Virus record (IMG/VR): IMGVR_UViG_3300012933_000155
Location: 32,001-96,000 of that record
From: a virus
Length of the DNA stretch: 64,000 bases
Direction: 5' to 3' (one strand)
Positions within the stretch are counted from its first letter, which is position 1; each line of letters begins with the position of its first letter. Below the pieces are notes generated by a model, which was not told the origin of the DNA, ran no database searches, and saw only the letters and a program-made list of their open reading frames with translations. Below are positions 1 through 64,000 of the stretch, piece after piece. Position numbers and translations under genes: made by a program.

Positions 1-13
1 ATAAGGATAGAGA

Positions 14-1000
14 ATGACTTACGCAGCAAATCAAAAAATACTTGCTAACGACTATAATGGTTTGTTGGGCACAGGTACCGAAGCAAACGCACTTAACACT
101 GTGTGGGCATCAGGTACAAGTAGAGCCGGCTATGGTCAGACTGCTCTTACAACCGTAATCTCTCCGGCTAAAGTCGCAGCAGCCCCTTGGGCAACACTAG
201 TATCCAGAGTAAATTCGATTGCTAGTCATCAAGGTTCGGCTATTACCGCTGTAACAGCTCCTGCATCTGGTGGTAAAGTTGTCGCACTATCTGCTATTCC
301 AGTTAACTTAACTACAATTTATAATAACAGAAACAACGCTGCCGGTCAAGGAACTACATACTCTTTGCCAGTAGCAACTCAAACTACTTGGGGTGATAGA
401 ATTGTTTACACGTTTGTTGTATCGTTCCCCTCAGGTGATGCAGCTCGTTATTACTTCAATGCAGGCGGACAAATCGCCTTCACATTCAGTCATGGTACAA
501 CTACTGCTGGTATTAATGCGTTATTAAACTCATTATGCTCTGCAATGGGAACTGTTGCGTTTAGCGCTCCTAGCTCGGGTACAGTTAATATCGCTGGTAC
601 AAACTATGCTGGTGTTACTAAAGTAGGTGGTTCAGGCTCAGCGGCAGCATTTAGTGCAAACGCAGGTTACTATGCAATGAACACTAGCCCGCAAACTATC
701 ATTAAACAATTAGCAGACCCTGCTAGTTCTTTAACAAAGTATGTTGGTACATTCATTCAAATCGATGCTAAGAGTAACGGTACTCAAGGATCAAAGGGTG
801 ACATGGGTAATATCTTAACATTCACTGTTACAATTGATGAAGTTAGTACTCAGACTAGTGGGTTGACTGTAGCAACAGGAACAACTGCAACTCTTACAAT
901 GCGTCCACCGTCAACTACATATTTGACGAACACTTGGGGCATCTTGCCCGGAAACCCTAGCAATACTATTACAGTTACTGGTTCAGTTTCGGGTTCTTAA
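14..1000 (+). CDS. Putative virion structural (tail/baseplate-associated) protein
   Basis: 328 aa, Thr/Ser/Gly/Ala-rich beta-type composition typical of tail proteins; no catalytic motif. Confidence 0.5.
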   Translation: MTYAANQKILANDYNGLLGTGTEANALNTVWASGTSRAGYGQTALTTVISPAKVAAAPWATLVSRVNSIASHQGSAITAVTAPASGGKVVALSAIPVNLTTIYNNRNNAAGQGTTYSLPVATQTTWGDRIVYTFVVSFPSGDAARYYFNAGGQIAFTFSHGTTTAGINALLNSLCSAMGTVAFSAPSSGTVNIAGTNYAGVTKVGGSGSAAAFSANAGYYAMNTSPQTIIKQLADPASSLTKYVGTFIQIDAKSNGTQGSKGDMGNILTFTVTIDEVSTQTSGLTVATGTTATLTMRPPSTTYLTNTWGILPGNPSNTITVTGSVSGS

Positions 1001-1049
1001 TTAATATATCGGCTCTTCGGTATCCATCTAAATACTCTCAGGAGTACTT

Positions 1050-1355
1050 ATGGATACCGAAGACCTTATTAAAGAAGCCAAAGCAAGATTTAGCCATAAC
1101 AGTGCTAAAGCACAACTTGCAGACAAATACAAAAGCAAACTATCCATTGCCGAACAAGGTGGATTATGGAACATTACCCCTGAACTACTTAGCTTCTTAG
1201 CTAGTTTAGAACAAGAACGTGTCGTAATTATCGATACATTCAACAACCCCGTAAAAGTCGACCGGAGAGAGTTATTAGTTAAGCTATTAACTACTTACAA
1301 TTCCGTTATGGAACAATGGCACAAAGAGTGGACTGAGTTAGAGAACAAAAGATGA
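1050..1355 (+). CDS. Hypothetical protein
   Basis: TAAATA at 1029-1034 and AGGAG SD upstream; ATGA overlap with next gene. Confidence 0.75.
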   Translation: MDTEDLIKEAKARFSHNSAKAQLADKYKSKLSIAEQGGLWNITPELLSFLASLEQERVVIIDTFNNPVKVDRRELLVKLLTTYNSVMEQWHKEWTELENKR

Positions 1356-2152
1356 GCAAAGGCGTAATACTATTTGCCTATAATAACAAGAATGTAGATT
1401 ACTATAAAATGGCAGTTGCTACTGCTAAACGAGTAAACCATTTCTTAAATTTACCCGTCACTGTAGTTACTGACGAGACTACTGACATAGAGAGTTATGG
1501 GTACACATTCGATAAGACTATTATCAATGAAGCAGACAAGTCAAACATCAAAGAAAATACTGCCTGGATTAACAAGGGTAGATTTAATGCATATGAGTTC
1601 AGCCCCTATGACGAGACTATCGTTTTAGATACTGATTATATGATTAACAGCGACACTTTATTAAAGACATTTGATTTTGAATCAGATTTAATGTGTCATA
1701 ACAGAACAAGCGTAATGATGGCTCCAGACGCAGCACAGGAACCATTAAGCACGTACAGCGTTAATACATTGTGGGCTACAGTAATCAGATTTAATAAGTC
1801 ATTGTACGCAAAACAAGTATTTGAATCTATGAAGATGATTCAAAACAATTATACACACTATATGCATTTGTACCGTCTTAATAGCGATATGTACCGTAAC
1901 GACTATTCACTAACGATTGCAACAAGAATCTGTAACGGGCACACAGAAGATACTAGTCAATATCTACCCTGGAATCTAACTCACGTTGGGCAGAATACAA
2001 CGGTATATAAAGTCAACGACAGTGAATTCAACACTGAGTATATGATAATGTACGATAATTGGATCCGCGATAAGTTACGCAAAGAGTATATTACAATCAA
2101 AGATTTTGATTTCCATATGCTTAACAAAAAGAACTTTATGGAGTTAATATGA
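1352..2152 (+). CDS. GT-A-fold nucleotide-diphospho-sugar transferase-like protein
   Basis: N-terminal GVILFA strand and DxD motif (VLDTDY); paralog of the next gene. Confidence 0.6.
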   Translation: MSKGVILFAYNNKNVDYYKMAVATAKRVNHFLNLPVTVVTDETTDIESYGYTFDKTIINEADKSNIKENTAWINKGRFNAYEFSPYDETIVLDTDYMINSDTLLKTFDFESDLMCHNRTSVMMAPDAAQEPLSTYSVNTLWATVIRFNKSLYAKQVFESMKMIQNNYTHYMHLYRLNSDMYRNDYSLTIATRICNGHTEDTSQYLPWNLTHVGQNTTVYKVNDSEFNTEYMIMYDNWIRDKLRKEYITIKDFDFHMLNKKNFMELI

Positions 2153-2946
2153 ATAGAGGCTTTGTAATTTTAGCACAGAATACGAGCACGGTAGATTACG
2201 TCAAGTGTGCAGTATTGTTAGCCAAGAGCATTAAACAACATATGCCCGCAGAATCTGTCTCGATTATCACTGACAATAAAGTAGAAGATGGTATATTTGA
2301 GCATGTTATCCCGTTACCAAAGGGCGACTTAGCTCCTGACAGTGTATGGAAACTTGTAAATGACCATCAAGTATACGAAGCAAGCCCATACGAATACACG
2401 ATTAAGCTAGAAGCTGACATGGTTATAACTAGCGATATCTCATATTGGTGGGATATATTATCGTATAGGGACTTAGTAGTTAGCTCGACTATCAGGAACT
2501 TTAAAGGTGACATTAGCACTAATCAGTTCTATAGAAGATTTATAACTGACAATAACCTCCCCGACGTATATAACGCTGTCACATACTTTAAAAAGAGTGA
2601 CACCGCAAGTGAATTCTTTATGCTTGTTGCTAATATATTCGACAACTGGGAACAATATAAAAAGATATTAAAGTGTGATCCTGAAGAGATTGCTACTACT
2701 GACTGGGTATACTCTATTAGTTGCCATTTAATGGGAGTTGAAAGAACTACACTACCAACATTCACTGAGATGGGTATGACTCATATGAAGCAACATATCA
2801 ACGGGTTGCTTCAACCTGATTGGACTAAAGAGTTAGTCACCGAGTTCTCAATAGACCATATTCGTATTAATGGCTTTGCGCAGAAGTTCCCATTACATTA
2901 TCATGTGAAAGAGTTCTCAAATACTCTGGAGAAATACTATGGATGA
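2149..2946 (+). CDS. GT-A-fold transferase-like protein (paralog of 1352..2152)
   Basis: RGFVILA...YEASPYEYTIKLEADM aligns with KGVILFA...YEFSPYDETIVLDTDY. Confidence 0.6.
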   Translation: MNRGFVILAQNTSTVDYVKCAVLLAKSIKQHMPAESVSIITDNKVEDGIFEHVIPLPKGDLAPDSVWKLVNDHQVYEASPYEYTIKLEADMVITSDISYWWDILSYRDLVVSSTIRNFKGDISTNQFYRRFITDNNLPDVYNAVTYFKKSDTASEFFMLVANIFDNWEQYKKILKCDPEEIATTDWVYSISCHLMGVERTTLPTFTEMGMTHMKQHINGLLQPDWTKELVTEFSIDHIRINGFAQKFPLHYHVKEFSNTLEKYYG

Positions 2947-3268
2947 AGAGATTTATATTGAATTACCTGAGTTTGTTCCGCCCGAATTACGTCTATATTA
3001 TGATGACAACGGCTCAGTAATATGTTATACTTGTGATATACTTGAAGGGAACTATATTATAGTCACCCCTGACGTATTTGCACAAGGTCGACCCGATATT
3101 AAAGTAATTGACGGTAAAGTACAAGAGAAGTTCAACGGCTTAGTGTTGTCGATACTAGAGAAATCTACTACAGGAACAACTACTGTGTTTGATGATATCA
3201 GTATTGTAGTTGACAGTGAGTACAAGGGAAAGACACAACAATGGGAATTAAAGCATTATGAGTTATGA
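2939..3268 (+). CDS. Hypothetical protein in glycosyltransferase operon
   Basis: Overlaps both neighbours; 109 aa. Confidence 0.65.
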   Translation: MDEEIYIELPEFVPPELRLYYDDNGSVICYTCDILEGNYIIVTPDVFAQGRPDIKVIDGKVQEKFNGLVLSILEKSTTGTTTVFDDISIVVDSEYKGKTQQWELKHYEL

Positions 3269-4205
3269 GATAGTAGACGTAGCCGATTTAGACGTAGTAT
3301 ACTTGAGCTATGATGAGCCACAGAAAGAAGAATTCTGGGTCAAGATTAAGAACATGGTACCCTGGGCAAAGCGTGTCGACGGTGTTAAGGGCAGTGATGC
3401 AGCACACAAAGCTGCCGCAGAAGCCTCAGATACTGAACGATTTATTTTAATTGACGGGGATAATCTTCCTAATAAAGAATTCTTCAACATTCAATTAGAT
3501 TATACTGACAAAGACCCTACATTTACAACAGCTCAATATCGCTGGAGAGCAGTTAATAGCATCAACGGCTTGCGTTATGGTAACGGTGGTATTAGTTCTT
3601 GGACTAAAGACTATGTGATGAACATGAAGACACATGAGGCTAGTGACGGTAACGACACTACCACCGTTGACTTTTGTTTAGATAGTACAAACAATCAATA
3701 CTGGGCTATGCACGATTGCTACAGTACAACATACCCTAACTATACACCCTTTCAAGCATGGCGTGCTGGATTCCGTGAAGGTGTAAAGATGTGCCTGAAC
3801 AACGGTAAGAAGCCAAGCGTAGAAGACTTTAAAGAAACAGTTGCAGGACGCAACATGAACAACTTAACTATCTGGCACAACGTAGGACAAGATGTAGAGA
3901 ACGGTATCTGGGCTATTCATGGCTCACGATTAGGTACTTACATGACTATGTTATCAGATTGGAATCCACAAGAAGTTCAATGGTTTGACAACTTTCCTGA
4001 ACTGTGGGAAAAGTATAAAGACAGAGACCCGCATTATTCAGCAACGTTCTTTGGCGAAGCATTATCTGATAAATTAGACTTGCCTATGTGTATGTTATCC
4101 TCTGACCAAAGTAAGTTCTTTAAGCGTCACTATAATAGTGATAAGCACAACTTAGGACCTTTAGTCAGAGAGATGGATGTTATACGTCGGATCGAAGGTT
4201 GGTAA
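3258..4205 (+). CDS. Glycosyltransferase-like protein
   Basis: LDVVYLSYDE...RVDGVKGSDAAHKAAAEAS...FILIDGDN (DxD); homologous to the C-terminus of 10190..12883. Confidence 0.6.
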   Translation: MSYEIVDVADLDVVYLSYDEPQKEEFWVKIKNMVPWAKRVDGVKGSDAAHKAAAEASDTERFILIDGDNLPNKEFFNIQLDYTDKDPTFTTAQYRWRAVNSINGLRYGNGGISSWTKDYVMNMKTHEASDGNDTTTVDFCLDSTNNQYWAMHDCYSTTYPNYTPFQAWRAGFREGVKMCLNNGKKPSVEDFKETVAGRNMNNLTIWHNVGQDVENGIWAIHGSRLGTYMTMLSDWNPQEVQWFDNFPELWEKYKDRDPHYSATFFGEALSDKLDLPMCMLSSDQSKFFKRHYNSDKHNLGPLVREMDVIRRIEGW

Positions 4206-6195
4206 TAGGAATTACTTTTTTACGGTACTGAGCATGTACCGTTTCTTTTACCTGGTTAACGTCAGATACAAAGTCTCTGATATTACCTTGCTTAATAATA
4301 GACTGAGAGAAAGTCTTATCTTCAACACTTCTCTCCTGCTCATATAAGACTTTCTTACCCTCGTCTAGTGCAATATGTTTAAGAGCATGACCTAGAATTA
4401 AATGGTAATCTCCGTTATCCTCTACGTTAACTGAGAATTGACAAGTATAGTCGTTAACAATCCAGCTACCGAATGTAGTTGAATCTTTAGTTGGGTCAAA
4501 CTGAATAGTCAGATTGAAACCGCCGAAATACTTAAACAACCCAACCATTATCGACAGATATTCATTACTAATGATATCTTCGAACTTAACGTCACCGTTA
4601 AACTCTAGTTTTGCAAACTCGTCAGGAGACTCATATTCTTTACATGTATTCTTAGTAGAGAACGTATAGAATTCCTCAATATTATAGTAACGTTGACTGT
4701 TAATAATAGTTGAGTTACTGTTATTTGCTAAGATATCTAACCAGACATGTAATAACTTGATACGGATGAATCTATTTAAAATAGTATTCTTGTATCCTAA
4801 CGTATACCAAGCGTCTAAGAACGTTGCACCGTCACCGATAGCATTTTGTCCTGCAATGTTATAAGTCTTCCAGTCAGTATACATGTGACTTGCGATAACA
4901 GGTCCAGCACCGAATCCAGGACTAATCGCCCCAATATGTGTTCTAGCGTTAGCTAACAACTGTAGACTATGTAAGAAGTCAATAGGTTCTTCTGTAGGGA
5001 ATCCAATAATCCAGTTAACGTGATTGAATAACCCAACTTCTTGCCCATGCTTTAAGTTACTTTCAACTTCCCAGATATCAATCTTCTTGCGCATATCTGT
5101 TAATACTTTCTGGCTACCAGACTCTACACCGTAACTAATACATGTGCAGCCCGATTCGGCAATCTTTTGAATAAACTCTTTATCCATTCTGCCGTCACAT
5201 CTAGCATAACTATTCCATTGAATCTTTAATTTCTTCTCTAGTATTAAGTCTACTAATCTTCTGAAATTCTTTAAATTACCGTTAACTAAGCTGTCAACAA
5301 ACCAGAATCTAGATATACCATAGTTATTGATTTGATGTTCCATCTCTTCAACCACTTGCTCAGGGGTTCTGCTTCTAAACTTCCAGAAGTAAGTCTCGGA
5401 ACAAAAGCTACACTCAGCAACACACCCGCGAGATGTTTCAATACTAGCACCGTCGGGATGCTGATAGTTCTTTAAGTTATAGTCACTATAGTCGGGGAAT
5501 GCGCTTTTCTCTAAGTTAAGTTTACTATCAGTAGTACCGATTTTTATACGTGTAGGATACTCGTCAGGAAGTTCTTCTAATACAGATATTAAAGTCTCCT
5601 CAGCTTCGCCGATAAACAAATAGTTAAATGGTAACTTACTCAATGTATTACCCGACATAACTTCAGGACCACCTGCAATGAAACAACTGTTGGGTAATAA
5701 TCGTTTTAATTCATTAACAATATACGTAGAAGCAAGCAAGTTTGTATTATATAAGCTGAACCCGATAACTCTAGGATTAGCTTTTACAATGTCATTGATT
5801 GTTTTATCAAATAAGGGCTTTAATAAAGGTAATATCTCATTATCAAACGATTCATTAGTGACCCAGACATGAAAGTTCTCCCCGCGCCAATAGTCTTTAT
5901 TAACCGTATGATATGATTCAATGTTTAAGTCATAGACCTTAGTGCTGTAACCAAAATGCCTTAGATTGCCCGTCAACTTAGCTAAGTTATAGGGAGGAAA
6001 CAATACACCCCACGCAGGGGCTATAATCATTGCTACTCTGAACTTATCTGTATCTTGCCAAGCAATGTCTGGGTTGACAAAGCCTAGCTCGTTAGTAGAA
6101 CTAACATTACCTAAATGACTCTCTGCATGATTCAAATTGTCTTTAGCTAATATATGCTCAAGTATTACTTGGTCTCGGTCTTTATGTTGATTCAT
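4180..6195 (-). CDS. Cobalamin-binding radical SAM protein (class B-like)
   Basis: B12-binding domain features (PYNLAKL, VIGFS, IAGGPE) followed by CxxxCxxC (RGCVAECSFC), YGVESGS and WIIGFP. Confidence 0.85.
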   Translation of the reverse strand: MNQHKDRDQVILEHILAKDNLNHAESHLGNVSSTNELGFVNPDIAWQDTDKFRVAMIIAPAWGVLFPPYNLAKLTGNLRHFGYSTKVYDLNIESYHTVNKDYWRGENFHVWVTNESFDNEILPLLKPLFDKTINDIVKANPRVIGFSLYNTNLLASTYIVNELKRLLPNSCFIAGGPEVMSGNTLSKLPFNYLFIGEAEETLISVLEELPDEYPTRIKIGTTDSKLNLEKSAFPDYSDYNLKNYQHPDGASIETSRGCVAECSFCSETYFWKFRSRTPEQVVEEMEHQINNYGISRFWFVDSLVNGNLKNFRRLVDLILEKKLKIQWNSYARCDGRMDKEFIQKIAESGCTCISYGVESGSQKVLTDMRKKIDIWEVESNLKHGQEVGLFNHVNWIIGFPTEEPIDFLHSLQLLANARTHIGAISPGFGAGPVIASHMYTDWKTYNIAGQNAIGDGATFLDAWYTLGYKNTILNRFIRIKLLHVWLDILANNSNSTIINSQRYYNIEEFYTFSTKNTCKEYESPDEFAKLEFNGDVKFEDIISNEYLSIMVGLFKYFGGFNLTIQFDPTKDSTTFGSWIVNDYTCQFSVNVEDNGDYHLILGHALKHIALDEGKKVLYEQERSVEDKTFSQSIIKQGNIRDFVSDVNQVKETVHAQYRKKVIPITNLRSDV
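4217..4230. repeat. Left arm of 14-bp inverted repeat bounding the radical SAM cassette
   Basis: tttttacggtactg is the exact reverse complement of 8632-8645. Confidence 0.8.
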
Positions 6196-7301
6196 GGTGG
6201 CAATAGTGAACTCATGTTACCTAACTTCATATTTGGGTGCTTGAAGACAGGGTCTTTCAATATCTCAATTAACTCATCTCTACCGATATGTCCATCTTGC
6301 CATACAGCCATTCCCTTAAAGCGTTCGTCATCTAAGTGATGCCACTGAGCTAATAGATTAGTCCAGACTTTGGGGTTTGATTTGAATGATGTTTGCCAAT
6401 GTGCATATTCACGCAATTCTTTGTAATTATCACGTTGAACTACGAAATTAGTCTGCCAATTAAACATACGTGGGAAGCACTTGTTAACTGCCATCTCGTC
6501 TAATACTTCTAAGTTCTTCTTTAAACGCTTGAAGTTACCGTTCTTTCTAACAATCTTATATGTGTCTTCGTTAAACGCATCAACGCTTACTTCGATAAAT
6601 TCAATGTTAGGCCATAGTGGCTTAATGCTTTCCCAGTTCTCTTTAGTCATCATTACACCGTTTGTTTTGATGTTGATTCTAAGATTGTCTGGAACACTTT
6701 GTCCTGCAAGCTCTACTAAGTAACTCCAGTACAATGGGCTAGCAAAAGCATCCCCTGAGCCAGTGATGTTTAAATTAACAATTTTATGCTGTACTAGCAT
6801 CTTGTTAACTAAGTCTTTAACCTTCTGATGAATGATTTTAATACGCTGACCGTTCTTATCTTCAAGGTCTTCAGTGTCCCATACTATTAACTTATCTCTA
6901 CAGCTAGGGCATTGTAAGTTGCAACTTAAATCATAACTAAAGCCAATATTCATTGTGCTATTTTCTAATTCTCTGTCTAAGTTTTCTTTAGGAATAATGT
7001 CCCAATAGTCTTTGCGACCGTTCATAAACGAACTTAGCTGAGGACATTGGTCATTACATTGGTCGAAGCAACCTCTTCGCATATCGTCTTGTACGTTCTT
7101 GCGATTGATGTTGTTTAATACTTCTTCTACAGATTGATGTAGCAAGTTACCCGCATCTACTGGTAACCAAGTACCACAGCAGATAGTTACTGCACCATAT
7201 GAATGAATCTCTATATGCTTGAACGGGACCTTGCAACTATAGTTTGAAAGGTCACTAACGTTCTTATAATGTGACTCTGGTTGTATAATAAATTTAGGCA
7301 T
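6192..7301 (-). CDS. Radical SAM protein with N-terminal SPASM/twitch-like Cys cluster
   Basis: CKVPF...TICC...C; CNLQCPSC; TNG and VSVDA core motifs. Confidence 0.85.
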   Translation of the reverse strand: MPKFIIQPESHYKNVSDLSNYSCKVPFKHIEIHSYGAVTICCGTWLPVDAGNLLHQSVEEVLNNINRKNVQDDMRRGCFDQCNDQCPQLSSFMNGRKDYWDIIPKENLDRELENSTMNIGFSYDLSCNLQCPSCRDKLIVWDTEDLEDKNGQRIKIIHQKVKDLVNKMLVQHKIVNLNITGSGDAFASPLYWSYLVELAGQSVPDNLRINIKTNGVMMTKENWESIKPLWPNIEFIEVSVDAFNEDTYKIVRKNGNFKRLKKNLEVLDEMAVNKCFPRMFNWQTNFVVQRDNYKELREYAHWQTSFKSNPKVWTNLLAQWHHLDDERFKGMAVWQDGHIGRDELIEILKDPVFKHPNMKLGNMSSLLPP

Positions 7302-8536
7302 TATTTTAAAATCTCAATTAATTCAGGTAAAGTCTTTAATGAATTCTCATCTCTGATAGCATCGATTTTAAGCATCTCAGCTTTAAATCTCTCTGCCATT
7401 TTCGGGTTGTGAGGCTTCTCTAAGTGCCAGAATAAGTGCAAGAACTTGTTTCTAATATCTACTTTAAATCTAGTATTGTAATCTGAAATAAAGTTCTCTA
7501 ACTTGTCACGGATCTTTAGTCTAGTAGCATCGGGTAAGGTACTTACATGATAGTGTGGACCGAACTCTAATACGTTGAAACTGAAGTTCTGCCAGTACTC
7601 GTCCGACTCTCTAATGACGCCGATATCAACTAATCTATTGATAACCTCAGGGATTCTATGCACGTTCATGTTACTAACAGTCATGCTTGGCTTAACGTGA
7701 ATATCTAACTCAACTACTTTAATTAAGTTTTCTTCAACTGTTTTCCAATTAGTACCCGCACGAATTAATTCAGCACGGTCATCAATCTCGTCAATACTAG
7801 GCCATAACCAAATTCTTCTGCCCCATTTCTTCCAATAATCAAGGACATTTTTGTTCTTATATGTTAGTTTGCTTAAATTGCTGTTGTACGTTAAGATAAC
7901 ATCGTATCTTTCACTCTTGTCTAGCATGTCTAAGATTTGCCAATGTTCGTCCATTAGTAACGGCTCACCACCTGCAAAGTAGACTTTCTCTACGATATTA
8001 ACATACTTCTTTAAGAAGTCTACATTGGTTGATTCATCAACTGAATCGATGCCGATAACTTTGTCGTTACGTTTCTCATCCATCCAGCCCAATTGTCGAG
8101 CGTCAGGGATCCAAGAGCTAGAGAACTCTGGTCCGCATGTTCTGCATTTATAGTTGCAAAGATTGCTAAATCTAAAGTCCCAGTAACGTAAGTCAACTTT
8201 GTCAACGTGCCCGTCTGTTTGTGTGATAACGGGAATCTCGTTAAGTTTGCTACTGAAATATCTATTGTGGTTGATTCTAGTGCTATGCCCGCTACTACGT
8301 TCGCTTTCAAAGCAACGTGAGCACATGCTTGGCTCTTCACCGTTAATCATTTGTACACGAACTTTCTTCATGTACTCACTGTTCCAAACTTCTTCGATAG
8401 TCTGAGTATTCAAATCTCCTGCATACCCTGTAAAGTCTGTTGTCATACAGCACGGGTAAACCTTACCCCTAGGGATAATGTTAAGATGTGTCCATGGGAT
8501 AGCGCAAATTGTATTTTTCATTAGTGTATATATCAA
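7301..8536 (-). CDS. Radical SAM protein with N-terminal SPASM/twitch-like Cys cluster
   Basis: CAIPW...YPCC...CSRC; CNYKCRTC; FAGGEPLL. Confidence 0.9.
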   Translation of the reverse strand: MIYTLMKNTICAIPWTHLNIIPRGKVYPCCMTTDFTGYAGDLNTQTIEEVWNSEYMKKVRVQMINGEEPSMCSRCFESERSSGHSTRINHNRYFSSKLNEIPVITQTDGHVDKVDLRYWDFRFSNLCNYKCRTCGPEFSSSWIPDARQLGWMDEKRNDKVIGIDSVDESTNVDFLKKYVNIVEKVYFAGGEPLLMDEHWQILDMLDKSERYDVILTYNSNLSKLTYKNKNVLDYWKKWGRRIWLWPSIDEIDDRAELIRAGTNWKTVEENLIKVVELDIHVKPSMTVSNMNVHRIPEVINRLVDIGVIRESDEYWQNFSFNVLEFGPHYHVSTLPDATRLKIRDKLENFISDYNTRFKVDIRNKFLHLFWHLEKPHNPKMAERFKAEMLKIDAIRDENSLKTLPELIEILK

Positions 8537-8589
8537 GGTTGCGGCAGTAGGCTAAAAATACAACAACTACTTAGCTGATTAAATATCGT

Positions 8590-8685
8590 ATGTTTATAAT
8601 TAATTTCTTCAAGCGTCTTGTACGTGAATACCAGTACCGTAAAAAGCTAAAAAAACTACGTGACAGAGACCCATTTATCTATTGA
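8590..8685 (+). CDS. 31-aa basic peptide upstream of carbamoyltransferase (not in ORF track)
   Basis: MFIINFFKRLVREYQYRKKLKKLRDRDPFIY; TAAATA at 8580-8585; stop 1 nt before next ATG. Confidence 0.6.
   Translation: MFIINFFKRLVREYQYRKKLKKLRDRDPFIY
8632..8645. repeat. Right arm of 14-bp inverted repeat
   Basis: cagtaccgtaaaaa. Confidence 0.8.
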
Positions 8686-8686
8686 T

Positions 8687-10168
8687 ATGAATTATATTGG
8701 ATTAAGTTCAGGCTTTCACGATGCCGCTGTTACTGTTATCAACGATAAGGGTGATATAGTCTTTGCTGGGCACAACGAACGTTATAGTAAAATCAAGCAC
8801 GATAAACGTATTGACAGTGAGTTAATGGCTGATGCTATGTATAAAGTTAAGGGTGACTTTGAAGTTCATTACTATGAGAAACCCTTATTAAAGTTCTTGC
8901 GTCAATTACGTGCGGGTGAAAAGCCCTCATTACGTAGTTTAAATCCCCGAAACAGTCTTAGCTATCTTGCTAATATGTTCTTAAAGGATAAGAAGATACA
9001 CACGCATAGTCATCATTTAAGTCACGCGGCTGCAGGCTTTCAGACTAGTCCCTACGATGATGCAACCGTTGTAGTGATTGACGCTATCGGAGAGTTTGAA
9101 ACTATTACTATATATGACGCTACATATGTTAATGGTAAAGCCAAGTATAAGAAACTATATAGTAAAACTTACCCAGACAGTATTGGGTTGTTCTATAGTG
9201 CTATGACCAAACGTGTAGGGCTAAAGCCCCTAGACGAAGAATATATACTAATGGGCATGGCTGCATACGGTGAGCCCAAACACTATACTAGTTTACACGT
9301 AGATATGCTAGAATCTTCAAGCGAGATTGACTTCAAAACTAATCTACATATTGGTGTAAATGATGATTATCTTGCAGGCGCTGACGATATGGACATTGCC
9401 GCAAGTACGCAATTACTTACTGAACACTTAATAAAGAATGTAATACGTAAAGCTAGATTACTTGGTAAGAGTAAAAATCTAGTATATGGTGGAGGCGTAG
9501 CATTAAATTGTTTAGCTAATAGATTATTAGGAGAATATTTTGAACAGATATGGATTATTCCTAATCCCGGTGATGCTGGTTCTAGCCTTGGTGCTGCCGC
9601 TCTGGGCTTTGGAGGTAAAGTTAACTTTGTCAATAGTTATCTGGGGCATTGTATTCCTGGCAGTTATCCTGTTAACGACTTACTTGATGAGTTGCTTGTT
9701 AAGCAGATTGTGGGAGTGGCATCCGGACATGCCGAGTTTGGCCCACGTGCCCTGGGCAACCGTAGTCTCTTGGGCGATCCAAGAGGGATACATATTAAGG
9801 AAAGAGTAAATGAAATTAAACGAAGACAGCAATTTAGACCCTTTGCGCCAGTTATTCTGGAAGAATTGGTTGACGAGTATTTTATTATGCCTGACAATTG
9901 GCGTGATAGTCGCTACATGCAAGTCATCTGTACTTGCAGGTTTCCTGACTTATTTCCTGCTATCGTTCATCACGACGGGACTAGTCGTGTCCAGACTGTG
10001 CCAAAAGATGGATCAGGAATCAGAGAACTCCTCGAAAAGTGGTACATCTTAACTGATTGTCCTATGCTGTTAAACACTAGCTTAAACATTAGAGGCGAGC
10101 CAATGGTTAATAATCGTAGTGATGCAGATAGATTTGAAAGACTATACAACGTTAAAGTACTGTCATGA
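8687..10168 (+). CDS. Carbamoyltransferase (NodU/CmcH family)
   Basis: GFHDAA, HHLSHAAAGF, VIDAIGE, EFGPRALGNRS, RPFAP, LLNTSLN; start moved to ATG 8687. Confidence 0.95.
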   Translation: MNYIGLSSGFHDAAVTVINDKGDIVFAGHNERYSKIKHDKRIDSELMADAMYKVKGDFEVHYYEKPLLKFLRQLRAGEKPSLRSLNPRNSLSYLANMFLKDKKIHTHSHHLSHAAAGFQTSPYDDATVVVIDAIGEFETITIYDATYVNGKAKYKKLYSKTYPDSIGLFYSAMTKRVGLKPLDEEYILMGMAAYGEPKHYTSLHVDMLESSSEIDFKTNLHIGVNDDYLAGADDMDIAASTQLLTEHLIKNVIRKARLLGKSKNLVYGGGVALNCLANRLLGEYFEQIWIIPNPGDAGSSLGAAALGFGGKVNFVNSYLGHCIPGSYPVNDLLDELLVKQIVGVASGHAEFGPRALGNRSLLGDPRGIHIKERVNEIKRRQQFRPFAPVILEELVDEYFIMPDNWRDSRYMQVICTCRFPDLFPAIVHHDGTSRVQTVPKDGSGIRELLEKWYILTDCPMLLNTSLNIRGEPMVNNRSDADRFERLYNVKVLS

Positions 10169-10189
10169 CCGTAAGAGTAGGTAATAATA

Positions 10190-12883
10190 ATGATTCGTGA
10201 TGTGTTTTATTTCGGTGAAAAGCCGAACGTTCATCCACGTGAGAAGTTTGCAAATGATTTAGCACACGCAAGAGAGTTATCAACTACAGAACACTTTTGG
10301 ATTATCAACGAGTTCTGTGACTATTCAACGTTTGACTGGGACTTTGACTTTGAACTACTACCCGACGAAGATGTATGGGCAGTTGATTTTATCAATATAT
10401 TCCCTAGTCAGTGGACAAACAATAGCGGCACTTGGCTATGTCCTAAGTTAGATAACAACGATAAGATATATCGTAGTGATGTAGAGCCTGTATATCGCAA
10501 GAACGAAAAGAACAGGTTCTGGAAAGACTCAGCTAGTACATTTGAGTTTGATTATAGCTGGCACCCTGAAGAATATAGTCCCCCGTTTATATTTCAATTT
10601 GGTACTCAGTGGCAAAAGACTAGTGGTCCACAGTATATAATGGACGGTGCGACAGAAGTAAAATACATGACTGAGCCTAGAGCTAAGAAACTAAGCTATG
10701 ATAGTTATTGGGAAACTAATGGGTCTAAGATAGAATCATTTGATTATACTTGGCACCCTGACGACAATAGCCCACCCTACATATATCAGTTCGGTACATT
10801 ACTTGACGAACTAGACGGACCTAGATATGTTACACCCAACAATGACGGCACAGTTGTTTATCTTGAACGGTTAGACGTTGTGTTAGAAGACTTAGAGTTT
10901 CCTAAGTACTATATTAAAACAACATTAGAAGACTTAATTAAAGAACATAATAACGAAATCTTCTGGGCGTTGAACCCTGATTTAGACTATTCTACGTTTG
11001 ATTTTAAATGGCTCCCTGATAAAGAAAACGTCTATCACGTTAATGCATTCGGATCACCCTACAACATCAATAGTCAAACATACTTTGTTAACGGGAAGAT
11101 GTGGAACAAAGGCTATAAAGACATTAACTATGTTGAAGACAAGTTAGTTGAAGCCAAGACTAAGATTAGCATGTTCTTTGTTGATAAAGGAAACAAAGAG
11201 TCAAGTAAAAGATTTGAAGATATAAAGTCACGTTATAGTAATGTGATTAAAACTAGATACTTGAACAACTGGATCGATACGATTAACCGTTGTGTTAATC
11301 GCTCAGAGACTAAGTTATGCTGGATTTTAAATAGTGAACTAGACTATTCAGAGTTTGAATTTGACTATTACCCAAGCCCTTGGCAGATGCAAATGGTTCA
11401 TGTGTTCGGAACACAGTGGAGTCACTGGGGTAATACGTTTATTGTGAATAAAGAATCGTTCACTGAGCAGACCAAATATATTAAAATCATTGAGCATTTA
11501 CCCACGTTAAACTTTGTCAAGTCAAAAAGAACTAAAGCAGTTGATTGCTTATATGATATTGTATTGATTGACCATGGAAACGATTCAGACACTAAAGAAC
11601 TGTTGAGTAACAAAACCAATCAGAATGTCACGGTTGTACCATATAAGCATAGCTATCTACAAACGTTAAAAGAATATTCCAAGTCAGTTGAACTTAAACC
11701 TGAACATTATGTATGGGTTTGTTCTAGTATCTGTGACTATTCAAACTTTGACTTTACTTATATTTGCGACCCATATACTAGAGAACAGTTACATGTTTTC
11801 CCTAGCAACAAGCAGAAGTTCGGAGATACATTCTTAGTTGACTTGAATTCATTTGTCAATAACAGTGAAACTATTAACACATTAAACGAATTCAATAAAG
11901 TAAACTATAACCCGCATCAGTCTGTTAATAGACTACCTGCACCCGTATTCACAGTAGAAGATAGTCAATCTCAAATGACTGAGTTTGATTTTAACTTCCC
12001 CTACGCAGTGTTTAAAACAACAGAAGCCAATGACATTGTTGATGATGAACCATTAAATGTATGGGATAGAAATAGCACAGATATATTAGTCACTACTGTG
12101 GGTGCAAGCAGAGTTATTATACCTAAACACGCTAGAGATTTTATTAAGGGTGATGTATATGACTATCCATATATTAGTAAATCATCTAAACTTGGTTCTA
12201 CTAAGCCACTAGACATTGTGTTTTTAAGTAACGGTGAGAAGTTAGCTGACTTGCACTATGAGAAACTATTGTCAATTAACAAGAATAACAGAGTAGTAAG
12301 AGTTGACGGGGTTAATGGTCGTGCTAAAGCATATCATGCGGCTGCTGAAGCAAGCAACACACCCTGGTTCTTTACAGTGTTTGCTAAACTAGATATGAAT
12401 GAGAAGTTCGATTTTAGTTGGCAACCCGATAGATTGCAGGCTAGAAAGCACTATATCTTCTCAGCTACAAACCCGGTAAACAACTTAGAGTATGGTCATC
12501 AAGCATTAATCGTTTACAATAAGAAACTTGTGTTAGGTAACCCGGGCGTGGGCTTAGACTTTACGTTAGATAACTTGCATGAAGTAGTTGATATCAATTC
12601 AGGCGTTGCACGATTTAATACTGACGAATATAGTACATGGCGCACTAGTTTTAGAGAATGTATTAAATTAAAAGACACTGTAGTAAATAACCCTGACGAT
12701 ATTGTTTCTATTGAACGTTTAAAGACTTGGGCTACTGTTGGTAATGATATGTACGGGGAATATAGTGTCAATGGTGCGTTAGATGCTATTGAGTACTATG
12801 ATAGTGTCAATGGAGACATGGATAAGTTGAAACTAACCTATGAGTGGGAATGGTTGAAAAACTACTACAAAACTAAATACTGA
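10190..12883 (+). CDS. Large multi-module glycosyltransferase-like protein
   Basis: Five W-x-DYSxFDFxWxP-like modules; C-terminal module homologous to 3258..4205. Confidence 0.6.
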   Translation: MIRDVFYFGEKPNVHPREKFANDLAHARELSTTEHFWIINEFCDYSTFDWDFDFELLPDEDVWAVDFINIFPSQWTNNSGTWLCPKLDNNDKIYRSDVEPVYRKNEKNRFWKDSASTFEFDYSWHPEEYSPPFIFQFGTQWQKTSGPQYIMDGATEVKYMTEPRAKKLSYDSYWETNGSKIESFDYTWHPDDNSPPYIYQFGTLLDELDGPRYVTPNNDGTVVYLERLDVVLEDLEFPKYYIKTTLEDLIKEHNNEIFWALNPDLDYSTFDFKWLPDKENVYHVNAFGSPYNINSQTYFVNGKMWNKGYKDINYVEDKLVEAKTKISMFFVDKGNKESSKRFEDIKSRYSNVIKTRYLNNWIDTINRCVNRSETKLCWILNSELDYSEFEFDYYPSPWQMQMVHVFGTQWSHWGNTFIVNKESFTEQTKYIKIIEHLPTLNFVKSKRTKAVDCLYDIVLIDHGNDSDTKELLSNKTNQNVTVVPYKHSYLQTLKEYSKSVELKPEHYVWVCSSICDYSNFDFTYICDPYTREQLHVFPSNKQKFGDTFLVDLNSFVNNSETINTLNEFNKVNYNPHQSVNRLPAPVFTVEDSQSQMTEFDFNFPYAVFKTTEANDIVDDEPLNVWDRNSTDILVTTVGASRVIIPKHARDFIKGDVYDYPYISKSSKLGSTKPLDIVFLSNGEKLADLHYEKLLSINKNNRVVRVDGVNGRAKAYHAAAEASNTPWFFTVFAKLDMNEKFDFSWQPDRLQARKHYIFSATNPVNNLEYGHQALIVYNKKLVLGNPGVGLDFTLDNLHEVVDINSGVARFNTDEYSTWRTSFRECIKLKDTVVNNPDDIVSIERLKTWATVGNDMYGEYSVNGALDAIEYYDSVNGDMDKLKLTYEWEWLKNYYKTKY

Positions 12884-12884
12884 T

Positions 12885-12980
12885 ATGAACTATATTCTAT
12901 GGACAATCGTTTTAGTATTGGGATGTATTGCAGTGTACTGGTTAATTGACTGGCACGACAAGTTTCCTGACGGTGAGTAA
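12885..12980 (+). CDS. 31-aa single-TM peptide (not in ORF track)
   Basis: MNYILWTIVLVLGCIAVYWLIDWHDKFPDGE. Confidence 0.5.
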   Translation: MNYILWTIVLVLGCIAVYWLIDWHDKFPDGE

Positions 12981-12995
12981 ATGGGTAAGTAACTA

Positions 12996-13024
12996 TTGAC
13001 ATAATCCTATGGGTGTGTTATAGT
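12996..13024 (+). promoter_or_regulatory. Sigma70-type promoter of tmRNA gene
   Basis: TTGACA-17nt-TATAGT. Confidence 0.85.
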
Positions 13025-13095
13025 ATGAGTTATTGCTGTATGAAGCAAAGAGAAAAGTGTTCTGGACGCGGGTTCGACTCCCGCCAGGTCCACCA

Positions 13096-13180
13096 GCAAG
13101 AATACTGTTCGCACCAAATAATTGCGAAAAAATAGTGGCGTAGTTCTAGACTATGGATCATTAGCAGTATTCTTACTAAT
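13096..13180 (+). other. tmRNA intervening segment
   Basis: aagaatactg (13098-13107) pairs with cagtattctt (13165-13174), closing the spacer between CCA and the +1 G. Confidence 0.8.
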
Positions 13181-13327
13181 GGGCCTGTCATGGTTTCGAC
13201 AGGGCAACAAGTAAACAAGTGGACAGCAGGGTAATGTGAAAGCCCTTAGGATTGGGGGTAAGAGTACAGTAATGTCATGTCAATATGATATCAGTATTTC
13301 CCGGTCGCAGAAGCAAAAAACTTAAAT

Positions 13328-13360
13328 GCAAATGACGAAAGTTACGCATTGGCCGCTTGA
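13328..13360 (+). other. tmRNA tag reading frame ANDESYALAA*
   Basis: gca aat gac gaa agt tac gca ttg gcc gct tga taa. Confidence 0.92.
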
Positions 13361-13404
13361 TAAAAGCGTCCTGGGGTAAGACATACCTCGCAACAGAAAC
13401 TCAG

Positions 13405-13430
13405 AAAAGGCTCTTCGGAGCCTTTTTCTT
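13405..13430 (+). terminator. Rho-independent terminator after ssrA
   Basis: aaaaggctc-ttcg-gagcctttt followed by T-run. Confidence 0.9.
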
Positions 13431-13477
13431 TGTCAACGTAATGTAAGGCAAAGGCGTTGTATATATAAGGAGCTTAT

Positions 13478-13612
13478 ATGCAACTAACTAAACCCAAAGA
13501 ACATTCCGACGACAAGCCTAGCAAGTACGAGACAATTTTTCTAATTAGAACTTGCTCACGAGGTTGCCCTAATTGCGACAAGAAACGCATAGGAACATGT
13601 CAGTGTAAGTAA
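13478..13612 (+). CDS. 44-aa Cys-rich peptide (not in ORF track)
   Basis: AAGGAG SD; ...TCSRGCPNCDKKRIGTCQCK. Confidence 0.6.
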   Translation: MQLTKPKEHSDDKPSKYETIFLIRTCSRGCPNCDKKRIGTCQCK

Positions 13613-13621
13613 CCTTTTTTG

Positions 13622-13649
13622 TTGCACTAGTCCTAGAATAATATATACT
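13622..13649 (+). promoter_or_regulatory. Sigma70-type promoter
   Basis: TTGCAC-16nt-TATACT; ATG 7 nt downstream. Confidence 0.55.
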
Positions 13650-13655
13650 AGCACT

Positions 13656-13964
13656 ATGAGTAACGAAACAGCTAAATTTATCAACAGCCAACGCCGTCAC
13701 AAAACGGACGTTCACATTGCTAGACAAGTGAAGATTGCCAGACAAAGTTTGTCACATGACACTTCTAAAGTTGCTAGACAACCACACCGTTTAGCAAAAC
13801 GACATGCTATGGATTGCGGTAATCCAAAGTGCTATCTATGTGGTAACCCACGCAAAACTCACAAAGACAAATTAACAGCGCAAGAAAAACGTTTGTACCA
13901 AGATGTAGATAAGACTACTGATAGACATTCAAACGGACTTCCGTCAACAGACATTGATGAATAA
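13656..13964 (+). CDS. Basic hypothetical protein with CGNPKCYLCGNPR motif
   Basis: Putative Zn-binding motif; own promoter and terminator. Confidence 0.7.
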   Translation: MSNETAKFINSQRRHKTDVHIARQVKIARQSLSHDTSKVARQPHRLAKRHAMDCGNPKCYLCGNPRKTHKDKLTAQEKRLYQDVDKTTDRHSNGLPSTDIDE

Positions 13965-13967
13965 TTT

Positions 13968-13990
13968 AGGGCACATAGGTGCCCTTTTTT
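13968..13990 (+). terminator. Rho-independent terminator
   Basis: agggcac-atag-gtgccct followed by T-run. Confidence 0.8.
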
Positions 13991-14089
13991 GTTGCATAAC
14001 CTAATATATACGTATATAATGTATCTCATAGAGCACTAAGTAAATGTTCTGAGTGCTCTACTCAAGTGCTCTAGTATAGAAAGAAGGAA

Positions 14090-14455
14090 ATGTCAAATTT
14101 AGGTTGTTTTACTTGTTTAAGTTGTGGAAAAGTTAATCCTATCAAAGGTCACTCATACACTAACAAGTACTGTAATAATAGTTGCCAACAAGAACACCAA
14201 CGCAGAAACAAGGCGTTTGAGAATGTTCAGAAATGGAAAGAATCAGCTACGCCACAAGCGTGGGCAAAGATTCCCGAGTGGGTAAGACAGTACTTGATTA
14301 ATCAAAGAGAACATCGTTGCCAGGAATGTGATAACACACATCATAACGGTCTAGCTATCCCATTAGATGTAATCTATAAAGATGGTGACAGTTACAACAA
14401 CAAAGAAGATAATCTAATGTTGATATGCCCTAATTGCAAGTCACAAAGAAAATAA
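14090..14455 (+). CDS. HNH-endonuclease-like zinc protein, probably degenerate
   Basis: CxxC, YCNNSCQ, CQEC...LDVIYKDGDSYNNKEDNLMLICPNCK; HNH His positions replaced by Y and K. Confidence 0.65.
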   Translation: MSNLGCFTCLSCGKVNPIKGHSYTNKYCNNSCQQEHQRRNKAFENVQKWKESATPQAWAKIPEWVRQYLINQREHRCQECDNTHHNGLAIPLDVIYKDGDSYNNKEDNLMLICPNCKSQRK

Positions 14456-14479
14456 TTCATTAACATAAAGGAAATTAAA

Positions 14480-15025
14480 ATGAAAACAATCGGCGATAAA
14501 ATCACAAGTTTTGCAGTCACAGGCGTTAAGCCAGGCGCACTCACACCAGATGGCGCATTCGAAACAATTACTGAAAAGAGTTTTGAAGGCAAGTGGAAAG
14601 TAATTGTTTACTACCCAAAGGACTTCACATTCGTGTGCCCAACTGAAATCGTAGCATACGACAAATTGAATGGCGACTTCGCAGACCGCGATGCTGTTCT
14701 AATGATTGGCTCTACTGATAATGAATTCTGTAAGTTGGCATGGCGTAATGCACATGAAGACTTGAAGAAGACTAACTCATGGTCATTCGCAGACGTGGCA
14801 CGTGATGAGAACAGCTTGGCAGAACAATTGGGTATCTTCTATGGTCCAGCAGGTGCGGCACTTCGTGCAACATTCATCGTTGACCCAGACAACATCATCC
14901 AACACGTTACAGTCAACAACTTGGACGTTGGTCGTAACCCAGACGAAGCATTGCGTGTACTTGACGCATTGCAAACTGGCGAGTTGTGCCCATGCTCACG
15001 CCCAATCGGTGGAGAAACATTGTAA
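14480..15025 (+). CDS. ahpC: Peroxiredoxin AhpC
   Basis: YYPKDFTFVCPTE; RATFIVDP; LQTGELCP. Confidence 0.95.
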   Translation: MKTIGDKITSFAVTGVKPGALTPDGAFETITEKSFEGKWKVIVYYPKDFTFVCPTEIVAYDKLNGDFADRDAVLMIGSTDNEFCKLAWRNAHEDLKKTNSWSFADVARDENSLAEQLGIFYGPAGAALRATFIVDPDNIIQHVTVNNLDVGRNPDEALRVLDALQTGELCPCSRPIGGETL

Positions 15026-15543
15026 TGACTGCTTGGGTAGACGCACTTAAAGAGTCTAGTATTCCTGACTATGCTAAGGATACTAAACTAAACATTGACG
15101 CTGTAATTAAGCGTAGTACTCTACCTGTTGAAGAAGCGGAAGCTGTTGCCCTCGCGGCAGCTTTTGCTACTGGCAACAGTAAGTTGTGGACTTGGATGGA
15201 AAGTCAAATTGAAAACAAGACTGAAACACAAGCCGCATTAACAGCAGGTGCATTGATGGCACAAAACAACATGTGGTATCCATTTGTTGAAATGGCTGAC
15301 GATGAGAACTTGAAGGGCTTGCCCGCACAACTTCGCATGAACGCTATCACAACAAGCGGTGGCACAACTAAAGAACGATTTGAAGCATATTCATTGGCTG
15401 CAAGTATCGTTGGTAAGTGTCACTTCTGTGTGAAAGCACACTACGAAGGATTGAAGAAGATGGGCTACACTGTAGAACAACTTCGTGATATCGGTCGCAT
15501 TGCAAGTGTCATTAATTCAGTAGCAAAAGTGGTAGCAAACTAA
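15025..15543 (+). CDS. ahpD: Alkylhydroperoxidase AhpD
   Basis: EAYSLAASIVGKCHFCVKAH (CxxC); TAATG coupling to ahpC. Confidence 0.9.
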   Translation: MTAWVDALKESSIPDYAKDTKLNIDAVIKRSTLPVEEAEAVALAAAFATGNSKLWTWMESQIENKTETQAALTAGALMAQNNMWYPFVEMADDENLKGLPAQLRMNAITTSGGTTKERFEAYSLAASIVGKCHFCVKAHYEGLKKMGYTVEQLRDIGRIASVINSVAKVVAN

Positions 15544-15544
15544 A

Positions 15545-15937
15545 ATGGCAAACATGGCAGAGTACTTTGAAAAGAATCGTTATCATGGCTCATATGAGTT
15601 CGGTGAACGAGTTTTCGGTTATTACAATAAGATTCCTTTCATTGGCTCTGTCGGTAGTGACAGTGTAAGGAGTATGGATGAAGGTCCTATCATCACTGTC
15701 ACACTTGATTTGCCCATTAGTGTTGATGGACAATCAAAAAATGTTATAATTGTAAAACACAAAGACATTAAATCTTTGTTGAGAGATTACGATGCGTCGG
15801 GAGTTCCAAAGGCCGGAGCGACTGATTCTAAACCAGTAGGTAGTGGGTTCAATTCCCATCCGACGCACCAAGAACAACCAAAGTCTAATAGTAAATCACT
15901 GTTAGAAAACTTAAAGAAACTTAAAGGTAAAAAATAA
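15545..15937 (+). CDS. Hypothetical protein whose 3' third overlaps a tRNA gene
   Basis: Open through 15794-15870; stop overlaps next start (TAATG). Confidence 0.65.
   Translation: MANMAEYFEKNRYHGSYEFGERVFGYYNKIPFIGSVGSDSVRSMDEGPIITVTLDLPISVDGQSKNVIIVKHKDIKSLLRDYDASGVPKAGATDSKPVGSGFNSHPTHQEQPKSNSKSLLENLKKLKGKK
15794..15870 (+). tRNA. tRNA with CUA anticodon (putative amber suppressor)
   Basis: Acceptor GCGTCGG/CCGACGC, A73, encoded CCA; D stem GTTC/GAGC with GG in loop; anticodon loop TT-CTA-AA; 5-nt variable loop; T arm GTGGG-TTCAATT-CCCAT. Non-canonical G8, C14 and A31:C39. Confidence 0.8.
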
Positions 15938-16182
15938 TGGATATGGATAATGCGGCAGTTTTCTTAGCCGGTACAATCTTATATGCTATTGGTTTGATTG
16001 TGATTCTAGCAGCCACTATCTTCGCAAACAACTTGATTCACAAATATTGGAAATCATTTGGCTGGTCATGGTTCCCTGCATTCTTGCAACACGATGCACC
16101 GAGATTCATGTCACCGGAAGAAGCTGCAAAGATTGACCCATCGGTAGATCCAATCAGCGGTGAAAAGCATAAACCAAAATGA
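15937..16182 (+). CDS. Small membrane protein
   Basis: N-terminal hydrophobic segment. Confidence 0.7.
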   Translation: MDMDNAAVFLAGTILYAIGLIVILAATIFANNLIHKYWKSFGWSWFPAFLQHDAPRFMSPEEAAKIDPSVDPISGEKHKPK

Positions 16183-16203
16183 TTTGTACGGGGCACATGC
16201 CCC

Positions 16204-16211
16204 TATAAATA
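16204..16211 (+). promoter_or_regulatory. T4-type late promoter
   Basis: Exact TATAAATA. Confidence 0.75.
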
Positions 16212-16238
16212 CAATGTCATAACTTAAGGAGAACCAAA

Positions 16239-16814
16239 ATGACACAACAATAGATTGAATACGCATGTAAAGATGTAGTGTTCCACTTTAACAAGGCACA
16301 CTTACAAGACGAGACCATTCCAATGTGGGTCTTAAAATCACATGGAGAAACCTTTTATGTTAATCATGTGGAATGCAATGTTCCGTGGAGTACGAAAGAG
16401 ACCCCTGATAACCCAAGTACAAAAGGTAGCATCAAAGTCAAGAATGTATTATTGACGATTGATCCAGACAACAACGCAAACTTAACCAAGCTAACTGTTT
16501 TTGATAAAGTACGATTACGCAACCAGAAGATGGGCATTACTCGTATTATGTTCTTGCCTAACTCTGACATTCACACTGCATTATTAGAAGACAAACTAAA
16601 GCATGGACCAATGAAACGAATTACTGCACCTTGTACTACAGCATACATTGTGTGTGACTTGCTTGATAAAGCAGAGGCTACATTCGCTACATTGAAGTAT
16701 GACACTTTCAGAGTACTACAACCTAACGATAGCTACTACCAACGATATGACGAAGACAAAGACCACATCAGTCCTGACTACTCGGATAAAGACACCCCGT
16801 ATGAGTACAGTTAA
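16239..16814 (+). CDS. Hypothetical protein with in-frame TAG at codon 5 (readthrough candidate)
   Basis: AAGGAGA SD, then ATG ACA CAA CAA TAG ATT GAA TAC GCA TGT AAA GAT GTA GTG, in frame with the tracked ORF at 16278. Confidence 0.7.
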
Positions 16815-17010
16815 CCTATTTGTTAAGGGTAATGACTTTAACGAAGTCTTTAAACATGTCACTATGAGCGGGGTAAAGTATTACCCTGTTCGTAGATGGA
16901 GTACGCTAGTACCAGTCTATACGTTCGGGTACAAAATTGAATTGGAAAAGGATCATCCGGTCGTTACCCTTTTGTTGCTCAAATATGACCTAAAAGTTTT
17001 AGATTACTAA
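16801..17010 (+). CDS. Small protein, possible divergent member of the L[RK]W family
   Basis: C-terminal TLLLLKY; start at ATG 16801. Confidence 0.55.
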   Translation: MSTVNLFVKGNDFNEVFKHVTMSGVKYYPVRRWSTLVPVYTFGYKIELEKDHPVVTLLLLKYDLKVLDY

Positions 17011-17105
17011 GGCTTGTGTTATAATAAATACATTGCTAGATAGGCTAGCAGTTCTAACACTCTTTAAACAACATGACCTTAGAGTGTGGTCAGTAAAAGG
17101 AAATT

Positions 17106-17909
17106 ATGATGTACGCAAACAAGCTCGTGGCGAGCCTAAAAGCCAATGGTAAAATTCTCCGCGAATTTAAAGACAATGTTTATATTCCCTTCGGCAGCGA
17201 ATATAGCTTCTTACTAAAAAACCTCAACACAAAACGAGCATTAGTCAATGTATTCATTGACGGTGAAGACATGACACCCGGTGGTCTTGTTATCAATGCA
17301 GGTCAAGAGATTGACTTGGAACGCTCAATCAAAAACGGCAATCTACGTGAAGGCAACAAGTTCAAGTTCATTGAACGTACCGGTGCAGTAGAGAAGCATC
17401 GCGGTATCAAACTAGAAGATGGATTGATTCGTATTGAGTTTCAGTTTGAATTGAATCACCCAATGCAATCGTTCTTTGACAACAATGCTAATAATTGGTC
17501 AAAGAGTACTATGCGTGGATTCAGTGATATCACTTACGCAGCACCACAGGGCACTGGTTCAGCATGGTATGCTACTACAAATGCTACTGACGCTCGTTGG
17601 ATTGGTGCTAGTGGATCAACTTCTATGAACATTTCTGCACAAGCACAATCAATGCCAGCTAACGATGTTGGTATCACTGTAGCAGGTAGCAAGAGCACAC
17701 AGTCATTCACTACAACTACAATGGGTGTGATGGAAGCCGAGAAGCATTCTATCATCTTTATGTTGTTGGGCGAGACCGAAGACAACAAGCCTGTGTTAGA
17801 ACCAGTCAACGTCAAGATGAAGCCAAAGTGTACTAGTTGTGGTAAGCAAAACAAAGCAACTGCAAAGTATTGCTCGGAATGTGGAACACATTTAGAACTA
17901 TTTGCTTAA
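17106..17909 (+). CDS. Hypothetical protein with C-terminal double zinc ribbon
   Basis: CTSCG...YCSECG; AAAGGA SD. Confidence 0.8.
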   Translation: MMYANKLVASLKANGKILREFKDNVYIPFGSEYSFLLKNLNTKRALVNVFIDGEDMTPGGLVINAGQEIDLERSIKNGNLREGNKFKFIERTGAVEKHRGIKLEDGLIRIEFQFELNHPMQSFFDNNANNWSKSTMRGFSDITYAAPQGTGSAWYATTNATDARWIGASGSTSMNISAQAQSMPANDVGITVAGSKSTQSFTTTTMGVMEAEKHSIIFMLLGETEDNKPVLEPVNVKMKPKCTSCGKQNKATAKYCSECGTHLELFA

Positions 17910-17938
17910 TTGACTTTTACCCTAAGTTGTGATATACT
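17910..17938 (+). promoter_or_regulatory. Sigma70-type promoter overlapped by a palindrome
   Basis: TTGACT-17nt-TATACT; 10-bp inverted repeat 17918-17927/17936-17945. Confidence 0.75.
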
Positions 17939-17944
17939 TAGGGT

Positions 17945-18199
17945 ATGCAAATACAAACTTCTCTTGACTGGCAAGCTGTTCACGCTGAATTAAGAACTCA
18001 GATTGGACAGCTTCCTTATAATCCCGATTTGCGTAGAATGTTGAACAACATTAGTAACATGGTGTCTGAGTTAAGTCAAGCAGAAGTTGAATCAAGGCGT
18101 ATCAATAAGCCAGAGTACAATAAACTAAAGGTCGATAGTATTAATAAAGCTATCGACCACTTAGAGAAACTTTTGCTTATCGCAAAGTTAATGAGTTAA
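17945..18199 (+). CDS. Helical hypothetical protein
   Basis: 84 aa directly after promoter. Confidence 0.7.
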   Translation: MQIQTSLDWQAVHAELRTQIGQLPYNPDLRRMLNNISNMVSELSQAEVESRRINKPEYNKLKVDSINKAIDHLEKLLLIAKLMS

Positions 18200-18426
18200 C
18201 TTATAATTACTTTGCGAACTGTTGGTGCAGAGAACGGAGTTACTACTGTTGTCTCAATATAGGATATTAAGTTATTAGGTGGAGTAGATACCACCTTAGT
18301 CACTACAGTAAGCGGCTGCAAGTTAATATCAGTAGCAGGTGACTTGTCACTGATAATTATTTTATTTACTACTTGTGTAGCTGTATAACTTGCATCCAAT
18401 GCAGTTCCGCATGTTATTGTTGCCAT
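18196..18426 (-). CDS. Small protein (MATIT- type, paralog of 20835..21035)
   Basis: Shared MATIT start; follows a ~400-aa paralog. Confidence 0.55.
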   Translation of the reverse strand: MATITCGTALDASYTATQVVNKIIISDKSPATDINLQPLTVVTKVVSTPPNNLISYIETTVVTPFSAPTVRKVIIS

Positions 18427-18428
18427 AG

Positions 18429-19625
18429 TTATTTCTTAGGTACACCTAATCCTATTCTATATGATGCTGAAATTGCGATTGAGTTTATCGGCCAAAGTGA
18501 ATATGTTATTCCATCAACTGTATACTCATCTCCCGGAGTGTAGTCACCGTTGAAAAGAAACACACCGGATCTATCAGAAATGCTACCACCCATTGCAAGA
18601 TAATAGTCATGTATCCACCCTAGTGGGTAATGTAAATAAGTTGTACCGGTTAATGTTTTATTTGGTACTTTTTCATTGACGGTATTGCTTAGTAATTTGT
18701 TAAAAACGATTGCGTAATCAGAACCATCTTGAACAGTACTATTATATAGACCCGCTCTGCCGTCACATGACGATATACCACTAACTGTGTGAGCTACTTG
18801 AACATTATTAGTTATAGGCCAAGAAAAAACATTTGAGCTATTTTGATTGACGATAAAGTTTAAAACTTTAAACGGAACTACGCTACTAGAATTAGTAGCA
18901 ACGAATCCTGGATTCTTATTAGCAGCAAAGTCGGTAGAGTCTAGAGAACTATTAGCTGAATCTCTTGCGGGGTTAGGGTAGATAACCGGAAACACCCCAT
19001 TATCCATTGTGTTGATATAATCATATCTAGTATATTGACTGATGATATACGGACCTAATGCTGATGTACCTGAACCCCAACCAGTTGGGGAAAGTGCCGT
19101 GTTATACGACCATACTATGCAGTCATTTGTAATATACGCCCACACAGAATATACGTCAGTATCAGCGTGTGCATTTGCATTTGTATCTGAAGTTCCTGAA
19201 GTCGAAAGTATGCTTAACCCTGAAGCTGAAAAATCAGTTAGGGATAACTGAGTTGATGACATAGTACCACCGGTTAATGCAGTACCTACACTAAATCCAG
19301 CCATAGAACTCCCTGTAGTAATATGACCTACTTGTGCATAAAACGGTGTGCTAGGGCTATCATACACTGAAAATTGAAATGTGCTTTTCCACACATCATC
19401 ACTCATCGAAAAATGCGAAGTAACGTTGGAGTCTGCGGCAGTCCTGACAATCTCACTAGTTGCTGTTTCAAGATTTGCAGTCAACGCCGAGTTGTAATTT
19501 GCACTTGTTGCTCTTGCCATTAATGAAGTAATGTCAGTGACACTTGGAGTATTCACGATATCAGTTATGATTCTCCAAAATGTTTGCATTGGCTTCGCTG
19601 ATGTGTAATTTAATTTTATAAACAT
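18429..19625 (-). CDS. ~400-aa virion-associated paralog 4
   Basis: MFIKLNY start; FLFNGDYTPGDE...GVPKK end. Confidence 0.7.
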   Translation of the reverse strand: MFIKLNYTSAKPMQTFWRIITDIVNTPSVTDITSLMARATSANYNSALTANLETATSEIVRTAADSNVTSHFSMSDDVWKSTFQFSVYDSPSTPFYAQVGHITTGSSMAGFSVGTALTGGTMSSTQLSLTDFSASGLSILSTSGTSDTNANAHADTDVYSVWAYITNDCIVWSYNTALSPTGWGSGTSALGPYIISQYTRYDYINTMDNGVFPVIYPNPARDSANSSLDSTDFAANKNPGFVATNSSSVVPFKVLNFIVNQNSSNVFSWPITNNVQVAHTVSGISSCDGRAGLYNSTVQDGSDYAIVFNKLLSNTVNEKVPNKTLTGTTYLHYPLGWIHDYYLAMGGSISDRSGVFLFNGDYTPGDEYTVDGITYSLWPINSIAISASYRIGLGVPKK

Positions 19626-19627
19626 AG

Positions 19628-20818
19628 TTATTCCTTAGGGACCGCAATACCTAAACGATAAGTTGTAGGGTCAAAACCGAATGGCATGATAATAAAGGTC
19701 CTGTTACCGTCGGTGATTTCATCTCCTGGAGTATAATCGCCGTTGAATAAGTAAATATCGCTTACCGCAGAGATATCACCTCCCATAATATTAAACATTG
19801 AGTTTTTAAATGTTATTGGATAGAGTGCATAACCTTTGTTCAACAAATTTGGATGGGGAACTCGATGTTGAGTAGTAGTTGATGCAAATGCTCCAGTTGA
19901 AGTACTACTAGATGAGGTACTCAATACGCTACTAAATAATGCCCTGGCACAAGAATTTCTAGGCCCGATGCCTATGGTTGCACGAACTCCGGATGTTACT
20001 GCCCAAGGACCAGTGCTAGTTGATGGGCCCGAGTTAGTAATTGCATGTGCCATTCTGAATGGAGTTTGATTCAGTGTTGTACTGATAGGGTTACATACGT
20101 TGTTAAATATTGCGACATCATTGAATAAATTCCTAGACACACCGTATGTAGTGACCGCAGGGAACATACCATTATCAAGGGTGTTCCAATAATCGTAGGG
20201 TTTATATTGTGCCATCATATGAGGACCAGACCAAGTTGATACGTTATACGCAGTTGGAAAGCCTGATGCAGTTGCAGTACCTAATGACATCCAAACCATA
20301 ACGCAATTGTTATTCACATATGCGAAAAACGAATTAAAAGTATCAGCGGTTGATGCAATTCCCAGAAATCCAATTTCATCAGTCATTGATAGCCCAGTAC
20401 CTGTCGCTGTCGTGTTCGACCATCCCGTAGCAGTAAACCCGTACTGTGCGCTTGCCATTGTACCACCGGTTAATGTTTTGCCACTAGTAAAATTTGATGC
20501 GGAAGTATTTTGAAATCGAAGATAATGTTTTACTGCATTGTTTGTGTAAGCACCCATTTCAATCGTCAGGTTAGCACTATATGCAGTTGAAGTTTTTGCA
20601 ATGTGGGCTTTGATATTTGATGTGTCGTTTGTGCGATATAATTCACATGCTGGTAAATTGATTAAGTTTAAAATCTCACTATTGGTACTTATTGCAGCTC
20701 TCAGCCCAGCAGAATCTGTTATAGATGGCGATGATAGAATGTGAGCTAGTATTCTGTGACCGACGTAACCGCCCGCAGCAGCATTTGGTGAACTCTTGTA
20801 TACTATTTTTAAAAACAT
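19628..20818 (-). CDS. ~400-aa virion-associated paralog 3
   Basis: MFLKIVY start; YLFNGDYTPGDE...AVPKE end. Confidence 0.7.
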   Translation of the reverse strand: MFLKIVYKSSPNAAAGGYVGHRILAHILSSPSITDSAGLRAAISTNSEILNLINLPACELYRTNDTSNIKAHIAKTSTAYSANLTIEMGAYTNNAVKHYLRFQNTSASNFTSGKTLTGGTMASAQYGFTATGWSNTTATGTGLSMTDEIGFLGIASTADTFNSFFAYVNNNCVMVWMSLGTATASGFPTAYNVSTWSGPHMMAQYKPYDYWNTLDNGMFPAVTTYGVSRNLFNDVAIFNNVCNPISTTLNQTPFRMAHAITNSGPSTSTGPWAVTSGVRATIGIGPRNSCARALFSSVLSTSSSSTSTGAFASTTTQHRVPHPNLLNKGYALYPITFKNSMFNIMGGDISAVSDIYLFNGDYTPGDEITDGNRTFIIMPFGFDPTTYRLGIAVPKE

Positions 20819-20834
20819 ATTGTATTTATCCTTT

Positions 20835-21035
20835 TCATCCCCAGGCTCTATTGCGCTTCAACACATCGCTCGGTGGCACGGTCGATATTACTGCTAGTTT
20901 AACTGCTAGCGGAGGATTTTTTGTATTAACTGAAGCAGTCAATGATGAGGTTGCAGTGGGGTAAATTTCTTTAATTTTCTGAATACCCTGCACGATGTCA
21001 GGACCTGCATTCACTACAGTTGTGATAGTAGCCAT
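20835..21035 (-). CDS. Small protein (MATIT- type)
   Basis: Paralog of 18196..18426. Confidence 0.5.
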   Translation of the reverse strand: MATITTVVNAGPDIVQGIQKIKEIYPTATSSLTASVNTKNPPLAVKLAVISTVPPSDVLKRNRAWG

Positions 21036-21036
21036 A

Positions 21037-22263
21037 TTATTCTTTCGGAATAGCTAATGCTATGTTGTTTGTATATCCTGCCCAAGTTGGTATTAACACA
21101 TAAGTGGTAGACCCAATAGATAATTCATCACCGGGTGAATACGGTCCATTGTATAGGTATATGTTAGAAATTTCACTAATGCTACCACCAAAGCAGTTGT
21201 ATACACTCATTTCCCAACCCAAATCGTATAAAGCATAAACCGGAGTTGTGATAGTATCATCAGGTACTTTCATCACTGAGCTAGTTCCAAGGACTAGTGG
21301 CCAAGATGTAGCGTAATTCGCTACACTAGAAAGTGCATTCCCGAGCGGGCGTTGTGCAGCACTATACCCATCAACGGTCAATGCAACGTTTTGTATAGAG
21401 TACGTAGTGGGAACATCAGTTGAGGTACTAGGAGTGTTGTTTATTAGATTTAGTACACGTAAAGCAGAAGTAGTTATATCTGCTCCCGTATACAATGGAT
21501 TTCCATAACCGCTATTCCCGAAGTCACCTGAATTAGAACCAAAGTTGCATCCTAGACCAACACCAAGACCGCGTGGCGAAGAAAATACTACTGGTAAAAT
21601 GTTTGCCGGGGTGTTTAATATATCATCACGTGTGTATTGACTAAAGATGAACGGACCATTAAAGACCGAACTATTACTATAAGTCGTCGGCCAACCATTT
21701 GCTGCTACTGTCTCGTTAACTGCAAACATCATTGAATTGTCGTTGATGTGCATATACAATGTTTTGACTTTAGTAAGTCCGGTTCCACCGTGGACTGATA
21801 ACACCGGAGAACTAGTACCACCATACCCAAGCGCAGATCCTTGTGCAGTAGAAGCAGTCGCTAGTGTACTTAAAGGAATGCTTGCGTTAGCCATTGTCCC
21901 AGAGGTTAACGCAGTGTAAACGACTATATAGCAGTAATCACTAGTTGTAGTGGTATTGTAAAATCTATAATAGATTTTTTTACTAGGATCATCGAATATA
22001 CTTTGTTCAATAGTGAAACTATATACACCGGTGGATGGGCTAGTTGAACTAATATGAGCTTTCGTAGTCGATAGAGTATTAGTCCTCACGATTTCACTTG
22101 AAGCATCATTCAATGCAGAGAGAAGCGATGTAGCGTAGGTACCGGTGGCACGTGAGCGTAGAGTGCTTATGCTAGTAATAGAGCCAGTGTTAATAATGTC
22201 TGTTACTACTCGAAGAACAGACAGAAACGTTTGACCTGTTGTAAAATTTAATTTTATATACAT
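21037..22263 (-). CDS. ~400-aa virion-associated paralog 2
   Basis: MYIKLNF start at 22263; YLYNGPYSPGDE...AIPKE end. Confidence 0.7.
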   Translation of the reverse strand: MYIKLNFTTGQTFLSVLRVVTDIINTGSITSISTLRSRATGTYATSLLSALNDASSEIVRTNTLSTTKAHISSTSPSTGVYSFTIEQSIFDDPSKKIYYRFYNTTTTSDYCYIVVYTALTSGTMANASIPLSTLATASTAQGSALGYGGTSSPVLSVHGGTGLTKVKTLYMHINDNSMMFAVNETVAANGWPTTYSNSSVFNGPFIFSQYTRDDILNTPANILPVVFSSPRGLGVGLGCNFGSNSGDFGNSGYGNPLYTGADITTSALRVLNLINNTPSTSTDVPTTYSIQNVALTVDGYSAAQRPLGNALSSVANYATSWPLVLGTSSVMKVPDDTITTPVYALYDLGWEMSVYNCFGGSISEISNIYLYNGPYSPGDELSIGSTTYVLIPTWAGYTNNIALAIPKE

Positions 22264-22265
22264 TG

Positions 22266-23489
22266 TTATTCTTTCGGTACAGCCCAAGCAACACGGTAAC
22301 TTACACCTTCATTACCTGTCATCGGCATTAGCATGTATTTTTTCCCGTCGTTGTAAATTTCATCACCCGGAGCGAAATCACCGTGAAACAAAAATATACC
22401 AGATTGGTCTGTTATGTTTCCACCACGGCTCCCGTTACGCCTGAATGATATTGGATAAAGAGGAAATACTTTCTTCGACATATCACTTGAAAATATTCTA
22501 GCTTGTTTAGTAGTTGAAAACGGCGAGCCGTTCGCTACATACCCGGCAGCAGCATCGACTGAATTTACTGTACTTAACGGCACAACGTCACCGTATCTAC
22601 TTAAAATTCCTAATGCTGTTTTTTTATTATATTCAATAGTCCAGGATACAGCAGTCGCACTAGGTACTCCTGAAATAGTATTGTACATATAAAACAAACA
22701 CTCTTCGGGAGTACTTGACAGTGTATTATTAGGGGTAGTGATGTCACTCTCTCTAAAAAACGAACCAATTGTTCTATTCGGGTTAGCGTACACAACTGGT
22801 AATATCCCGTTCGAACTGGTATTCCAATAATCTCTAGGAGAGTACTGGGAAATTATTAACGGGCCTTGATAATTTGGGGTAGCGAGTGAGCTTGTAAATC
22901 CGTTTCTACTTCCAGAGTTATTGCAACATGATATCACAAACGTAGTAGGTGTTATGTACGCCCAGACAGTGTTGTATAAAGTTAGTGTGCTAAAGTTTTT
23001 AACTTCTGTCGGGAACCCAGCGTCATTTACTAGAGCTAAATCAGTTCCATTAGCGTTATAATCATATGTAGGTGCTGTTACGTCCCAACTCGATGATGCA
23101 ATGCTATTGTCAATCGTAGTGCCTACTCGAAATGTTGAAACAGTGTCTTTACCTGGATTACTTAATTGGGTGTAGTATAATGATTCAGAGTTATATACCT
23201 TTTGTTGAATGGTAAATTTATACCCGTGACCAAGAGTTGCATAATAATCACTTGATACAATTCCGGGTTTTGAAATGTGTGCAACGGTGTTATCAGTGGT
23301 AGCAGTCCTTATAATTTCAGAGTATGCTGCGTCAAAATTATTAGTTAGGTCAGTGTGATAATTTGCAGTGTTCATTCGTGTTAGCAAATGAGACACGGAA
23401 GTGATGTTGGTGTTGTTGATTATATCAGCTAGTACCCGTAGGAAATTCGAAAGCGGTCTACTAGTGGTGTATTGTAATTTTACAAACAT
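22266..23489 (-). CDS. ~400-aa virion-associated paralog 1
   Basis: MFVKLQY start; FLFHGDFAPGDE...AVPKE end. Confidence 0.7.
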   Translation of the reverse strand: MFVKLQYTTSRPLSNFLRVLADIINNTNITSVSHLLTRMNTANYHTDLTNNFDAAYSEIIRTATTDNTVAHISKPGIVSSDYYATLGHGYKFTIQQKVYNSESLYYTQLSNPGKDTVSTFRVGTTIDNSIASSSWDVTAPTYDYNANGTDLALVNDAGFPTEVKNFSTLTLYNTVWAYITPTTFVISCCNNSGSRNGFTSSLATPNYQGPLIISQYSPRDYWNTSSNGILPVVYANPNRTIGSFFRESDITTPNNTLSSTPEECLFYMYNTISGVPSATAVSWTIEYNKKTALGILSRYGDVVPLSTVNSVDAAAGYVANGSPFSTTKQARIFSSDMSKKVFPLYPISFRRNGSRGGNITDQSGIFLFHGDFAPGDEIYNDGKKYMLMPMTGNEGVSYRVAWAVPKE

Positions 23490-23492
23490 AGT

Positions 23493-23786
23493 TTACTCAG
23501 TCGGTGTAGGCTCAACAGATGATTCTTCTGGAACATCAGTAATCAACGACACAGTTGTTCCCTCAATGAACGAAGTAGTTTTTGCAACATAGATGAATGT
23601 CAATGTTCGTCCTCGAAAGAAATTAAATGATTTTTCTTCATCACTGTCAGCAAACACTACATTAGAAAACATCAAGTTTGCAAACTCTTGGTCAGATGAT
23701 GCAGTTAGAGTTGTAAAGTAAAAATCATAATTCCAAGGATCTTGGATATTGAAATTTATTATTGAAAGCATCTCATTGTATGTCAT
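23493..23786 (-). CDS. Hypothetical protein (possible fibre chaperone)
   Basis: 97 aa acidic ORF directly after the long fibre gene. Confidence 0.5.
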   Translation of the reverse strand: MTYNEMLSIINFNIQDPWNYDFYFTTLTASSDQEFANLMFSNVVFADSDEEKSFNFFRGRTLTFIYVAKTTSFIEGTTVSLITDVPEESSVEPTPTE

Positions 23787-23795
23787 TATTATTCC

Positions 23796-26700
23796 TTAAA
23801 TTTTTGAAAATAGTAGAACCACATGCAAGTCAGATGCACTGGTGCCTGCACTTGTGATATCTACGGTTAGATAATCATCTTCTAATAAAGTACTGTTCGG
23901 AGTTGTCTTAACTAATAACTCTCCGGCAGCAATTGTTACAGTCGTAACCACGGTTGAATTATTCTTCACTACGCTAATCGTAGTAGCAGACGATCCAGCG
24001 TTCTGCAAGTAGCACGACACTTTAGATAACGACCCGCTAATCGGGACATAGACTCGGTCTTCACCGAGACTGTAAGTTAATGGACCTGACCAGTAGTATG
24101 TTTTTGATTGATAAACCTCAGGCATTACTGTAATAAAACTAAATGTTCCGTCACCGTTAGCTGATAGAAGTTGCCCAGTAGTGCCGTCTTCGATTCCTAA
24201 ATCAAGTAATGTAGTTGCCCCAGAGCCACCACCTCCACCTGAAGACTGGGCAACCCAAGATAAGTTTCCAGTTCCATCAGTCGATAGAACTTGACCAGTT
24301 AAGCCACCGGATATCTTTACATTCGAATTGGCTCCTAGTGTAGTGATGCCGTTGACTGTAAGTGCTGTTAAGGTACCCAATGATGTAACAGAAGGTTGTG
24401 ACGAACTTGTGACTGTCGATGCAACAATGTTTAAATTATCGATGTATGTTTTAGTAACTCTATTATCAATAGCAGTATTTGCACGTGCTACTGTGTAGTA
24501 TAAGTTGGCGCCTTCAGATAAATTAGTTGTTGATTTAGTTCCTAGCCACGTTGTTGCAGTACTAGCAAAGTCAGCCGTAGCAAGTTTTGCCCCAATCAAA
24601 GATGTCATTGATGTAGCAAAGTTAGGATCATCTCCCAATGCAGCAGCTAATTCATTTAATGTGTTTAATGTAGTGGGTGCAGCATCTACTAGGTTGCTGA
24701 TTTGAGTACCTACATAACTCTGAGTTGCATAACTGGTTAGTGCAGATGCCTGTAGTGCTGTATCAGCTTTTGCACCTTGCGCCGCAGTAGCATAAGCAGT
24801 AGAATTAGTTGCCGCCGCAGTGCCTAATGTTGGCTTATCAGTTAAATCGTTATACGATGTTACACCACCTCCGCCCAACAAGCTAGTAGTGTCAGTCAAG
24901 TCACTGATATCTGCTGGGATAGTTGGCTTGTCGGTTAAATTATTATACGATGTAACTCCACTACTTAATAAATTCGTAGTGTCTGTCAAGTCACTAATGT
25001 CTGCTGGAATAGATGGTTTGTTAGTTAAGTCAGAATAGCTGCCGCTAAAAGTACTATAACTTGATAAGTCAGGTGGAGTGAAAGCAAACACACCAGTCGT
25101 GTTATCGTATGCAAGATTAGCAACACCTGATGGCTGAACCGATACGCTCAAGTCAGTTAGCTGAATGCCAGTTGCTACGGTACTGAATGTCAACACACCT
25201 GCACCGTCTGTGGTCAATACTTGTCCAGTTGTGCCGTCAGTTATTCCTAAATCAAATACTGAAGTAGGAATTGATGGCTTATCAGATAATTCGTTGTATG
25301 AACTAATTAACAAGTTGGTAGTGTCAGTTAACTCACTAACGTCATACGGGATAAATGGCTTATCAGTTAAATCAATATACGAAGTTACACCACCGCCTCC
25401 GCTAGTCCCGGAAGTAGCATCAGTACCGTTAACCCAGTTAGTCCCATCATATTTTAGAACTTGTCCAGTCGTCAATGTACCTGAGTTAATAACAACACCA
25501 GTTAACTCAGTTAAAGCTGATACACCTAATAAATTAGTCGTGTCAGTTAAGTCACTAATGTCTGCTGGAATAGATGGCTTGTTAGTTAAATCAGCGTAAC
25601 TACCACTGAACAAAGATGGCTTACCTGTTAAGTTTGCATACGTGCCGTCAAATAATGTAGGCTTGTTAGTTAAATCAGTGTAACTTCCACTCGTAGCAAC
25701 AGTTGATAGAGTTGGCTTGCCAGTAATGTTAGCGTATGTAAATGCGTTTGCATTTAACTTGTTAGCTAGTGTATTCGTGACAGTCGTAGAAAAGTTAGCA
25801 TCATCACCTAATGCAGCCGCTAACTCGTTCAATGTGTTTAATGTAGTAGGAGCTGCATCAACTAGATTGCTAATTTGCGTGTTGACATAAGTTTGTGTAG
25901 CGTACCCGGTTAAATCTGTAACTACACCGGTTAATAAACTACCGTCACCTGCAAACTTAGTTGCAGACAATGTACCTGTTGTCTTGTTAAATGTAAATGC
26001 TGAATTACCGGCAGTTGTGCCGTTATCATTAAATTGAACTTGAGTGTTTGTTCCTGCAGGGGCAGATGAACCTACACTAATACCAGTAAGTTGACTACCG
26101 TCACCTATGAATTTTGTCGCAGTTACGTTACCAGCAACTGTCAAATCTATTAGCGTACCAACACTAGTGATATTAGGCTGTGCATTCATAAACACAGTGC
26201 CAGCCATATGTGAACTTGGAACTTCACCGTATATATTTGCAGCACGAATGTTACCTATTTGATAACCGTCACCCTTTAAGAATGATGCTTGCAACACTCC
26301 AGTAGAAGAATTAAATGTGAAGTTTGGACTAGCACCCAAATCACCGTTGTTATTGTATTGAACTTGCGTGTTACTTCCAGCGGTAGTTAAACCTCTAGCA
26401 AGATAGGTAGTAACTTCAATTATTTCACCACTAAACGGAGGCTCAGAGAAAGTTAGTACATCACCGCTAATGTCAAATGCAGAGCGTTGCTGTGTGATAC
26501 CGTCAATGTTGACGTATACGAAGTCTCTACTATCAGGTGTAGTAGATAAAGTGAAATCTATTTCAGTGCCGTCGCCGGTGAATGTATCTTGGGTGATACC
26601 AGTGAAGCCAGAAACAACAACTTGCTCGCCGCCTGCACCACCGTCAGCCCAAGATAAGTTACCTGTCCCGTCAGTGGATAATACTTGTCCCGCTGAACCG

Positions 26701-26837
26701 CCTGTAATTGTGATGTTTGCGGCAGAACCTAAATTTGTCTCACCGTTAACAGCTAGATTGCCAGTAATGTTGGCATCGGCAAACGTAAATGTTGCACTAG
26801 TGTTTACGCTTTTTGGTTCTAATTTTGTAAATGCCAT
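23796..26837 (-). CDS. Long tail-fibre-like protein with internal repeats
   Basis: GQVLSTDGTGNLSW repeats, SYxDLTxKP repeats, two LVDAAPTTLNTLNELAAALGDD modules. Confidence 0.8.
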   Translation of the reverse strand: MAFTKLEPKSVNTSATFTFADANITGNLAVNGETNLGSAANITITGGSAGQVLSTDGTGNLSWADGGAGGEQVVVSGFTGITQDTFTGDGTEIDFTLSTTPDSRDFVYVNIDGITQQRSAFDISGDVLTFSEPPFSGEIIEVTTYLARGLTTAGSNTQVQYNNNGDLGASPNFTFNSSTGVLQASFLKGDGYQIGNIRAANIYGEVPSSHMAGTVFMNAQPNITSVGTLIDLTVAGNVTATKFIGDGSQLTGISVGSSAPAGTNTQVQFNDNGTTAGNSAFTFNKTTGTLSATKFAGDGSLLTGVVTDLTGYATQTYVNTQISNLVDAAPTTLNTLNELAAALGDDANFSTTVTNTLANKLNANAFTYANITGKPTLSTVATSGSYTDLTNKPTLFDGTYANLTGKPSLFSGSYADLTNKPSIPADISDLTDTTNLLGVSALTELTGVVINSGTLTTGQVLKYDGTNWVNGTDATSGTSGGGGVTSYIDLTDKPFIPYDVSELTDTTNLLISSYNELSDKPSIPTSVFDLGITDGTTGQVLTTDGAGVLTFSTVATGIQLTDLSVSVQPSGVANLAYDNTTGVFAFTPPDLSSYSTFSGSYSDLTNKPSIPADISDLTDTTNLLSSGVTSYNNLTDKPTIPADISDLTDTTSLLGGGGVTSYNDLTDKPTLGTAAATNSTAYATAAQGAKADTALQASALTSYATQSYVGTQISNLVDAAPTTLNTLNELAAALGDDPNFATSMTSLIGAKLATADFASTATTWLGTKSTTNLSEGANLYYTVARANTAIDNRVTKTYIDNLNIVASTVTSSSQPSVTSLGTLTALTVNGITTLGANSNVKISGGLTGQVLSTDGTGNLSWVAQSSGGGGGSGATTLLDLGIEDGTTGQLLSANGDGTFSFITVMPEVYQSKTYYWSGPLTYSLGEDRVYVPISGSLSKVSCYLQNAGSSATTISVVKNNSTVVTTVTIAAGELLVKTTPNSTLLEDDYLTVDITSAGTSASDLHVVLLFSKI
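24889..25604. repeat. Repeated ~65-bp units encoding SYxDLTxKPxIPADISDLTDTT
   Basis: Near-identical copies at about 24889, 24979 and 25540, plus degenerate copies. Confidence 0.8.
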
Positions 26838-26895
26838 TCTATATTCCCGATTATTTAGTATTTAGTCAAAAAATAACCAAACACTAGACGGGAAT

Positions 26896-28083
26896 TTAGA
26901 TAAACCAAGTAATGATACTGTATCTAGTACCGTTAGTGACGGGTAATATTTCATGAGGATACATGAAGTTGCTAGGGAACAAGACTACTGAGCCTTTTTT
27001 GGTCTTTAGCTTTAGGTCTCTATTCCAAAAAGCCCATTCCCCGCCCTCATAATCATCGTTGAGTGCAAATGAGCAGGAAACTGCTCTAGGCTGTGCTTTG
27101 TAGCTATCAGTGTGTTGTTTGTAGAACTGTCCAGTTTGATACCTAAGCAACTCGTAACCGGAATCAGACTCAATTCTTGCTTCAGGGAACTTCTCGTTGT
27201 AGCGTTTAATCGCTTCAGCGGCACCCTTAAACAATTCATTGTCTAATAGACGCCTTGTATAATTACTACCTATCACTTCGTTTCGTGAGATAGGAATAGC
27301 ATCAACATTTCGGATATCTCTATCAAGTATACCCTCACCTACATAGGTGGGAATCCATTCACCATCGGGAGCATACTCTTTCAGGATAGCATCACATAAC
27401 TCATCAGGGATGACATTATCAAACACTTGAATGTAATCTTGTAATGTCTTTGCGTATGCTGTGGGTTTTTCTTGGATAGTCTCTATGTCAGATATCACAG
27501 GTGTATTGTCCATAAACAACTTTGGTTCTTCGGGTTTAAATCTATCTCTATCAAAGAATGCCCAGTTGTTATCTCCTCTGCTCCTTACATAGTGCAAAAA
27601 GACCTGAACATATTCCTCACCTTCAAATCTATCTCGCCAGTGGTCGGCGATGTTGCCTCGATACATCATTGCATCACCTGAAGCTAAATCTAGTTGAACT
27701 TCCTCACCGTTAGGCTTTTGAATATAGATTGGCCAGTCATTGTCACTACGAAGATGAAGGGTAAGACTAATCTCACATGCTTCTCTGTCACGGTGTCGCT
27801 CTAGTGTTGCACCTTTTTTATATACTCTTGCGTAAGTGTAAGTAGGCAATACAGTCTCACCCAAGAACCTACTGACTTCAGGAGTTTTTTCACATAGTAA
27901 TTCTAGAAAATCAATGTAGTTATAAACTGAGTGTGATTCTGGAATCTGACTATCACCATCTAAGTCATTTTCTGCACAACACTTGATGAACTTTTTAGCT
28001 AACTCATTAGCACGTTCTGTGCTAATGAAATTGGGGATATGGATGTAATTATTTTCTTTAATAATTTCATTCATTCGATTCAT
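26896..28083 (-). CDS. Tandem two-domain 2OG-Fe(II) oxygenase (prolyl-4-hydroxylase-like)
   Basis: HRD...HWR in domain 1; HTD...HEI...RYS in domain 2. Confidence 0.85.
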   Translation of the reverse strand: MNRMNEIIKENNYIHIPNFISTERANELAKKFIKCCAENDLDGDSQIPESHSVYNYIDFLELLCEKTPEVSRFLGETVLPTYTYARVYKKGATLERHRDREACEISLTLHLRSDNDWPIYIQKPNGEEVQLDLASGDAMMYRGNIADHWRDRFEGEEYVQVFLHYVRSRGDNNWAFFDRDRFKPEEPKLFMDNTPVISDIETIQEKPTAYAKTLQDYIQVFDNVIPDELCDAILKEYAPDGEWIPTYVGEGILDRDIRNVDAIPISRNEVIGSNYTRRLLDNELFKGAAEAIKRYNEKFPEARIESDSGYELLRYQTGQFYKQHTDSYKAQPRAVSCSFALNDDYEGGEWAFWNRDLKLKTKKGSVVLFPSNFMYPHEILPVTNGTRYSIITWFI

Positions 28084-28417
28084 CCTTGGGCGTAACGTCT
28101 TTGACTTCCTCGATTTGAGTTAACTTGCGTTCCAGTGCTTTGGTATCATTTGTCGCTACTGCAAGAAATAATTCTTGAGATGCTTGCGTTGACTTAACCA
28201 TTTCATTTCTGAAACTTTCAACTGCTGCACCTGTTTGACGTTGCATCCCTGAGTTCTCGATTAGCAACATTGGAAGATATGAAACAGTGCAGTTCCAATC
28301 ATCAATTTGTTTTCCTGTGTTGATATCGTATCCTGCAATCTTTACGAACCAAGCACAGTCTAGTCCGATGCATTCTTTTTTAAGTAGTGGGCAAAGATTC
28401 TTTCTCTTTAGTTCCAT
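28067..28417 (-). CDS. Hypothetical protein (CPLLKKEC...CAW...VESFRNEMVK)
   Basis: Cys-rich N-terminus; a type I recall beside fibre/oxygenase genes in aquatic phages. Confidence 0.7.
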   Translation of the reverse strand: MELKRKNLCPLLKKECIGLDCAWFVKIAGYDINTGKQIDDWNCTVSYLPMLLIENSGMQRQTGAAVESFRNEMVKSTQASQELFLAVATNDTKALERKLTQIEEVKDVTPKDESNE

Positions 28418-28469
28418 ATAAACCTCTCTATTCAGTTATTTACTGAGTACGAGGCTTGCCCATATAATT

Positions 28470-28727
28470 TTAGACGTTGGGGTCAGCTTGGTATGCTTCT
28501 TCCCATTTTGCAATGCACTTGATTGCCCACTCGGGAAGTTCAGATATATCCTCATTAGATACAAATGGACTTCGATATTCAATGTGCCCTGCATTGTTTA
28601 ACCATTGCAGTGCGTGAACGTCTTCGGGAATGCCGCACTGTGAAAAATCTAACGGCAAGTAAGTGTCTAAGTCTAAGTATACTGCCCCATCGTCAACGAT
28701 GATGCTAACTCTGTTACTTTCTATCAT
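28470..28727 (-). CDS. Hypothetical tail-associated protein
   Basis: CGIPEDVHALQW motif; operon position. Confidence 0.65.
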   Translation of the reverse strand: MIESNRVSIIVDDGAVYLDLDTYLPLDFSQCGIPEDVHALQWLNNAGHIEYRSPFVSNEDISELPEWAIKCIAKWEEAYQADPNV

Positions 28728-28728
28728 A

Positions 28729-29205
28729 TTATTCCTTAGATGCTAGAATGAAATCTATGTATTTTACAGCGAAGCCGGTGGGATTACCTACTACTGTCCC
28801 TGATCCTACTTGAATTCCGTGACTGTGTACCCCGGTGCCAGTGCTCACCCCGGACGTTGTTATACCCATTCCAGTAACTAAATATTGTCCTGCTAGTGGG
28901 TTCGCTGGGTATGAAATCATAATAGCGCCGTTAAACCTAACAGTTGTGTAACTATAAGTGTGTTGGTGCGCCGGTAAATCTGCCACTGCAGGCGCAACTG
29001 AACCATTAACGTCTGTTATAGTTCCATCCCATGTAGAATCAACTAATGCGGTAGTAGCAGGGTTTAGTCCGCGAAGTGTCCCGCCGGTAATCCCCGAAGT
29101 GACACATAATGTGTAATCATCTTGGCTAGCTGTATCTTTAACCCATCCAGTCGGGGCTATAGTTTGATTGAAAAATGTCTTAGTGGTTCTGACAAACGCT
29201 CCCAT
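28729..29205 (-). CDS. Short tail-collar/fibre-tip-like paralog C
   Basis: APTGWVKD...HxH...HxH...FAVKYIDFIL. Confidence 0.65.
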   Translation of the reverse strand: MGAFVRTTKTFFNQTIAPTGWVKDTASQDDYTLCVTSGITGGTLRGLNPATTALVDSTWDGTITDVNGSVAPAVADLPAHQHTYSYTTVRFNGAIMISYPANPLAGQYLVTGMGITTSGVSTGTGVHSHGIQVGSGTVVGNPTGFAVKYIDFILASKE

Positions 29206-29206
29206 A

Positions 29207-29719
29207 TTAATTCCTTTGACCTAATATTACATCAACATAGTTGATAGCAAAGTCTCTAGTTGCTCCGGTAACCGGACCGTTTAATGATGCGGGTGTTGAG
29301 ATAGAGTGAGTATGACCCTGTCCGCCACCTGCCGGGTTAGTACTTGCACCAGTTGGTCCAAACGTTGGTCCAGGCCAAGTATAAAGACTCTGTGTTGGCG
29401 CAGGCAACGTGGGCGGCTTCGAATAAGTAGGTCCAGCCGCCCTAGATGCAGGTCCTGATGAGAGTCTTGCACTAGAATTATGTGAATGCCCAGCGGCACT
29501 AGAAATTGAATTATCAGATGCTATTGTAAGACTTCTAGTTCCTGATGCAGTTTTACTAACAAATGCAGAACTAAAGGGAGTTGAACCACCTGAACCAACT
29601 GTACCTGTCGTTACACGAAGGATGCAGTCGTCAACACCTGAAGTTATTTGAGTCCAACCTACAGGCACAGTCGCCATAAAAAATTTTGTAATTGATGTAC
29701 TTGGTATAGATGGTTGCAT
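29207..29719 (-). CDS. Short tail-collar/fibre-tip-like paralog B
   Basis: VPVGWTQ...HSH...HTH...FAINYVDVIL. Confidence 0.65.
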   Translation of the reverse strand: MQPSIPSTSITKFFMATVPVGWTQITSGVDDCILRVTTGTVGSGGSTPFSSAFVSKTASGTRSLTIASDNSISSAAGHSHNSSARLSSGPASRAAGPTYSKPPTLPAPTQSLYTWPGPTFGPTGASTNPAGGGQGHTHSISTPASLNGPVTGATRDFAINYVDVILGQRN

Positions 29720-29720
29720 A

Positions 29721-30284
29721 TTAATGATACTTTGCTATGAGTACGTCTTTGTATTTGATGTTGAAATTGAACGGACTGCTGTATGTGATTGAAGTAACTG
29801 ATCCTGAAGTATGAGCATGTCCACCGCCAGAACCCGCCATGCCACCGGCTGCTGCCGGATAGGCATTAACTGGGTTCACGATTCCAGTGAACGGGGAACC
29901 AGGGCCCGAACCAGGCCATCCCGTTGTGTAACCTGATAAACTCGCTCCACCGCTTGCACCCGATGAATGAGAATGGGTTCCCATTTGCGCCACACTGAGA
30001 GTTGCGGTTTGCGCCGTTACAGGCCAATCACCGCTCTCAGGTGAATATAATTCTGAACTTGTACTCATTACTGTAGAAAACGGTTGATTAGACGAAGTAG
30101 CAACACCACCGGTGCCACTTACTACTCTTAAAGCGTAATCATTATAAGTTGTGTTTTTAATCCAACCAGCAGGTGCTGCAGGCTGTGCGAAAATCATTGA
30201 TGCCCCGATGTATTCGGGCTCAAGGCTTGACGCCACAATTGATGATAAGCCTACAAATCCTTGTATAGAGTTAATACGTCCCAT
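29721..30284 (-). CDS. Short tail-collar/fibre-tip-like paralog A
   Basis: APAGWIKN...HSH...HAH...FNIKYKDVLI. Confidence 0.65.
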   Translation of the reverse strand: MGRINSIQGFVGLSSIVASSLEPEYIGASMIFAQPAAPAGWIKNTTYNDYALRVVSGTGGVATSSNQPFSTVMSTSSELYSPESGDWPVTAQTATLSVAQMGTHSHSSGASGGASLSGYTTGWPGSGPGSPFTGIVNPVNAYPAAAGGMAGSGGGHAHTSGSVTSITYSSPFNFNIKYKDVLIAKYH

Positions 30285-30293
30285 AGTTTATAT

Positions 30294-32279
30294 TTATAGG
30301 AAAAATGATGAAGACCCTAAAATTTGCACCCAAGCACTACCGGCTCTCAATAATGCAAACGAGAATACATCTATACCGTTTGATGTACCAGAAGGAGCAC
30401 TCCCCGATGACCACTTGAGTGTTTGTGTTACCCCATCGATTTGAATTGTGCTAGGTACATAAGGAGTAGCACCTTGAACTGCGATGATAGTCACGACAAT
30501 TGACCTACCGTCAGTTGTTGGCACGTTTGTAAAGTTTGCAGTCCAGTTTGCACCTGATGTTACACTACTGTGATAAAAAGATGCTCCAGTCAACAAATTG
30601 TATGTTGCACTAGTGCTTGACAATGCACCTGAAGCAACTAAAATTTCAGTAGATTGCTGTGAAGTCAACCACCCACTAAATGAAGCGTTAGTGTTTGCAT
30701 TGATGTTTGCAACGTTAGCGTTACCCGACACAGAAACAGAAGTTAATATACCCACTGATGTGATGTTAGGTTGCGCCGCTGTTGAGACTGTACTAGCATA
30801 ACCATCAATGCTAGAGATGCCAGTTAATGCCTGTGTGCCACTTGCACGATTTAGAGTAATACCTGTAGTACCAATATAATGTGTGCTGTTACCCAAGATA
30901 CTTGATGGGATAGTACCCGATGAAATATTACTTGCATTTAATGCAGATAGCAACGAGCCGTTACCACTGATATAAGAAGCACTTACTAAGTTACCACCTG
31001 AGATTTGCGATGCTGTACCACTCATTGTGATGTTGCCGTTGGCGGCGAATGTCAAACCAGTGAATGAAGTGCTGACTGAGGTGATGTTAGGCTGAAGTGC
31101 TGTTGTTAGCGTACCCTCTAAGTAAGTCGCCTTTGTTAGATTGCCGCCGTCTATGTTACCGGCGATGACGTTTCCAGTGAATGTACCCGCACCTACTACA
31201 TCCAATTCAACAGTTGGTGCTGCTTTCTTTACACCAATTCGTCTGTTAATTAAATCGACCGTCATAGTTGGGGTACCCGAGAACCATGGTGAGAAATTGA
31301 TAACATTGGCAGAACCGTTCACACCGTTGCCTGCTTGGATGTAAGTTGAGCCACCTGACTCAACTAATCTCATTCTAGTCCCGCCTGTTGCTAAGTTACC
31401 TAAAACAACCTCACCGTTGATGTTGGCTCCTGTCAACGTACCAACACTAGTGATGTTAGGTTGAGCTGATGAAGATACAGTAGGTGCATAACCGTCGATG
31501 CTAGTAATCCCTGTCAATGATTGAGCACCACTTGCTCTGTTTAACGTAATGCCTGTAGTGCCTATGTAATGTGTACTGTTACCCAAGATACTTGATGGGA
31601 TAGTTCCGGTCGCAATGTTGCTTGCGTTTACGTTAGAAACTAAACCACCGTCAACACTAATTCGGTGAGTAGAAACAAAAGCATTTGATGTGCCGTTGTA
31701 CGTGAAGTTAGCACCGGCGCCGTTAATAGTGATACCCGCGCCATCTGCCTGAATACTGGTTGTTGCGTTTTTTGCTAGAACTAGAGAGGAATCAGCTATC
31801 TCTAATACAGTTGAATTAATTATAGTAGATGTACCACTGACAGATAAGTTACCTGTGAGATACAAGTTACCACCAACTGTGGCGTCATTTGTGACTGCTA
31901 AACTTGTTAAAGTACCTAAACTCGTGATTTGTGGCTGACTTGCAGTTAACACGGTGCCAGTGACGCTACCCACAACAGGACCAGTGTGAGTACCAGCAGT
32001 GTTACCGGTGATGTTTGCTACTACTGTGTCGGTTGTAAGAGTTTGTGTTGATTTGTTGAATGTTAAGTTTGCACTAGCATCAAAATTGTTATTTGTATTA
32101 AACTGCACTTGGGATGATGCCCCAGCCGCTTGTTGCAAGTCCCATGCTACCCCGTTTGCATAGAGCAAGTTGTTAGTTTTAACATTCCCTGCATCGACAT
32201 TGCCCTGAACAGCAACATTTGCCATGCTGAATGGGTCAAGGATGTTTATACTTGTGGGTTTAATTCTAGTTAGTGCCAT
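30294..32279 (-). CDS. Tail-fibre-like protein with ~65-aa internal duplication
   Basis: Two copies of NASNIxxGTIPSSILGNSTHYIGTTGITLNRASG; several QPNITSVG units. Confidence 0.75.
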   Translation of the reverse strand: MALTRIKPTSINILDPFSMANVAVQGNVDAGNVKTNNLLYANGVAWDLQQAAGASSQVQFNTNNNFDASANLTFNKSTQTLTTDTVVANITGNTAGTHTGPVVGSVTGTVLTASQPQITSLGTLTSLAVTNDATVGGNLYLTGNLSVSGTSTIINSTVLEIADSSLVLAKNATTSIQADGAGITINGAGANFTYNGTSNAFVSTHRISVDGGLVSNVNASNIATGTIPSSILGNSTHYIGTTGITLNRASGAQSLTGITSIDGYAPTVSSSAQPNITSVGTLTGANINGEVVLGNLATGGTRMRLVESGGSTYIQAGNGVNGSANVINFSPWFSGTPTMTVDLINRRIGVKKAAPTVELDVVGAGTFTGNVIAGNIDGGNLTKATYLEGTLTTALQPNITSVSTSFTGLTFAANGNITMSGTASQISGGNLVSASYISGNGSLLSALNASNISSGTIPSSILGNSTHYIGTTGITLNRASGTQALTGISSIDGYASTVSTAAQPNITSVGILTSVSVSGNANVANINANTNASFSGWLTSQQSTEILVASGALSSTSATYNLLTGASFYHSSVTSGANWTANFTNVPTTDGRSIVVTIIAVQGATPYVPSTIQIDGVTQTLKWSSGSAPSGTSNGIDVFSFALLRAGSAWVQILGSSSFFL

Positions 32280-32318
32280 TGGGTTTTCCTGTAATACTTA
32301 GTATTTAGCTTTTTGGGC

Positions 32319-32347
32319 TTGACAATAAATCCAAATCCTGATATACT
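32319..32347 (+). promoter_or_regulatory. Sigma70-type early promoter
   Basis: TTGACA-17nt-TATACT. Confidence 0.85.
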
Positions 32348-32353
32348 ACGTAC

Positions 32354-32812
32354 ATGGAAATCAAAATTGTTTCACGTTCTAATGCTCGTAAACTTACGAT
32401 TGACTTAGCCACTAAGTTCTTGCGTAAGGAGCTTAAATTAGAACGTAGTACTTACGTACTAACTATCCATACTATGTCAGGATTGCGTAAGCATGAGGGG
32501 TATAATGGTGTAGTTGCCCAGACAAACGACCGTGAAATCACTATGATGCTTGACAGTCGTTTGGGTGAGGCTGACTTAATTCAATGCGTTTCACATGAAA
32601 TGGTTCACGTGAAGCAAATTGCGAAAGGTCAACTTACTATTGATACCCGAAATAACCAACTTTGGTTAGGACAACGTGTCAATAAAGTTTACCATGAACG
32701 CCCCTGGGAACAGGAAGCCTTCAGCCGTGAGCGTTTGTTAGCCGCCCGAGCCCTTAACTTTTGCGAAAAAGAATTGGGCAAGATGGTTAAGAAACTATCA
32801 AAAAATGTTTGA
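32354..32812 (+). CDS. HExxH zinc-metallopeptidase-like protein
   Basis: SHEMVHVKQ...PWEQEAF. Confidence 0.7.
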   Translation: MEIKIVSRSNARKLTIDLATKFLRKELKLERSTYVLTIHTMSGLRKHEGYNGVVAQTNDREITMMLDSRLGEADLIQCVSHEMVHVKQIAKGQLTIDTRNNQLWLGQRVNKVYHERPWEQEAFSRERLLAARALNFCEKELGKMVKKLSKNV

Positions 32813-32837
32813 CAAATAATCCAATCTGTCATATAAT
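32809..32837 (+). promoter_or_regulatory. Sigma70-type early promoter
   Basis: TTGACA-17nt-TATAAT. Confidence 0.9.
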
Positions 32838-32881
32838 ACAAGTTCTTTCAGTAAATCAACGTCATTAACAGGAGTTAATAA

Positions 32882-34006
32882 ATGGCAAAAACTAGTTCTA
32901 GTGCAGTGAGCGACAATCACACAATCACAGCTATTCAAGCTACCAAGTCTTTGAAGCAAGCTATGAAAGCAAAACGTCCCGTATTCTTGTGGGGCCCTCC
33001 CGGTATCGGTAAGTCTGATGTTGTCCAACAACTCGCAGTTGAACTCGGTGGCTCTAAAGAAGCTATGATTGACTTGCGTATGGCTCAGATGGAACCAACT
33101 GACATTCGCGGTATCCCATTCTTCAACAAAGACAACGGCAAAATGGATTGGGCTGAGCCAGTCGATTTGCCAAGCGAAGAATTCGCAAAACAGTTTAAGA
33201 CAGTGGTCTTGTTCTTGGACGAAATGAACTCAGCACCCCCAGCTGTTCAGGCTGCAGGTTATCAGTTGATTCTTAACCGTCGTGTAGGTAAGTATCGTTT
33301 GCCAGATAACGTTGTTATCATTGCAGCCGGTAACCGCGACAGTGACAAAGGTGTGACATATCGCATGCCAATGCCCCTCGCTAATCGTTTCGTTCACTTA
33401 GAAATGCGCCCTGACTTTGCTTCTTGGCAATTGTGGGCTGTTAACGCAAACATTCACAAAGACGTTGTTGGTTACTTGTCTTTTGCAAAGCAAGACATGT
33501 ACGACTTTGATGCTAAGTCTTCATCACGTGCATTCGCTACACCACGCTCATGGTGCTTCGTGTCCGACTTGTTGAATGACGAAGATAACATTGATAGTGA
33601 TTCATTGTTTAACTTGGTCGCAGGTGCAGTTGGTGATGGTCTTGCTGTTAAGTTTATGGCTCACCGCAAAGTTGCAGGCAAGATGCCCGAGCCAGCAGAC
33701 ATTCTTTCTGGTAAAGTGAAAACTTTGTCTGTGAAAGAAATCTCGGCAATGTACTCATTGACAATTTCAATGTGCTATGAATTGAAAGATGCTATCACTA
33801 ACAAGAAAGTGGACAACAAACAGTTCCACGAAATGGCATATAACTTCATTCAGTACATGATGGACAACTTTGAAACAGAGTTGGTCGTTATGGGTGCTAA
33901 GATTGCGTTGAAGACATATCAACTCCCAATCGAGCCAAGTCAACTCAAGAACTTTGACGAGTTCCACAAGAAGTACGGCAAGTACATCGTTGACGCCGGT
34001 AACTAA
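32882..34006 (+). CDS. MoxR-like AAA+ ATPase
   Basis: GPPGIGKS, LFLDEMN, AAGNR, PLANRF, ATPRSW. Confidence 0.9.
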   Translation: MAKTSSSAVSDNHTITAIQATKSLKQAMKAKRPVFLWGPPGIGKSDVVQQLAVELGGSKEAMIDLRMAQMEPTDIRGIPFFNKDNGKMDWAEPVDLPSEEFAKQFKTVVLFLDEMNSAPPAVQAAGYQLILNRRVGKYRLPDNVVIIAAGNRDSDKGVTYRMPMPLANRFVHLEMRPDFASWQLWAVNANIHKDVVGYLSFAKQDMYDFDAKSSSRAFATPRSWCFVSDLLNDEDNIDSDSLFNLVAGAVGDGLAVKFMAHRKVAGKMPEPADILSGKVKTLSVKEISAMYSLTISMCYELKDAITNKKVDNKQFHEMAYNFIQYMMDNFETELVVMGAKIALKTYQLPIEPSQLKNFDEFHKKYGKYIVDAGN

Positions 34007-34057
34007 TAAAGTTTGTCAATTTAACGATTGACTCCCTAGTGTCGCAAGGCACTTTAA

Positions 34058-34090
34058 GGGTGAGTGTAATATTATGCTCACCCTTTTTTT
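34058..34090 (+). terminator. Rho-independent terminator
   Basis: agggtgag...ctcaccct followed by T-run. Confidence 0.75.
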
Positions 34091-34104
34091 CTTAAAGGTA
34101 TAAA

Positions 34105-34272
34105 ATGGCTACAAAGATTTTGACAGGTAAAATGTACTTCTATTCACTTGGTATGCGCTGCCGAACCAAAGGAATCAGTAAGGATGCTGGAATGGAATTG
34201 TACAAGGTTGATGCGGCATTGCCCTACGCAAGGATCGCATTTGACGCTGGTTTCCGCGGGCTTGCAATTTAA
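34105..34272 (+). CDS. 55-aa hypothetical protein (not in ORF track)
   Basis: MATKILTGKMYFYSLGMRCR...; AAAGG SD. Confidence 0.55.
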   Translation: MATKILTGKMYFYSLGMRCRTKGISKDAGMELYKVDAALPYARIAFDAGFRGLAI

Positions 34273-34290
34273 TCAGACCTGTGTTATAAT
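34262..34290 (+). promoter_or_regulatory. Sigma70-type promoter
   Basis: TTGCAA-17nt-TATAAT. Confidence 0.8.
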
Positions 34291-34313
34291 ATAGTCATTA
34301 AACAGGAGTAAAC

Positions 34314-35585
34314 ATGAGCGAAGTTCTCGACAAATCATCTAAGAAAACTCGTAACAAAAAGTTCGACAATCTTGTAGGTCCCACAGACCCAAAAGTAGAC
34401 CACGATGCACGTGAGCGTCTAGTGTCTGCACGTATCGGTCTCTTGCTACGTCATTCATTCTTTGGTAACTTAGCTACACGAATGAAACTTGTCAACGCAG
34501 ACGAGTGGTGTGGCACAGCGGCTACTGACGGTCAAACGTTCTATTACAACAGCCGCTTCATTATGATGTTGAAGCCGAAAGAAGTTGAATTCTTAGTAGC
34601 CCACGAAGTGTTGCACGTTGTATATGACCATATGGGTCGCCGCAATCATCGTGACCCTCAAATCTGGAACATTGCTGATGACTACTGTGTTAACGCAGAC
34701 TTGAAGCGTCACAAAGTGGGTCAGTTCATCACTACTGTACCTTGCTTGTATGAGCAAAAATATGACGGCAAGCCAGCAGAAGAAGTCTATGATGACTTGA
34801 TGAAGAATGCTCAGAAGATTAGCATGGACGACTTGATTGACCAAATGCTAGACGAGCACATGGATGGCGAAGGTGATGACGGTGATGGTGAAGATGGTGA
34901 CCGCCCAGGTAAGGGTCGTCCTAAACTCACACAAGAAGAAAAAGACCGCATTCGTCAAGAAATGAAGCAGGCGATTATCAACGCCGCACAATCAGCAGAA
35001 GCAGGTACATTGCCTCTAGGTGTTGAGCGTCTTGTTCGAAATGTCACTGACCCAGTCATGCCTTGGCGTGAATTGATTCAGACTAACTTGACCAGTGCTA
35101 TTCGTACTGACTACTCTTGGATGCGTCCAAGTCGTCGGGGCTGGCACATGGATGCAGTTATGCCAGGTATGACACCCGGTGAAGAAATTGACGTTGTTGT
35201 AGCAATCGACATGTCAGGCTCTATTTCAGACAAGCAAGCGCAAGCGTTCTTGGGTGAAGTTGGCGGCATGATGGATGCATTCGATGGCTACAAAGTACAC
35301 ATCTTCTGCTTTGATACTGACTATTACAATCCTCAAGATTTTACATCTGAGAATATGGACTTGATTGATTCTTACGAACCTCAAGGTGGCGGTGGTACTG
35401 ACTTCGATGTTATCTTTGACTACTTGAAAGAAGTCGGCAATGTGCCCAAGCGTTTGATTGTCTTCACTGACGGCTACCCTTGTGGCTCTTGGGGTGATCC
35501 TGACTACTGCGATACTACTTGGATCATTCACGGAGATAAGGACCCGCATCCCCCATTCGGTCAGTTCGCACTCTACGATGAATAA
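34314..35585 (+). CDS. Metallopeptidase-VWA domain protein (DUF2201-like), MoxR partner
   Basis: TAATDG, AHEVLH (HExxH), acidic linker, IDMSGS MIDAS, GGGGTDF, VFTDG. Confidence 0.9.
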   Translation: MSEVLDKSSKKTRNKKFDNLVGPTDPKVDHDARERLVSARIGLLLRHSFFGNLATRMKLVNADEWCGTAATDGQTFYYNSRFIMMLKPKEVEFLVAHEVLHVVYDHMGRRNHRDPQIWNIADDYCVNADLKRHKVGQFITTVPCLYEQKYDGKPAEEVYDDLMKNAQKISMDDLIDQMLDEHMDGEGDDGDGEDGDRPGKGRPKLTQEEKDRIRQEMKQAIINAAQSAEAGTLPLGVERLVRNVTDPVMPWRELIQTNLTSAIRTDYSWMRPSRRGWHMDAVMPGMTPGEEIDVVVAIDMSGSISDKQAQAFLGEVGGMMDAFDGYKVHIFCFDTDYYNPQDFTSENMDLIDSYEPQGGGGTDFDVIFDYLKEVGNVPKRLIVFTDGYPCGSWGDPDYCDTTWIIHGDKDPHPPFGQFALYDE

Positions 35586-35588
35586 GGA

Positions 35589-35720
35589 ATGAGTATGTTT
35601 GAAGTTCTAGGCGAGACTGTGGGTATTGTTATTGCTTTGGTTCTATTGGGAGGCATGATATATGCTTTCTATTGGTTCCTAAAGTACATGCTTGATGGTG
35701 TGCGAAAAAGTGACGATTAA
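35589..35720 (+). CDS. 43-aa single-TM peptide (not in ORF track)
   Basis: MSMFEVLGETVGIVIALVLLGGMIYAFYWF... Confidence 0.5.
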   Translation: MSMFEVLGETVGIVIALVLLGGMIYAFYWFLKYMLDGVRKSDD

Positions 35721-35973
35721 CATACCCATTAACGATGGATATGTGTATGAGAGTCCAGACGGTGGTAATACAATTTACCGCCGTCTTCCTGGTGAGAGTG
35801 AGCGTGAATTGTATTACGAATCACCAAAAATAAAATCATTACATGAAAAATTAATGGAAGATAAGCTGTGGGGCGAGATTCGTAGACTTGCAAAAACGAA
35901 TCATGCATTAAAAGATGCAGTGGATAAAGTAATCACGGTGTACAATTTGGTGAAAGATAATGAAAGAACTTAA
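35710..35973 (+). CDS. Hypothetical protein (YESPDGGxTIYRR)
   Basis: ORF; GTG start inferred. Confidence 0.65.
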   Translation: MTINIPINDGYVYESPDGGNTIYRRLPGESERELYYESPKIKSLHEKLMEDKLWGEIRRLAKTNHALKDAVDKVITVYNLVKDNERT

Positions 35974-36229
35974 CCCAATCGCTTGGTTCGGGACCCGAGA
36001 AACATTAACTGTCCCCAGACATTTTGTTAAAGCTAGTACACCACGTACTGATGAATCATATCAATGGGTTCTTACCAAATTGCAAGGTAGATTTTGTGTC
36101 TCGACTGATATGAAATCATCCAATGCCGTACTTGACTTTTCCCAATATTTCTATTTTGAAGATAGCGGTGAAGCAATGATGTATGAATTGCGCTGGTCAG
36201 GACACTCAGGAAATAATTCACTGTTCTAA
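35960..36229 (+). CDS. Dispersed L[RK]W-family small protein
   Basis: FYFEDSGEAMMYELRWS. Confidence 0.7.
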   Translation: MKELNPIAWFGTRETLTVPRHFVKASTPRTDESYQWVLTKLQGRFCVSTDMKSSNAVLDFSQYFYFEDSGEAMMYELRWSGHSGNNSLF

Positions 36230-36274
36230 ACTCATAGTAAATATCACTAGCCGAATGGCATAAGGAGATATAAT

Positions 36275-36952
36275 ATGAGTTTTTTACGACATGTAGGTAA
36301 ACATGGTGATAGAAAAGTAGCAATCGTTTTCAGAGAGCTACCAGGCGAAGAACACATGTGTTTGGTAGTTTATACTGAGACATTGAATCGTCACATCCAT
36401 GACCCAATGATGAAGTGCATCGAAAGTCAAATTGGACAAGCAAGTGAAAATCTTGCAGACGCATTGAACCGCTTTCACACAGACGACGGTAAGTTCATTT
36501 TGCAAGTTTTGCACAAGCAAGGTTTGTTGCGTAAAGTTCAAACTGAACAAGTTACGATGACACCAAACACAACTACTAAAATCAACTTGTCCGAGTTGAA
36601 CAAAATTTTAGATGATATGGCTGGCGCAGAAAACGCCACTAAGAAATTAGCTGAAATGGATGCTCAAGCAACGAAGGGTACTAAACCATCTGAGGTTGCA
36701 AAAGCAATGCGTAACACACCACCAGTGACAACACCTGCACAAGGTATTTTAGCTGATGACCAAATCGCAAACAATTTACGTAGCCAAGCTCAACGCATGG
36801 AAGCAGAAGCAAAGGGTTTGTTAGCAGAAGCACAACGCTTGATGACCGAAGCCGCAGAAATGACAGGAGTTCCTCTTGCAACAGCACCCGCAGAACCGGT
36901 AAAACGAGGACGTGGTCGACCACCAAAGGTACAAGCAACAGCAACGGCGTAA
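36275..36952 (+). CDS. Hypothetical protein with coiled coil and C-terminal AT-hook
   Basis: KRGRGRPPK; TAAATA and AAGGAG upstream. Confidence 0.75.
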   Translation: MSFLRHVGKHGDRKVAIVFRELPGEEHMCLVVYTETLNRHIHDPMMKCIESQIGQASENLADALNRFHTDDGKFILQVLHKQGLLRKVQTEQVTMTPNTTTKINLSELNKILDDMAGAENATKKLAEMDAQATKGTKPSEVAKAMRNTPPVTTPAQGILADDQIANNLRSQAQRMEAEAKGLLAEAQRLMTEAAEMTGVPLATAPAEPVKRGRGRPPKVQATATA

Positions 36953-36953
36953 C

Positions 36954-37256
36954 ATGACACCTGATTTTTTGAGTAAGTGGTCTCACGTACTTGAAGGTGT
37001 GGATAAGACAACTTCCCCGGTCCCGCCTGAGTTCATTAGAAAAATTGTCGTTAAGTTAGTAGGCAAGAAACAGCATACTATTAACATACAAAATCTATAC
37101 AAACAAAGTTTATGTACGGAAGAAATTGAAGAAGTTGTAAGTAGAAAATTAAATGAGCTTGACCCATTGATTGTAAACATAGAAATTATTTTAGATTTAG
37201 AATCGATTGCGAATACAGTTCAACCACACACAGACAATCTATTAGGAAAATTATGA
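36954..37256 (+). CDS. Hypothetical protein
   Basis: Start at ATG 36954; ATGA overlap with DHFR. Confidence 0.7.
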   Translation: MTPDFLSKWSHVLEGVDKTTSPVPPEFIRKIVVKLVGKKQHTINIQNLYKQSLCTEEIEEVVSRKLNELDPLIVNIEIILDLESIANTVQPHTDNLLGKL

Positions 37257-37699
37257 AGTTAATTATAGCCTTTGATCCTAAAGGAGGAATTGGTTATAAT
37301 GGTACATTGCCCTGGACTAACCTCCAGGGCGATTTACCTAGATTCAAGGAGTTAACGACCGGCAAGAGTATTGTTATGGGTCGTGCTACTTGGGACAGTC
37401 TACCAAAGAAGCCCTTACCAAACAGAACCAATTATGTGTTCTCACATGCTCCTCTTGATGGTGCAATTACATTAACCGATCCAGTGTATCTAAGTTCAGT
37501 ATCAGATGCTTGGGTCATCGGTGGTGCTAAAGTGATTGAAACATGTTGGGACTATATTGACGAGATACATGTTTCAAGAGCTTTCACCGAATACACTTGC
37601 GATACTTTCATTGATATAGTAAAATTAGAAAAAGAATTTATGTGTTGGCAGAAAGAAGATTTTGCCGACCACTCTTATGAAATTTGGAAAAGAAAATGA
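37253..37699 (+). CDS. folA: Dihydrofolate reductase
   Basis: GIGYNGTLPW, VMGRATWDSLP, PLPNR, VIGGA. Confidence 0.95.
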   Translation: MKLIIAFDPKGGIGYNGTLPWTNLQGDLPRFKELTTGKSIVMGRATWDSLPKKPLPNRTNYVFSHAPLDGAITLTDPVYLSSVSDAWVIGGAKVIETCWDYIDEIHVSRAFTEYTCDTFIDIVKLEKEFMCWQKEDFADHSYEIWKRK

Positions 37700-38607
37700 A
37701 ACAGTACTTAGATTTATTACAAGATATTTTAGATAACGGAGAAGAAAAAGATGATAGAACTGGCGTGGGCACCATTAGTGTTTTTGGACGTAATCTTCGC
37801 TTTGATTTGCGTAGGGGCTTTCCCGCAGTCACTACTAAGAAACTTGCTTGGCGTGCTTGCAAAGGTGAGCTTCTCTGGTTCCTTGAGGGCTCTAGTGATG
37901 AACGTAGATTGGCAGAACTCACCCATGGTACTGCCGAAGGAAAGGTTACTATCTGGACGCCAAATGCACTTGCGCCGTATTGGAAGCATAAAGCCAAGTT
38001 TGAAGGTGACCTCGGACGAGTATACGGAGTTCAATGGCGTCACTGGCAAACCCCAGTCGCTCACAAGCAAGAAACGTTCAAAGACGACTTCGGCAGTCAA
38101 TACAACAGGGGCGGCTCGTTTCACGTTAAAGAAACGGATCAAATCAAAAACCTCATTGAAGGTCTAAAGAAAGATCCTAATGGACGTAGACACATTATCA
38201 ACGCATGGAATGTAGGTGAACTAGACCAAATGGCGTTGCCACCTTGTCACGTTATGTCACAATTTTACGTAAACAAGAACAACGAACTAAGTTGCCACAT
38301 GTATCAACGCAGTGTTGATGTGTTCTTGGGTCTCCCGTTCAATATCGCTAGTTACGCTTTGTTAACTCACATGATTGCACATGTATGTGGTATGGGTGTA
38401 GGTGAGCTTGTTATATCGACAGGTGATACTCATATTTACAAAGACCACGTGACTCAAGTTAAAGAGCAACTAACTCGAACTCCAATGGAAGCACCTACAT
38501 TAGAATTGAATAGTGCAGTGAACGACATTGACCAATTCGATATGGACGATATCCAATTGAAAAATTACAAGTCAATGGACTCTATTAAAGCAAACATGGC
38601 AGTTTAA
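37696..38607 (+). CDS. thyA: Thymidylate synthase
   Basis: DRTGVGT, ELLWFL, MALPPCH, YQRSVDVFLGLPFNIASY. Confidence 0.97.
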   Translation: MKQYLDLLQDILDNGEEKDDRTGVGTISVFGRNLRFDLRRGFPAVTTKKLAWRACKGELLWFLEGSSDERRLAELTHGTAEGKVTIWTPNALAPYWKHKAKFEGDLGRVYGVQWRHWQTPVAHKQETFKDDFGSQYNRGGSFHVKETDQIKNLIEGLKKDPNGRRHIINAWNVGELDQMALPPCHVMSQFYVNKNNELSCHMYQRSVDVFLGLPFNIASYALLTHMIAHVCGMGVGELVISTGDTHIYKDHVTQVKEQLTRTPMEAPTLELNSAVNDIDQFDMDDIQLKNYKSMDSIKANMAV

Positions 38608-38608
38608 C

Positions 38609-38845
38609 ATGGAATATATTGTGAAGCAAATTCGCATGGGGGACTGTGAAGACCCTGACTTGTTTGTTTCACAGCCTATCTATGAGTGGCAACAAACAGA
38701 GGCAGGCAAGTATGTTATGAAGCATAGTAATCCAGAACCTATGTGGTTACGTAGGTTCGATAATAACACATACGGATATATGTATTCTATCAAAGCATAC
38801 TTGACGCCAGAACAATTAACATTTTATAAGTTGAAATTTGAATGA
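38609..38845 (+). CDS. Dispersed L[RK]W-family-like small protein
   Basis: IYEWQQ...LTFYKLKFE. Confidence 0.65.
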   Translation: MEYIVKQIRMGDCEDPDLFVSQPIYEWQQTEAGKYVMKHSNPEPMWLRRFDNNTYGYMYSIKAYLTPEQLTFYKLKFE

Positions 38846-39804
38846 ACATTCTAGTAACAGGTGGCTTGGGTCTTATTGGACACAACGTAGTTAAGAGACT
38901 ACAAGACTTAGGTCACCAAGTATCAATCATCGACAATCAGACGAACTACGGGATTATCCCTCAAGACCAAATTGACTATCTACTAGCAGAACGAAAGAAG
39001 AAGATTCAATTAGGTGACTTCATTTACACTGCTGATATTTCAGACGCACGAAAAGTAAGTTCCATCTTCCATATCGAAGAACCTGAGATTGTGATTCACT
39101 GCGCTAGTTTCCCTAGACAGAAAGTAGTTAACAACGATCCAGCGATGGGTAGTCGGGTAATGAGCGAGGGTCTACTCAACTTATTAGAAGCAAGCAACAC
39201 TTATGATGTGCGTAAGTTCATCTATATCAGTTCGTCAATGGTATATGGTGATTTCAAAGACGATGTGAAAGAAGACTATGACTGCAAACCACAAGGGCAA
39301 TATGGAATCCTCAAACTCGCAGGCGAATGGCTTGTCAAAGATTATACTCGCCGTACTAATCTTGTTCATACTATTATACGCCCCTCTGCTGTATATGGTC
39401 CACTTGACGTTGAAGACCGCGTCATCAGCAAGTTCATACTCCGCGCTATGCGGGGCGATACTCTTAGAGTCAATGGAGCTGACGAAACCCTCGACTTCAC
39501 CTTCGTTGACGACGCCGCAGATGGAATCGTTGCCGCTGCCCTATCAGATAACACAGAAAACAAAACCTACAATATAACTAAATCACATAGTCACAGTTTA
39601 CTTGATGCAGCCAAACTAGCTGTGAACGTAGCCGGTAAAGGTGAAATTGAAGTGGGCGAACGTGATTTAGACTTCCCTAGCAGGGGAGCATTGAATATTG
39701 ATGCAGCCAGACAAGACTTTGGATTCGACCCTAAAGTTGACGTAGAAGAAGGCTTTCAAATCTACTATGATTGGCTAAAGAACTCCTCATATTTTAATAA
39801 ATAA
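38842..39804 (+). CDS. NAD-dependent nucleotide-sugar epimerase/dehydratase
   Basis: TGGLGLIG, ISSSMVYG, YGILK (YxxxK), LDFTFVDD. Confidence 0.92.
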   Translation: MNILVTGGLGLIGHNVVKRLQDLGHQVSIIDNQTNYGIIPQDQIDYLLAERKKKIQLGDFIYTADISDARKVSSIFHIEEPEIVIHCASFPRQKVVNNDPAMGSRVMSEGLLNLLEASNTYDVRKFIYISSSMVYGDFKDDVKEDYDCKPQGQYGILKLAGEWLVKDYTRRTNLVHTIIRPSAVYGPLDVEDRVISKFILRAMRGDTLRVNGADETLDFTFVDDAADGIVAAALSDNTENKTYNITKSHSHSLLDAAKLAVNVAGKGEIEVGERDLDFPSRGALNIDAARQDFGFDPKVDVEEGFQIYYDWLKNSSYFNK

Positions 39805-39808
39805 GAGC

Positions 39809-40237
39809 ATGTTCATCTTTGAAATTACACCATCTTGGGTCTTCCATTCACTATTCTATCTTAGCATAGTTTCGATTATTCTTGGCTTTGCCTTTGGTAA
39901 AGCTAAGTTGATTAAGAGATACGCACTGATGCTTAAAATCTCAGGTGTAATTGGATTTGCTGCTGCCACATTCCTTGAAGGGGCATTATATGATTACAAT
40001 GTCATGCAGACTCGAATCGAAGAAGCAAAGCAACAGACCGCAGAATACGAGCAGAAGAACAAAGAATTGAACGACAAGTTAGCAAAGAAAGCTACTGCTA
40101 CAAAGCAAAAGATTCAGGTCAAGAAAGAATACATCACTCGTTATATCGACCGTGAAGTTAAGAAGTATGATAACACTTGTGCAATTCCAAAAGAGTTTGT
40201 GAAAGCGCACAATGATTCAGCGGAGAAAGCAAAATGA
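39809..40237 (+). CDS. Putative i-spanin (Rz-like)
   Basis: N-terminal TM helices, then coiled coil; overlaps a lipoprotein gene. Confidence 0.65.
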   Translation: MFIFEITPSWVFHSLFYLSIVSIILGFAFGKAKLIKRYALMLKISGVIGFAAATFLEGALYDYNVMQTRIEEAKQQTAEYEQKNKELNDKLAKKATATKQKIQVKKEYITRYIDREVKKYDNTCAIPKEFVKAHNDSAEKAK

Positions 40238-40545
40238 ACTACGATCCTAAAGAAATGTTCAAGGGTATCTTTACTTTTGTCGTAATCATGCTAGTTATCG
40301 TGTTTATATTGACAGGATGCACGACTCCACCTGTCATACCTAAGTTCCCCGAAGCACCTGTTAAGGCTGGAGCTATGGAACAATGCCCCGACCTTGAAAA
40401 ACTCAAAGACGGGGCAAAATTAAGTGATGTTAGCAAGACAATCACAATCAACTATTCAACTTACTACGAATGTGCAGTTAAGTCAGATACGTGGATTGAA
40501 TGGTATCAAATTAACAAAATCAACTTCGACAAAATCGGCAAGTAA
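40234..40545 (+). CDS. Putative o-spanin lipoprotein (Rz1-like)
   Basis: Lipobox ILTGC followed by Pro-rich segment. Confidence 0.7.
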   Translation: MNYDPKEMFKGIFTFVVIMLVIVFILTGCTTPPVIPKFPEAPVKAGAMEQCPDLEKLKDGAKLSDVSKTITINYSTYYECAVKSDTWIEWYQINKINFDKIGK

Positions 40546-41373
40546 TTACTCGTCAACTGCACCTTTGCACTTGGCACGTTTAGCGTTCGTTAAAGCGCCA
40601 AAGTTTACTGGCCATTCAGTTCCCGGAGCTAACTCTTTAGCATTTGCTGGGAACATATACTGAACCCCTGCTTCTTTCATAATGTCGGCAACTGGCACAC
40701 GGAACTTAGTCAAATCATTTCCTAAGTTAACGTATGGCTTAGTGTGAGGGAATCTCCAACCTGCAACTTGTCCTGTTTGATTGTTGATAACAATCTTGTA
40801 GAACCCATGAGGAACGATAACGTCTTTGCTCTTGCCAATGAATTCATCACCAGCGCCATACATAGCTCCAACGAATATCGTATAGCTTTGGTTCGTTTGT
40901 ACTGCCCAACCACGTACTGAAGTTTCCAGTAACTTCCAGATTCCACGGTTTAGACTTCCATGCTGTGGATACATGTTTGTCATTAAAAAACTCTCGTATT
41001 CCACTTGCTGGGTGTAAGATAGGTCACCATCCGGCGCCGCGTGTCCCTTGTCGTATCCTGTACCAGCATAGTCATCAGGTCTTGCACCTGTGCCATTTAA
41101 AGACTGGTCAGCCACGAAGGCGTTTGTTCTGGGAAAGCAACCTAATGCGTTTTCAGGCTTTAATGTATACGCTACATAAGCCGGAATTTTAACTGGTGCG
41201 TCATAAGCGACTAGATAGCCCTCTCGGCAAATTGCACTTACTTGACGCTGTGTGTTTGCAAACCCATATGGACTATGGACTTGACATTGTTGAACGGGTA
41301 GAGGGGCTCTTTGGTCCCATGCTTGTGCGGATGCTGATACAACTAACAACAATCCTAATAGAAATTTACGCAT
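40546..41373 (-). CDS. Exported DNA/RNA non-specific endonuclease (NucA/Serratia type)
   Basis: Signal peptide (ASAQA), YDKGHAAP, TNMYPQHGSLNRGIWKLLE, VPHGFYKIV. Confidence 0.9.
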   Translation of the reverse strand: MRKFLLGLLLVVSASAQAWDQRAPLPVQQCQVHSPYGFANTQRQVSAICREGYLVAYDAPVKIPAYVAYTLKPENALGCFPRTNAFVADQSLNGTGARPDDYAGTGYDKGHAAPDGDLSYTQQVEYESFLMTNMYPQHGSLNRGIWKLLETSVRGWAVQTNQSYTIFVGAMYGAGDEFIGKSKDVIVPHGFYKIVINNQTGQVAGWRFPHTKPYVNLGNDLTKFRVPVADIMKEAGVQYMFPANAKELAPGTEWPVNFGALTNAKRAKCKGAVDE

Positions 41374-41454
41374 AAATGCTCCTTAAATAGTCTACTATTT
41401 ATACCCAAAATGTTCCTTCGCTACAGATAAATACATGATATTGGAATCTAAACT

Positions 41455-42243
41455 ATGACCACAGTTAATCAAGTTGATATAGGTATTGTACCTAACGATG
41501 CCGGCGGTGACCCGCTCAGAGTTGCCTTTGCAAAGATTAATGATAACTTCAACTATCTTTCAAGTCTCGCCCCGAACGGACCTGAAGGTGCAGTGCAATA
41601 CATTTATGACGGTTTGTCTAAAGGTGACGCTAACCTTGTATACAATCAAGTTACCGGCGTACTTGATATTAATATCGACACGATTCCACTGAGGGACAAT
41701 GAACTTGATTTAGGCTCAGACGTACAGCGTTTTGCTCATCTTTATTTAGGTACTACTGGTGTCTCTATCGGTCACGTATCCATTGCTCAAACTGACTTAA
41801 ACACATTGTCATTCCCCGCTATCGGAGGGTTAGAACCAGAGAATGCAAGCATCAACGTTAAGAACGTAAATGCAGACGGTAACGTAAACGTATCAGGATC
41901 ATTAGTAGTCAACGGTTCTTCTAGCGGAACTATCACAGTCATTACAAATGATAACTCAACTAACCAAGTAGTATTTGAGTTACCAGTTTCAGATTTTGAC
42001 AATGGCACATTTCAAATTACTTCACGCAGCTTAGTTGACACTAACAGTCAGAAAGTAACCTTAGAAGTATTGAAAGCAACGTCAAACATTGCTGTTAAGT
42101 TCTCGGCATTCGGTACATTGTTCTCAGGAGCACCTATCACTAGATATAATGCTGATGTAGGTTACGGCAATGTAAGAGTAATGGTGAATCCTATGTTCAA
42201 TCAAGATATCGAGCACTCAATTAAGTTCACGATAAATACATAA
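41455..42243 (+). CDS. Baseplate/virion structural protein (T4 gp9/gp10-like N-terminus)
   Basis: IGIVPNDAGGDPLRVAFAKINDNF. Confidence 0.65.
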   Translation: MTTVNQVDIGIVPNDAGGDPLRVAFAKINDNFNYLSSLAPNGPEGAVQYIYDGLSKGDANLVYNQVTGVLDINIDTIPLRDNELDLGSDVQRFAHLYLGTTGVSIGHVSIAQTDLNTLSFPAIGGLEPENASINVKNVNADGNVNVSGSLVVNGSSSGTITVITNDNSTNQVVFELPVSDFDNGTFQITSRSLVDTNSQKVTLEVLKATSNIAVKFSAFGTLFSGAPITRYNADVGYGNVRVMVNPMFNQDIEHSIKFTINT

Positions 42244-42244
42244 T

Positions 42245-42613
42245 ATGAGAGCAACCGAATTCATCAGTGAGTCTAGTGAAAAGAAAATTTCTAAAAGACA
42301 GCAAGAGCCTACAAAGGGCTTGAACACATATGGCGATAGTGAGCACGTAAGCGGGGATTACACTGGTTATAGATTGGGCATGGCAGTTGCTGGAGCAGAT
42401 GGTAAAACCCCGTTAGATATGAAGGCTAAAAGTTGGGTAGGTAAAAAGAAAACAACTCATCCATACACCAAAGAAGAACAAGATATGCTTAAACAAGCAT
42501 ACAAAGCAGTCGGTGCAGAATATACTGACGTAAACAGTGGGGACATGGCTAGTAAAGAACTAGAAGATACTCACAAAGTCAGTCCTGTAACTGGCTTCAA
42601 AGGCTTCAAATAA
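42245..42613 (+). CDS. Hypothetical late protein
   Basis: TAAATA 7 nt upstream. Confidence 0.7.
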   Translation: MRATEFISESSEKKISKRQQEPTKGLNTYGDSEHVSGDYTGYRLGMAVAGADGKTPLDMKAKSWVGKKKTTHPYTKEEQDMLKQAYKAVGAEYTDVNSGDMASKELEDTHKVSPVTGFKGFK

Positions 42614-42650
42614 AAATTTTCAACCTATACTTCTGTCTGTAAATAGAAGT

Positions 42651-43340
42651 ATGATTGACATTAACAACACCCTAGACTTACTTAAACTCAAATTCTATAA
42701 CGAATGGTTGTACACTAGCCATTTAGCAGACGAAGGAGAGTCAAAACTTCACAGTTCATTAACCAAGCAAATCGTACCTAATTATGTTGAACCATTAAAC
42801 TTACGTAAAGATGGTTTTATCGTAGATATTGGCTGCGGCGTAGGTTACTTCTTGGACGAGATGAAAGAACGAGGATTCACTAATGTAGTGGGCACTACTC
42901 TCAGTGAAAACGATGCCAAGATTTGTAAAGAAAAAGGACACGATGTACGCATTCATGACCCTAGCTTCTTGCCACAAACAGATGGGTTCCATGATGAAAG
43001 CGTTGATTTCATTTTCTTACGTCACACTTTACAACAAAGTCCATATCCTATTCTAAGTTTGACTGAATACAATCGTATTTTGCGTCAGTTTGGTAAAATG
43101 TACATTGAAGTACCTGCACCCGAATGCGAACGTAAGCATGAATTTGTTTCTAGTAACTACAGTGTTTTGGGTATGGTTCAATGGATTGCATTGCTTGAAC
43201 GAACTGGATTTAACATTGACAAGTTCAACAATTTAGAGTTTGATGTGACAGTAACAACACCAGAAGGTGAATCAAAGTCTATCAAGGAAAAGTATTTTGC
43301 TATCTCTGTTACAAAACAAAGGCCGCTAGATATCAAATAA
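42651..43340 (+). CDS. Class I SAM-dependent methyltransferase
   Basis: VDIGCGVG motif I; VDFIFLRH; RILRQFGKMYIEVP. Confidence 0.85.
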   Translation: MIDINNTLDLLKLKFYNEWLYTSHLADEGESKLHSSLTKQIVPNYVEPLNLRKDGFIVDIGCGVGYFLDEMKERGFTNVVGTTLSENDAKICKEKGHDVRIHDPSFLPQTDGFHDESVDFIFLRHTLQQSPYPILSLTEYNRILRQFGKMYIEVPAPECERKHEFVSSNYSVLGMVQWIALLERTGFNIDKFNNLEFDVTVTTPEGESKSIKEKYFAISVTKQRPLDIK

Positions 43341-43344
43341 ATAG

Positions 43345-43617
43345 TTGATGACGTTCGACCCATTCAAACAAGCACAACTAATGAACGGATTTGATAAACT
43401 CAAGTCCGTTTCCATACCTGCGCAAAACGTTGATGAGTTGGGCGACCTAAAGAAACTAGCAGGGATAGATAATCAACCTAGCTACGGTGAGAACACTAGT
43501 GCTTACGCAACGAATTTAGGACAGATACAACGTGAACGAAATATCAAACCGGGCACAGATGAATGGTTCAGATTGTGGTTTAGTAAAACTACACTCACTG
43601 GTGAGAAACCATATTAA
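43345..43617 (+). CDS. Hypothetical protein upstream of terminase
   Basis: NIKPGTDEWFRLWF. Confidence 0.7.
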   Translation: MMTFDPFKQAQLMNGFDKLKSVSIPAQNVDELGDLKKLAGIDNQPSYGENTSAYATNLGQIQRERNIKPGTDEWFRLWFSKTTLTGEKPY

Positions 43618-43643
43618 CCAAAAAATACTAACTAAATAAAATT

Positions 43644-45188
43644 ATGAGCGGAACACCTACCTTAATCAAAAACCCGTACGAGAAAACGAAGTTTGCCGAC
43701 GAGAAAGAATTAAACGACTTTATCAAGTGCTGTGACCCTAACACAGGTCCAATGTACTTCATGGATAACTTCTTTATGATTCAGCATCCTACAAAAGGAT
43801 CGATGAACTATCACCCGTACGAATATCAGAAACGATTGATTGAAAACTATCACAACAATCGTTACTCAATCTCATTGATGCCTCGACAAACAGGTAAGTC
43901 AACAAGTGCTGCTGGATATCTATTGTGGTACGCTATGTTTGTACCTGACTCAACGATTCTAATTGCGGCACACAAATATACAGGTGCTCAAGAAATTATG
44001 CAACGTGTGCGCTATGCATACGAGAACTGCCCTGACCATATTAAAGCAGGTGTCACAACATACAACAAAGGCTCACTAGACTTTGAGAATGGCTCACGTA
44101 TTGTTTCAGCTACAACTACTGAAAACACTGGTCGTGGTATGTCTATTACACTTCTATACCTTGACGAATTTGCTTTCGTTCGACCTACGATTGCGACAGA
44201 ATTCTGGACTGCTATTACACCTACTCTAGCGACTGGTGGTAAAGCGATTATTACAAGTACTCCTAACTCAGACGAAGATACGTTTGCGTTAATTTGGAAG
44301 GGTGCTAACAAATGTGAAGATGAGTTTGGTAACAAAACAGATGTAGGTGTTAACGGCTTTAAAGCATATCGTGCTTACTGGCAAGAACACCCAGAGCGTG
44401 ACGAAGAATGGGCTGCAAAGATTAAAGCACAACTTGGCGAGGATAGATTCCGTCGAGAAATTGGATGTGAGTTCATTATTGCTGATGAAACATTGATTGC
44501 TCCTACAACATTGATTGACATGGAGGGAGTTGAACCTTCATTTAGACAAGGACAAGTTCGCTGGTACAAGAAACCAGAGAAAGATAAAATCTACACGATT
44601 GCGTTAGACCCTGCTGTTGGTACAGGTGGCGACTATGCTGCTATTCAAATCTTTGAAGCAAACTCAACTACTCAAGTGGGTGAGTGGAAGCACAACAAGA
44701 CTCCTATTCCTGAGCAAATTAAGCTGATAGCTAGTATCAGCAAGTACATACTTGAATGCACCGAGCAACCTACGAACATCTATTACTCAGTTGAAAACAA
44801 CTCTGTGGGTGAAGGCGCACTAATCTCGTTACAAGAATACGGTGAGGCAAATATCCCAGGGACATTCTTATGTGAGCCCGGAAAGAAGCGTAAAGGTTTC
44901 ACCACGACACACAAGACTAAGATGGCTGCGTGTACTAAGTTTAAACATCTACTGGAATCAAAGAAGATGAAGATTCTAAGTCATAGCTTAATCAGTGAAT
45001 TGAAGAACTATATTGCGTCAAAGGATAGTTTTGCTGCGAAAATCGGCGAAACTGACGACTTAGTTGCATCTACACTGTTAACCATCAGAATGATTCAGGA
45101 TTTAGGGGACTATCACTATAACTTAGAAGAACAGATTCGTGACCATGACGATATCGTTCTACCTTTACCCTTCTACGCTATTCTGTGA
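43644..45188 (+). CDS. Terminase large subunit (T4 gp17-like)
   Basis: MPRQTGKS, YLDEFAF, ITSTPN, IALDPAVGTGGDY, VENNSVG, DDLV. Confidence 0.95.
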   Translation: MSGTPTLIKNPYEKTKFADEKELNDFIKCCDPNTGPMYFMDNFFMIQHPTKGSMNYHPYEYQKRLIENYHNNRYSISLMPRQTGKSTSAAGYLLWYAMFVPDSTILIAAHKYTGAQEIMQRVRYAYENCPDHIKAGVTTYNKGSLDFENGSRIVSATTTENTGRGMSITLLYLDEFAFVRPTIATEFWTAITPTLATGGKAIITSTPNSDEDTFALIWKGANKCEDEFGNKTDVGVNGFKAYRAYWQEHPERDEEWAAKIKAQLGEDRFRREIGCEFIIADETLIAPTTLIDMEGVEPSFRQGQVRWYKKPEKDKIYTIALDPAVGTGGDYAAIQIFEANSTTQVGEWKHNKTPIPEQIKLIASISKYILECTEQPTNIYYSVENNSVGEGALISLQEYGEANIPGTFLCEPGKKRKGFTTTHKTKMAACTKFKHLLESKKMKILSHSLISELKNYIASKDSFAAKIGETDDLVASTLLTIRMIQDLGDYHYNLEEQIRDHDDIVLPLPFYAIL

Positions 45189-45213
45189 TAAATACAATAT
45201 AGAGACTATTACC

Positions 45214-46515
45214 ATGGCAAAATCAAGAATTAACGATAAATTATACGGATTACTAGACAGCAGAGGATACAAACCTGATATGTACGACAGTTCAGGTAAA
45301 AAAGTTGCTGTTCCAGAAGAGGCAGAGTTGATGCAGTTTTCTTTCATCAAAGACGGTGAAGATTACGGCAGAGCAACTGTTACCATTGACGGTTCACATC
45401 GTTTAATTGTATATTACAACGACAAGATTTCACAAAGCCCTAAAGCGGGTTCACAAGATTCTCAGTCATGGGAACAGTTGATGAAACAGTTACGCAAATT
45501 CGCTATTAACTACCAATTGGGGTTTGAGCGCAAAGATGTTGATGATTTAGAAAGTGATATGGCAGTGAGAGCACATAACAAACGTGAAGGTCTAGCAGAA
45601 GGCTACCATGCAATGGGTAAGAAACAGAGTTACAACGATGTAATTCCTGAAACAAAAATTATCATCAAGCACTCAAAGCAAATGGAAGAAGGTGAACAAC
45701 GCTTCCGTAGTGTTGAAAAGATTTTTATCGAAACTGCACAAGGTGAACGTTTCTTAGCTCCTACAAATAGACCCGGCATTGCTCAAATCTATGCTCGTCA
45801 CGTTGCTGAAGGTGGCAGACCTAGCGATGAAAGATGGAATCACATCAATGAGATGTGTGATGAATATTCAAAGATGGCAGGCTTTGTTCGTGCTACTAAA
45901 GGTAAGCAGTTCAATGAATCAACTGAGAAGTTAGTCAACGAAGGCATGAATCATTATTCAAAACTACGTGAGTGTTTGAGTAAGATGCGTGGCAGAAAAG
46001 GATATCACGCTTACTTTGAATCATGGACTCCTGCACTGCAAGAAGATGAAGTGAATGAAGATTTGTCAGGCATGTTCATGTCAAGTTCATTAGACCCGCG
46101 TATTGAATCAGTAATGCCTATCCTAAGCAAGTTGAACAAGAACATAGCTGAATCAAAGCCAATGGCAGAAGTCATCGCACTACAAGACTGGGCAGACAAC
46201 ACAACTGAATCAATCGGTGATGTTGAAGATTATGTTGACCCAGAAGAAGCTGACTACGGTGACGAGTACCAAAAGTCTGCATCAAGTGCAGGCGAAGCAG
46301 TCAAGCGCATTGAAAAGAAATTAGGTAAAGTTGATATTGCTGCATTGGCAAAGAAACTTAACCGTGAAGAAACGTCAGAAGGTTTAGATGCAGACCAAAA
46401 GGCAGCAGGTCAGTTAGGACCAACTGGTCGCCCAGCTAAGAAGGGTGATTTAGTAGGAGCATCCGAATCCGTTGATCCTGCAATCGCACGTATGCGTAAA
46501 TTGTCTGGGATGTAA
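45214..46515 (+). CDS. Hypothetical late protein
   Basis: Long ORF after TAAATA (45189); start inferred at ATG 45214. Confidence 0.75.
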   Translation: MAKSRINDKLYGLLDSRGYKPDMYDSSGKKVAVPEEAELMQFSFIKDGEDYGRATVTIDGSHRLIVYYNDKISQSPKAGSQDSQSWEQLMKQLRKFAINYQLGFERKDVDDLESDMAVRAHNKREGLAEGYHAMGKKQSYNDVIPETKIIIKHSKQMEEGEQRFRSVEKIFIETAQGERFLAPTNRPGIAQIYARHVAEGGRPSDERWNHINEMCDEYSKMAGFVRATKGKQFNESTEKLVNEGMNHYSKLRECLSKMRGRKGYHAYFESWTPALQEDEVNEDLSGMFMSSSLDPRIESVMPILSKLNKNIAESKPMAEVIALQDWADNTTESIGDVEDYVDPEEADYGDEYQKSASSAGEAVKRIEKKLGKVDIAALAKKLNREETSEGLDADQKAAGQLGPTGRPAKKGDLVGASESVDPAIARMRKLSGM

Positions 46516-46516
46516 T

Positions 46517-46855
46517 ATGAAAGAAATTAAGTTATTTGAATCTTGGGCAGAGAATCTAGTCAATGAAGCGTCCGAGATTCGTATGGGTACACCAATCAAA
46601 GGTAAAGCGGATCGTCCTTTACCTAGAGAACACGATATCAACTACAAAGCACAATTAGCTCACCCGGAGTTAAGCCCGGAACAAGCCCTTGCCAAATACT
46701 TGGAAGATGAACTTGAACAAAACGAAAAAGTTGACAGACTACAAAACAAAGAAATCAACCAAATCGAAAAAGAAGTTGACCACGTTGAACACGGTGAGGA
46801 AGACATTAAAGCCGAAATTGCACGCCTAATGCAATTAATCAAAACGGCACAATAA
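46517..46855 (+). CDS. Hypothetical acidic coiled-coil protein
   Basis: Start 1 nt after upstream stop. Confidence 0.7.
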   Translation: MKEIKLFESWAENLVNEASEIRMGTPIKGKADRPLPREHDINYKAQLAHPELSPEQALAKYLEDELEQNEKVDRLQNKEINQIEKEVDHVEHGEEDIKAEIARLMQLIKTAQ

Positions 46856-46996
46856 AAAGTATATTTGCCCTAATAAGGCATAAATACTATTGACGTTGAC
46901 AGATAGTTTTGCTATACTATCTTCTACGTTAGATACTAATAGGTAGTATCGAATATTAAACAGAGACCATCTCAATTTATATAAGGAAAATTAATC

Positions 46997-48010
46997 ATGG
47001 CATCATTAGCAGAAATCCGCGCTCGTCTACAAGCGCAAGAAAACAAAGGTCAAAAGGGCTCTAACGCTCAACAAGACAACTCTATCTACCCCCACTGGAA
47101 TATTGACGAAGGCACAACAGCCACAGTTCGTTTCTTGCCTGACGGTGATACAAGTAACCAGTTCTTCTGGGTAGAAAAGAACATCATCAAATTGCCATTC
47201 AACGGCGTCAAAGGTGATAGCAACGTTAAACAAGTTATCGTTCAAGTTCCTTGTAACGATATGTACGTGCCTAACTCTTGCCCAGTCTTGGCAGAAGTTC
47301 GTCCTTGGTACAAAGACGAGTCATTGAAAGAAATGGCAAACAAGTACTGGAAGAAGCGTTCATACATCTTCCAAGGTTTTGTTCGTCAAAACCCACTAGG
47401 TGATGACAAAGTCCCAGCGAACCCAATTCGCCGCTTTGCTATCACATCACAAATCTTCCCAATCATCAAAGGTGGTATCATGGATCCTGAAATCCTTGAG
47501 TTGCCAACTGATTACATGCGCGGTCTAGATTTCAACATTAAGAAAACTTCTAAAGGTGGTTATGCTGACTACTCTACAAGTTCATGGGCACGCCGTGAAT
47601 CTTCTTTGACAGAAGCAGAGTTGGAAGCAATCAACTCACATGGTTTGTTTAACTTGAAAGACTTCTTGCCAAAGCAACCAACAGAAGCAGAATTGAAAAT
47701 CATCAAAGAGATGTTTGAAGCATCTGTAGATGGTGAAGCGTATGACCCAGAACGTTGGGGTCAGTACTACAAGCCTTATGGTTTGGATATTCCTCAAGCA
47801 GGTTCAACAGCGGCTCAACAATCAGCGCCAGCACGTACAGAGGCAAGCGCACCCGCGACAGCACCCGTAGCAGAAGCGAAAAGTCCTGAACCTTGGGAAG
47901 CAGACGCAGCCGAAGCAGCAACAGCTCCAATTCAAGTCCCTACTTCTGCTCCAGGCAGTGACAAAGCACAAGACATCCTAGCGATGATTCGTGCTCGTCA
48001 ACAAAAGTGA
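46997..48010 (+). CDS. Single-stranded DNA-binding protein (T4 gp32-like)
   Basis: ATVRFLPD, CPVL, YWKKRSYIFQG, KGGYADYSTS; low-complexity C-terminal tail. Confidence 0.85.
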   Translation: MASLAEIRARLQAQENKGQKGSNAQQDNSIYPHWNIDEGTTATVRFLPDGDTSNQFFWVEKNIIKLPFNGVKGDSNVKQVIVQVPCNDMYVPNSCPVLAEVRPWYKDESLKEMANKYWKKRSYIFQGFVRQNPLGDDKVPANPIRRFAITSQIFPIIKGGIMDPEILELPTDYMRGLDFNIKKTSKGGYADYSTSSWARRESSLTEAELEAINSHGLFNLKDFLPKQPTEAELKIIKEMFEASVDGEAYDPERWGQYYKPYGLDIPQAGSTAAQQSAPARTEASAPATAPVAEAKSPEPWEADAAEAATAPIQVPTSAPGSDKAQDILAMIRARQQK

Positions 48011-48049
48011 TAGGTGATGGGGACTTCGGTCCCCTTTAAGGAGCACATT

Positions 48050-48304
48050 ATGACACTACCAGACGAAAGATACCGTAGCCTAAAGCAAGGTAGAAAACTC
48101 TTGGAAGAACTATGTGACCCTGGTAAAACACCTAGGGTCCCGAGCATAGTTCGTGACCGAGCAAGAGGAGCATTGCGCCATTACCCAAGTGATTATGAAC
48201 TTGATACAATGGCTCAACAATGCCCCGAACTATTAGACAAAGAACCATTTAGCGTTCACAAAATAAATCAAAGAATTGGAGAACAAATTGGCAAAACCAT
48301 TTGA
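48050..48304 (+). CDS. Hypothetical protein (MTLPDERYRS...LRHYP)
   Basis: AAGGAG SD before ATG 48050. Confidence 0.75.
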   Translation: MTLPDERYRSLKQGRKLLEELCDPGKTPRVPSIVRDRARGALRHYPSDYELDTMAQQCPELLDKEPFSVHKINQRIGEQIGKTI

Positions 48305-49361
48305 CGTAAGCAAATTTCGAAAAGAAATTACAAAAAGCATTGAAGGATTAAGCATTGGATTTAACGACCCTACTGATTGGATTAGTACAGGTAATTATGC
48401 ACTTAACTATCTTATCAGCGGTGACTTTAATAAAGGTGTACCTCTTGGTAAAGTTACTGTGTTTGCTGGAGAAAGCGGCGCAGGCAAGAGTTACATTTGT
48501 TCAGGCAACCTTGTTAAACACGCACAAGAACAAGGGATATTCGTTGTCCTCATCGACTCGGAAAACGCACTTGACGAAGATTGGCTTCATAACTTGGGTG
48601 TTGACACTGATGAATCCAAGCTACTAAAATTAAACATGGCTATGATTGACGAAGTGGGTAAAACTATTTCTATGTTCGTCAAAGACTACAAACAATTACC
48701 AGAAGCAGACCGACCAAAAGTATTGTTCGTTGTCGATTCATTGGGTATGTTGTTGACACCAACTGACGTTAATCAGTTTGAAGCAGGTGATATGAAGGGT
48801 GACATGGGTCGTAAGCCTAAAGCACTAACAGCACTTGTTCGTAACTGTGTTAACATGTTTGGTTCGCTTGGCATCGGCTTAGTTGCAACTAACCACACAT
48901 ACGCATCACAAGACATGTTTGACCCAGATGACAAAATCTCTGGTGGACAAGGTTTCGTTTATGCGTCATCTATCGTTGTTGCGATGAAGAAGATGAAGTT
49001 GAAAGAAGACGAAGACGGTAACAAAGTTTCAGAAGTAAATGGTATTCGTGCTGGATGTAAGATTATGAAAACTCGCTATGCAAAACCTTTCGAGGGTGTG
49101 CAAGTGAAGATTCCTTACAAGACAGGTATGAGCCCATACTCTGGCTTAGTTGACATGGCTGAAAAAGCAGAGTTGCTGAAAAAAGAAGGCAACTCATTAG
49201 TCTACGTCACTATGGATGGTGAAATCATCAAGAAATTCCGTAAAGCATGGGAAGCAAACACCGATGAATGCTTGGACAAGTTGATGGCAGACTATCCATT
49301 GAGAACAGCTAAAGCAGAGATAAGTAATGTAGAACCAGAAGAAGGAGATTCTACAGAATGA
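48288..49361 (+). CDS. uvsX: RecA-like recombinase UvsX
   Basis: AGESGAGKS, LIDSENA, VVDSLGML, GDMGRKPK, SGGQGF; TTG start after GGAG. Confidence 0.95.
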   Translation: MAKPFDVSKFRKEITKSIEGLSIGFNDPTDWISTGNYALNYLISGDFNKGVPLGKVTVFAGESGAGKSYICSGNLVKHAQEQGIFVVLIDSENALDEDWLHNLGVDTDESKLLKLNMAMIDEVGKTISMFVKDYKQLPEADRPKVLFVVDSLGMLLTPTDVNQFEAGDMKGDMGRKPKALTALVRNCVNMFGSLGIGLVATNHTYASQDMFDPDDKISGGQGFVYASSIVVAMKKMKLKEDEDGNKVSEVNGIRAGCKIMKTRYAKPFEGVQVKIPYKTGMSPYSGLVDMAEKAELLKKEGNSLVYVTMDGEIIKKFRKAWEANTDECLDKLMADYPLRTAKAEISNVEPEEGDSTE

Positions 49362-49606
49362 GTTTAAGCATCGTATCAGAAGTTTGGGAAGCATTGCGTG
49401 AGCACATTGATTTCAATGACCGCTCAGAAGCAGCCGACACATTAGTAAATTATTTGATGGACAACAACTATGAAGTTGATGATATCAAAGATGAATTCAA
49501 AGACAAAGATATCACTAAGGCTTTGAAGGGTTATGCAGAGCAACACTTCCAAGAAGAAGACTACGAAGAATACGAAGAAGACCAAGACGAAGACGATTGG
49601 AACTAA
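49358..49606 (+). CDS. Acidic hypothetical protein
   Basis: ORF between uvsX and uvsY. Confidence 0.75.
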   Translation: MSLSIVSEVWEALREHIDFNDRSEAADTLVNYLMDNNYEVDDIKDEFKDKDITKALKGYAEQHFQEEDYEEYEEDQDEDDWN

Positions 49607-50068
49607 ATGTCAGGCAATTGGCTAACAAAGGTTAGTGCAGATATTTCAAAGCTGCCAGATTTCATTACATATTTTGAGAATGAACTGGCAGCGGCGAAGC
49701 ATGATGTGAAGGTCTATGGCAACTTAGAAAAGAACATTGCTGCATTACCCGGTATCACCGAGCATCGCTTCCACCAGCTTCAAGAAGTTGAGGCTGTTCT
49801 GAATCACTTGAACATTCAATTACGTAAGATTCGTAGAAAGCATTTCCAAAAGTATCTGGAAGCGTACAATCGGGCACTCACATCACGTGATGCTGAAAAG
49901 TACACTGACGGTGAACAGGAAGTAATTGACTATGAAACCCTAATCAACGAAGTCGCATTAATGCGAAACAAATGGTTAGGTGTCATGAAAGGGCTCGATG
50001 CCAAACAATGGCAAATGGGTCACATAGTTCGATTACGGACAAGTGGAATGGAAGATATTACCCTTTAA
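49607..50068 (+). CDS. uvsY: Recombination mediator UvsY-like
   Basis: Helical; YLEAYNRALTSRDAEKYTDGE...KGLDAKQWQMGHIVRLR; synteny with uvsX. Confidence 0.75.
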   Translation: MSGNWLTKVSADISKLPDFITYFENELAAAKHDVKVYGNLEKNIAALPGITEHRFHQLQEVEAVLNHLNIQLRKIRRKHFQKYLEAYNRALTSRDAEKYTDGEQEVIDYETLINEVALMRNKWLGVMKGLDAKQWQMGHIVRLRTSGMEDITL

Positions 50069-50073
50069 CAGAG

Positions 50074-50110
50074 ACCTCGTATTGCAAAGATACGAGGTTT
50101 TTTGTATAAT
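50074..50110 (+). promoter_or_regulatory. Terminator hairpin overlapping a sigma70 promoter
   Basis: acctcgtat/atacgaggt followed by T-run; TTGCAA (50082)-17nt-TATAAT. Confidence 0.7.
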
Positions 50111-50115
50111 AGAAC

Positions 50116-50964
50116 ATGTCACAATCTCAATACAAAGGTAAAGGCTTTGTTCAACTTACTGGAAAATCTACTATGACACAAATTAACGCAAACCCTCTTC
50201 GTCCCTTTAGCAGTATCTCAGGATCTTCGGGACTATTTAACTCACCATTTGCAAACATAGCATTGAATGGTATAGATTTTGAAAAGACTAAACAATCACC
50301 GTCCATCACTAAAACAGAGGTATTCGAGAGCCCAGAAGATATTCTAACATTGAGTTGCACACTACAACGGTTACGTGCTACTGGCGAGTTTGGCAATCGT
50401 GTATTAGATGATGCGGTGATGCGTAAAGTATCAACTGAAGACCGAACAAAGTCGGCAGCACTTAGAGATTACTACAGCAAGAAAATTATGATGGGTAATC
50501 TAACTGACAAACTGTTCAAGTCTAATTTCAGACGAGACTTGTCTACGTTCATCATGGCAGATGGACACCGATTCAAAACTAATGACATTGGTATGGCATG
50601 TTATTTGCCTGATTTCTACGACTACGACACACAGATTGATTCAATCAAGTTGCAAGTAGAAACTTCCCTCAATGTACCATCTAGTTCACCTACTGTAATG
50701 AAGCTAGATGAAGTCAAATTAACTCCGTTGAGTAAAATTTCAAAGAAGACAAAAAATCGCAAACAACTTGAATACTGGTTCAAAGATGACAAAGTGAATG
50801 CCGCTGTTGTGTTGACACTAGACCCTAAGAATCAACTAATCAAAGTTTGGGATAGTATTTTCAACGGTTCTACTACCCTACCAATGAGCGGATATTTTCA
50901 CAGAACTTCACTAGACGGATTTGAATACTTTAGAGTTACAAATTGGGATTTAATTAAGGCTTGA
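50116..50964 (+). CDS. Hypothetical protein
   Basis: 282 aa ORF; N-terminal YKGKGFVQLTGK. Confidence 0.75.
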   Translation: MSQSQYKGKGFVQLTGKSTMTQINANPLRPFSSISGSSGLFNSPFANIALNGIDFEKTKQSPSITKTEVFESPEDILTLSCTLQRLRATGEFGNRVLDDAVMRKVSTEDRTKSAALRDYYSKKIMMGNLTDKLFKSNFRRDLSTFIMADGHRFKTNDIGMACYLPDFYDYDTQIDSIKLQVETSLNVPSSSPTVMKLDEVKLTPLSKISKKTKNRKQLEYWFKDDKVNAAVVLTLDPKNQLIKVWDSIFNGSTTLPMSGYFHRTSLDGFEYFRVTNWDLIKA

Positions 50965-50989
50965 CAATAAATCATTTTGGGCATATAAT
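50961..50989 (+). promoter_or_regulatory. Sigma70-type early promoter
   Basis: TTGACA-17nt-TATAAT. Confidence 0.9.
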
Positions 50990-51019
50990 AGATACTTAGA
51001 TTGATTAAAGGAGTCTTGT

Positions 51020-51349
51020 ATGCTTGAAACTGAAACAAAACACAAATCAGCTGGTCAATTTGCTTGGTTCGCCGAGCGTGACGCACGACTCCGTAGTGCA
51101 GTCAATAGTACTAACTATTCTGACAGTCAAAAAATCAAAGCCGAGCGTATGAAATTGGCGCTGGAGATGTGCGTGTTTGCTGAGAACATTTACATCGAAT
51201 ACCGCAAAAAGTTCATTAGTGTTAAAGTTAACAAGCCTGCTCACGTTGACAAAAAGACCCTCGGCTTGCTCGAAGGTGATTGGACAACAGAAGGTCACAC
51301 AAAAGTATTAACTTCTCAGGGTTTCACCTATCGCTTATTTGCTCACTAA
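51020..51349 (+). CDS. Hypothetical early protein
   Basis: AAGGAG SD. Confidence 0.75.
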   Translation: MLETETKHKSAGQFAWFAERDARLRSAVNSTNYSDSQKIKAERMKLALEMCVFAENIYIEYRKKFISVKVNKPAHVDKKTLGLLEGDWTTEGHTKVLTSQGFTYRLFAH

Positions 51350-51354
51350 AAGGC

Positions 51355-51383
51355 TTGACAAATAATCATTTCGGGTATATAAT
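51355..51383 (+). promoter_or_regulatory. Sigma70-type early promoter
   Basis: TTGACA-17nt-TATAAT. Confidence 0.9.
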
Positions 51384-51416
51384 AACATCTTTAAGTCACA
51401 AAGTACAGGAATCTAC

Positions 51417-52424
51417 ATGACAAGCACAGTTCGCATCACTTCAGGCACGTATCGCAACGCATCAGTTAACGGTCAAGTGTTTACACTTGTCAAAGGTTAT
51501 CAGCTAGGTGCTAAAGGTGGTTTCGTAACAGTTCGTAATGAGGGTCAGTTCCCGGGTCGTAGTGCTGAATTGCGTATCAACGTAGACAATCACGAATGCT
51601 TGCAATTCGTGTCAGGTGACACACTGGTGATTGAAGAAAAAGTAACTGAGACTGAGACAGAAGCAATGGATCGTATTGCCTCACGTTTCGCAGTGCTTGA
51701 TGAAATGTCTCGTGCCTGTATCGCAGGTGATATTCGTGCTATGATTGTGACAGGTCCTGCAGGTATCGGTAAGTCACACGGTGTTATCACACAGATGGAA
51801 AAAGCATCTATGTTTGACAAAATCTCAGGCAAGCGTCCTCGCTTTGAGATTGTCAAAGGTGCAATGTCAGGCATCGGCTTGTTCGCAAAACTCTACAAAT
51901 TCTCTGACAAGAAAAACGTTCTCGTGTTTGACGACTGTGACATTTGGGATGACCAAGATGCAGTTAACGTGCTGAAAGGTGCCCTCGATTCAGGTAAGAC
52001 TCGCCGTATCTCTTGGAACAAAGATAGTCGTTTGTTGCGTGACGAGGGTGTGCCAAACACTTTCAACTTTGAAGGTTCAATCATCTTCATTACTAACAAA
52101 ACTTTCGATAGCAAAAAAGCAAGCAAGATGACACCTCACTTGGATGCTTTGCAAAGTCGTAGTCACTTCTTGGACCTGACTGTTGATACTGAGCGTGACA
52201 AAATGTTGCGTATCAAGCAGGTGCATCGTGACGCTGACGGTGGCTTGTTTGCTGACTATGACTTTACTCAGGAACAAACTGACGAGGTGATGAACTTTAT
52301 CGAAGCTAATCATTCTAAATTGCGTGAAGTGTCATTGCGTATGTGTTTGAAGATTGCTGACCTCGTTAAGATTTCTGGCAACTGGCGTGAACTTGCTAAA
52401 GCAACTTGCATGAAAGGTGCATAA
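51417..52424 (+). CDS. AAA-family P-loop ATPase
   Basis: GPAGIGKS, VLVFDDCD, FITN, ALQSR. Confidence 0.88.
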   Translation: MTSTVRITSGTYRNASVNGQVFTLVKGYQLGAKGGFVTVRNEGQFPGRSAELRINVDNHECLQFVSGDTLVIEEKVTETETEAMDRIASRFAVLDEMSRACIAGDIRAMIVTGPAGIGKSHGVITQMEKASMFDKISGKRPRFEIVKGAMSGIGLFAKLYKFSDKKNVLVFDDCDIWDDQDAVNVLKGALDSGKTRRISWNKDSRLLRDEGVPNTFNFEGSIIFITNKTFDSKKASKMTPHLDALQSRSHFLDLTVDTERDKMLRIKQVHRDADGGLFADYDFTQEQTDEVMNFIEANHSKLREVSLRMCLKIADLVKISGNWRELAKATCMKGA

Positions 52425-52594
52425 TGGAATACGTTCTTGTTGCATTGATGTTAACATCTCCGGGTGTTTACACTTTTGAATCTGTAGCTGATTTTAAGAC
52501 TATGGATGAATGTCAAAAATCTTTAGAACGTGCTAACAAAAATGGCACGACTAAGATTGTAAGTTTGCTGTGTGCGAAAAAGGATAAAGTATGA
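52424..52594 (+). CDS. Small hypothetical protein
   Basis: TAATG coupling; FKTMDEC...C. Confidence 0.6.
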   Translation: MEYVLVALMLTSPGVYTFESVADFKTMDECQKSLERANKNGTTKIVSLLCAKKDKV

Positions 52595-52800
52595 AAGAAT
52601 CAGAATTGATTCGTAGCTTTCAAAGTTGGGAGCGACAACTAGGTAACTATGGATACAAGATAAGTGTCCTCACGAATGGTCTTTACATTCATAACAGTAA
52701 AGGCACTATCGTTGCTGATTGTCAGTCAGTAGACGGCTTGCGTGGATTCGCACAAGCAGTAGAATACTTTGACCCGAACGCAGGAATTGAAACAAAATGA
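52591..52800 (+). CDS. Small hypothetical protein
   Basis: ATGA overlaps at both ends. Confidence 0.65.
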   Translation: MKESELIRSFQSWERQLGNYGYKISVLTNGLYIHNSKGTIVADCQSVDGLRGFAQAVEYFDPNAGIETK

Positions 52801-53135
52801 ATATCAAAATGTATCTAGCATTTTTCAAATGGTGCTTTATGCGAATCTTCGGTGGTTGTTTCAACCTAGCTGAAAATTTCAGATATGAATTGAAGAAAGG
52901 TGCTCCTGATTCTATCTTTGCTATCTGCGGGTTTCTTATTCTCTCATTGATTACCTTGCTAGTGACACTATTATTATCTGCTTGGTTAATCGAAAGTAAA
53001 GAGACAGTCCAACTTATCGGAGCATCCGGTTTCTGGCTTGCAGTGTTTACCTTCTTTTACAACATTGTCAAGGCAGCGTTTGAATGTTTCTTGGTTGAGC
53101 GTGAACACATCTTTAACAAATTGCGTGATGAATGA
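52797..53135 (+). CDS. Membrane protein (2 TM)
   Basis: Two hydrophobic segments. Confidence 0.7.
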   Translation: MNIKMYLAFFKWCFMRIFGGCFNLAENFRYELKKGAPDSIFAICGFLILSLITLLVTLLLSAWLIESKETVQLIGASGFWLAVFTFFYNIVKAAFECFLVEREHIFNKLRDE

Positions 53136-53349
53136 GCATAAAAATACAATTCGTGCGTTGAAGGATGAGGAGCTTCTAGTGTCCAGTTGGTGGTGTCGAA
53201 TCGGCATTCATAACTGGACTCGCTGGCAGGATGCTGAACTGGGTAGCCACACTCCGTGGCACAGTACGTTCAGTAAAAGAGCGCGGTATCGTCAACGGTA
53301 CTGCTGTCATTGTAACCATGTGAACCGAACGGTTTTGTTGTTAGAGTAA
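53128..53349 (+). CDS. Small Cys/His protein (CRIGIHNW...CCHC), paralog of 63769..63984
   Basis: Shared CxxxxHxW...CxxC pattern. Confidence 0.6.
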   Translation: MNEHKNTIRALKDEELLVSSWWCRIGIHNWTRWQDAELGSHTPWHSTFSKRARYRQRYCCHCNHVNRTVLLLE

Positions 53350-53350
53350 C

Positions 53351-53377
53351 AAAAGGGGACTTAGGTCCCCTTATTTT
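53351..53377 (+). terminator. Rho-independent terminator
   Basis: aaggggac-ttag-gtcccctt. Confidence 0.75.
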
Positions 53378-53387
53378 GCCTATAGTG

Positions 53388-53416
53388 TTGACTTCCATCT
53401 AGTAATACTTTATAAT
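53388..53416 (+). promoter_or_regulatory. Sigma70-type promoter
   Basis: TTGACT-17nt-TATAAT. Confidence 0.8.
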
Positions 53417-53422
53417 TGCTGA

Positions 53423-54487
53423 ATGAAAATAACGCCTACGACAAAGGAACAGTTAGTCTATTACATGTTGCAAAATATTAGTTTAGGAACCTACGATAAT
53501 AAGTTCCTCACTAACCTGCAAGAAAATCTAGTGTCACGTAAAAACCCAGTGACTAGTAATCAGGCTGACTTGCTAACCAAAATTACACTACGTTATTTCA
53601 AGCAGTTCAAAAAGCATGAGATTGACGTAAATGAAATGGCTATGCTCCCATGGTCAACTCAACCAATATTGAGTTCACCCCAATACACTAGTGCCTTTTG
53701 TGTAGTGGAAGATGATGTACTGAAGATTAGAAGTCCGTACAATACTGAGTTTATCAGTGAAATCAGAAAAATGCCAGTAACAGCAGATTGGGACAAAGAC
53801 ACAAAAACATGGTCTATGCCTTACTGCGAAGTTACTGCAAAACATGCAATAGAGTGTATAACAAAAAACTATGAAGTAATTAACTTCTGCCCAGTATTAA
53901 CAGAGGTCATAGATACTTTCGCTAAATATGAGACTGCACAACACTGGGATCCAATTTACTTGAAAGTAAACGGCAACTATATGATTGCTTGTATTACTAA
54001 GCAGATACACGAAATTGTAAGTAATGTCACGCTAGATGCAAGTCCTGCAACACTAGCGTTACTCACTTCACTGGGTATTAATATTTCAAATGAAGTAGTA
54101 CTAGACGCATGTGCTACACTGGACAATACGTTATCAGGACACAAACTCATCGATTTTGCTACATCAATGTCATCTACTATCATTGATGAGAATTGTATGG
54201 ATGAGTTAGCATTGTACTTGAAAGAAATTAAATCAGATTTTGTTCTAATCGTTGACACATACAAAGAAAAGAACAGAGTACATACGAAAAAGTTGCATGA
54301 CCTTTTGACCGGCATGAACGTAAACACACATCTTGTTACCAGACAAGATAAAGCAGAGCTAGACTTCTCATCTTACAATTTGCCAGTGATTGTTAATTCA
54401 TCATTGTGGGGTGTAGGAAGTTTTTCTAAGATTGCAAAATGCAAGACTGTATTCTTAGGCAACAATAAACCGATTGAGATTAAATGA
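53423..54487 (+). CDS. Hypothetical protein with HARP-like segment, upstream of helicase
   Basis: IRSPYNTEFISEIRKMP...WDKDTKTW. Confidence 0.6.
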   Translation: MKITPTTKEQLVYYMLQNISLGTYDNKFLTNLQENLVSRKNPVTSNQADLLTKITLRYFKQFKKHEIDVNEMAMLPWSTQPILSSPQYTSAFCVVEDDVLKIRSPYNTEFISEIRKMPVTADWDKDTKTWSMPYCEVTAKHAIECITKNYEVINFCPVLTEVIDTFAKYETAQHWDPIYLKVNGNYMIACITKQIHEIVSNVTLDASPATLALLTSLGINISNEVVLDACATLDNTLSGHKLIDFATSMSSTIIDENCMDELALYLKEIKSDFVLIVDTYKEKNRVHTKKLHDLLTGMNVNTHLVTRQDKAELDFSSYNLPVIVNSSLWGVGSFSKIAKCKTVFLGNNKPIEIK

Positions 54488-55971
54488 AAGAATGTAAACT
54501 AATTATTAGAGATGAAGTCAACGTAAAAATTGAAGGTCTGGAGCTGGGAGACCGCAAAGCGTTGATGAAGAAGTTTGAGTATGAGAAGCCTGGTGCAAGA
54601 TATTTGCCGAGTGTCCGATTAGGTCGCTGGAACGGCAAGATTAGTTATTTCAGTCTAGGAGGTTCAACATACGTCAACTTGCTACCTGAGATTCTACCAA
54701 TCTTAGACCAAGCAGGATATGACATTGAACTAGAAGACTTGCGTGAGTATTCTACTACGTTTAACTTCACCGAATTCAAAGAAGATAGCTTTGCTGAACA
54801 TCTATGGCCTGCAAAGCATCCAATGGCAGGTCAGCCTGTTATGATTCGTGACTATCAACTTGATATTGTTAACAACTTCTTAAAGAACCCACAAGCATTA
54901 CAAGAAGTAGCGACAGGCGCAGGTAAGACAATTATGACTGCGGCTCTGAGTTATTCAGTACAAGCATACGGTCGTAGTATTGTTATCGTCCCTAACAAAG
55001 ACTTGGTTACACAGACCGAACGTGATTACATTAACGTAGGATTAGATGTTGGTGTGTACTTCGGTGACAGAAAAGACTTTGGTAAGACACATACGATTTG
55101 CACATGGCAAAGTCTTGGCAACATGTTGAAGAAAACAAAAGCAGACGAAGCAGAAGTTTCCATTCAAGACTTTATTGAGGGTGTAGTGTGCGTTATTGTT
55201 GACGAAGTTCACATGGCTAAAGCTGATGTGTTGAAAGAACTATTATCTACTGTAATGTCACACATCCCAATTCGCTGGGGATTGACTGGAACTATTCCCA
55301 AGTCTGATTTTGACTATAAAGCTATCATGGTTTCATTGGGTCCAGTCATCGGACGTTTGTCTGCAAAAGAATTGCAAGACAAAGGTGTGTTGGCACAGTG
55401 TCACGTGAACATCATTCAGTTACAAGATAAAGTTGAATTTAGTAACTATCAGTCTGAGTTGAAGTACCTACTTGAAGATGACAAACGGTTAACAACTATA
55501 TGCCAACTGATTGAGAAGATTAAAGAGACCGGCAACACGTTGATTCTAGTTGATAGAGTTGGCGCTGGTAAACAAATTCAAACCAGACTTAGTGAAGCAT
55601 TCACAAAAGCTAGGTTAGATTATGAGGTAAGTTTCGTATCGGGCGAGACAGGATTAGCAGAAAGGAAAGAACAGTATGATGAAGTGGCTACAGCTACTAA
55701 CAAAGTTATTGTGGCGACTTATGGTGTGGCCGCTGTGGGGATTAATATTCCTAGGATTTTTAATCTGGTTCTTATGGAACCCGGAAAGAGCTTTGTCCGA
55801 GTTATCCAGTCTATTGGACGCGGTATTAGAAAAGCAGAAGACAAAGACCACGTGCAAATCTGGGACATAACCAGCAGTTGCAAGTTCGCAAAAAGACACT
55901 TGACACAACGCAAGACCTTTTATAAGGATGCAAATTATCCATTCTCGATTGAGAAACTTGACTATAAATGA
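54484..55971 (+). CDS. uvsW: SF2 DNA helicase UvsW
   Basis: RDYQ, ATGAGKT, VDEVH, GLTGT, QSIGRGIR. Confidence 0.93.
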   Translation: MKECKLIIRDEVNVKIEGLELGDRKALMKKFEYEKPGARYLPSVRLGRWNGKISYFSLGGSTYVNLLPEILPILDQAGYDIELEDLREYSTTFNFTEFKEDSFAEHLWPAKHPMAGQPVMIRDYQLDIVNNFLKNPQALQEVATGAGKTIMTAALSYSVQAYGRSIVIVPNKDLVTQTERDYINVGLDVGVYFGDRKDFGKTHTICTWQSLGNMLKKTKADEAEVSIQDFIEGVVCVIVDEVHMAKADVLKELLSTVMSHIPIRWGLTGTIPKSDFDYKAIMVSLGPVIGRLSAKELQDKGVLAQCHVNIIQLQDKVEFSNYQSELKYLLEDDKRLTTICQLIEKIKETGNTLILVDRVGAGKQIQTRLSEAFTKARLDYEVSFVSGETGLAERKEQYDEVATATNKVIVATYGVAAVGINIPRIFNLVLMEPGKSFVRVIQSIGRGIRKAEDKDHVQIWDITSSCKFAKRHLTQRKTFYKDANYPFSIEKLDYK

Positions 55972-55977
55972 TATAAT
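55949..55977 (+). promoter_or_regulatory. Sigma70-type promoter
   Basis: TTGAGA-17nt-TATAAT; ATG 7 nt downstream. Confidence 0.65.
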
Positions 55978-55983
55978 AACACT

Positions 55984-56484
55984 ATGCGAATTTTAACATT
56001 AGACGATACCTATTACAACTTAGAAACACTACCCGAAGAAGTAGATGATTTGCGCTTTGCTATACTTGATAACTCAAACCCACAAAACGTAGACTATCAT
56101 TATATCCCACTTATCTTCTTAGAGAGTTTCAATTCACCTGCACTTGTTTTGCGAGTAGGTGACAAGACTATTAAGATGCCAGTAGATTGGCAAATCTTAA
56201 TCGGTGAACCTGAAATGGGTGACCTAGAAACATTGCCACTAACAAGTATCAATGACAGAGGATTCAAAGCATTTGAGTTTAACCCGCTCTCAGCATTTAG
56301 ACCTAGCTTTCAAGATATCGAGATTGTTGATATCTATCACGATGTAACTTGGTATGCACCTCGATTAAAGAATGGGCAGTTCTTATGCGTACCCATTGAT
56401 GATACTCCGAAACCTAGATGTATCTATTTTGTTAAAGACATTAGTAGAAATTGTGAAATCGTAGACTATCAACAGGCTTGGTAA
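55984..56484 (+). CDS. Hypothetical protein
   Basis: 166 aa ORF after uvsW. Confidence 0.75.
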   Translation: MRILTLDDTYYNLETLPEEVDDLRFAILDNSNPQNVDYHYIPLIFLESFNSPALVLRVGDKTIKMPVDWQILIGEPEMGDLETLPLTSINDRGFKAFEFNPLSAFRPSFQDIEIVDIYHDVTWYAPRLKNGQFLCVPIDDTPKPRCIYFVKDISRNCEIVDYQQAW

Positions 56485-57080
56485 TGGCAACAAAGAAACC
56501 TGCAACACCTAAAGACGAAAAATTTGAGAAGCAAGACTTCGACTTGTTCGAGGCACTCTCAGCATTGGATCGTAAAGATTATACATACTTAGACAACTTA
56601 ACAGACGAGCAACAACGAAAGTTCGTCCCGTACATGATGACACATTGGATGAGTACTGTTAAAGACAACGGTGGAGTTCAAGGTTATTATGTGTTGAGTA
56701 CAGAGTATGCCGCTAACAAACACTTATTCAACGAGCATGTACAGAAACATCCTAAACTACAATGGTTGATGCTGTGCGCGGCAAGTCCTGGCTTAGGTAA
56801 GAAGTTCCATCAATGGATTCCTCACTTGTCTAGCAAAGTAGCAACATTGAAAGAGTCTCCTAAACTCAAAGATGTTAAAGACTATTACGCAAAGATTTAT
56901 CCCAAGGCTGCTCCTAGCGACTTAGATATGCTGGCAGAAGTGTTTGTAGACGAACACAAAAAGAAAGTGTATCTTGCAAAAAGATTCCCCGAATTAAAAT
57001 TATCCGACATTGAAGTATTAGCACAGACAGTAACAGATGATGACATTAGAGCATACGAAAGAGACCTTGGCAACGACTAA
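56484..57080 (+). CDS. Possible clamp-loader small subunit (T4 gp62-like)
   Basis: FVPYMMTHWMS...KHPKLQWLML...HQWI resembles gp62-type proteins (recall only). Confidence 0.45.
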   Translation: MATKKPATPKDEKFEKQDFDLFEALSALDRKDYTYLDNLTDEQQRKFVPYMMTHWMSTVKDNGGVQGYYVLSTEYAANKHLFNEHVQKHPKLQWLMLCAASPGLGKKFHQWIPHLSSKVATLKESPKLKDVKDYYAKIYPKAAPSDLDMLAEVFVDEHKKKVYLAKRFPELKLSDIEVLAQTVTDDDIRAYERDLGND

Positions 57081-57753
57081 GTACACCTGCGAGTTTTGTA
57101 ATAAAACATTTGCACGTGAGCGTACATTAGTTAGCCATCTTTGTGAGAAGAAACAACGATGGCTTAACAAGGATCATCCTGGCAACAGAATCGGGTTTCA
57201 AACTTGGGTTCAGTTTTACTCTAAACACAGCATGAGTAGGACTAAGAACAAAACGTATGAAGAATTTATTAACAGCCCGTACTATATTGCGTTTGCCAAG
57301 TTCGGTAGTTATTGTGTAGACACTAAGGTGTTGAACATTTCATTCTACGTTGATTGGCTTCTTAAAGAACAATTCAAACTAGATTCATGGACGAGTGATA
57401 CAGTGTACAACAAGTATTTGTGTCATTACTTGCGGCATGAGGATCCATTCGATGCTATCTATCGAGGTGTTGAAAACTGTTCCGAATTAGCAGAAGCAAA
57501 TAGTATTCAACCTAATGACGTATTTCGGTACGTTAACGCAAATCGGGTATGTCAGTACATCATAAACGGTAAAATATCACCATGGATGTTGTTTCAAAGC
57601 GACAGTGGTATCCGTTTTCTAGAGACATTAAATCAGGATCAAGTTACAATAATACTTGATTACATTAGTCCAGAACAATGGAAGTTGAAGTTTAACCGAG
57701 AGCCAGATGTTACTAGAAAAATACGAGACACCCTCAAAGACGCAGGGTACTAA
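57037..57753 (+). CDS. Zinc-finger protein (C2H2/C2HC-like N-terminus)
   Basis: YTCEFCNKTFARERTLVSHLC. Confidence 0.7.
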   Translation: MMTLEHTKETLATTKYTCEFCNKTFARERTLVSHLCEKKQRWLNKDHPGNRIGFQTWVQFYSKHSMSRTKNKTYEEFINSPYYIAFAKFGSYCVDTKVLNISFYVDWLLKEQFKLDSWTSDTVYNKYLCHYLRHEDPFDAIYRGVENCSELAEANSIQPNDVFRYVNANRVCQYIINGKISPWMLFQSDSGIRFLETLNQDQVTIILDYISPEQWKLKFNREPDVTRKIRDTLKDAGY

Positions 57754-57937
57754 AGTCACGCTTGAGTGGCGGCATGGACGAGACAATACTGAATCATGGA
57801 ATGAGATTTGCGCTTGGGTAATCGAGCAGTTTGGAATGCCTGGAACACTTTATACATGGCATCCAACAGAAGATTATATGCAGTTTTACTTTCATAGAGA
57901 ACAGGATGCGATTCACTTTATGTTGAGGTGGGCATGA
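57707..57937 (+). CDS. L[RK]W-family small protein
   Basis: AWVIEQFG...FYFHREQDAIHFMLRWA. Confidence 0.75.
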   Translation: MLLEKYETPSKTQGTKVTLEWRHGRDNTESWNEICAWVIEQFGMPGTLYTWHPTEDYMQFYFHREQDAIHFMLRWA

Positions 57938-58257
57938 ACAAACTACATGTATACCAAGATAACTTGTGCAAGGAGATAGTAATGACTGCACAAACACAAC
58001 TATGTACGCTTGGTGTCTATTATGCCCCTTACATGCCAAAGATTATGAAACCTAAATATCAATTCAGTCGTGCTAACTGGTTCAAAGCAAATTTTGACCA
58101 TAGAAAATACAATGAGGTACAAGAATGGTGTACTGACAACTTTGGTCCGCAGCCCAGATTTCCTGATGCATGGAGTCGCTGGGTACACACTTACGAAGAC
58201 CAGATTTTCTTTAGAGATAGCAAAGATTACGAATGGTTTATGTTACGATGGAGCTAA
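57934..58257 (+). CDS. L[RK]W-family small protein
   Basis: EWCTDNFG...FFRDSKDYEWFMLRWS. Confidence 0.75.
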   Translation: MNKLHVYQDNLCKEIVMTAQTQLCTLGVYYAPYMPKIMKPKYQFSRANWFKANFDHRKYNEVQEWCTDNFGPQPRFPDAWSRWVHTYEDQIFFRDSKDYEWFMLRWS

Positions 58258-58258
58258 A

Positions 58259-58696
58259 ATGAATTTGAATCACTTAACAGATAATGAACTTATCGACCAC
58301 ATCATTCGCTATGATGAAGACCCTGTGCGAGTTCGCCTTGCTACAATCATGCAACGCACTAAAGGTGCAATCATTGACGACTTAGAGTATGCGGGTATGG
58401 ATGATACATTCTGTAACTTTAAAAGCATTGTGAACGGGTGTGAGTACCATCCCGGACAGTATATCAGTCATCTTGAAGGTGAAATTGAGCACTTGTGGTT
58501 TATGTCAGAGCAAGACCAGAAAGAAATCAAGAACCTACAAGCAAGAACTATAATGGACGTCTTTGCTGAGTTAAAGCAAGAAATCAAGACGGCTGAGTAT
58601 TCAAAAGAACTAGCAATCAAAGACCGTGCTGCTGCTGAGAAGCGGGAACAAGACATGAAGCACAAACTTGACATGTGGGCAATCTTGCAACGATGA
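58259..58696 (+). CDS. Coiled-coil hypothetical protein
   Basis: Start ATG 58259 after GGAG. Confidence 0.7.
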   Translation: MNLNHLTDNELIDHIIRYDEDPVRVRLATIMQRTKGAIIDDLEYAGMDDTFCNFKSIVNGCEYHPGQYISHLEGEIEHLWFMSEQDQKEIKNLQARTIMDVFAELKQEIKTAEYSKELAIKDRAAAEKREQDMKHKLDMWAILQR

Positions 58697-59010
58697 TTAC
58701 TAGCATCTGGTACAACATCGAAGATAATACGCCCACTGTAGAGGGTTATTACCTTGCGTACAAGAAACCGTCGTTAGGTGATGATAGTGAAGGATACGGT
58801 GTATATTATTGGTGTCAGCGAGAAAGATGCTGGAGAGAATCTGCGGCGCTCCATTCATATGGTCTTAGAGTTACTCTTTGGTCAGAACTACCGGCACATG
58901 ACCCATATAATTCCACTGACCATTCACCTAGTGTTGCAGAAGTTGATGCTTGGCGTAATGTAGAGGATGCTATTAGTAAGTTCAACATGATAAAAGAATT
59001 GAGTAGATAA
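58693..59010 (+). CDS. Hypothetical protein (DUF551-like W...P...GxYL...W pattern)
   Basis: WYNIEDNTPTVEGYYL...VTLWSELP. Confidence 0.6.
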   Translation: MITSIWYNIEDNTPTVEGYYLAYKKPSLGDDSEGYGVYYWCQRERCWRESAALHSYGLRVTLWSELPAHDPYNSTDHSPSVAEVDAWRNVEDAISKFNMIKELSR

Positions 59011-59279
59011 TGGAATACTTTTATGGTGGCGGCGGCAACAATCGTCCTGTATTTAATCACAGATTCAAAGTTAAACAGTGTACTACTGAAATGCACAAGT
59101 GGGCAACAGCGTATCCTGAGAAAGGTCCCTTCAGTCGTTGGCACGTTGAGTGGGCTAGTGTCTATGGTACAATGGATAGACCAAGAGACTTTGACATTGT
59201 TCAGTTTGAACACAGCGAGGCAGCTAAAATCTTTAGAATCGCATTTGCCGGCGAGTACGAGGAAGTAGCATGGCTGTAG
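59010..59279 (+). CDS. Divergent L[RK]W-family protein; only TAG-terminated gene seen
   Basis: KWATAY...QFEHSEAAKIFRIAF; ends CTG TAG. Confidence 0.65.
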   Translation: MEYFYGGGGNNRPVFNHRFKVKQCTTEMHKWATAYPEKGPFSRWHVEWASVYGTMDRPRDFDIVQFEHSEAAKIFRIAFAGEYEEVAWL

Positions 59280-59506
59280 CTTCAAAGTACGATTATTGGT
59301 CGTTGCTGCGAATTCTCTATAAAGAGTATGAGAAACAATATACTGGATACTATGAACCAACGTGGACGGGTAAGAGTGATAGCTTTGACAAGTATGTTGA
59401 AACCCAGTATGGAATGCAAGTTAGCTTTGTTGATGGGATGATTACACAAGATTTTTCAATTGTAGATGAAGGTAAGTATGCGTGGTGCATACTCAAACAT
59501 AAATGA
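59270..59506 (+). CDS. L[RK]W-family protein (DExKY subtype)
   Basis: FSIVDEGKYAWCILKH. Confidence 0.7.
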   Translation: MAVASKYDYWSLLRILYKEYEKQYTGYYEPTWTGKSDSFDKYVETQYGMQVSFVDGMITQDFSIVDEGKYAWCILKHK

Positions 59507-59946
59507 AATTACGACTTAAAGCCCGAATCAGAAAGTATCTTGCTGACCGCAAGCTGAAAAATAGTGGCTATCGTTCTTGGCGTGTGTATCGTCATAACCG
59601 TGACCCTGATGTTGTGCGTTATGCTGACAAAGTAAGTGACTTCTACAAAAACTACAAATATGTGTATATGTGTGAAGGTGGCACAGCACATTATGCTTAC
59701 AGCGTAGTACATGATTATGGTCCAGGTGGATTAGTATTCGGATATGAAGAAATGCGTGATTGGTGTGAAAGTAAATGTAGATTCAAGTATCGGGTAGACA
59801 TTCATAGAGGGTTGAAACAAACTGGTCTAGGTATTAACGGTGAAGAATATCCTGATTATTACTTTAACGATATTGGTGGAAGTGACCTAGTGTTCTTTGC
59901 TTTTATGGATGAGCAAGACTATATCATGTTTAGGTTGAGGTGGTGA
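59503..59946 (+). CDS. L[RK]W-family protein, long form
   Basis: DWCESKC...FAFMDEQDYIMFRLRW. Confidence 0.75.
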   Translation: MKLRLKARIRKYLADRKLKNSGYRSWRVYRHNRDPDVVRYADKVSDFYKNYKYVYMCEGGTAHYAYSVVHDYGPGGLVFGYEEMRDWCESKCRFKYRVDIHRGLKQTGLGINGEEYPDYYFNDIGGSDLVFFAFMDEQDYIMFRLRW

Positions 59947-60206
59947 TGAAAGAACCTTTTATTATTAGAGAAAAGTTTCTAGTAGAAGTTGGTAGACCAT
60001 GGAAAGAGCCTTGGGCTGAGTATTTTCAAAACTTTTATCTTCATTGTCAAGAAATAGCAATAAAGAATAACTGGGTGGTTGATACAGTAGCAAACACTGA
60101 ACTAAAGCCACTAGGTGGCAAACTAATCAAAACTAAAACACAAGGTTGGTATCTACGTTGGGATGATGAAAAGTCTCATACATTTTTTGTATTGAAGTGG
60201 TCATGA
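59946..60206 (+). CDS. L[RK]W-family protein
   Basis: LRWDDEKSHTFFVLKWS. Confidence 0.75.
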   Translation: MKEPFIIREKFLVEVGRPWKEPWAEYFQNFYLHCQEIAIKNNWVVDTVANTELKPLGGKLIKTKTQGWYLRWDDEKSHTFFVLKWS

Positions 60207-60400
60207 AACAATACGGCATAGCAATTGAGAATTGGCCAGCATCTCGTAAAGTAGATGTTAAATGGTGGTTGCTTGAAAACTTTGGACCTGAAGACTCTCC
60301 TACACAAAAGGGGCGTTGGGGCTGTGCGTATGACTATGGGTTAGACAATATCTACATGAATGAAGATGTTTTTATAATGTATCAATTGAGGTGGGGTTGA
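60203..60400 (+). CDS. L[RK]W-family protein
   Basis: WWLLENFG...IMYQLRWG. Confidence 0.75.
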   Translation: MKQYGIAIENWPASRKVDVKWWLLENFGPEDSPTQKGRWGCAYDYGLDNIYMNEDVFIMYQLRWG

Positions 60401-60597
60401 TGGAAGTCTTTTACGTCACTTGGCAAACTGAAACCCCACATCGTTGGTGTGTAACATGCCCAAGTTTGCCGGCTGAAGACCAGTATGAACGAAGAAACTG
60501 GTGCTACTCACAAGAAATGAATTTTGTGAATGTAGGCGTAAGATTCTGGTTCGTAGAAGAAAAAGATGTTATAATGTTCAGATTAAGGTGGGAATAA
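60400..60597 (+). CDS. L[RK]W-family protein
   Basis: NWCYSQ...FWFVEEKDVIMFRLRWE. Confidence 0.75.
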   Translation: MEVFYVTWQTETPHRWCVTCPSLPAEDQYERRNWCYSQEMNFVNVGVRFWFVEEKDVIMFRLRWE

Positions 60598-60800
60598 TGG
60601 AATATCAAAGATACCCTCAATACACTAGTAACTGGACTAATGTTATTGTAGATCCAGCTTGGCGCGAACCAATCAAAGGTGAACATATTGCTTGGCTAAA
60701 AGCACACGAAGGTGGGTACTATCATCTTCATCGTAATGCCACTGCTGTTAAGTTTGAGCGCAAAGAAGATGCTGAATGGTTTATATTGAGGTGGCTGTGA
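60597..60800 (+). CDS. L[RK]W-family protein
   Basis: AWLKAHEG...KFERKEDAEWFILRWL. Confidence 0.75.
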   Translation: MEYQRYPQYTSNWTNVIVDPAWREPIKGEHIAWLKAHEGGYYHLHRNATAVKFERKEDAEWFILRWL

Positions 60801-61045
60801 TGGATTTAGAACTTGTAAAAACTATTGTAGCTAGGCAAGGACAGAACGAGTTTCTGAAAAATCCCATCGTACTGCCACCTGAAGCAAAAGTTGTCACCGG
60901 TCAAATCAAAGAAGATGCTTACTTGCATTTTCTAGAAACTACATGCGGTGTAGAGGTACTGTTGTCAGAATACCATCACGAGATAGTTGGGTACAATGTC
61001 ATTGATGAAAAGAAGTTTTCTTGGTTTGTATTGAGGTGGAGTTAA
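60800..61045 (+). CDS. L[RK]W-family protein (DExKY subtype)
   Basis: YNVIDEKKFSWFVLRWS. Confidence 0.75.
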   Translation: MDLELVKTIVARQGQNEFLKNPIVLPPEAKVVTGQIKEDAYLHFLETTCGVEVLLSEYHHEIVGYNVIDEKKFSWFVLRWS

Positions 61046-61392
61046 TGTTAGAAAAGATAAACAGAATGTTAAGTGTGTTCGGTGGAAAGGTCCAAGAACA
61101 AGCTACTGAAAAGTTTACTAAGCCCGGTGACCCATTTAGCCCATTTAAAGTAGAAAACGGGATGGTTGGGTTCAAGCCTTACCTAATTGTTGAGAATCAA
61201 AACGAAACTGTGTTATACTCTAATCATAAGTGTGTAGCAATTGATGTTAGCCCAAATGTTGAAGAATGGATACTTAATCAACCCCCGCACTTGTGGAAGT
61301 ACGCAGATGATACCTATGATTGTCATTATGCTATGACAAGATTTTTAGTAAATGAAGAATTATTAACTTGGATGACACTAAGATGGGCGTGA
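61045..61392 (+). CDS. L[RK]W-family protein
   Basis: EEWILNQ...VNEELLTWMTLRWA. Confidence 0.75.
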   Translation: MLEKINRMLSVFGGKVQEQATEKFTKPGDPFSPFKVENGMVGFKPYLIVENQNETVLYSNHKCVAIDVSPNVEEWILNQPPHLWKYADDTYDCHYAMTRFLVNEELLTWMTLRWA

Positions 61393-61688
61393 AACAATTT
61401 ACGGCTAACTATTCGATGAAAGCTGGTGATAACGACTTAGATACAATTGCAATAGCATACGCAAAGATTATCCAAGAAGAAATTGACAATGAGATTATGA
61501 TTGACATGCTGAAAATGAACGGTTGGATAGTTGTAAACCTTGAACGATTCAAAGACATGAAGCATCCGATTGATGTCCAAGACTGGTGTACTGATAACAT
61601 AGGTGATGGTAACTGGAAAAACTTAGGGCCTACGTTCTTGTTCCGTGAGAGCAAACATGCTGAGTGGTTTAGTCTACGATGGACATGA
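61389..61688 (+). CDS. L[RK]W-family protein
   Basis: DWCTDNIG...FLFRESKHAEWFSLRWT. Confidence 0.75.
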   Translation: MKQFTANYSMKAGDNDLDTIAIAYAKIIQEEIDNEIMIDMLKMNGWIVVNLERFKDMKHPIDVQDWCTDNIGDGNWKNLGPTFLFRESKHAEWFSLRWT

Positions 61689-61942
61689 CGTTTGGTGAAG
61701 GTCGTGTTTATGGCTCACGATATTATACTGTTGAACCTACAATCAGCTGGGATCTAACCGGTGATTGGGGGAATATAAATTCATGGTCACAGATGGAAGA
61801 ATGGTGTATTAGTACATATGGTTCAACCGGAGAGATATGGGGAGACGAACAGCCCGTACTACAACGTTGGTATATGAATAATGCAAAGTTTTGGTTCAGA
61901 GAGAAAAAAGATTTAGAATGGTTTGTATTGAAATGGAGTTAA
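61685..61942 (+). CDS. L[RK]W-family protein
   Basis: EWCISTYG...FWFREKKDLEWFVLKWS. Confidence 0.75.
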   Translation: MTFGEGRVYGSRYYTVEPTISWDLTGDWGNINSWSQMEEWCISTYGSTGEIWGDEQPVLQRWYMNNAKFWFREKKDLEWFVLKWS

Positions 61943-61943
61943 A

Positions 61944-62192
61944 ATGATTAATGTAGAAGTTACACCCGAATTGATTACCAACATAACACGTGCAGTACGT
62001 GCATGGAAAAGAGACACGGTTCCTTTAGAAGACGAAGAACAACACTTTGATACTTTTTGCAAAGAAGAACATGGCTTAGATGTTGAGTTCGGACAGAACG
62101 GTCACATCGTTGTAGTACTGGGTGCTACCATTGTTGACGAAGAAAAATACATCAACTTCTTACTAAAGTTCGGGAATATGCACGATGACTAA
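61944..62192 (+). CDS. L[RK]W-family protein (DExKY subtype)
   Basis: TIVDEEKYINFLLKFG. Confidence 0.7.
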   Translation: MINVEVTPELITNITRAVRAWKRDTVPLEDEEQHFDTFCKEEHGLDVEFGQNGHIVVVLGATIVDEEKYINFLLKFGNMHDD

Positions 62193-62478
62193 TGATATGA
62201 AAAACGCAGTGAAGCAACGCAAGATACAAGAGTTAGGTAGTTTCAACTACTGGACTGAGAATTACTATGGTAGTAAAAGGAATATCACTACTATAAGTTG
62301 GAAGGGCAAGGGTGAGGTTGATGGCAATGAAATTCGTCAATGGTGTATTGATAGATTTGGTAAGAGTGGTTACCGAGAAGATATCGAAGATAGCTACTGG
62401 GTTGACAATACAGAGTTTGGAGAAATCATGTTATGTAAGGATGAGTTCCTTACAGCGTTTCTATTGAGGTGGACTTGA
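62185..62478 (+). CDS. L[RK]W-family protein
   Basis: QWCIDRFG...KDEFLTAFLLRWT. Confidence 0.75.
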   Translation: MTNDMKNAVKQRKIQELGSFNYWTENYYGSKRNITTISWKGKGEVDGNEIRQWCIDRFGKSGYREDIEDSYWVDNTEFGEIMLCKDEFLTAFLLRWT

Positions 62479-62732
62479 AAATTGATTGGACTAGAAGTCT
62501 AGGGTGGAATTTAGATAGAGCAGAAATGGAACGTACTGACATTATCACTGATGGAGCAGATTGCTATCCATGGAAAGAAACGTTTGTCATATGGCCTCGT
62601 AGAAGCATCACGGGTGCTCCCTTGTTTTGGACAAAAGCATATAAGCGTAAGGTTTGGGTAATATGGGGCTCGGGTTTTCACATGGAACCTGAAGTACAGT
62701 ATGCTACGGCATTTGATATATTGTCTCTATGA
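62475..62732 (+). CDS. Trp-rich hypothetical protein
   Basis: TTG start after GAGGTG. Confidence 0.6.
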   Translation: MKIDWTRSLGWNLDRAEMERTDIITDGADCYPWKETFVIWPRRSITGAPLFWTKAYKRKVWVIWGSGFHMEPEVQYATAFDILSL

Positions 62733-62977
62733 TAACGATAACACTTAAACACGGACTAACCCCAGCTAGTGAGCAATGGCTTGCGAAGAACATCGGACCA
62801 CGTATGCACTACATTCATAATTCAATAGGTGGAGAAGGTTGGATAGCAAAACAACACAACGAGCAAGTAATAATGCATGACGAAGGTGGGAGTTACACCA
62901 GACACCAAAGAGTTTGGAAACTAACACTAGAAGATGAACGTTTTGCTAGTTGGTTTTTAATAAAGTTTCCACAATGA
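62729..62977 (+). CDS. L[RK]W-family protein
   Basis: QWLAKNIG...LEDERFASWFLIKF. Confidence 0.7.
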   Translation: MITITLKHGLTPASEQWLAKNIGPRMHYIHNSIGGEGWIAKQHNEQVIMHDEGGSYTRHQRVWKLTLEDERFASWFLIKFPQ

Positions 62978-63192
62978 AAGAAATTAAAGCTGAGGGCTGG
63001 CGCTCACATCAAGCACTAGAAGTAGTCAGTGCCCTAAAAGAACAAGGTTATGTTATGGGCGTAGACTTTGATTGGGAATATCATAAACCCAAACGTGATG
63101 ACACTACGTATCAGTTAGTGTATAATAGACATACCGTGTTTAGATTCTATAAAGATGAACTAGCAACATGGTTTAGTTTAAGGTATCTATAA
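62974..63192 (+). CDS. L[RK]W-family protein
   Basis: FRFYKDELATWFSLRYL. Confidence 0.7.
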   Translation: MKEIKAEGWRSHQALEVVSALKEQGYVMGVDFDWEYHKPKRDDTTYQLVYNRHTVFRFYKDELATWFSLRYL

Positions 63193-63479
63193 TGGCAATA
63201 TCAAGTATCGGAAGAAGTACAGGGACATTCGCTCCTTACACATCTATTGCTACTCAGTCGGATCGCACTGAAGTTCGCCGTTACGATGGAAGCGGTCGCA
63301 TGGTTCATGTAATTGACCTAGCATACCAAAAAATTAACGAATTAGAATACATCAAATGGTGTCGTAGAAACTTAGGCGACAGACATGATGGTTGGGACTT
63401 CTGGTTAGTCGGTGGACTCTTGTACATCGAAGTTTGGGGCGAGAAGCAAAAGTTTACCTATGAGATGTGGAAAAATTAA
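63192..63479 (+). CDS. Divergent L[RK]W-family protein
   Basis: KWCRRNLG...EKQKFTYEMWKN. Confidence 0.65.
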   Translation: MAISSIGRSTGTFAPYTSIATQSDRTEVRRYDGSGRMVHVIDLAYQKINELEYIKWCRRNLGDRHDGWDFWLVGGLLYIEVWGEKQKFTYEMWKN

Positions 63480-63772
63480 TGAACGAACTAGTAGCAGTAA
63501 ACGGCATAATTCAATCAGTGAACCAGTACATGAAGATAAGTGACAGGATCATCTTTCACCAAGCACCAGAGGCTGGTGCAATCATTTCTATCATGTCCGA
63601 AGAAGAAAGATTTGAATATAGGGCTGATGGGTCTACTTATGCGTTTCCTTGGCCAGCAAGTGAACGGGTAATGTATAAACAGTTCATGGAAGAAGTGTAC
63701 AAAAACAGAGATAACCCAACAGTTAAAGACCAACTAGAGAAATTGAAAGTGGTGATGGAGTTAGTAAGATGA
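63479..63772 (+). CDS. Hypothetical protein
   Basis: TAATG coupling. Confidence 0.65.
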   Translation: MNELVAVNGIIQSVNQYMKISDRIIFHQAPEAGAIISIMSEEERFEYRADGSTYAFPWPASERVMYKQFMEEVYKNRDNPTVKDQLEKLKVVMELVR

Positions 63773-63984
63773 ATGTAGCGAAAGAAAACATGTGGCGTAA
63801 TTTACAGGGACTAAAACCTGTACAGTCATGGAAATGCAAATTGAATTGGCATAAGTGGACTAATTACGAAGTCGTAGAACCTAGGAATGAGTTCAGTAAC
63901 CGCATGTATGCAGTATGTCATTGTGCAGATTGCGGAATGCCTAGAATTGAACAACCTTTTACAAAGAGTATAAAAAATGGCTAA
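63769..63984 (+). CDS. Small Cys/His protein (CKLNWHKW...CADC)
   Basis: Paralog of 53128..53349. Confidence 0.65.
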   Translation: MNVAKENMWRNLQGLKPVQSWKCKLNWHKWTNYEVVEPRNEFSNRMYAVCHCADCGMPRIEQPFTKSIKNG

Positions 63985-64000
63985 TGATATTATGATTGAC
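63977..64000 (+). CDS. Start of a truncated ORF, possibly a DEDD 3'-5' exonuclease
   Basis: MANDIMID resembles the start of ExoI motifs; only 8 codons visible. Confidence 0.3.

What the first reader, a model, noticed from the sequence alone, without database searches (positions are those of the whole stretch)
13031..16814. Candidate phage translation-control module: permuted tmRNA, CDS-embedded amber-suppressor tRNA and amber-gated late gene
Seen within 3.8 kb on one strand: a two-piece tmRNA, a CUA tRNA inside an open ORF, and a late-promoter gene with TAG at codon 5, in a window that otherwise avoids TAG. Inference: excising the tRNA would supply the suppressor that switches on 16239..16814. 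It would also leave a stop-less mRNA of 15545..15937 needing tmRNA rescue. This would be single-gene, timing-type amber recoding without genome-wide code change, unlike bulk TAG-recoded phages. Adjacency alone does not prove coupling.
Basis: partly seen in the sequence, partly recalled or inferred. Interest (0 to 1): 0.88.

Follow-up and report, generated by a model that had tools for sequence, protein, structure and literature searches.

The report
Amber-gated phage gene with own tRNA
A fragment of a very large uncultured phage keeps one UAG stop five codons into a conserved gene and carries a UAG-reading tRNA and a two-piece tmRNA beside it; 78 related phage loci keep the same stop, so it looks like a natural one-codon translational switch that I could not find described.

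Summary
All three elements are real. They are a permuted tmRNA (13034-13431), a tRNA-CUA (15794-15870) in frame inside ORF 15545-15937, and a gene with SD, ATG 16239 and TAG at codon 5, open to 16814.

The TAG is not an error. In 78 of 78 related IMG/VR loci, and in cultured Rhizobium phage RHph_I1_18, the first in-frame stop before the conserved core is TAG. It follows SD+ATG and a 1-8 residue leader, and A follows it. A same-strand tRNA-CUA was found in 74 of 78 loci.

The dependence is one-sided. Complete genomes carry this tRNA type without the gene. One relative lacks the gene and has a decayed tRNA.

The genome is not recoded, and TAG ends only 1 of 148 ORFs.

The tRNA has its own sigma-70-type promoter, here inside the upstream CDS. 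In many relatives tRNA and gated gene form one transcription unit, a natural feed-forward gate.

The late-promoter label and an obligatory link between tRNA excision and tmRNA are not supported. The tmRNA is a frequent but separable neighbour.

The gated protein's function is unknown.

This scan found the same gated gene before on other genomes. I found no description in the literature.

The parts
12996..13024 (+). sigma-70-type promoter of the tmRNA gene (TTGACA-17-TATAGT with TG)
   Evidence: It matches 11 of 12 consensus positions in the scan. It is a consensus match only; the transcription start is not mapped.
13034..13431 (+). Two-piece (circularly permuted) tmRNA. The acceptor/T-arm/CCA piece comes first. 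The tag reading frame 13328-13357 encodes ANDESYALAA, followed by TGA TAA. A UUCG hairpin plus T-run lies at about 13407-13432.
   Evidence: ARAGORN calls a permuted tmRNA. Rfam RF04321 scores 107.3 bits and RF01850 103.5 bits, with the alignment.
15545..15937 (+). 130-codon CDS made of three parts: an 80-aa beta-rich N-domain, a segment encoded by the tRNA gene, and a basic helical tail (SLLENLKKLKGKK). Its start overlaps the AhpD-like gene's stop, and its stop overlaps the next start (TAATG).
   Evidence: The ORF and its translation are. Eight related loci keep the same frame through the tRNA, and their tails are conserved with synonymous Leu, Lys and Gly codon changes. Database homologues of about 130 aa carry the tRNA segment and those of about 80 aa lack it. 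One 120-aa form has the tail but no tRNA. In the AF2 model the N-domain is folded, residues 80-110 have pLDDT below 50 or so, and the tail is a helix.
15723..15750 (+). sigma-70-type promoter with an extended -10 (TTGATG-16-TGtTATAAT) inside the CDS, 43 nt upstream of the tRNA. The -10 is written in the codons V-I-I (GTT ATA ATT).
   Evidence: The scan finds it. The same TTGAnn-16-TATAAT is present in all 12 loci where the 80-aa gene runs into the tRNA. A match of 10/12 or better lies upstream of the tRNA in 60% of 58 unique relatives, against 2.4% of control windows. It is lost in L270, where the tRNA has decayed.
15794..15870 (+). tRNA with anticodon CUA (amber suppressor) and an encoded CCA. 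G1 is the first base of a codon of the surrounding ORF.
   Evidence: ARAGORN and Rfam both call it. In a family alignment of 48 sequences, G1-C72, C2-G71, G3-C70, A73-CCA and the YU-CUA-AA loop are invariant, and 11 of 16 pairs show compensatory changes.
15937..16182 (+). 81-aa predicted membrane protein gene between the tRNA and the gated gene
   Evidence: The ORF is and a homologue occurs in L270. No family was found.
16190..16211 (+). Hairpin (GGGGCA..TGCCCC) followed by TATAAATA, upstream of the gated gene
   Evidence: The sequence is and the fold. Close relatives L005, L006 and L009 keep it. Its role as a T4-type late promoter is not supported by motif counts.
16226..16253 (+). Gate: SD AAGGAG (16226-16231), ATG 16239, leader M-T-Q-Q, TAG 16251-16253
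   Evidence: The sequence and translation are. The same design occurs in 78 of 78 relatives and in Rhizobium phage RHph_I1_18.
16254..16814 (+). Body of the gated gene (186 codons after the TAG). It is a two-domain protein of unknown function: an N-terminal beta domain and a C-terminal ferredoxin-like domain.
   Evidence: The family has 1310 protein clusters. Database entries that show Q at the gate were called 'with_TAG=Q'. The AF2 model has pLDDT 81. There is no Pfam, PHROG or NCBIfam hit. Fold matches are weak only.

Best explanation
This is a conserved phage translation module.

Core mechanism. The core is a gene whose translation starts at a normal SD+ATG and meets a UAG after a few codons. 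Translation continues only when the phage's own tRNA-CUA reads that UAG in competition with host RF1. The tRNA comes from a host-type (sigma-70) promoter. In many relatives the gated gene lies directly behind it on the same transcript. The pair therefore forms a coherent feed-forward AND gate. Protein is made only where the transcript is abundant and the tRNA has matured, been charged and accumulated. Otherwise only a 2-9 residue peptide results.

Direction of dependence. The gene depends on the tRNA and not the reverse, so the tRNA probably has a wider role in the infected cell.

tRNA inside a CDS. In this lineage the tRNA gene lies in frame in the disordered linker of an upstream small protein. 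Long read-through transcripts can give either the full protein or, after tRNA processing, a stop-less fragment.

tmRNA. The neighbouring two-piece tmRNA most likely deals with ribosomes that reach mRNA 3' ends, a known by-product of amber suppression. In this lineage it may also deal with that stop-less fragment.

Shown: the anatomy, the conservation and the co-occurrence.
Inferred: decoding by the tRNA, the gate logic and the tmRNA link.

The confidence of 0.7 is for the core claim that the UAG is read by the phage tRNA-CUA and gates this gene. I put the feed-forward logic at about 0.5 and the tmRNA link at about 0.3.
For: Gate conservation:
- TAG is the first in-frame stop 10-11 codons before the HFNK motif in 78 of 78 loci. 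It is never TAA, TGA or a sense codon, and it always follows SD+ATG and a leader of 1-8 residues.
- The codon after TAG is ATT in 71 loci, ATC in 5 and ATA in 2. These are synonymous Ile codons, so the codon is read as an elongation codon. A follows the TAG in all loci.
- RHph_I1_18 has the same design, with the tRNA-CUA 36 nt downstream.

tRNA:
- A same-strand tRNA-CUA is present in 71 of 78 loci by ARAGORN, and in 3 more by covariance models.
- The tRNA family shows compensatory changes and an invariant acceptor top.
- In complete genome G001, 45 tRNAs sit in one array. The tRNA-CUA sits apart, next to the gated gene and the tmRNA.

Dependence and coding:
- In L270 the tRNA and its -10 element have decayed and the gated gene is absent.
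- Complete genomes G004, G005 and G007 hold the tRNA pattern but no gated gene, with positive controls G002 and G003.
- There is no genome-wide recoding, and only one SD+ATG+early-TAG+long-ORF case in the contig.

Promoter and feed-forward design:
- The tRNA starts no more than 260 nt upstream of the TAG in 22 of 71 loci.
- The engineered equivalent of this circuit works in E. coli (PMC7969014).

tmRNA:
- Suppressor tRNAs raise the load on SsrA (Ueda et al. 2002, listed in PMC3985003).
- A tmRNA lies within 8 kb on the same strand in 36 of 78 loci.
- Among loci found by the tRNA pattern, 20 of 65 with the gene have a tmRNA, against 5 of 55 without it.
Against: - There is no expression, charging or read-through data.
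- The inserted amino acid is unknown. The Q in database proteins is a gene-caller convention.
- The gated protein has no recognisable function, so the purpose of the gate is conjecture.
- In this window an 81-aa gene and a hairpin separate the tRNA from the gated gene, so co-transcription here is not shown.
- About a third of tRNA-CUA loci with enough flank lack the gene.
- Relatives still end about 5% of ORFs in TAG, so suppression cannot be very efficient or harmful there.
- The loci are phylogenetically related, so counts overstate independence. There are 61 unique tRNA sequences.
Confidence: 0.7

Rival explanations
1. First reader's coupled model. The suppressor is supplied by cutting the tRNA out of the 15545-15937 mRNA. 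This leaves a stop-less message, and the phage tmRNA is there to rescue it. The gated gene is a late gene switched on in this way.
For: The tRNA is in frame inside a CDS whose tail is conserved as protein. Processing of a read-through transcript would therefore produce a non-stop fragment. Non-stop mRNAs are the classic tmRNA substrate, and arfA is a precedent for regulation through a stop-less mRNA (PMC10107115 abstract). The tmRNA lies 2.3 kb upstream on the same strand.
Against: A conserved promoter inside the CDS can make the tRNA without touching the CDS mRNA. Only 12 of 72 tRNA-bearing loci have an embedded tRNA, while the tmRNA is present in 36 of 78. The tmRNA also occurs in complete genomes that lack the gated gene. 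The TATAAATA motif is not enriched.
Confidence: 0.15
2. The ATG-leader-TAG is a true mini-ORF, either a leader peptide or a lambda bar-like minigene. The body of the gene is translated by reinitiation or from an internal start. The tRNA-CUA is a neighbour with another job.
For: Many relatives have only a 2-3 codon leader (MK*, MA*, MS*) behind a strong SD. A GTG at 16278 and M/V starts at the same place exist. Some complete genomes carry the tRNA without this gene.
Against: The stop is always TAG, never TAA or TGA, in 78 of 78 loci, and the body is always in frame with the leader. The codon after it varies only among Ile synonyms. The SD-to-Ile spacing varies with leader length, so direct initiation there does not fit. 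GTG 16278 has no SD. The tRNA-CUA accompanies the gene in 74 of 78 loci. The tRNA is decayed where the gene is absent.
Confidence: 0.07
3. The TAG is a nonsense mutation, an assembly error or a pseudogene.
For: It differs from a Gln codon (CAG) by a single base, and the gene is uncharacterised.
Against: The same codon sits at the same place in 78 independent assemblies with 56-99% protein identity, and in a cultured phage. The body is strongly conserved, with mean column identity 74%.
Confidence: 0.01
4. The tRNA inserts a special residue (ARAGORN labels it tRNA-Pyl), so the UAG encodes a non-standard amino acid needed at that site.
For: ARAGORN gives that label. The acceptor top GCG/CGC-A is invariant, which suggests a dedicated identity set.
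Against: ARAGORN gives that label to any CUA anticodon. The tRNA is an ordinary class I cloverleaf with A73. The site lies in a leader of variable length and sequence, outside the conserved core. No synthetase-like gene was seen next to it. pylS and pylBCD were not searched for.
Confidence: 0.02

Closest known systems
TAG-recoded ('code 15') phages with their own suppressor tRNAs (crAss-like, Lak and others; bioRxiv 10.1101/2021.08.26.457843; PMC9523058)
   Same: The phage encodes a tRNA-CUA and has an in-frame TAG in a phage gene. TAG is depleted as a terminator. Recoding has been proposed to regulate expression.
   Different: Here one gene carries one TAG at a fixed position a few codons from the start, in a leader outside the conserved core. 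Coding density and ORF lengths do not change if TAG is read as sense. The tRNA is physically tied to its client gene. The phages are environmental jumbo phages of about 350 kb, plus a Rhizobium phage, not gut phages.
Orphan amber-suppressor tRNAs of standard-code jumbo phages (Xanthomonas phage XacN1, PMC5852040)
   Same: A jumbo phage uses the standard code and carries tRNA-CUA genes.
   Different: For XacN1 the authors read through terminal amber stops and found no target. Here a target is evident: an N-terminal, not terminal, TAG in a neighbouring gene.
Synthetic suppressor-tRNA coherent feed-forward 'leak dampener' (Ho et al., PMC7969014)
   Same: A suppressor tRNA and a gene with an early nonsense codon are driven together, so output needs both. 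The tRNA is released from a longer transcript.
   Different: That circuit is engineered and this one is natural. Here tRNA release would rely on host RNases, or on transcription starting at G1, rather than on a ribozyme. The regulatory benefit here is inferred, not measured.
Phage-encoded two-piece tmRNA (Methylophilales phage Melnitz and other aquatic phages, PMC9004378)
   Same: A permuted ssrA sits behind an early-type promoter in a large aquatic myophage-like genome, with an ANDxxxALAA-type tag.
   Different: No glutamine riboswitch was detected. Here the tmRNA clusters with an amber suppressor tRNA and its client gene, an association not mentioned in that paper.
SsrA coping with read-through caused by suppressor tRNAs (Ueda et al. 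2002, Genes Cells 7:509) and arfA-type regulation through a stop-less mRNA (PMC10107115)
   Same: Both give a mechanistic reason for a tmRNA to travel with a suppressor tRNA, and for a CDS that can lose its stop codon through RNA processing.
   Different: Both are host systems shown in E. coli. Nothing of the kind has been tested for a phage module.

Membership tests
Stop-codon-recoded (code 15) phage | Many genes carry in-frame TAG; ORF lengths and coding density improve when TAG is read as sense | tested here: not met
   The contig gives 148 ORFs at density 0.955 under the standard code and 144 ORFs at 0.948 with TAG as sense. Only one credible TAG-interrupted gene was found. Complete relative G001 gives 466 versus 454 ORFs and density 0.916 versus 0.926.
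Stop-codon-recoded (code 15) phage | Phage-encoded suppressor tRNA with anticodon CUA | tested here: met
Stop-codon-recoded (code 15) phage | TAG is read as glutamine | not testable with these tools
   The Q in database homologues is a 'with_TAG=Q' gene call. The tRNA has A73 and C2-G71, unlike E. coli tRNA-Gln as I recall it. Comparison with co-resident phage tRNAs gave no clear parent.
Two-piece (permuted) tmRNA | The acceptor/T-arm/CCA piece precedes the piece with the tag reading frame; the match reaches the curated covariance-model threshold | tested here: met
   RF04321 scores 107.3 bits against 47 and covers model positions 1-213. ARAGORN calls it permuted.
Two-piece (permuted) tmRNA | A tag peptide ending in a hydrophobic ALAA-type degron followed by a stop | tested here: met
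   The tag is ANDESYALAA followed by TGA TAA.
Two-piece (permuted) tmRNA | SmpB partner available | tested here: inconclusive
   No SmpB (PF01668) was found in the 135-kb contig, but the contig is only 39% complete, and host SmpB would normally serve.
Functional elongator tRNA (amber suppressor) | Cloverleaf kept by compensatory changes across relatives, with a 7-nt anticodon loop with U33 and a purine at 37 | tested here: met
   In 48 sequences, 11 of 16 pairs show double changes, and the loop YU-CUA-AA is invariant.
Functional elongator tRNA (amber suppressor) | Processed, aminoacylated and active on the ribosome | not testable with these tools
   This needs northern blots or tRNA-seq, acid gels and read-through assays.
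Pyrrolysine system | tRNA-Pyl architecture and pylS/pylBCD genes | tested here: inconclusive
   The tRNA is an ordinary class I tRNA with a normal D-loop and A73. No pyl-like gene lies among the neighbours scanned. pylS and pylBCD were not searched for in the contig.
Suppressor-tRNA coherent feed-forward gate (as engineered in PMC7969014) | tRNA and nonsense-bearing gene driven by the same promoter | tested here: inconclusive
   In relatives a consensus promoter ends 8-10 nt before the tRNA, and the gated gene starts 25-50 nt after it in about 20 loci. In this window the promoter lies at 15723-15750. No terminator was predicted between the tRNA and ATG 16239. An 81-aa gene and a hairpin intervene, and no transcript data exist.
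Leader-peptide / bar-type minigene | The short ORF ends at any stop codon, with no need for the downstream ORF to be in frame | tested here: not met
   The stop is TAG and the body is in frame in 78 of 78 loci. The next codon varies only among Ile synonyms.

The most novel reading that the evidence does not exclude
The three RNAs and genes form one phage 'termination-reprogramming' unit. The tRNA-CUA is made early to force read-through of host or competitor UAG stops. The tmRNA clears the resulting stalled ribosomes and tags the aberrant products. The gated protein, made only in proportion to the actual UAG read-through, is the sensor or effector that reports or tunes that state, for example by acting on RF1, on the tRNA or on the ribosome. 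The in-frame lodging of the tRNA gene inside a CDS adds a second switch, in which one transcript yields either a protein or a tRNA plus a tmRNA substrate.
Probability: 0.15. Interest if true: 0.92.

Novelty: new variant of a known kind. Interest (0 to 1): 0.78.

Why it matters
Suppressor tRNAs in phages that use the standard code have been a puzzle. The XacN1 authors could not find a target (PMC5852040). Here a target is plain: one gene with one UAG at a fixed place, kept across a very large uncultured phage group. That group holds 1310 protein clusters, 358 IMG/VR matches and one cultured Rhizobium phage.

The module is a natural counterpart of an engineered suppressor-tRNA feed-forward gate. 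It is also a possible first step on the proposed road from standard code to recoding.

The cultured relative makes it directly testable. A tRNA gene kept in frame inside a protein-coding gene, with its promoter written in the codons, is an unusual case of overlapping information. A possible functional tie between suppressor tRNA and tmRNA in phages would be new.

Tried and rejected
- Function of the gated protein. Pfam, PHROGs and NCBIfam gave nothing. Foldseek against the PDB gave no match at E 0.001 or better. VIA-align gave only Z of about 5 ferredoxin/ACT/RRM-like matches to residues 85-169. The ESM Atlas scored below 0.9. An exhaustive phmmer search of the N-domain found 133 clusters in three architectures, all small and without known partners.
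- The 80-aa domain. Only weak CAP-Gly/SH3-like matches were found.
- tRNA identity by similarity to co-resident phage tRNAs gave no clear parent.
- Other amber-gated genes. There are none above the TAA/TGA control rate in G000, G001, G004 or G007, or in 22 tRNA loci that lack the gene.
- A read-through-stimulating RNA structure around the TAG. The fold is no better than shuffles, z -0.54.
- TATAAATA as a late promoter. The motif is not enriched.
- Atu_ph07. Its best hit to the tRNA model has anticodon UCA and a different acceptor stem, and the gene behind it has no early TGA.
- Phosso and Atu_ph07 carry the N-domain as the C-terminal part of a 176-aa protein without a TAG.
- Release factor and peptidyl-tRNA hydrolase genes. 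None were found in the contig.
- Nucleotide search of cultured phages. No close relative was found.
- '(tRNA + tail) divisible by 3' is true by construction, so I did not use it as evidence. I used the in-frame position of the conserved tail motif across indels and its synonymous codon changes instead.

Full report
OBSERVATION

- ARAGORN finds exactly two RNA genes in the window: a permuted tmRNA (13003-13451, tag ANDESYALAA) and a tRNA with anticodon CUA (15794-15870).
- Rfam agrees. tmRNA_permuted scores 107 bits at 13034-13360, beta_tmRNA scores 103.5 bits, and tRNA scores 45 bits.
- The tRNA lies inside ORF 15545-15937, which has no stop in that frame.
- At 16226-16253 the sequence reads AAGGAG, seven bases, then ATG ACA CAA CAA TAG. 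The frame stays open to 16814.
- The next in-frame start, GTG 16278, has no Shine-Dalgarno sequence.

CONTEXT

The window belongs to a 135,078-bp IMG/VR virus contig with 40% G+C. CheckV rates it 39% complete. Complete relatives are 352-364 kb, so this is a fragment of a jumbo phage. Its large terminase is about 50% identical to those of Pseudomonas phage PA5oct, Sinorhizobium phage Phosso and Agrobacterium phage Atu_ph07. No cultured phage is close at the DNA level.

THE TAG IS A CONSERVED FEATURE

- The gated protein has 1310 related clusters in the protein database.
- Entries of 190-191 aa show Q at the gate, and entries of 179-180 aa start just after it. The two Q-bearing entries I looked up translate to the record only 'with_TAG=Q'. 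The Q is therefore a gene-caller convention.
- In 12 of 12 first-round IMG/VR loci the DNA has TAG there.
- A second round gave 80 loci, 78 of which held the core motif. In 78 of 78 the first in-frame stop upstream of the motif is TAG. It lies 10-11 codons before the motif and follows an SD, an ATG and a leader of 1-8 residues (MK, MA, MS, MTQQ and others).
- TAA, TGA or a sense codon never occurs at that place.
- The codon after the TAG is ATT (71 loci), ATC (5) or ATA (2). This synonymous variation fits an Ile codon read during elongation, not a start codon. The SD-to-Ile distance varies with leader length, which also argues against initiation there.
- Cultured Rhizobium phage RHph_I1_18 has an unannotated M-S-E-F-M-TAG followed by a 73-codon version of the domain. 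A tRNA-CUA lies 36 nt behind it.

THE tRNA

- ARAGORN finds a same-strand tRNA-CUA within the 8-kb flanks in 71 of 78 loci. It usually lies 100-1500 nt upstream of the TAG.
- Covariance models recover three more that ARAGORN missed or that are cut by a contig end.
- Of the four loci left, two have almost no upstream sequence.
- In 48 aligned family members the first three acceptor pairs (G-C, C-G, G-C), A73, the encoded CCA and the loop YU-CUA-AA are invariant. Eleven of 16 pairs show compensatory double changes. This is a functional tRNA under selection.
- Its amino-acid identity cannot be read from sequence.
- In complete genome G001, 45 tRNAs form one array at 225-241 kb. The tRNA-CUA and the tmRNA sit apart at 362-363.5 kb, next to the gated gene.

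THE DEPENDENCE IS ONE-SIDED

- A pattern for this tRNA family found at least 120 viral loci. Sixty-five of them hold the gated gene, always with TAG. Of the loci with at least 2.5 kb downstream, 43 of 65 hold it.
- Complete genomes G004, G005 and G007 (168-214 kb) carry the tRNA pattern but have no homologue of the gene. The same search found it, 'with 1 TAG', in controls G002 and G003.
- The tRNA-only genomes and loci show no excess of other early-TAG genes over TAA/TGA controls.
- Short contig L270 keeps the local gene order: AhpD-like gene, homologue of 15545-15937, membrane protein, homologue of 17945-18199. It lacks the gated gene. Its tRNA has decayed: the 3' half is deleted in frame, the anticodon region is altered, and the tRNA model gives no hit. 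The -10 element is also gone.
- So the gene needs the tRNA, while the tRNA can exist without the gene.

NOT A RECODED GENOME

- Reading TAG as sense merges almost nothing.
- Only one SD+ATG+early-TAG+long-ORF case exists in the contig.
- TAG ends 1 of 148 ORFs here, and that ORF is outside the window. In complete genomes of this phage group TAG ends about 5% of ORFs.

THE tRNA INSIDE A CDS

- The N-terminal 80 residues of ORF 15545-15937 form a small family. Its members are either about 80 aa and stand alone, or about 130 aa with the tRNA-encoded stretch and a basic tail.
- In eight loci the tRNA begins at a codon boundary of this ORF. The tail motif (S/T)LL(D/E/N)xLKxLKG stays in frame although tRNA length (74 or 77 nt) and spacer length differ. 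Its Leu, Lys and Gly codons vary synonymously.
- The ORF ends in a TAATG overlap with the next gene.
- A 120-aa homologue (L270) has the tail but no tRNA. The tail is therefore part of the protein, and the tRNA sits in its linker.
- AlphaFold gives a folded beta domain, a low-confidence stretch over the tRNA-encoded residues, and a terminal helix.
- Four further loci run into the tRNA in another frame.
- The arrangement is lineage-specific (12 of 72 loci), but within this lineage it is maintained.

PROMOTERS

- A sigma-70-type promoter with an extended -10 (TTGATG-16-TGtTATAAT) lies at 15723-15750, inside the CDS. The -10 is spelled by the codons GTT ATA ATT.
- The same TTGAnn-16-TATAAT is present in all 12 loci where the gene runs into the tRNA.
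- Across 58 unique tRNA upstream regions, 60% have a match of 10/12 or better, against 2.4% of control windows. In most of them the -10 ends 8-10 nt before tRNA G1, so transcription would start at or next to the mature 5' end.
- The tmRNA has an 11/12 promoter at 12996-13024.
- TATAAATA is not enriched, so the 'late gene' label is unsupported.
- In about 20 relatives the gated gene begins 25-50 nt after the tRNA. That leaves no room for separate control, so tRNA and client share one transcript there.

THE tmRNA

- It is a bona fide two-piece tmRNA.
- Permuted tmRNAs are already known in aquatic phages (PMC9004378).
- A permuted tmRNA lies within 8 kb on the same strand in 36 of 78 loci.
- Among loci found by the tRNA pattern, it is present in 20 of 65 with the gated gene and 5 of 55 without.
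- It also occurs in complete genomes that lack the gated gene, and mostly next to free-standing tRNAs.
- A more general link follows from established work. Suppressor tRNAs send ribosomes past stops to mRNA 3' ends, and SsrA copes with that (Ueda et al. 2002, listed in PMC3985003).

MECHANISM PROPOSED

Translation starts at ATG 16239. At UAG either RF1 releases a four-residue peptide or the phage tRNA-CUA inserts a residue and the 191-residue protein is made.

Because the tRNA is made from the same early-type unit, or one nearby, output needs both transcript and mature charged tRNA. This is a coherent feed-forward gate, the natural counterpart of an engineered 'leak dampener' (PMC7969014).

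The fixed A after the UAG fits classical context rules for efficient amber suppression; that point rests on my own knowledge. What the protein does is unknown. It has a novel beta domain, found alone or at the C-terminus of other small phage proteins, plus a ferredoxin-like domain.

NOVELTY

Bulk TAG recoding with phage suppressor tRNAs is known (bioRxiv 10.1101/2021.08.26.457843; PMC9523058). So are orphan suppressor tRNAs in standard-code jumbo phages (PMC5852040). In seven full-text searches I found no description of a single, position-fixed N-terminal amber codon tied to its own tRNA, or of a tRNA gene kept in frame inside a CDS.

Other agents of this scan reached the same reading of the gated gene on other genomes. 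My evidence was gathered independently before I read those notes.

LIMITS

- There are no expression data.
- ORF calls are heuristic.
- The loci are related, so counts are not independent events.
- The contig is incomplete.
- L270 is a single short contig.

Noticed in passing
contig coordinates 132216-133073 (beyond the window's end; window coordinate 100216 onward): This is the only TAG-terminated ORF of 60 aa or more in the 135-kb contig. The TAG lies in 'aaaTAGgagaaaattATG', and the next gene is in the same frame. Amber read-through would therefore fuse a 168-aa and a 113-aa product.
   Followed up: no
window 14480-15543: A phage-borne AhpC/TSA peroxiredoxin and a CMD (AhpD-like) gene pair lies directly upstream of the tRNA-bearing CDS. 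The same AhpD-to-CDS junction is kept in L270.
   Followed up: no
L112 (Sinorhizobium phage Phosso PV764938, 446731-448100): A tRNA-CUA is followed by about 1.3 kb with stops in all three forward frames. The region has no annotation and no Rfam match.
   Followed up: partly
L111 (Agrobacterium phage Atu_ph07 MF403008, 430713-430787): An unannotated tRNA has anticodon UCA, like an opal suppressor. The gene behind it has no early TGA.
   Followed up: partly
L270 (JGI 3300044681 contig, 672-1034): This homologue of 15545-15937 has a decayed tRNA. The 3' half is deleted in frame and the -10 element is lost, while the basic tail is kept. The gated gene and the two genes after it are absent at this locus.
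   Followed up: yes
relatives, e.g. L043, L045, L065, L089 (upstream of the tRNA-CUA): A perfect TTGACA-16/17-TATAAT ends 8-9 nt before tRNA G1. The tRNA's 5' end would then be made by transcription initiation, with little or no RNase P leader.
   Followed up: partly
window 15794-15870: The window's tRNA and its nearest relatives (77-nt forms) have G at position 8, a longer D arm and an A31-C39 mismatch. More distant members are canonical.
   Followed up: partly
window 14090-14455: A small HNH endonuclease gene with zinc-ribbon-like CxxC pairs lies between the tmRNA and the AhpC gene.
   Followed up: no

Follow-up and report, generated by a model that had tools for sequence, protein, structure and literature searches.

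Stop-codon recoding in phages has been described as a multi-gene phenomenon, with standard-code relatives that merely carry suppressor tRNAs (Borges et al., bioRxiv 10.1101/2021.08.26.457843). In Lak, crAss-like, Agate and other such phages, TAG occurs at scattered positions within tens of genes, most of them structural or lysis genes (Borges et al., bioRxiv 10.1101/2021.08.26.457843; Peters et al., PMC9523058). Such phages resemble the one studied here in encoding a tRNA(CUA), in the depletion of TAG as a terminator and in the proposal that an in-frame TAG ties expression to the suppressor in a standard-code host; they differ in that their coding density rises under code 15 and their TAG aligns with Gln. 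A 2026 survey of jumbo phages called recoding only if coding density rose by 10% (PMC13037316). For XacN1 (PMC5852040), RsoM2USA (PMC8504454) and the siphophage Summit (PMC9022506), which like the present phage are large Proteobacteria phages with CUA tRNAs and the standard code, the targets of these tRNAs were reported as unidentified. Those studies read through annotated stop codons, an approach to which an N-terminal target such as the one described below is invisible.

The amber gene and its neighbours

The window, that is, the whole stretch of 64,000 nucleotides analysed, covers positions 32001-96000 of an IMG/VR virus record of 135 kb (completeness about 39%, G+C 40%) from a giant freshwater phage. 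An earlier note, made from the letters of this locus, had described a gene with a strong Shine-Dalgarno (SD) sequence interrupted by an in-frame amber at codon 5 and had read it as suppressor-dependent. The features of the locus are as follows (window coordinates).

12987..13451, plus strand: tmRNA gene of the permuted, two-piece type, tag ANDESYALAA (ARAGORN and Rfam)
15723..15750, plus strand: sigma-70-like promoter candidate, TTGATG-16-TATAAT with TG, 44 nt 5ʹ of the tRNA (consensus scan)
15794..15870, plus strand: tRNA with anticodon CUA and an encoded CCA end (ARAGORN and Rfam)
16204..16211, plus strand: TATAAATA motif, T4-late-promoter-like, 27 nt 5ʹ of the ATG (read from the sequence)
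16226..16232, plus strand: SD sequence AAGGAGA, with a 6-nt spacer to the leader ATG
16239..16250, plus strand: leader M-T-Q-Q (ATG ACA CAA CAA), four sense codons (sequence)
16251..16253, plus strand: in-frame amber codon TAG, conserved, with a purine as the next base (comparison among relatives)
16254..16814, plus strand: body of the amber gene, 186 codons plus TAA (stop 16812-16814) (homologs and conservation of the codons after the TAG)
about 16254-16514, plus strand: beta-rich N-domain of the amber gene product, followed at about 16530-16775 by an alpha/beta C-domain (AlphaFold)

When the sequence was re-read, the AAGGAGA, the ATG at 16239 and the TAG at 16251-16253 were present where the note had placed them, and the frame beyond the TAG ran uninterrupted to the TAA at 16812-16814. 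The GTG at 16278 is the first table-11 start 3ʹ of the TAG and has no SD of its own, also as had been noted.

The TATAAATA motif occurs six times in the 135-kb record, against about 17 copies expected from base composition, and five of these copies have a gene start no more than 80 nt downstream, in the manner of T4-late-type promoters. Copies inside the window start at 16204, 30298 (minus strand) and 41403 (minus strand), the remainder being elsewhere in the record, and the exact motif was found in 10 of 101 distinct upstream regions of relatives. It may serve as a promoter of the amber gene. Sigma-70-like sites were no more numerous in the consensus scan than in shuffled sequences, which makes the match at 15723..15750 weak evidence of a promoter. 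The two elements before gene and tRNA might faintly hint at separate timing of their expression.

The tRNA(CUA) reached 45.3 bits with the Rfam tRNA family (RF00005; gathering threshold 29). It is the only tRNA that ARAGORN found in the 135-kb record, and it lies about 370 nt upstream of the amber gene on the same strand. In 50 distinct orthologues (25 for the count of double changes), 14 of its 19 stem pairs showed compensatory double changes, while G1-C72, C2-G71, G3-C70, A73, the CCA end and U33-CUA-A37 were invariant. The tmRNA scored above the gathering thresholds of both tmRNA_permuted (107 bits) and beta_tmRNA (103.5 bits). Its tag ends in TGA TAA; the tags of relatives are varied and some are very long (26-30 residues in loci L111, L112 and L133). 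A predicted 130-codon ORF (window 15545-15937, plus strand) crosses the tRNA(CUA) gene in frame, and two neighbouring ORFs between tmRNA and tRNA (window 14480-15543, plus strand) may encode, judging by motifs only, an AhpC-type peroxiredoxin-like protein (FVCPTEI) and an AhpD-like alkylhydroperoxidase (C-H-F-C-V-K-A-H).

Related loci were collected in two IMG/VR scans, from which the best 80 of 391 and the best 80 of 368 matches were kept; several contigs occur in both sets, so that the distinct proteins number 110 and the distinct 57-nt segments in a common register 84. Among the matches listed, 118 related loci carried a CUA tRNA within their 3-kb flanks on the same strand as the amber gene. 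Most of these tRNAs precede the amber gene, many of them at 27-180 nt from the TAG, and in six loci the tRNA is just downstream; about a quarter of the loci have no tRNA(CUA) inside the 3-kb flanks, where it may be farther off or have been missed. Of 158 related loci among the matches listed, 35 have a tmRNA no more than 3 kb from the amber gene. The complete 364-kb relative G001 has 45 ordinary tRNAs clustered at 226-241 kb, and its CUA tRNA is separated from this cluster by more than 120 kb, lying 0.9 kb after the tmRNA with the amber gene following closely. The 352-kb genome of the complete relative G002 has tmRNA, tRNA(CUA) and amber gene packed in 1.2 kb. The ARAGORN calls in G001 also include a 77-nt tRNA-Leu(UAG) that has no long variable arm (G001:C1:226772-226848, minus strand) and a tRNA with a 4-base anticodon, tttc (G001 227532-227606).

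Conservation of the amber codon and of the codons behind it

Contig DNA of the 79 closest viral loci had TAG at the codon before I-E-(Y/F)-A-C-K in every case (79/79 among the matches listed), and in the second, more distant set TAG was found in 68 of 76 loci listed. Combined, TAG was present in 148 of the 156 related viral loci listed, at codon 3-11. The codon was TAG in all 84 distinct segments of the common register, never TAA or TGA, with flanking codons that vary synonymously around it, and it is kept across protein identities down to about 40%. Such recurrence is far from anything that chance would give. Each conserved TAG is preceded by its own SD, an ATG and a variable leader of 1-10 codons. 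In 101 distinct upstream regions, leaders of two codons were the most frequent (n = 58), with three codons in 11 and four in 15; AAGGAG(A)/AAAGGA were the most enriched 7-mers 5ʹ of the leader ATG. The same early TAG is found in a cultured phage, Rhizobium phage RHph_I1_18 (MN988519; host Rhizobium phaseoli), whose homolog has 82 codons (M-S-E-F-M-TAG-N-E-S-C-R-E-V-I-F-H-F-N-K...; MN988519 about 11000-11250, minus strand; L083:2477-2725). This gene is absent from the GenBank annotation, in which a tRNA-Pyl(cta) starts 12 nt 3ʹ of the amber gene's stop.

The nine codons 3ʹ of the TAG keep their amino acids and vary synonymously across the 84 segments, with Ala as GCT, GCA, GCG or GCC, Lys as AAA or AAG, Asp as GAT or GAC and Cys as TGT or TGC. 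Farther on, the residues F, H, F and N of FHFNK were invariant over 60 diverse sequences. Between the TAG and FHFNK, 36 of the 84 distinct sequences contain no ATG, GTG or TTG. Since the codons after the TAG evolve as translated sequence, and since these 36 sequences offer no such start there, ribosomes would appear to pass the TAG; read-through of the UAG itself is thus suggested by comparison of sequences. The proposal of a suppressor-dependent gene is strongly supported by this comparative evidence, namely the conserved amber codon, the translated-type sequence right after it and the linked tRNA(CUA).

The reading that survives best beside suppression is that ATG-X(1-10)-TAG is a mini-ORF after which ribosomes re-initiate at the next codon or nearby, so that the suppressor would be unneeded and the tRNA(CUA) would serve otherwise. 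The codon after the TAG is ATT, ATC or ATA, weak alternative starts in table 11, in 79 of the 84 distinct sequences, and the members that lack the TAG (below) start at precisely that position. Two-codon minigenes with a strong SD, the bar minigenes, are known from phage lambda. However, the codon after the TAG is GTA or GTT in other members, and AAA, AAT or AAC in the -11 register and in RHph_I1_18, none of which are starts, and Ile there is just a conserved residue. Re-initiation also leaves unexplained why the stop is exclusively TAG (84/84, with no TAA or TGA) and why it is closely linked to a CUA tRNA. We consider this reading unlikely. The base after the TAG is always a purine (A in 79 segments and G in 5).

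Alternatively, the TAG could be a true stop and the protein could start at the GTG at 16278 or at the ATG at 16323 (the Met of P-M-W), the upstream ORF only modulating initiation. Many database entries are called in this way, in forms of 179 and 164 aa, and the Val codon at position -1 (GTG in the window) is GTG in 44 of the 84 sequences. In the other 40, however, it is GTC, GTA or GTT, neither the GTG nor the ATG is preceded by an SD, and the residues from the TAG to these starts, I-E-Y/F-A-C-K-D-V-V-F-H-F-N-K and on, are among the family's best conserved and vary synonymously. The alignment of homolog N-termini, which the earlier note had proposed as a check, bore out one part of its expectation, in that homologs do reach ...IEYACKD; the Q seen at the amber position, on the other hand, comes from code-15 gene calls over the TAG. 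Full-length database entries open with M-T-Q-(K/Q)-Q-I-E-(F/Y)-A-C-K-D, and others with (M/V)FHFNK or M-W-V-L-K. Homologs beginning at VFHFNK had been named as evidence that would overturn the interrupted gene. The 179-aa entries of this kind, like the 164-aa form, are truncated gene calls, the former over the same TAG, and do not have that force. A downstream start is therefore, in our judgement, very unlikely.

Eight loci (six distinct sequences) are without the TAG and begin with an ATG that takes its place or lies no more than one codon away. As these members start at the TAG position, the protein can dispense with the leader and the amber-encoded residue. A CUA tRNA is found upstream in seven of the eight, in six of them about 130 nt away, so the linkage between gene and tRNA is independent of the amber codon. 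In a quick tree with a midpoint root, TAG-bearing members lay on both sides, and the rows without TAG were on long branches in up to three places; at least three changes of the TAG were counted, yet the well-supported branches force only one. In Atu_ph07 and Phosso, about 100 aa of unrelated sequence are fused in front of the N-domain and there is no TAG. From its homologs in these two phages, the phage of the window is assigned, on sequence relatedness, to the jumbo phages of the Atu_ph07-like group. Two CUA tRNAs are present in Phosso, and an annotated peptidyl-tRNA hydrolase lies two genes upstream of its fused homolog. A pattern search found no CUA tRNA in Atu_ph07, so the domain can presumably work without a suppressor.

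Code usage and the residue at the amber codon

The earlier note had drawn on TAG-recoded phages, but only one gene is interrupted here in 135 kb, and likewise in the complete 352-kb and 364-kb relatives. Gene sets were built from ORFs of at least 50 aa and a codon-usage score, so that small or C-terminal amber sites could escape. TAG terminates 2 of 141 genes in the record, 14 of 442 in G001 and 10 of 415 in G002; its share of stop-type trinucleotides is 27-28%, against 1.4-3% of gene ends. Such avoidance is expected if amber suppression is active during infection. The amber gene is the only clear interrupted gene in the 135-kb record, with two weaker candidates outside the window. A search of G002 for an SD, a start, a leader of up to 30 codons, a TAG and a continuing gene gave no match besides the member of the amber family, and the same search found nothing comparable in G001, where the amber gene spans the ends of the record (terminal repeat). 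Extensions read through the stops of TAG-ending genes were short or non-coding, with one long exception.

Genome-wide use of code 15, with TAG as Gln throughout as in Lak or crAss-like phages, would agree with the CUA tRNA, with the rarity of TAG terminators and with the choice of code 15 by database gene callers for short contigs that carry the amber gene. We nevertheless hold it to be highly implausible, as the tail-fibre, terminase, helicase and all other sizeable genes of the window are intact under table 11, with no in-frame TAG, no other gene is coding on both sides of a TAG in the 135-kb record or in the 364-kb and 352-kb genomes, and TAG still terminates 10-14 genes in the complete relatives. 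That the TAG merely reflects sequencing error, recent nonsense mutation or pseudogene decay has nothing in its favour beyond the bare existence of an in-frame stop and is a practically negligible prospect, since the recurrence of the codon in more than 100 independent assemblies and in the cultured phage genome MN988519 excludes sequencing error, and the gene body is under purifying selection and has a confidently predicted fold.

A second amber candidate, G002:C1:97496-98560, was rejected because it consists of two genes in one frame, the downstream radical-SAM gene having its own ATG. Over the wider interval G002:C1:97496-99553 (L190:17496-19553), the TAG of the upstream aminotransferase gene lies within TATAAATAG and the radical-SAM start follows two codons on in the same frame; some fusion protein would arise if an amber suppressor were active. 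In the window, 59010-59279 (plus strand) is one of only two TAG-ending predicted genes in the record. Its neighbours are small paralogous genes with which it forms an array, and the 53 codons added by read-through do not look like coding sequence.

As to the inserted amino acid, the earlier note had favoured Gln from the Q-Q-* context, which loses its force among relatives, where the leader residue before the TAG varies (S, K, A, Q or M). Gln insertion as such was not upheld either, for the Q in database proteins is the code-15 translation of TAG (P0062, for instance, has ...N-P-I-A-I-Q-I-E-Y in place of the ...N-P-I-A-I-TAG-I-E-Y of L017 and L039) and the suppressor is without tRNA-Gln features. 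It has G1-C72, C2-G71 and A73, versus A/U at position 1 and G73 in two phage tRNA-Gln genes, and it has no close relative among the 45 tRNAs of G001 (maximum identity 0.69). Under the identity rules of E. coli, a tRNA with U35 and A73 would be no worse a substrate for LysRS or TyrRS than for GlnRS. No phage-encoded synthetase of the Gln/Glu or Lys/Asp/Asn type was found in G000-G002. No homolog with a sense codon at the TAG site was found, the TAG-less members carrying their start Met there; because they begin with Met at that position, the identity of the inserted residue is probably irrelevant.

A pyrrolysine system was considered and rejected on the architecture of the tRNA, which has a normal GGTTCGAnTCC T-arm, a variable loop of 4-6 nt and an ordinary D-arm. 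tRNA-Pyl differs in its 3-nt variable loop, tiny D-loop, absence of a canonical T-loop sequence and accompanying pylS/pylBCD genes. The 'Pyl' label given to the tRNA(CUA) by ARAGORN and in GenBank derives from the anticodon alone.

The encoded protein and a proposed translational gate

The read-through protein has 1308 database homologs, and representatives show three architectures, namely the full-length protein, the N-domain alone, and another domain followed by the N-domain. Profile scans placed it in no Pfam or PHROG family and gave no match to a release-factor family. AlphaFold modelled the whole protein with a pLDDT of 82.8 and the beta-rich N-domain with 94.5. Foldseek searches of the PDB, made both for the complete model and for the N-domain by itself, returned no match at E <= 0.001. 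In VIA-align, the C-domain matched only generic ACT/RRM-like ferredoxin folds (Z <= 5.2) and the N-domain gave OB-fold-like rows (best Z 3.8), both at noise level, and scores in the ESM Atlas were all below 0.9 and uninformative. The neighbouring tmRNA raises the possibility of an SmpB-like role for the protein; no SmpB family match was found in the genomes and no SmpB row in the fold lists. Both complete relatives have small RF-1-domain ORFs of ArfB-like size near their tRNA clusters.

G001:C1:221203-221526, minus strand: RF-1-domain ORF (L184), open frame of 187 aa, ArfB/peptidyl-tRNA-hydrolase-like
G002:C1:312348-312635, minus strand: RF-1-domain ORF (L185), open frame of 159 aa, ArfB/peptidyl-tRNA-hydrolase-like

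We consider it likely that this is a programmed gene dependent on the suppressor tRNA, in which the leader and the UAG act as a translational gate, or sensor, of amber suppression. Ribosomes would initiate at the SD-served ATG at 16239, read the short, dispensable leader and meet the UAG at codon 5. If the phage tRNA(CUA) is made, charged by a host synthetase and able to beat release factor 1, the 186-codon body would be translated; if suppression is not effective, a tiny peptide would be released and no protein would be made. Protein output would thereby follow how effectively amber codons are suppressed in the infected cell. Purifying selection on the TAG, next to a leader that varies freely, speaks for a functional gate, and the start Met of the rare TAG-less members at the TAG position also makes the leader and TAG look like a gate.

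We infer that the read-through is regulatory, and the protein may act in the same translation-manipulating module as the tRNA(CUA) and the tmRNA. As to the purpose of gating, we can offer conjecture. It is possible, if doubtful, that the protein is a partner of the suppressor tRNA/tmRNA module that, for instance, alters how tRNA(CUA) and release factor 1 compete or deals with the effects of read-through, with the UAG as an autoregulatory sensor. If true, a reassigned stop codon would here underlie a natural feedback circuit, and this would be what CUA tRNAs are really for in jumbo phages that use the standard code. The gate idea is testable in a cultured phage-host pair.

Our literature search found no paper on a cassette of this amber gene and tRNA(CUA). 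The gene provides a conserved and linked candidate target for the unexplained CUA tRNAs of standard-code jumbo phages (PMC5852040, PMC8504454, PMC9022506). XacN1 itself has no homolog of the amber gene and no gene with a leader and TAG beside its suppressors. In its genome (AP018399; L204:36560-39053), 2.5 kb after two tRNA-Sup genes and ORF088 are without an annotated CDS; this stretch holds no convincing ORF even with TAG read through and may hold non-coding RNAs. The amber gene also exposes a systematic annotation error, being truncated, translated with code 15 or, as in RHph_I1_18, missed outright.

Compared with recoded phages, the lineage described here, hundreds of environmental jumbo phages of otherwise standard code, has one affected gene, one fixed start-proximal codon, a linked tRNA, untouched structural genes and no support for Gln. 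Recoding surveys detect only genomes with many interrupted genes, and screens based on coding density (PMC13037316) would class the present genomes as standard code. Suppressor-based control could exist as a minimal single-gene switch, which would either be stable in itself, as an end state, or mark the very beginning of a code change.

The early in-frame UGA of prfB, which encodes release factor 2, is conserved across species and senses the efficiency of its own termination. The amber gene shares with it an early in-frame stop conserved among orthologues, but prfB uses a +1 frameshift and its product is the factor that is sensed, whereas the amber gene keeps its frame and needs a dedicated tRNA. 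In minigenes of the lambda bar type, an SD and an AUG are followed by a single codon and a stop, beyond which no coding sequence continues; the leader of the amber gene is likewise most commonly of two codons (58/101), yet conserved in-frame coding sequence follows its stop. In synthetic amber switches (PMC6412442), as in the arrangement proposed here, a start-proximal UAG makes an ORF depend on a suppressor tRNA supplied in trans; those switches are engineered, whereas the amber gene would be their natural, evolutionarily maintained counterpart.

Follow-up and report, generated by a model that had tools for sequence, protein, structure and literature searches.

A tandem array of small, highly diverged paralogs in a giant uncultured phage, with C-terminal codons that appear to double as the translation signal of the next gene

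A large share of every jumbo-phage genome is taken up by small genes without a known function. In T4-type phages, PeSL cassettes mediate the shuffling of small non-core ORFs within hyperplastic regions (Arbiol et al. 2010, PMC2839356; Comeau et al. 2014, PMC4122927). Bacillus phage G carries about 35 copies of a zinc ribbon (Iyer et al. 2021, PMC7824862); the same jumbo-phage survey contains no mention of the LRW-tail family reported here. The window analysed, a stretch of 64,000 nucleotides, lies on a 135-kb contig, a genome fragment of an uncultured giant phage of the RaK2/PA5oct type.

Between positions 57707 and 63479, the plus strand contains 21 consecutive ORFs of 65–147 aa, which form one unbroken chain via stop/start overlaps, without intergenic DNA between them; a preliminary description of the window had likewise reported overlapping ORFs of 65–150 aa. 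Fifteen of the ORFs are members of one family, one is a probable and two are possible members, and three are unrelated passengers. The number of about 17 small paralogs given in that description is fair, because for most array genes the start codon is an ATG that overlaps the preceding stop codon, the upstream GTG and TTG starts being only mechanical starts of the ORF list. In the following list, E values are those of leave-one-out HMM searches unless indicated otherwise.

35954–36229, +, possible lone member outside the array; LRW followed by 10 residues; HMM E 0.003, C-terminal part only
54484–55971, UvsW-like helicase, upstream of the three conserved genes
55984–57753, +, three conserved genes of unknown function, phrog_11279, phrog_11758 and phrog_11058 (PHROG/Pfam hits)
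57707–57937, +, member 1, 76 aa; tail LRW encoded by TTG AGG TGG; E 4.5e-9
57934–58257, +, member 2, 107 aa; W-C-x3-F-G helix; E 3.1e-9
58259–58696, +, unrelated passenger; hhalign probability 0.2%
58693–59010, +, unrelated passenger; hhalign probability 0.2%; different position in locus L003, with exact-ORF breakpoints
59010–59279, +, possible, very diverged member, 89 aa; hhalign 26%, helix region only
59270–59506, +, probable member, DExKY subtype, 78 aa; tail LKH; hhalign 82%, E 1e-5
59503–59946, +, member, 147 aa; E 0.002; L006 orthologue 90% (aa)
59946–60206, +, member, 86 aa; E 1.1; L006 orthologue 85% (aa)
60203–60400, +, short member (65–67 aa class); E 0.044
60400–60597, +, short member (65–67 aa class); E 1.7e-6
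60597–60800, +, short member (65–67 aa class); E 0.0032
60800–61045, +, member, DExKY subtype; E 0.0023
61045–61392, +, member; E 0.008
61383–61688, +, member; E 1.2e-5; start ATG formed by the final A of the preceding Arg codon and TGG
61679–61942, +, member; E 3e-7; start ATG formed in the same way
61944–62192, +, member, DExKY subtype; tail LKF followed by 7 residues; E 0.95
62185–62478, +, member; E 3e-5
62469–62732, +, unrelated passenger cassette; 98% aa identity to L003:11027–11281, dS 0.22
62729–62977, +, member; tail IKF; E 0.0052
62974–63192, +, member; tail LRY; E 0.0015
63192–63479, +, possible member; middle W-C-x3-L-G helix kept, tail absent; hhalign 64%, E 7e-5 over 19 columns

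The array continues the overlapping chain headed by the three conserved genes and occupies a variable slot in the cluster of replication genes, with the phrog_11058 gene on one side and a split Pol III alpha on the other. The same gene order is found in PA5oct, Phosso, Atu_ph07, SCTP-2, RaK2, and 121Q, and in the cultured relatives the slot holds 1–3 small genes. The cultured Sinorhizobium phage Phosso has an expanded family of at least 14 copies, and gp237 of PA5oct is a single distant copy; since the family thus occurs in cultured phages, its function should be approachable by ordinary genetics and pull-downs. The replication genes of PA5oct are middle/late (PMC7318152). The array is positioned among replication genes and not in a classic early region.

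The tail [FLIMV]-[RK]-[WFY], at most 3 residues from the stop codon, occurs in 15 of the 21 array ORFs. Among the remaining six-frame ORFs of the 135-kb contig with a length of 45 aa or more, about 816 in number, only 7 have it (Fisher p = 2e-22), which bears out the C-terminal F-x-L-[RK]-W signature described earlier. In the family, this signature closes a C-terminal strand followed by a helix. The members also align: leave-one-out HMM searches recovered 13 of the 15 at E < 0.05, about seven of them at E < 1e-4 and about six at 1e-3 to 5e-2. The remaining two, 59946–60206 and 61944–62192, scored at E ~1; their hhalign probabilities of 97.5% and 97.7%, respectively, are circular because both sequences belong to the profile used. 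Inclusion of the former is based on an LKW tail and on weak links in BLAST (best E 0.003); the latter is tied to the family by BLAST within the DExKY subtype (8.5e-4 to 60800–61045). This subtype, already distinguished in the preliminary description, is real and comprises the genes starting at 59270, 60800, and 61944, and partly that at 62729; 59270–59506 is BLAST-linked to both 60800–61045 and 61944–62192. Beyond the tail, homology extends to the middle helix W-C-x3-F-G and to Trp residues in strands 2 and 3. The mid-protein motif had been thought to be shared throughout; it is present in about 7–9 members, not in all. The closest pair of paralogs within the array shares 42% identity over 47 aa (BLAST), hence the copies are old and very diverged.

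Searches of Pfam, PHROG, and PDB revealed no named relative, consistent with the single unnamed family that had been proposed. The family profile has matches in 788 clusters (representatives at 50% identity), all of them seemingly viral; nearly all matches end at the protein C-terminus, and its Atlas neighbours are 90–100% viral. The proteins contain 5–9 Trp residues each, with Trp, Tyr, Phe, and Lys/Arg abundant in the strands, and net charges range from -10 to +6, most members being acidic. The spread in pI, from 4.5 to 9.1, was counted as an indirect pointer to diverse partners.

What the preliminary description lacks is the second role of the tail codons, which also carry the signal for translating the following gene. 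AGG encodes the terminal Arg in 8 of 11 cases in the window (p = 6e-10) and in 41 of 57 across seven loci (p = 2e-45), whereas this codon makes up 3.8% of all Arg codons in the genome and 6 of the 106 within array genes. The sequence TTG-AGG-TGG places a GAGGTG Shine-Dalgarno motif 5–8 nt before the next ATG, and all six TTGAGGTGG 9-mers of the contig are located at array gene ends. Elsewhere, the R/K codon generally has A as its third base, which is the case at 24 of 68 coupled junctions; at most of them, this A and TGG make up the ATG of the following gene. Where no coupled gene follows, LRW is retained with CGC, CGT, or CGG codons, indicating that the motif is constrained at the protein level as well. 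An enrichment of AGGA, GGAG, and GAGG ahead of long ORFs shows that the phage uses Shine-Dalgarno sites, and the arrangement typical of translational coupling, i.e., a stop/start overlap with a Shine-Dalgarno sequence inside the upstream gene at 5–9 nt, is present. Judging from codon usage, the last codons of each array gene are constrained at the nucleotide level. Ribosomes ending one gene would re-initiate on the next; if so, each gene would constitute a complete cassette without a promoter of its own, and its tail would drive the gene downstream. A sigma-70 scan gave 37 sites, which is not above chance (28 ± 5), and neither promoter-like nor terminator-like sites exceeded the shuffled expectation. 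Since the LRW tail would spell the ribosome-binding site or start of the next gene, phages could exchange whole genes and leave expression intact.

The AF2 model of the main type (61679–61942) is a beta-beta-alpha-beta-beta-alpha sandwich (pLDDT 78), and independently predicted models of homologues from uncultured phages show the same fold (BFVD, TM 0.72–0.74, E down to 1e-5; Atlas, TM 0.76–0.81). The compact scaffold proposed earlier was thus modelled for the main type; for the DExKY subtype (60800–61045), the model has a low pLDDT of 48 and shows an alpha-beta-beta-alpha order in its C-terminal part, about half of the protein. Structural neighbours in the PDB are generic, the best Z of 5.4 lying below the best values of 7–8 that are typical for models without a clear match. 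The order of the secondary structure elements and the protein size are those of DCoH/pterin-4a-carbinolamine dehydratase and of other two-layer alpha/beta sandwiches (ACT, ferredoxin-like); however, Z scores of 4.4–5.4 (4.4–4.5 for the DCoH/PCD-fold structures 1uso, 2ebb, and 4low), identities of 0–15%, the lack of a common motif, and the absence of any sequence match between DCoH/PCD and the family suggest that, at the level of the models, the likeness is one of arrangement only.

Through an open four-stranded sheet of permuted ferredoxin/RRM-like type, the proteins might act as small RNA- or ssDNA-binding factors in phage replication or expression. Such a role would suit the location of the array within the replication cluster, from the UvsW-like helicase to the split Pol III alpha, the predicted topology, which is a permutation of beta-alpha-beta-beta-alpha-beta, the KH, EF-G domain, and aIF2 alpha/beta sandwiches among the neighbours (Z 4.4–4.8), and the aromatic and basic residues of the Trp-rich strands. 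However, the structural Z scores are all at noise level, an RNP-type motif and matches to RNA- or DNA-binding families are absent, and the mostly acidic, widely varying charges do not resemble those of a uniform nucleic-acid binder, so that we regard this role as unlikely.

Ten related loci contain 2–19 members each in same-strand tandem arrays, with at least six in nine of them; the locus with two members, L004, is a 6-kb contig which ends after the second one. A complete relative of 364 kb has 23 members in two arrays, and arrays persist in every relative examined. Between relatives, single ORFs have been inserted, lost, or transposed at the junctions as exact units, block boundaries matching ORF boundaries within 1–9 nt. 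The breakpoints of the passenger 62469–62732, for instance, are at most 3 nt from the stop/start overlaps, and its neighbours in L003 are different. Some cassettes show dS values of 0.19–0.56, as compared to 1.3–2.5 in flanking core genes. The best-conserved paralog line is that of 57934–58257, whose orthologues in L002–L004 share 90–93% aa identity (dS 0.19–0.38); no orthologues of 60400–60597 and 60597–60800 were found in the related loci, and the sole one of 60203–60400 is a 40%-identical match in L011. For every array gene with an orthologue, omega is 0.05–0.5, indicating purifying selection. The family is thus diversified, as had been proposed, into distinct paralog lines, with gene content differing between relatives; the term gene accordion, implying recent near-identical amplification, had to be abandoned, since the best pair is no closer than given above and the lines have their own orthologues under purifying selection. 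An accordion of the poxvirus type was rejected likewise, near-identical tandem copies and long DNA repeats being absent. Recurrent DNA repeats in the array are confined to the junctions and the W-C-x3-F-G codons, and the conserved junction may be the place where recombination swaps cassettes in frame.

The units could also be mainly selfish, spreading via the conserved junction when co-infecting phages recombine and bringing the phage little benefit. Gain, loss, and transposition of exact ORFs, the sharing of some cassettes far more recently than their flanks, and the unrelated passengers carried in the same chain would all be expected. However, every member with an orthologue is under protein-level purifying selection, the fold core is conserved in hundreds of clusters, arrays are kept in all relatives examined, and family searches with the proteins of 65–147 aa revealed no nuclease, integrase, or other mobility function, which makes a mainly selfish nature quite improbable. 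Least probable of all are minor virion or internal (ejected) proteins in many variants: related jumbo phages do encode numerous small structural proteins interspersed with replication genes, such as the ESI-MS/MS-marked genes adjoining the primase in PA5oct and gene 15 of 121Q in the same slot, but members lack a signal or cleavage motif, their charge varies widely, and gp237 of PA5oct, the only family member from a phage with published virion proteomics, has no ESI-MS/MS note whereas neighbouring genes do.

We somewhat favour the view that the array represents a lineage-specific family of small single-domain alpha/beta proteins, organized as coupled, exchangeable cassettes, which act as stoichiometric binders with line-specific partners. 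The Trp-rich hydrophobic core would support variable N-termini and loops, and each paralog line would have its own conserved partner, either in the host or in the replication or expression machinery of the phage, with host manipulation or counter-defence as proposed roles. Homology searches (Pfam, PHROG, PDB) revealed nothing that links any member to a partner or phenotype, and purifying selection and stable orthologous lines fit housekeeping phage functions as well as host manipulation. More tentatively, the LRW tail might combine the end of the fold, the start signal of the next gene, and a patch of homology for recombination, forming a plug-and-play system which builds and re-deals binders against host defences, or for re-tooling host machinery, without promoters or an integrase; we consider this extended proposal doubtful.

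Hundreds of small genes are hereby assigned to a single family that can be recognised by its signature, has a predicted fold, and follows a clear rule of chaining and exchange. The rare-codon evidence indicates that a protein motif and a translation signal have co-evolved in the same nine bases across a paralog family, and the LRW/AGG dual coding could serve as a guide in designing synthetic operons without promoters.

Like the T4-type PeSL regions, the array is a run of small ORFs between core genes in which single-gene modules are moved via short conserved borders. However, PeSLs are intergenic and consist of a promoter and a stem-loop, with a promoter per ORF, whereas the array has neither intergenic DNA nor PeSL-type flanks; its border motif lies within coding sequence, comprising the last three codons and the stop/start overlap, and carries a translation instead of a transcription signal. 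Moreover, most array modules are paralogs of one family, unlike PeSL modules. The multigene families of large DNA viruses of eukaryotes and the poxvirus gene accordion are, as here, tandem paralog arrays thought to be host-facing, but the poxvirus accordion breathes in copy number, whereas the array varies by exchange of cassettes between phages. With the zinc ribbons of phage G it shares the expansion of one small domain, within a single jumbo-phage lineage, to tens of copies whose function is only guessed, but the domain here is an alpha/beta sandwich without metal ligands, and the phage belongs to group 2.2 (RaK2/PA5oct-like). Overlaps and signal placement are the same as in known translationally coupled operons (ATGA or TAATG, with the downstream Shine-Dalgarno sequence within the upstream gene); unlike in ordinary coupled operons, the Shine-Dalgarno sequence or start is written in a conserved structural motif of a whole paralog family, with the rare codon AGG fixed for the signal and the arrangement repeated 15–20 times in tandem.

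The chain of small genes at 57707-63479 (+) comprises 21 genes of 65-147 aa. Fifteen of them carry the tail [FLIMV]-[RK]-[WFY] no more than three residues from the stop; among the remaining ~816 six-frame ORFs of the contig with a length of 45 aa or more, 7 do so (Fisher p = 2e-22). At the sequence level, the likeness among the array genes extends beyond this tail. In leave-one-out profile searches, seven of 15 members of this LRW-tail family were recovered at E < 1e-4, six at 1e-3 to 5e-2, and two at ~1. One of the latter two, 61944-62192, is joined to the family by BLAST links inside the DExKY subtype, while the assignment of 59946-60206 is based on its tail and on weak BLAST links (best E 0.003); the hhalign scores of both are circular, because both sequences are part of the profile. 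Genes of other or less certain standing are as follows.

59270-59506 (+), probable member (hhalign 82%)
63192-63479 (+), retains the middle helix alone (hhalign 64%)
59010-59279 (+), doubtful member (hhalign 26%)
58259-58696 (+), passenger, unrelated by hhalign
58693-59010 (+), passenger, unrelated by hhalign
62469-62732 (+), passenger, unrelated by hhalign
63769-63984 (+), Cys-rich small protein, non-member, last gene of the chain; four Cys, C-x-C-x2-C pattern
35954-36229 (+), possible lone member outside the array; strand-helix tail, LRW plus 10 further residues

The figure of about 17 paralogs in the preliminary description is fair. Its account of small genes with stop/start overlaps also holds, but the start codons as first called do not, most starts being an ATG that overlaps the preceding stop. 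The match of 35954-36229 to the family HMM (E 0.003) covers its C-terminal part only. The Cys-rich protein is kept in the related viral loci L002, L003 and L011.

The array had been regarded as a gene accordion, a term that usually implies recent amplification. The closest paralog pair shares only 42% identity across 47 residues, indicating an old family instead. For all array genes that have orthologues in related contigs, omega was 0.05-0.5, so the array genes are real, selected proteins and not chance ORFs; constraint on them is slightly weaker than on the core genes at the flanks (omega 0.04-0.15).

That the proteins belong to no named family was borne out by Pfam, PHROGs and PDB sequences. 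Ten members had no match in Pfam and PHROGs, 47 members gave scattered sub-threshold matches in Pfam, and the family profile retrieved nothing under E 0.9 from PDB sequences. A word-index search returned 'hypothetical protein' only, and the ESM Atlas unnamed viral clusters only, with 90-100% of the neighbours being viral. Rfam had no match in the 54-64 kb region. Our literature search found no paper on the family, and it is not mentioned by Iyer et al. (PMC7824862), who surveyed expansions in jumbo phages. The family profile matched 788 clusters of 50%-identity representatives at E ≤ 1e-3, nearly all of 50-160 aa and aligned up to the last residue. No longer fused forms turned up in a search for them, a negative result that carries little weight. 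The database homologue P0094 (143 aa) contains two tandem LRW domains, both ending in F-K-L-R-W, and resembles two adjacent cassettes fused by read-through. Four longer homologues of 57934-58257 from outside the window (P0008, P0014, P0024, P0148) have an additional N-terminus of ~50 aa with the pattern Y-Q ... G-R-Q-[ST]-G-K-S, which has weak similarity to the Walker-A segment of large terminase subunits (phrog_2, E 0.012 and 0.026); such proteins may be fusions of an LRW domain with part of a terminase, or reflect insertion of a cassette beside terL.

AlphaFold2 modelled 61679-61942, a main-type member, as a beta-beta-alpha-beta-beta-alpha domain (pLDDT 78), on which independent predicted models of homologues superpose (TM 0.72-0.74 for BFVD, 0.76-0.81 for the Atlas). 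Foldseek searches of the PDB with this model gave no match at E ≤ 0.001, and a wide VIA-align comparison with solved structures reached a best Z of 5.4, all hits being generic sandwiches (ACT, ferredoxin-like, BMC, DCoH). The predicted layout is a common one and gives no clue to function. The model of the DExKY subtype (59270, 60800, 61944, partly 62729) was poor (pLDDT 48); its C-terminal half was modelled as alpha-beta-beta-alpha, as in the main type. Members contain one to nine Trp residues, most main-type members five to nine.

The tail also appears to serve translation of the next gene. AGG accounts for 3.8% of Arg codons in the long ORFs of the contig and for 6 of the 106 that lie internally in array genes, but for 8 of 11 tail Arg codons in the window (p = 6e-10) and for 41 of 57 when six non-redundant related loci are included (p = 2e-45). 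All six TTGAGGTGG 9-mers of the contig are located at array gene ends. The next ATG, overlapping the preceding stop as ATGA, TGATG or TAATG, starts 8 or 11 nt past the first base of the tail Arg codon, which positions GAGG 5 or 8 nt upstream of it; SD-like motifs are enriched ahead of the long ORFs of the contig. At an alternative type of junction, the third base of the R/K codon is A (AGA, CGA, AAA), so that A+TGG reads ATG. In most such cases this ATG is the start of the next gene, resulting in a 10-nt overlap (e.g., 61383 and 61679), and the database protein P0001 starts precisely at the ATG of 61383. Where no coupled gene comes after, LRW is retained with CGC, CGT or CGG, and in the tails of Sinorhizobium phage Phosso Arg is often substituted while Leu and the helix persist, which means that the motif is constrained at both the protein and the nucleotide level.

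No tRNA-Arg gene, including one for AGG, was detected in the window. The Phosso array (within locus L015, positions 1-16000 of that phage) is interleaved with phage tRNA genes, among them tRNA-Arg(CCT), the reader of the AGG codon preferred in LRW tails. Promoter and terminator scans were not above chance. An extended -10 element (TG-n-TATAAT) at 55966-55977, 7 nt ahead of the ATG of gene 55984, is retained in four of five related loci and differs by one base in L003; since it lies inside the end of the helicase gene, coding constraint may be the cause.

By its conserved genes, the phage of the window groups with the RaK2/PA5oct/Atu_ph07/121Q jumbo phages; the window spans bases 32001-96000 of its 135-kb IMG/VR source contig, the completeness of which was rated 39%. 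The phrog_11058 protein encoded directly upstream of the array retrieved 93 cultured jumbo phages of the RaK2/PA5oct type (22-34% identity), with Phosso and PA5oct being the nearest, and its gene adjoins that of a UvsW-like helicase in every case. This protein (57037-57753, +) has an N-terminal C2H2-like zinc-finger motif, matching Pfam zf-met and zf-C2H2_jaz at E ~1e-3, under the cut-off. Gene order in the cultured relatives is UvsW-like helicase, three to four conserved unknowns, one to three small genes, a Pol III alpha piece, and primase; the array fills the small variable slot before the Pol III alpha piece. Each + strand gene at 55984-63984 overlaps or abuts its neighbour. Just past the window end, the ORF G000:C1:96423-96911 precedes a split Pol III alpha gene and its F-x-F ... 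E-D-A-E-x-F recalls the family tail; its membership is unsupported (HMM E 1.1).

Neither megablast with the array nor tblastn with member 2 (57934-58257) gave a match in cultured phages, where copies were detected only by profile searches of whole records. Phosso yielded 25 matches at E ≤ 1, 14 of them at E < 1e-3, with an array at 2.8-14 kb and tails such as F-K-L-R-W and F-K-L-A-W. Atu_ph07 yielded two weak matches and PA5oct one (gp237, 71 aa, altered tail), while SCTP-2, RaK2 and 121Q had none at E ≤ 0.01. By these counts, the expansion is lineage-specific.

Related viral loci were retrieved with a single protein, member 2. All ten contigs contain same-strand family runs, with 6-19 members in nine and two in L004, a 6-kb contig which ends after these two. 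A complete 364-kb relative has 23 members in two arrays. The upstream core genes are collinear with those of the closest relatives, at ~77% nucleotide identity and dS of 1.1-2.6 (mostly 1.3-2.5), whereas the array genes have identities between 66% and 96%, several of them with a dS of only 0.19-0.56. The protein of 62469-62732 is 98% identical to that of an L003 gene sited five genes earlier, and the position of 58693-59010 likewise differs between relatives. No counterparts of 60400-60597 and 60597-60800 occur in the related loci; 60203-60400 has one in L011 (40% identical), and L003 has three members absent from the window. Similarity borders fall 1-9 nt from the stop/start overlaps, and at the breakpoint of a moved cassette ATG is changed to TTG in the window. 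Recurrent DNA within the array is confined to 27-47 nt around junctions and to the W-C-x3-F-G codons.

We favour the interpretation that the array encodes a small-protein binder repertoire in which every line would have a conserved partner of its own. Arguments for such a role are a hydrophobic/Trp core that is conserved while N-termini and loops vary, the varied charge of the members (pI 4.5 to 9.1), the stable orthologous lines, the presence/absence differences between close relatives, and the apparent confinement of the family to viruses. The partners could be targets in host defence or host takeover, or could belong to the machinery of the phage itself; the array is surrounded by replication genes, and in PA5oct such genes are middle/late (PMC7318152). 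Rival interpretations are that the members bind nucleic acids, that they are selfish cassettes, or that they are virion proteins. A role as DNA mimics was rejected, the charge not being uniformly acidic.

This analysis adds the codon statistics, the variant with ATG in the tail, breakpoints at exact ORF borders together with the dS contrast, and the handles on cultured phages. Intergenic promoter/stem-loop motifs, the defining feature of the PeSL cassettes in hyperplastic regions of T4-type phages (Arbiol et al. 2010; Comeau et al. 2014; PMC2839356, PMC4122927), are absent from the array, but its modules are exchanged in a manner similar to PeSL-mediated module shuffling.
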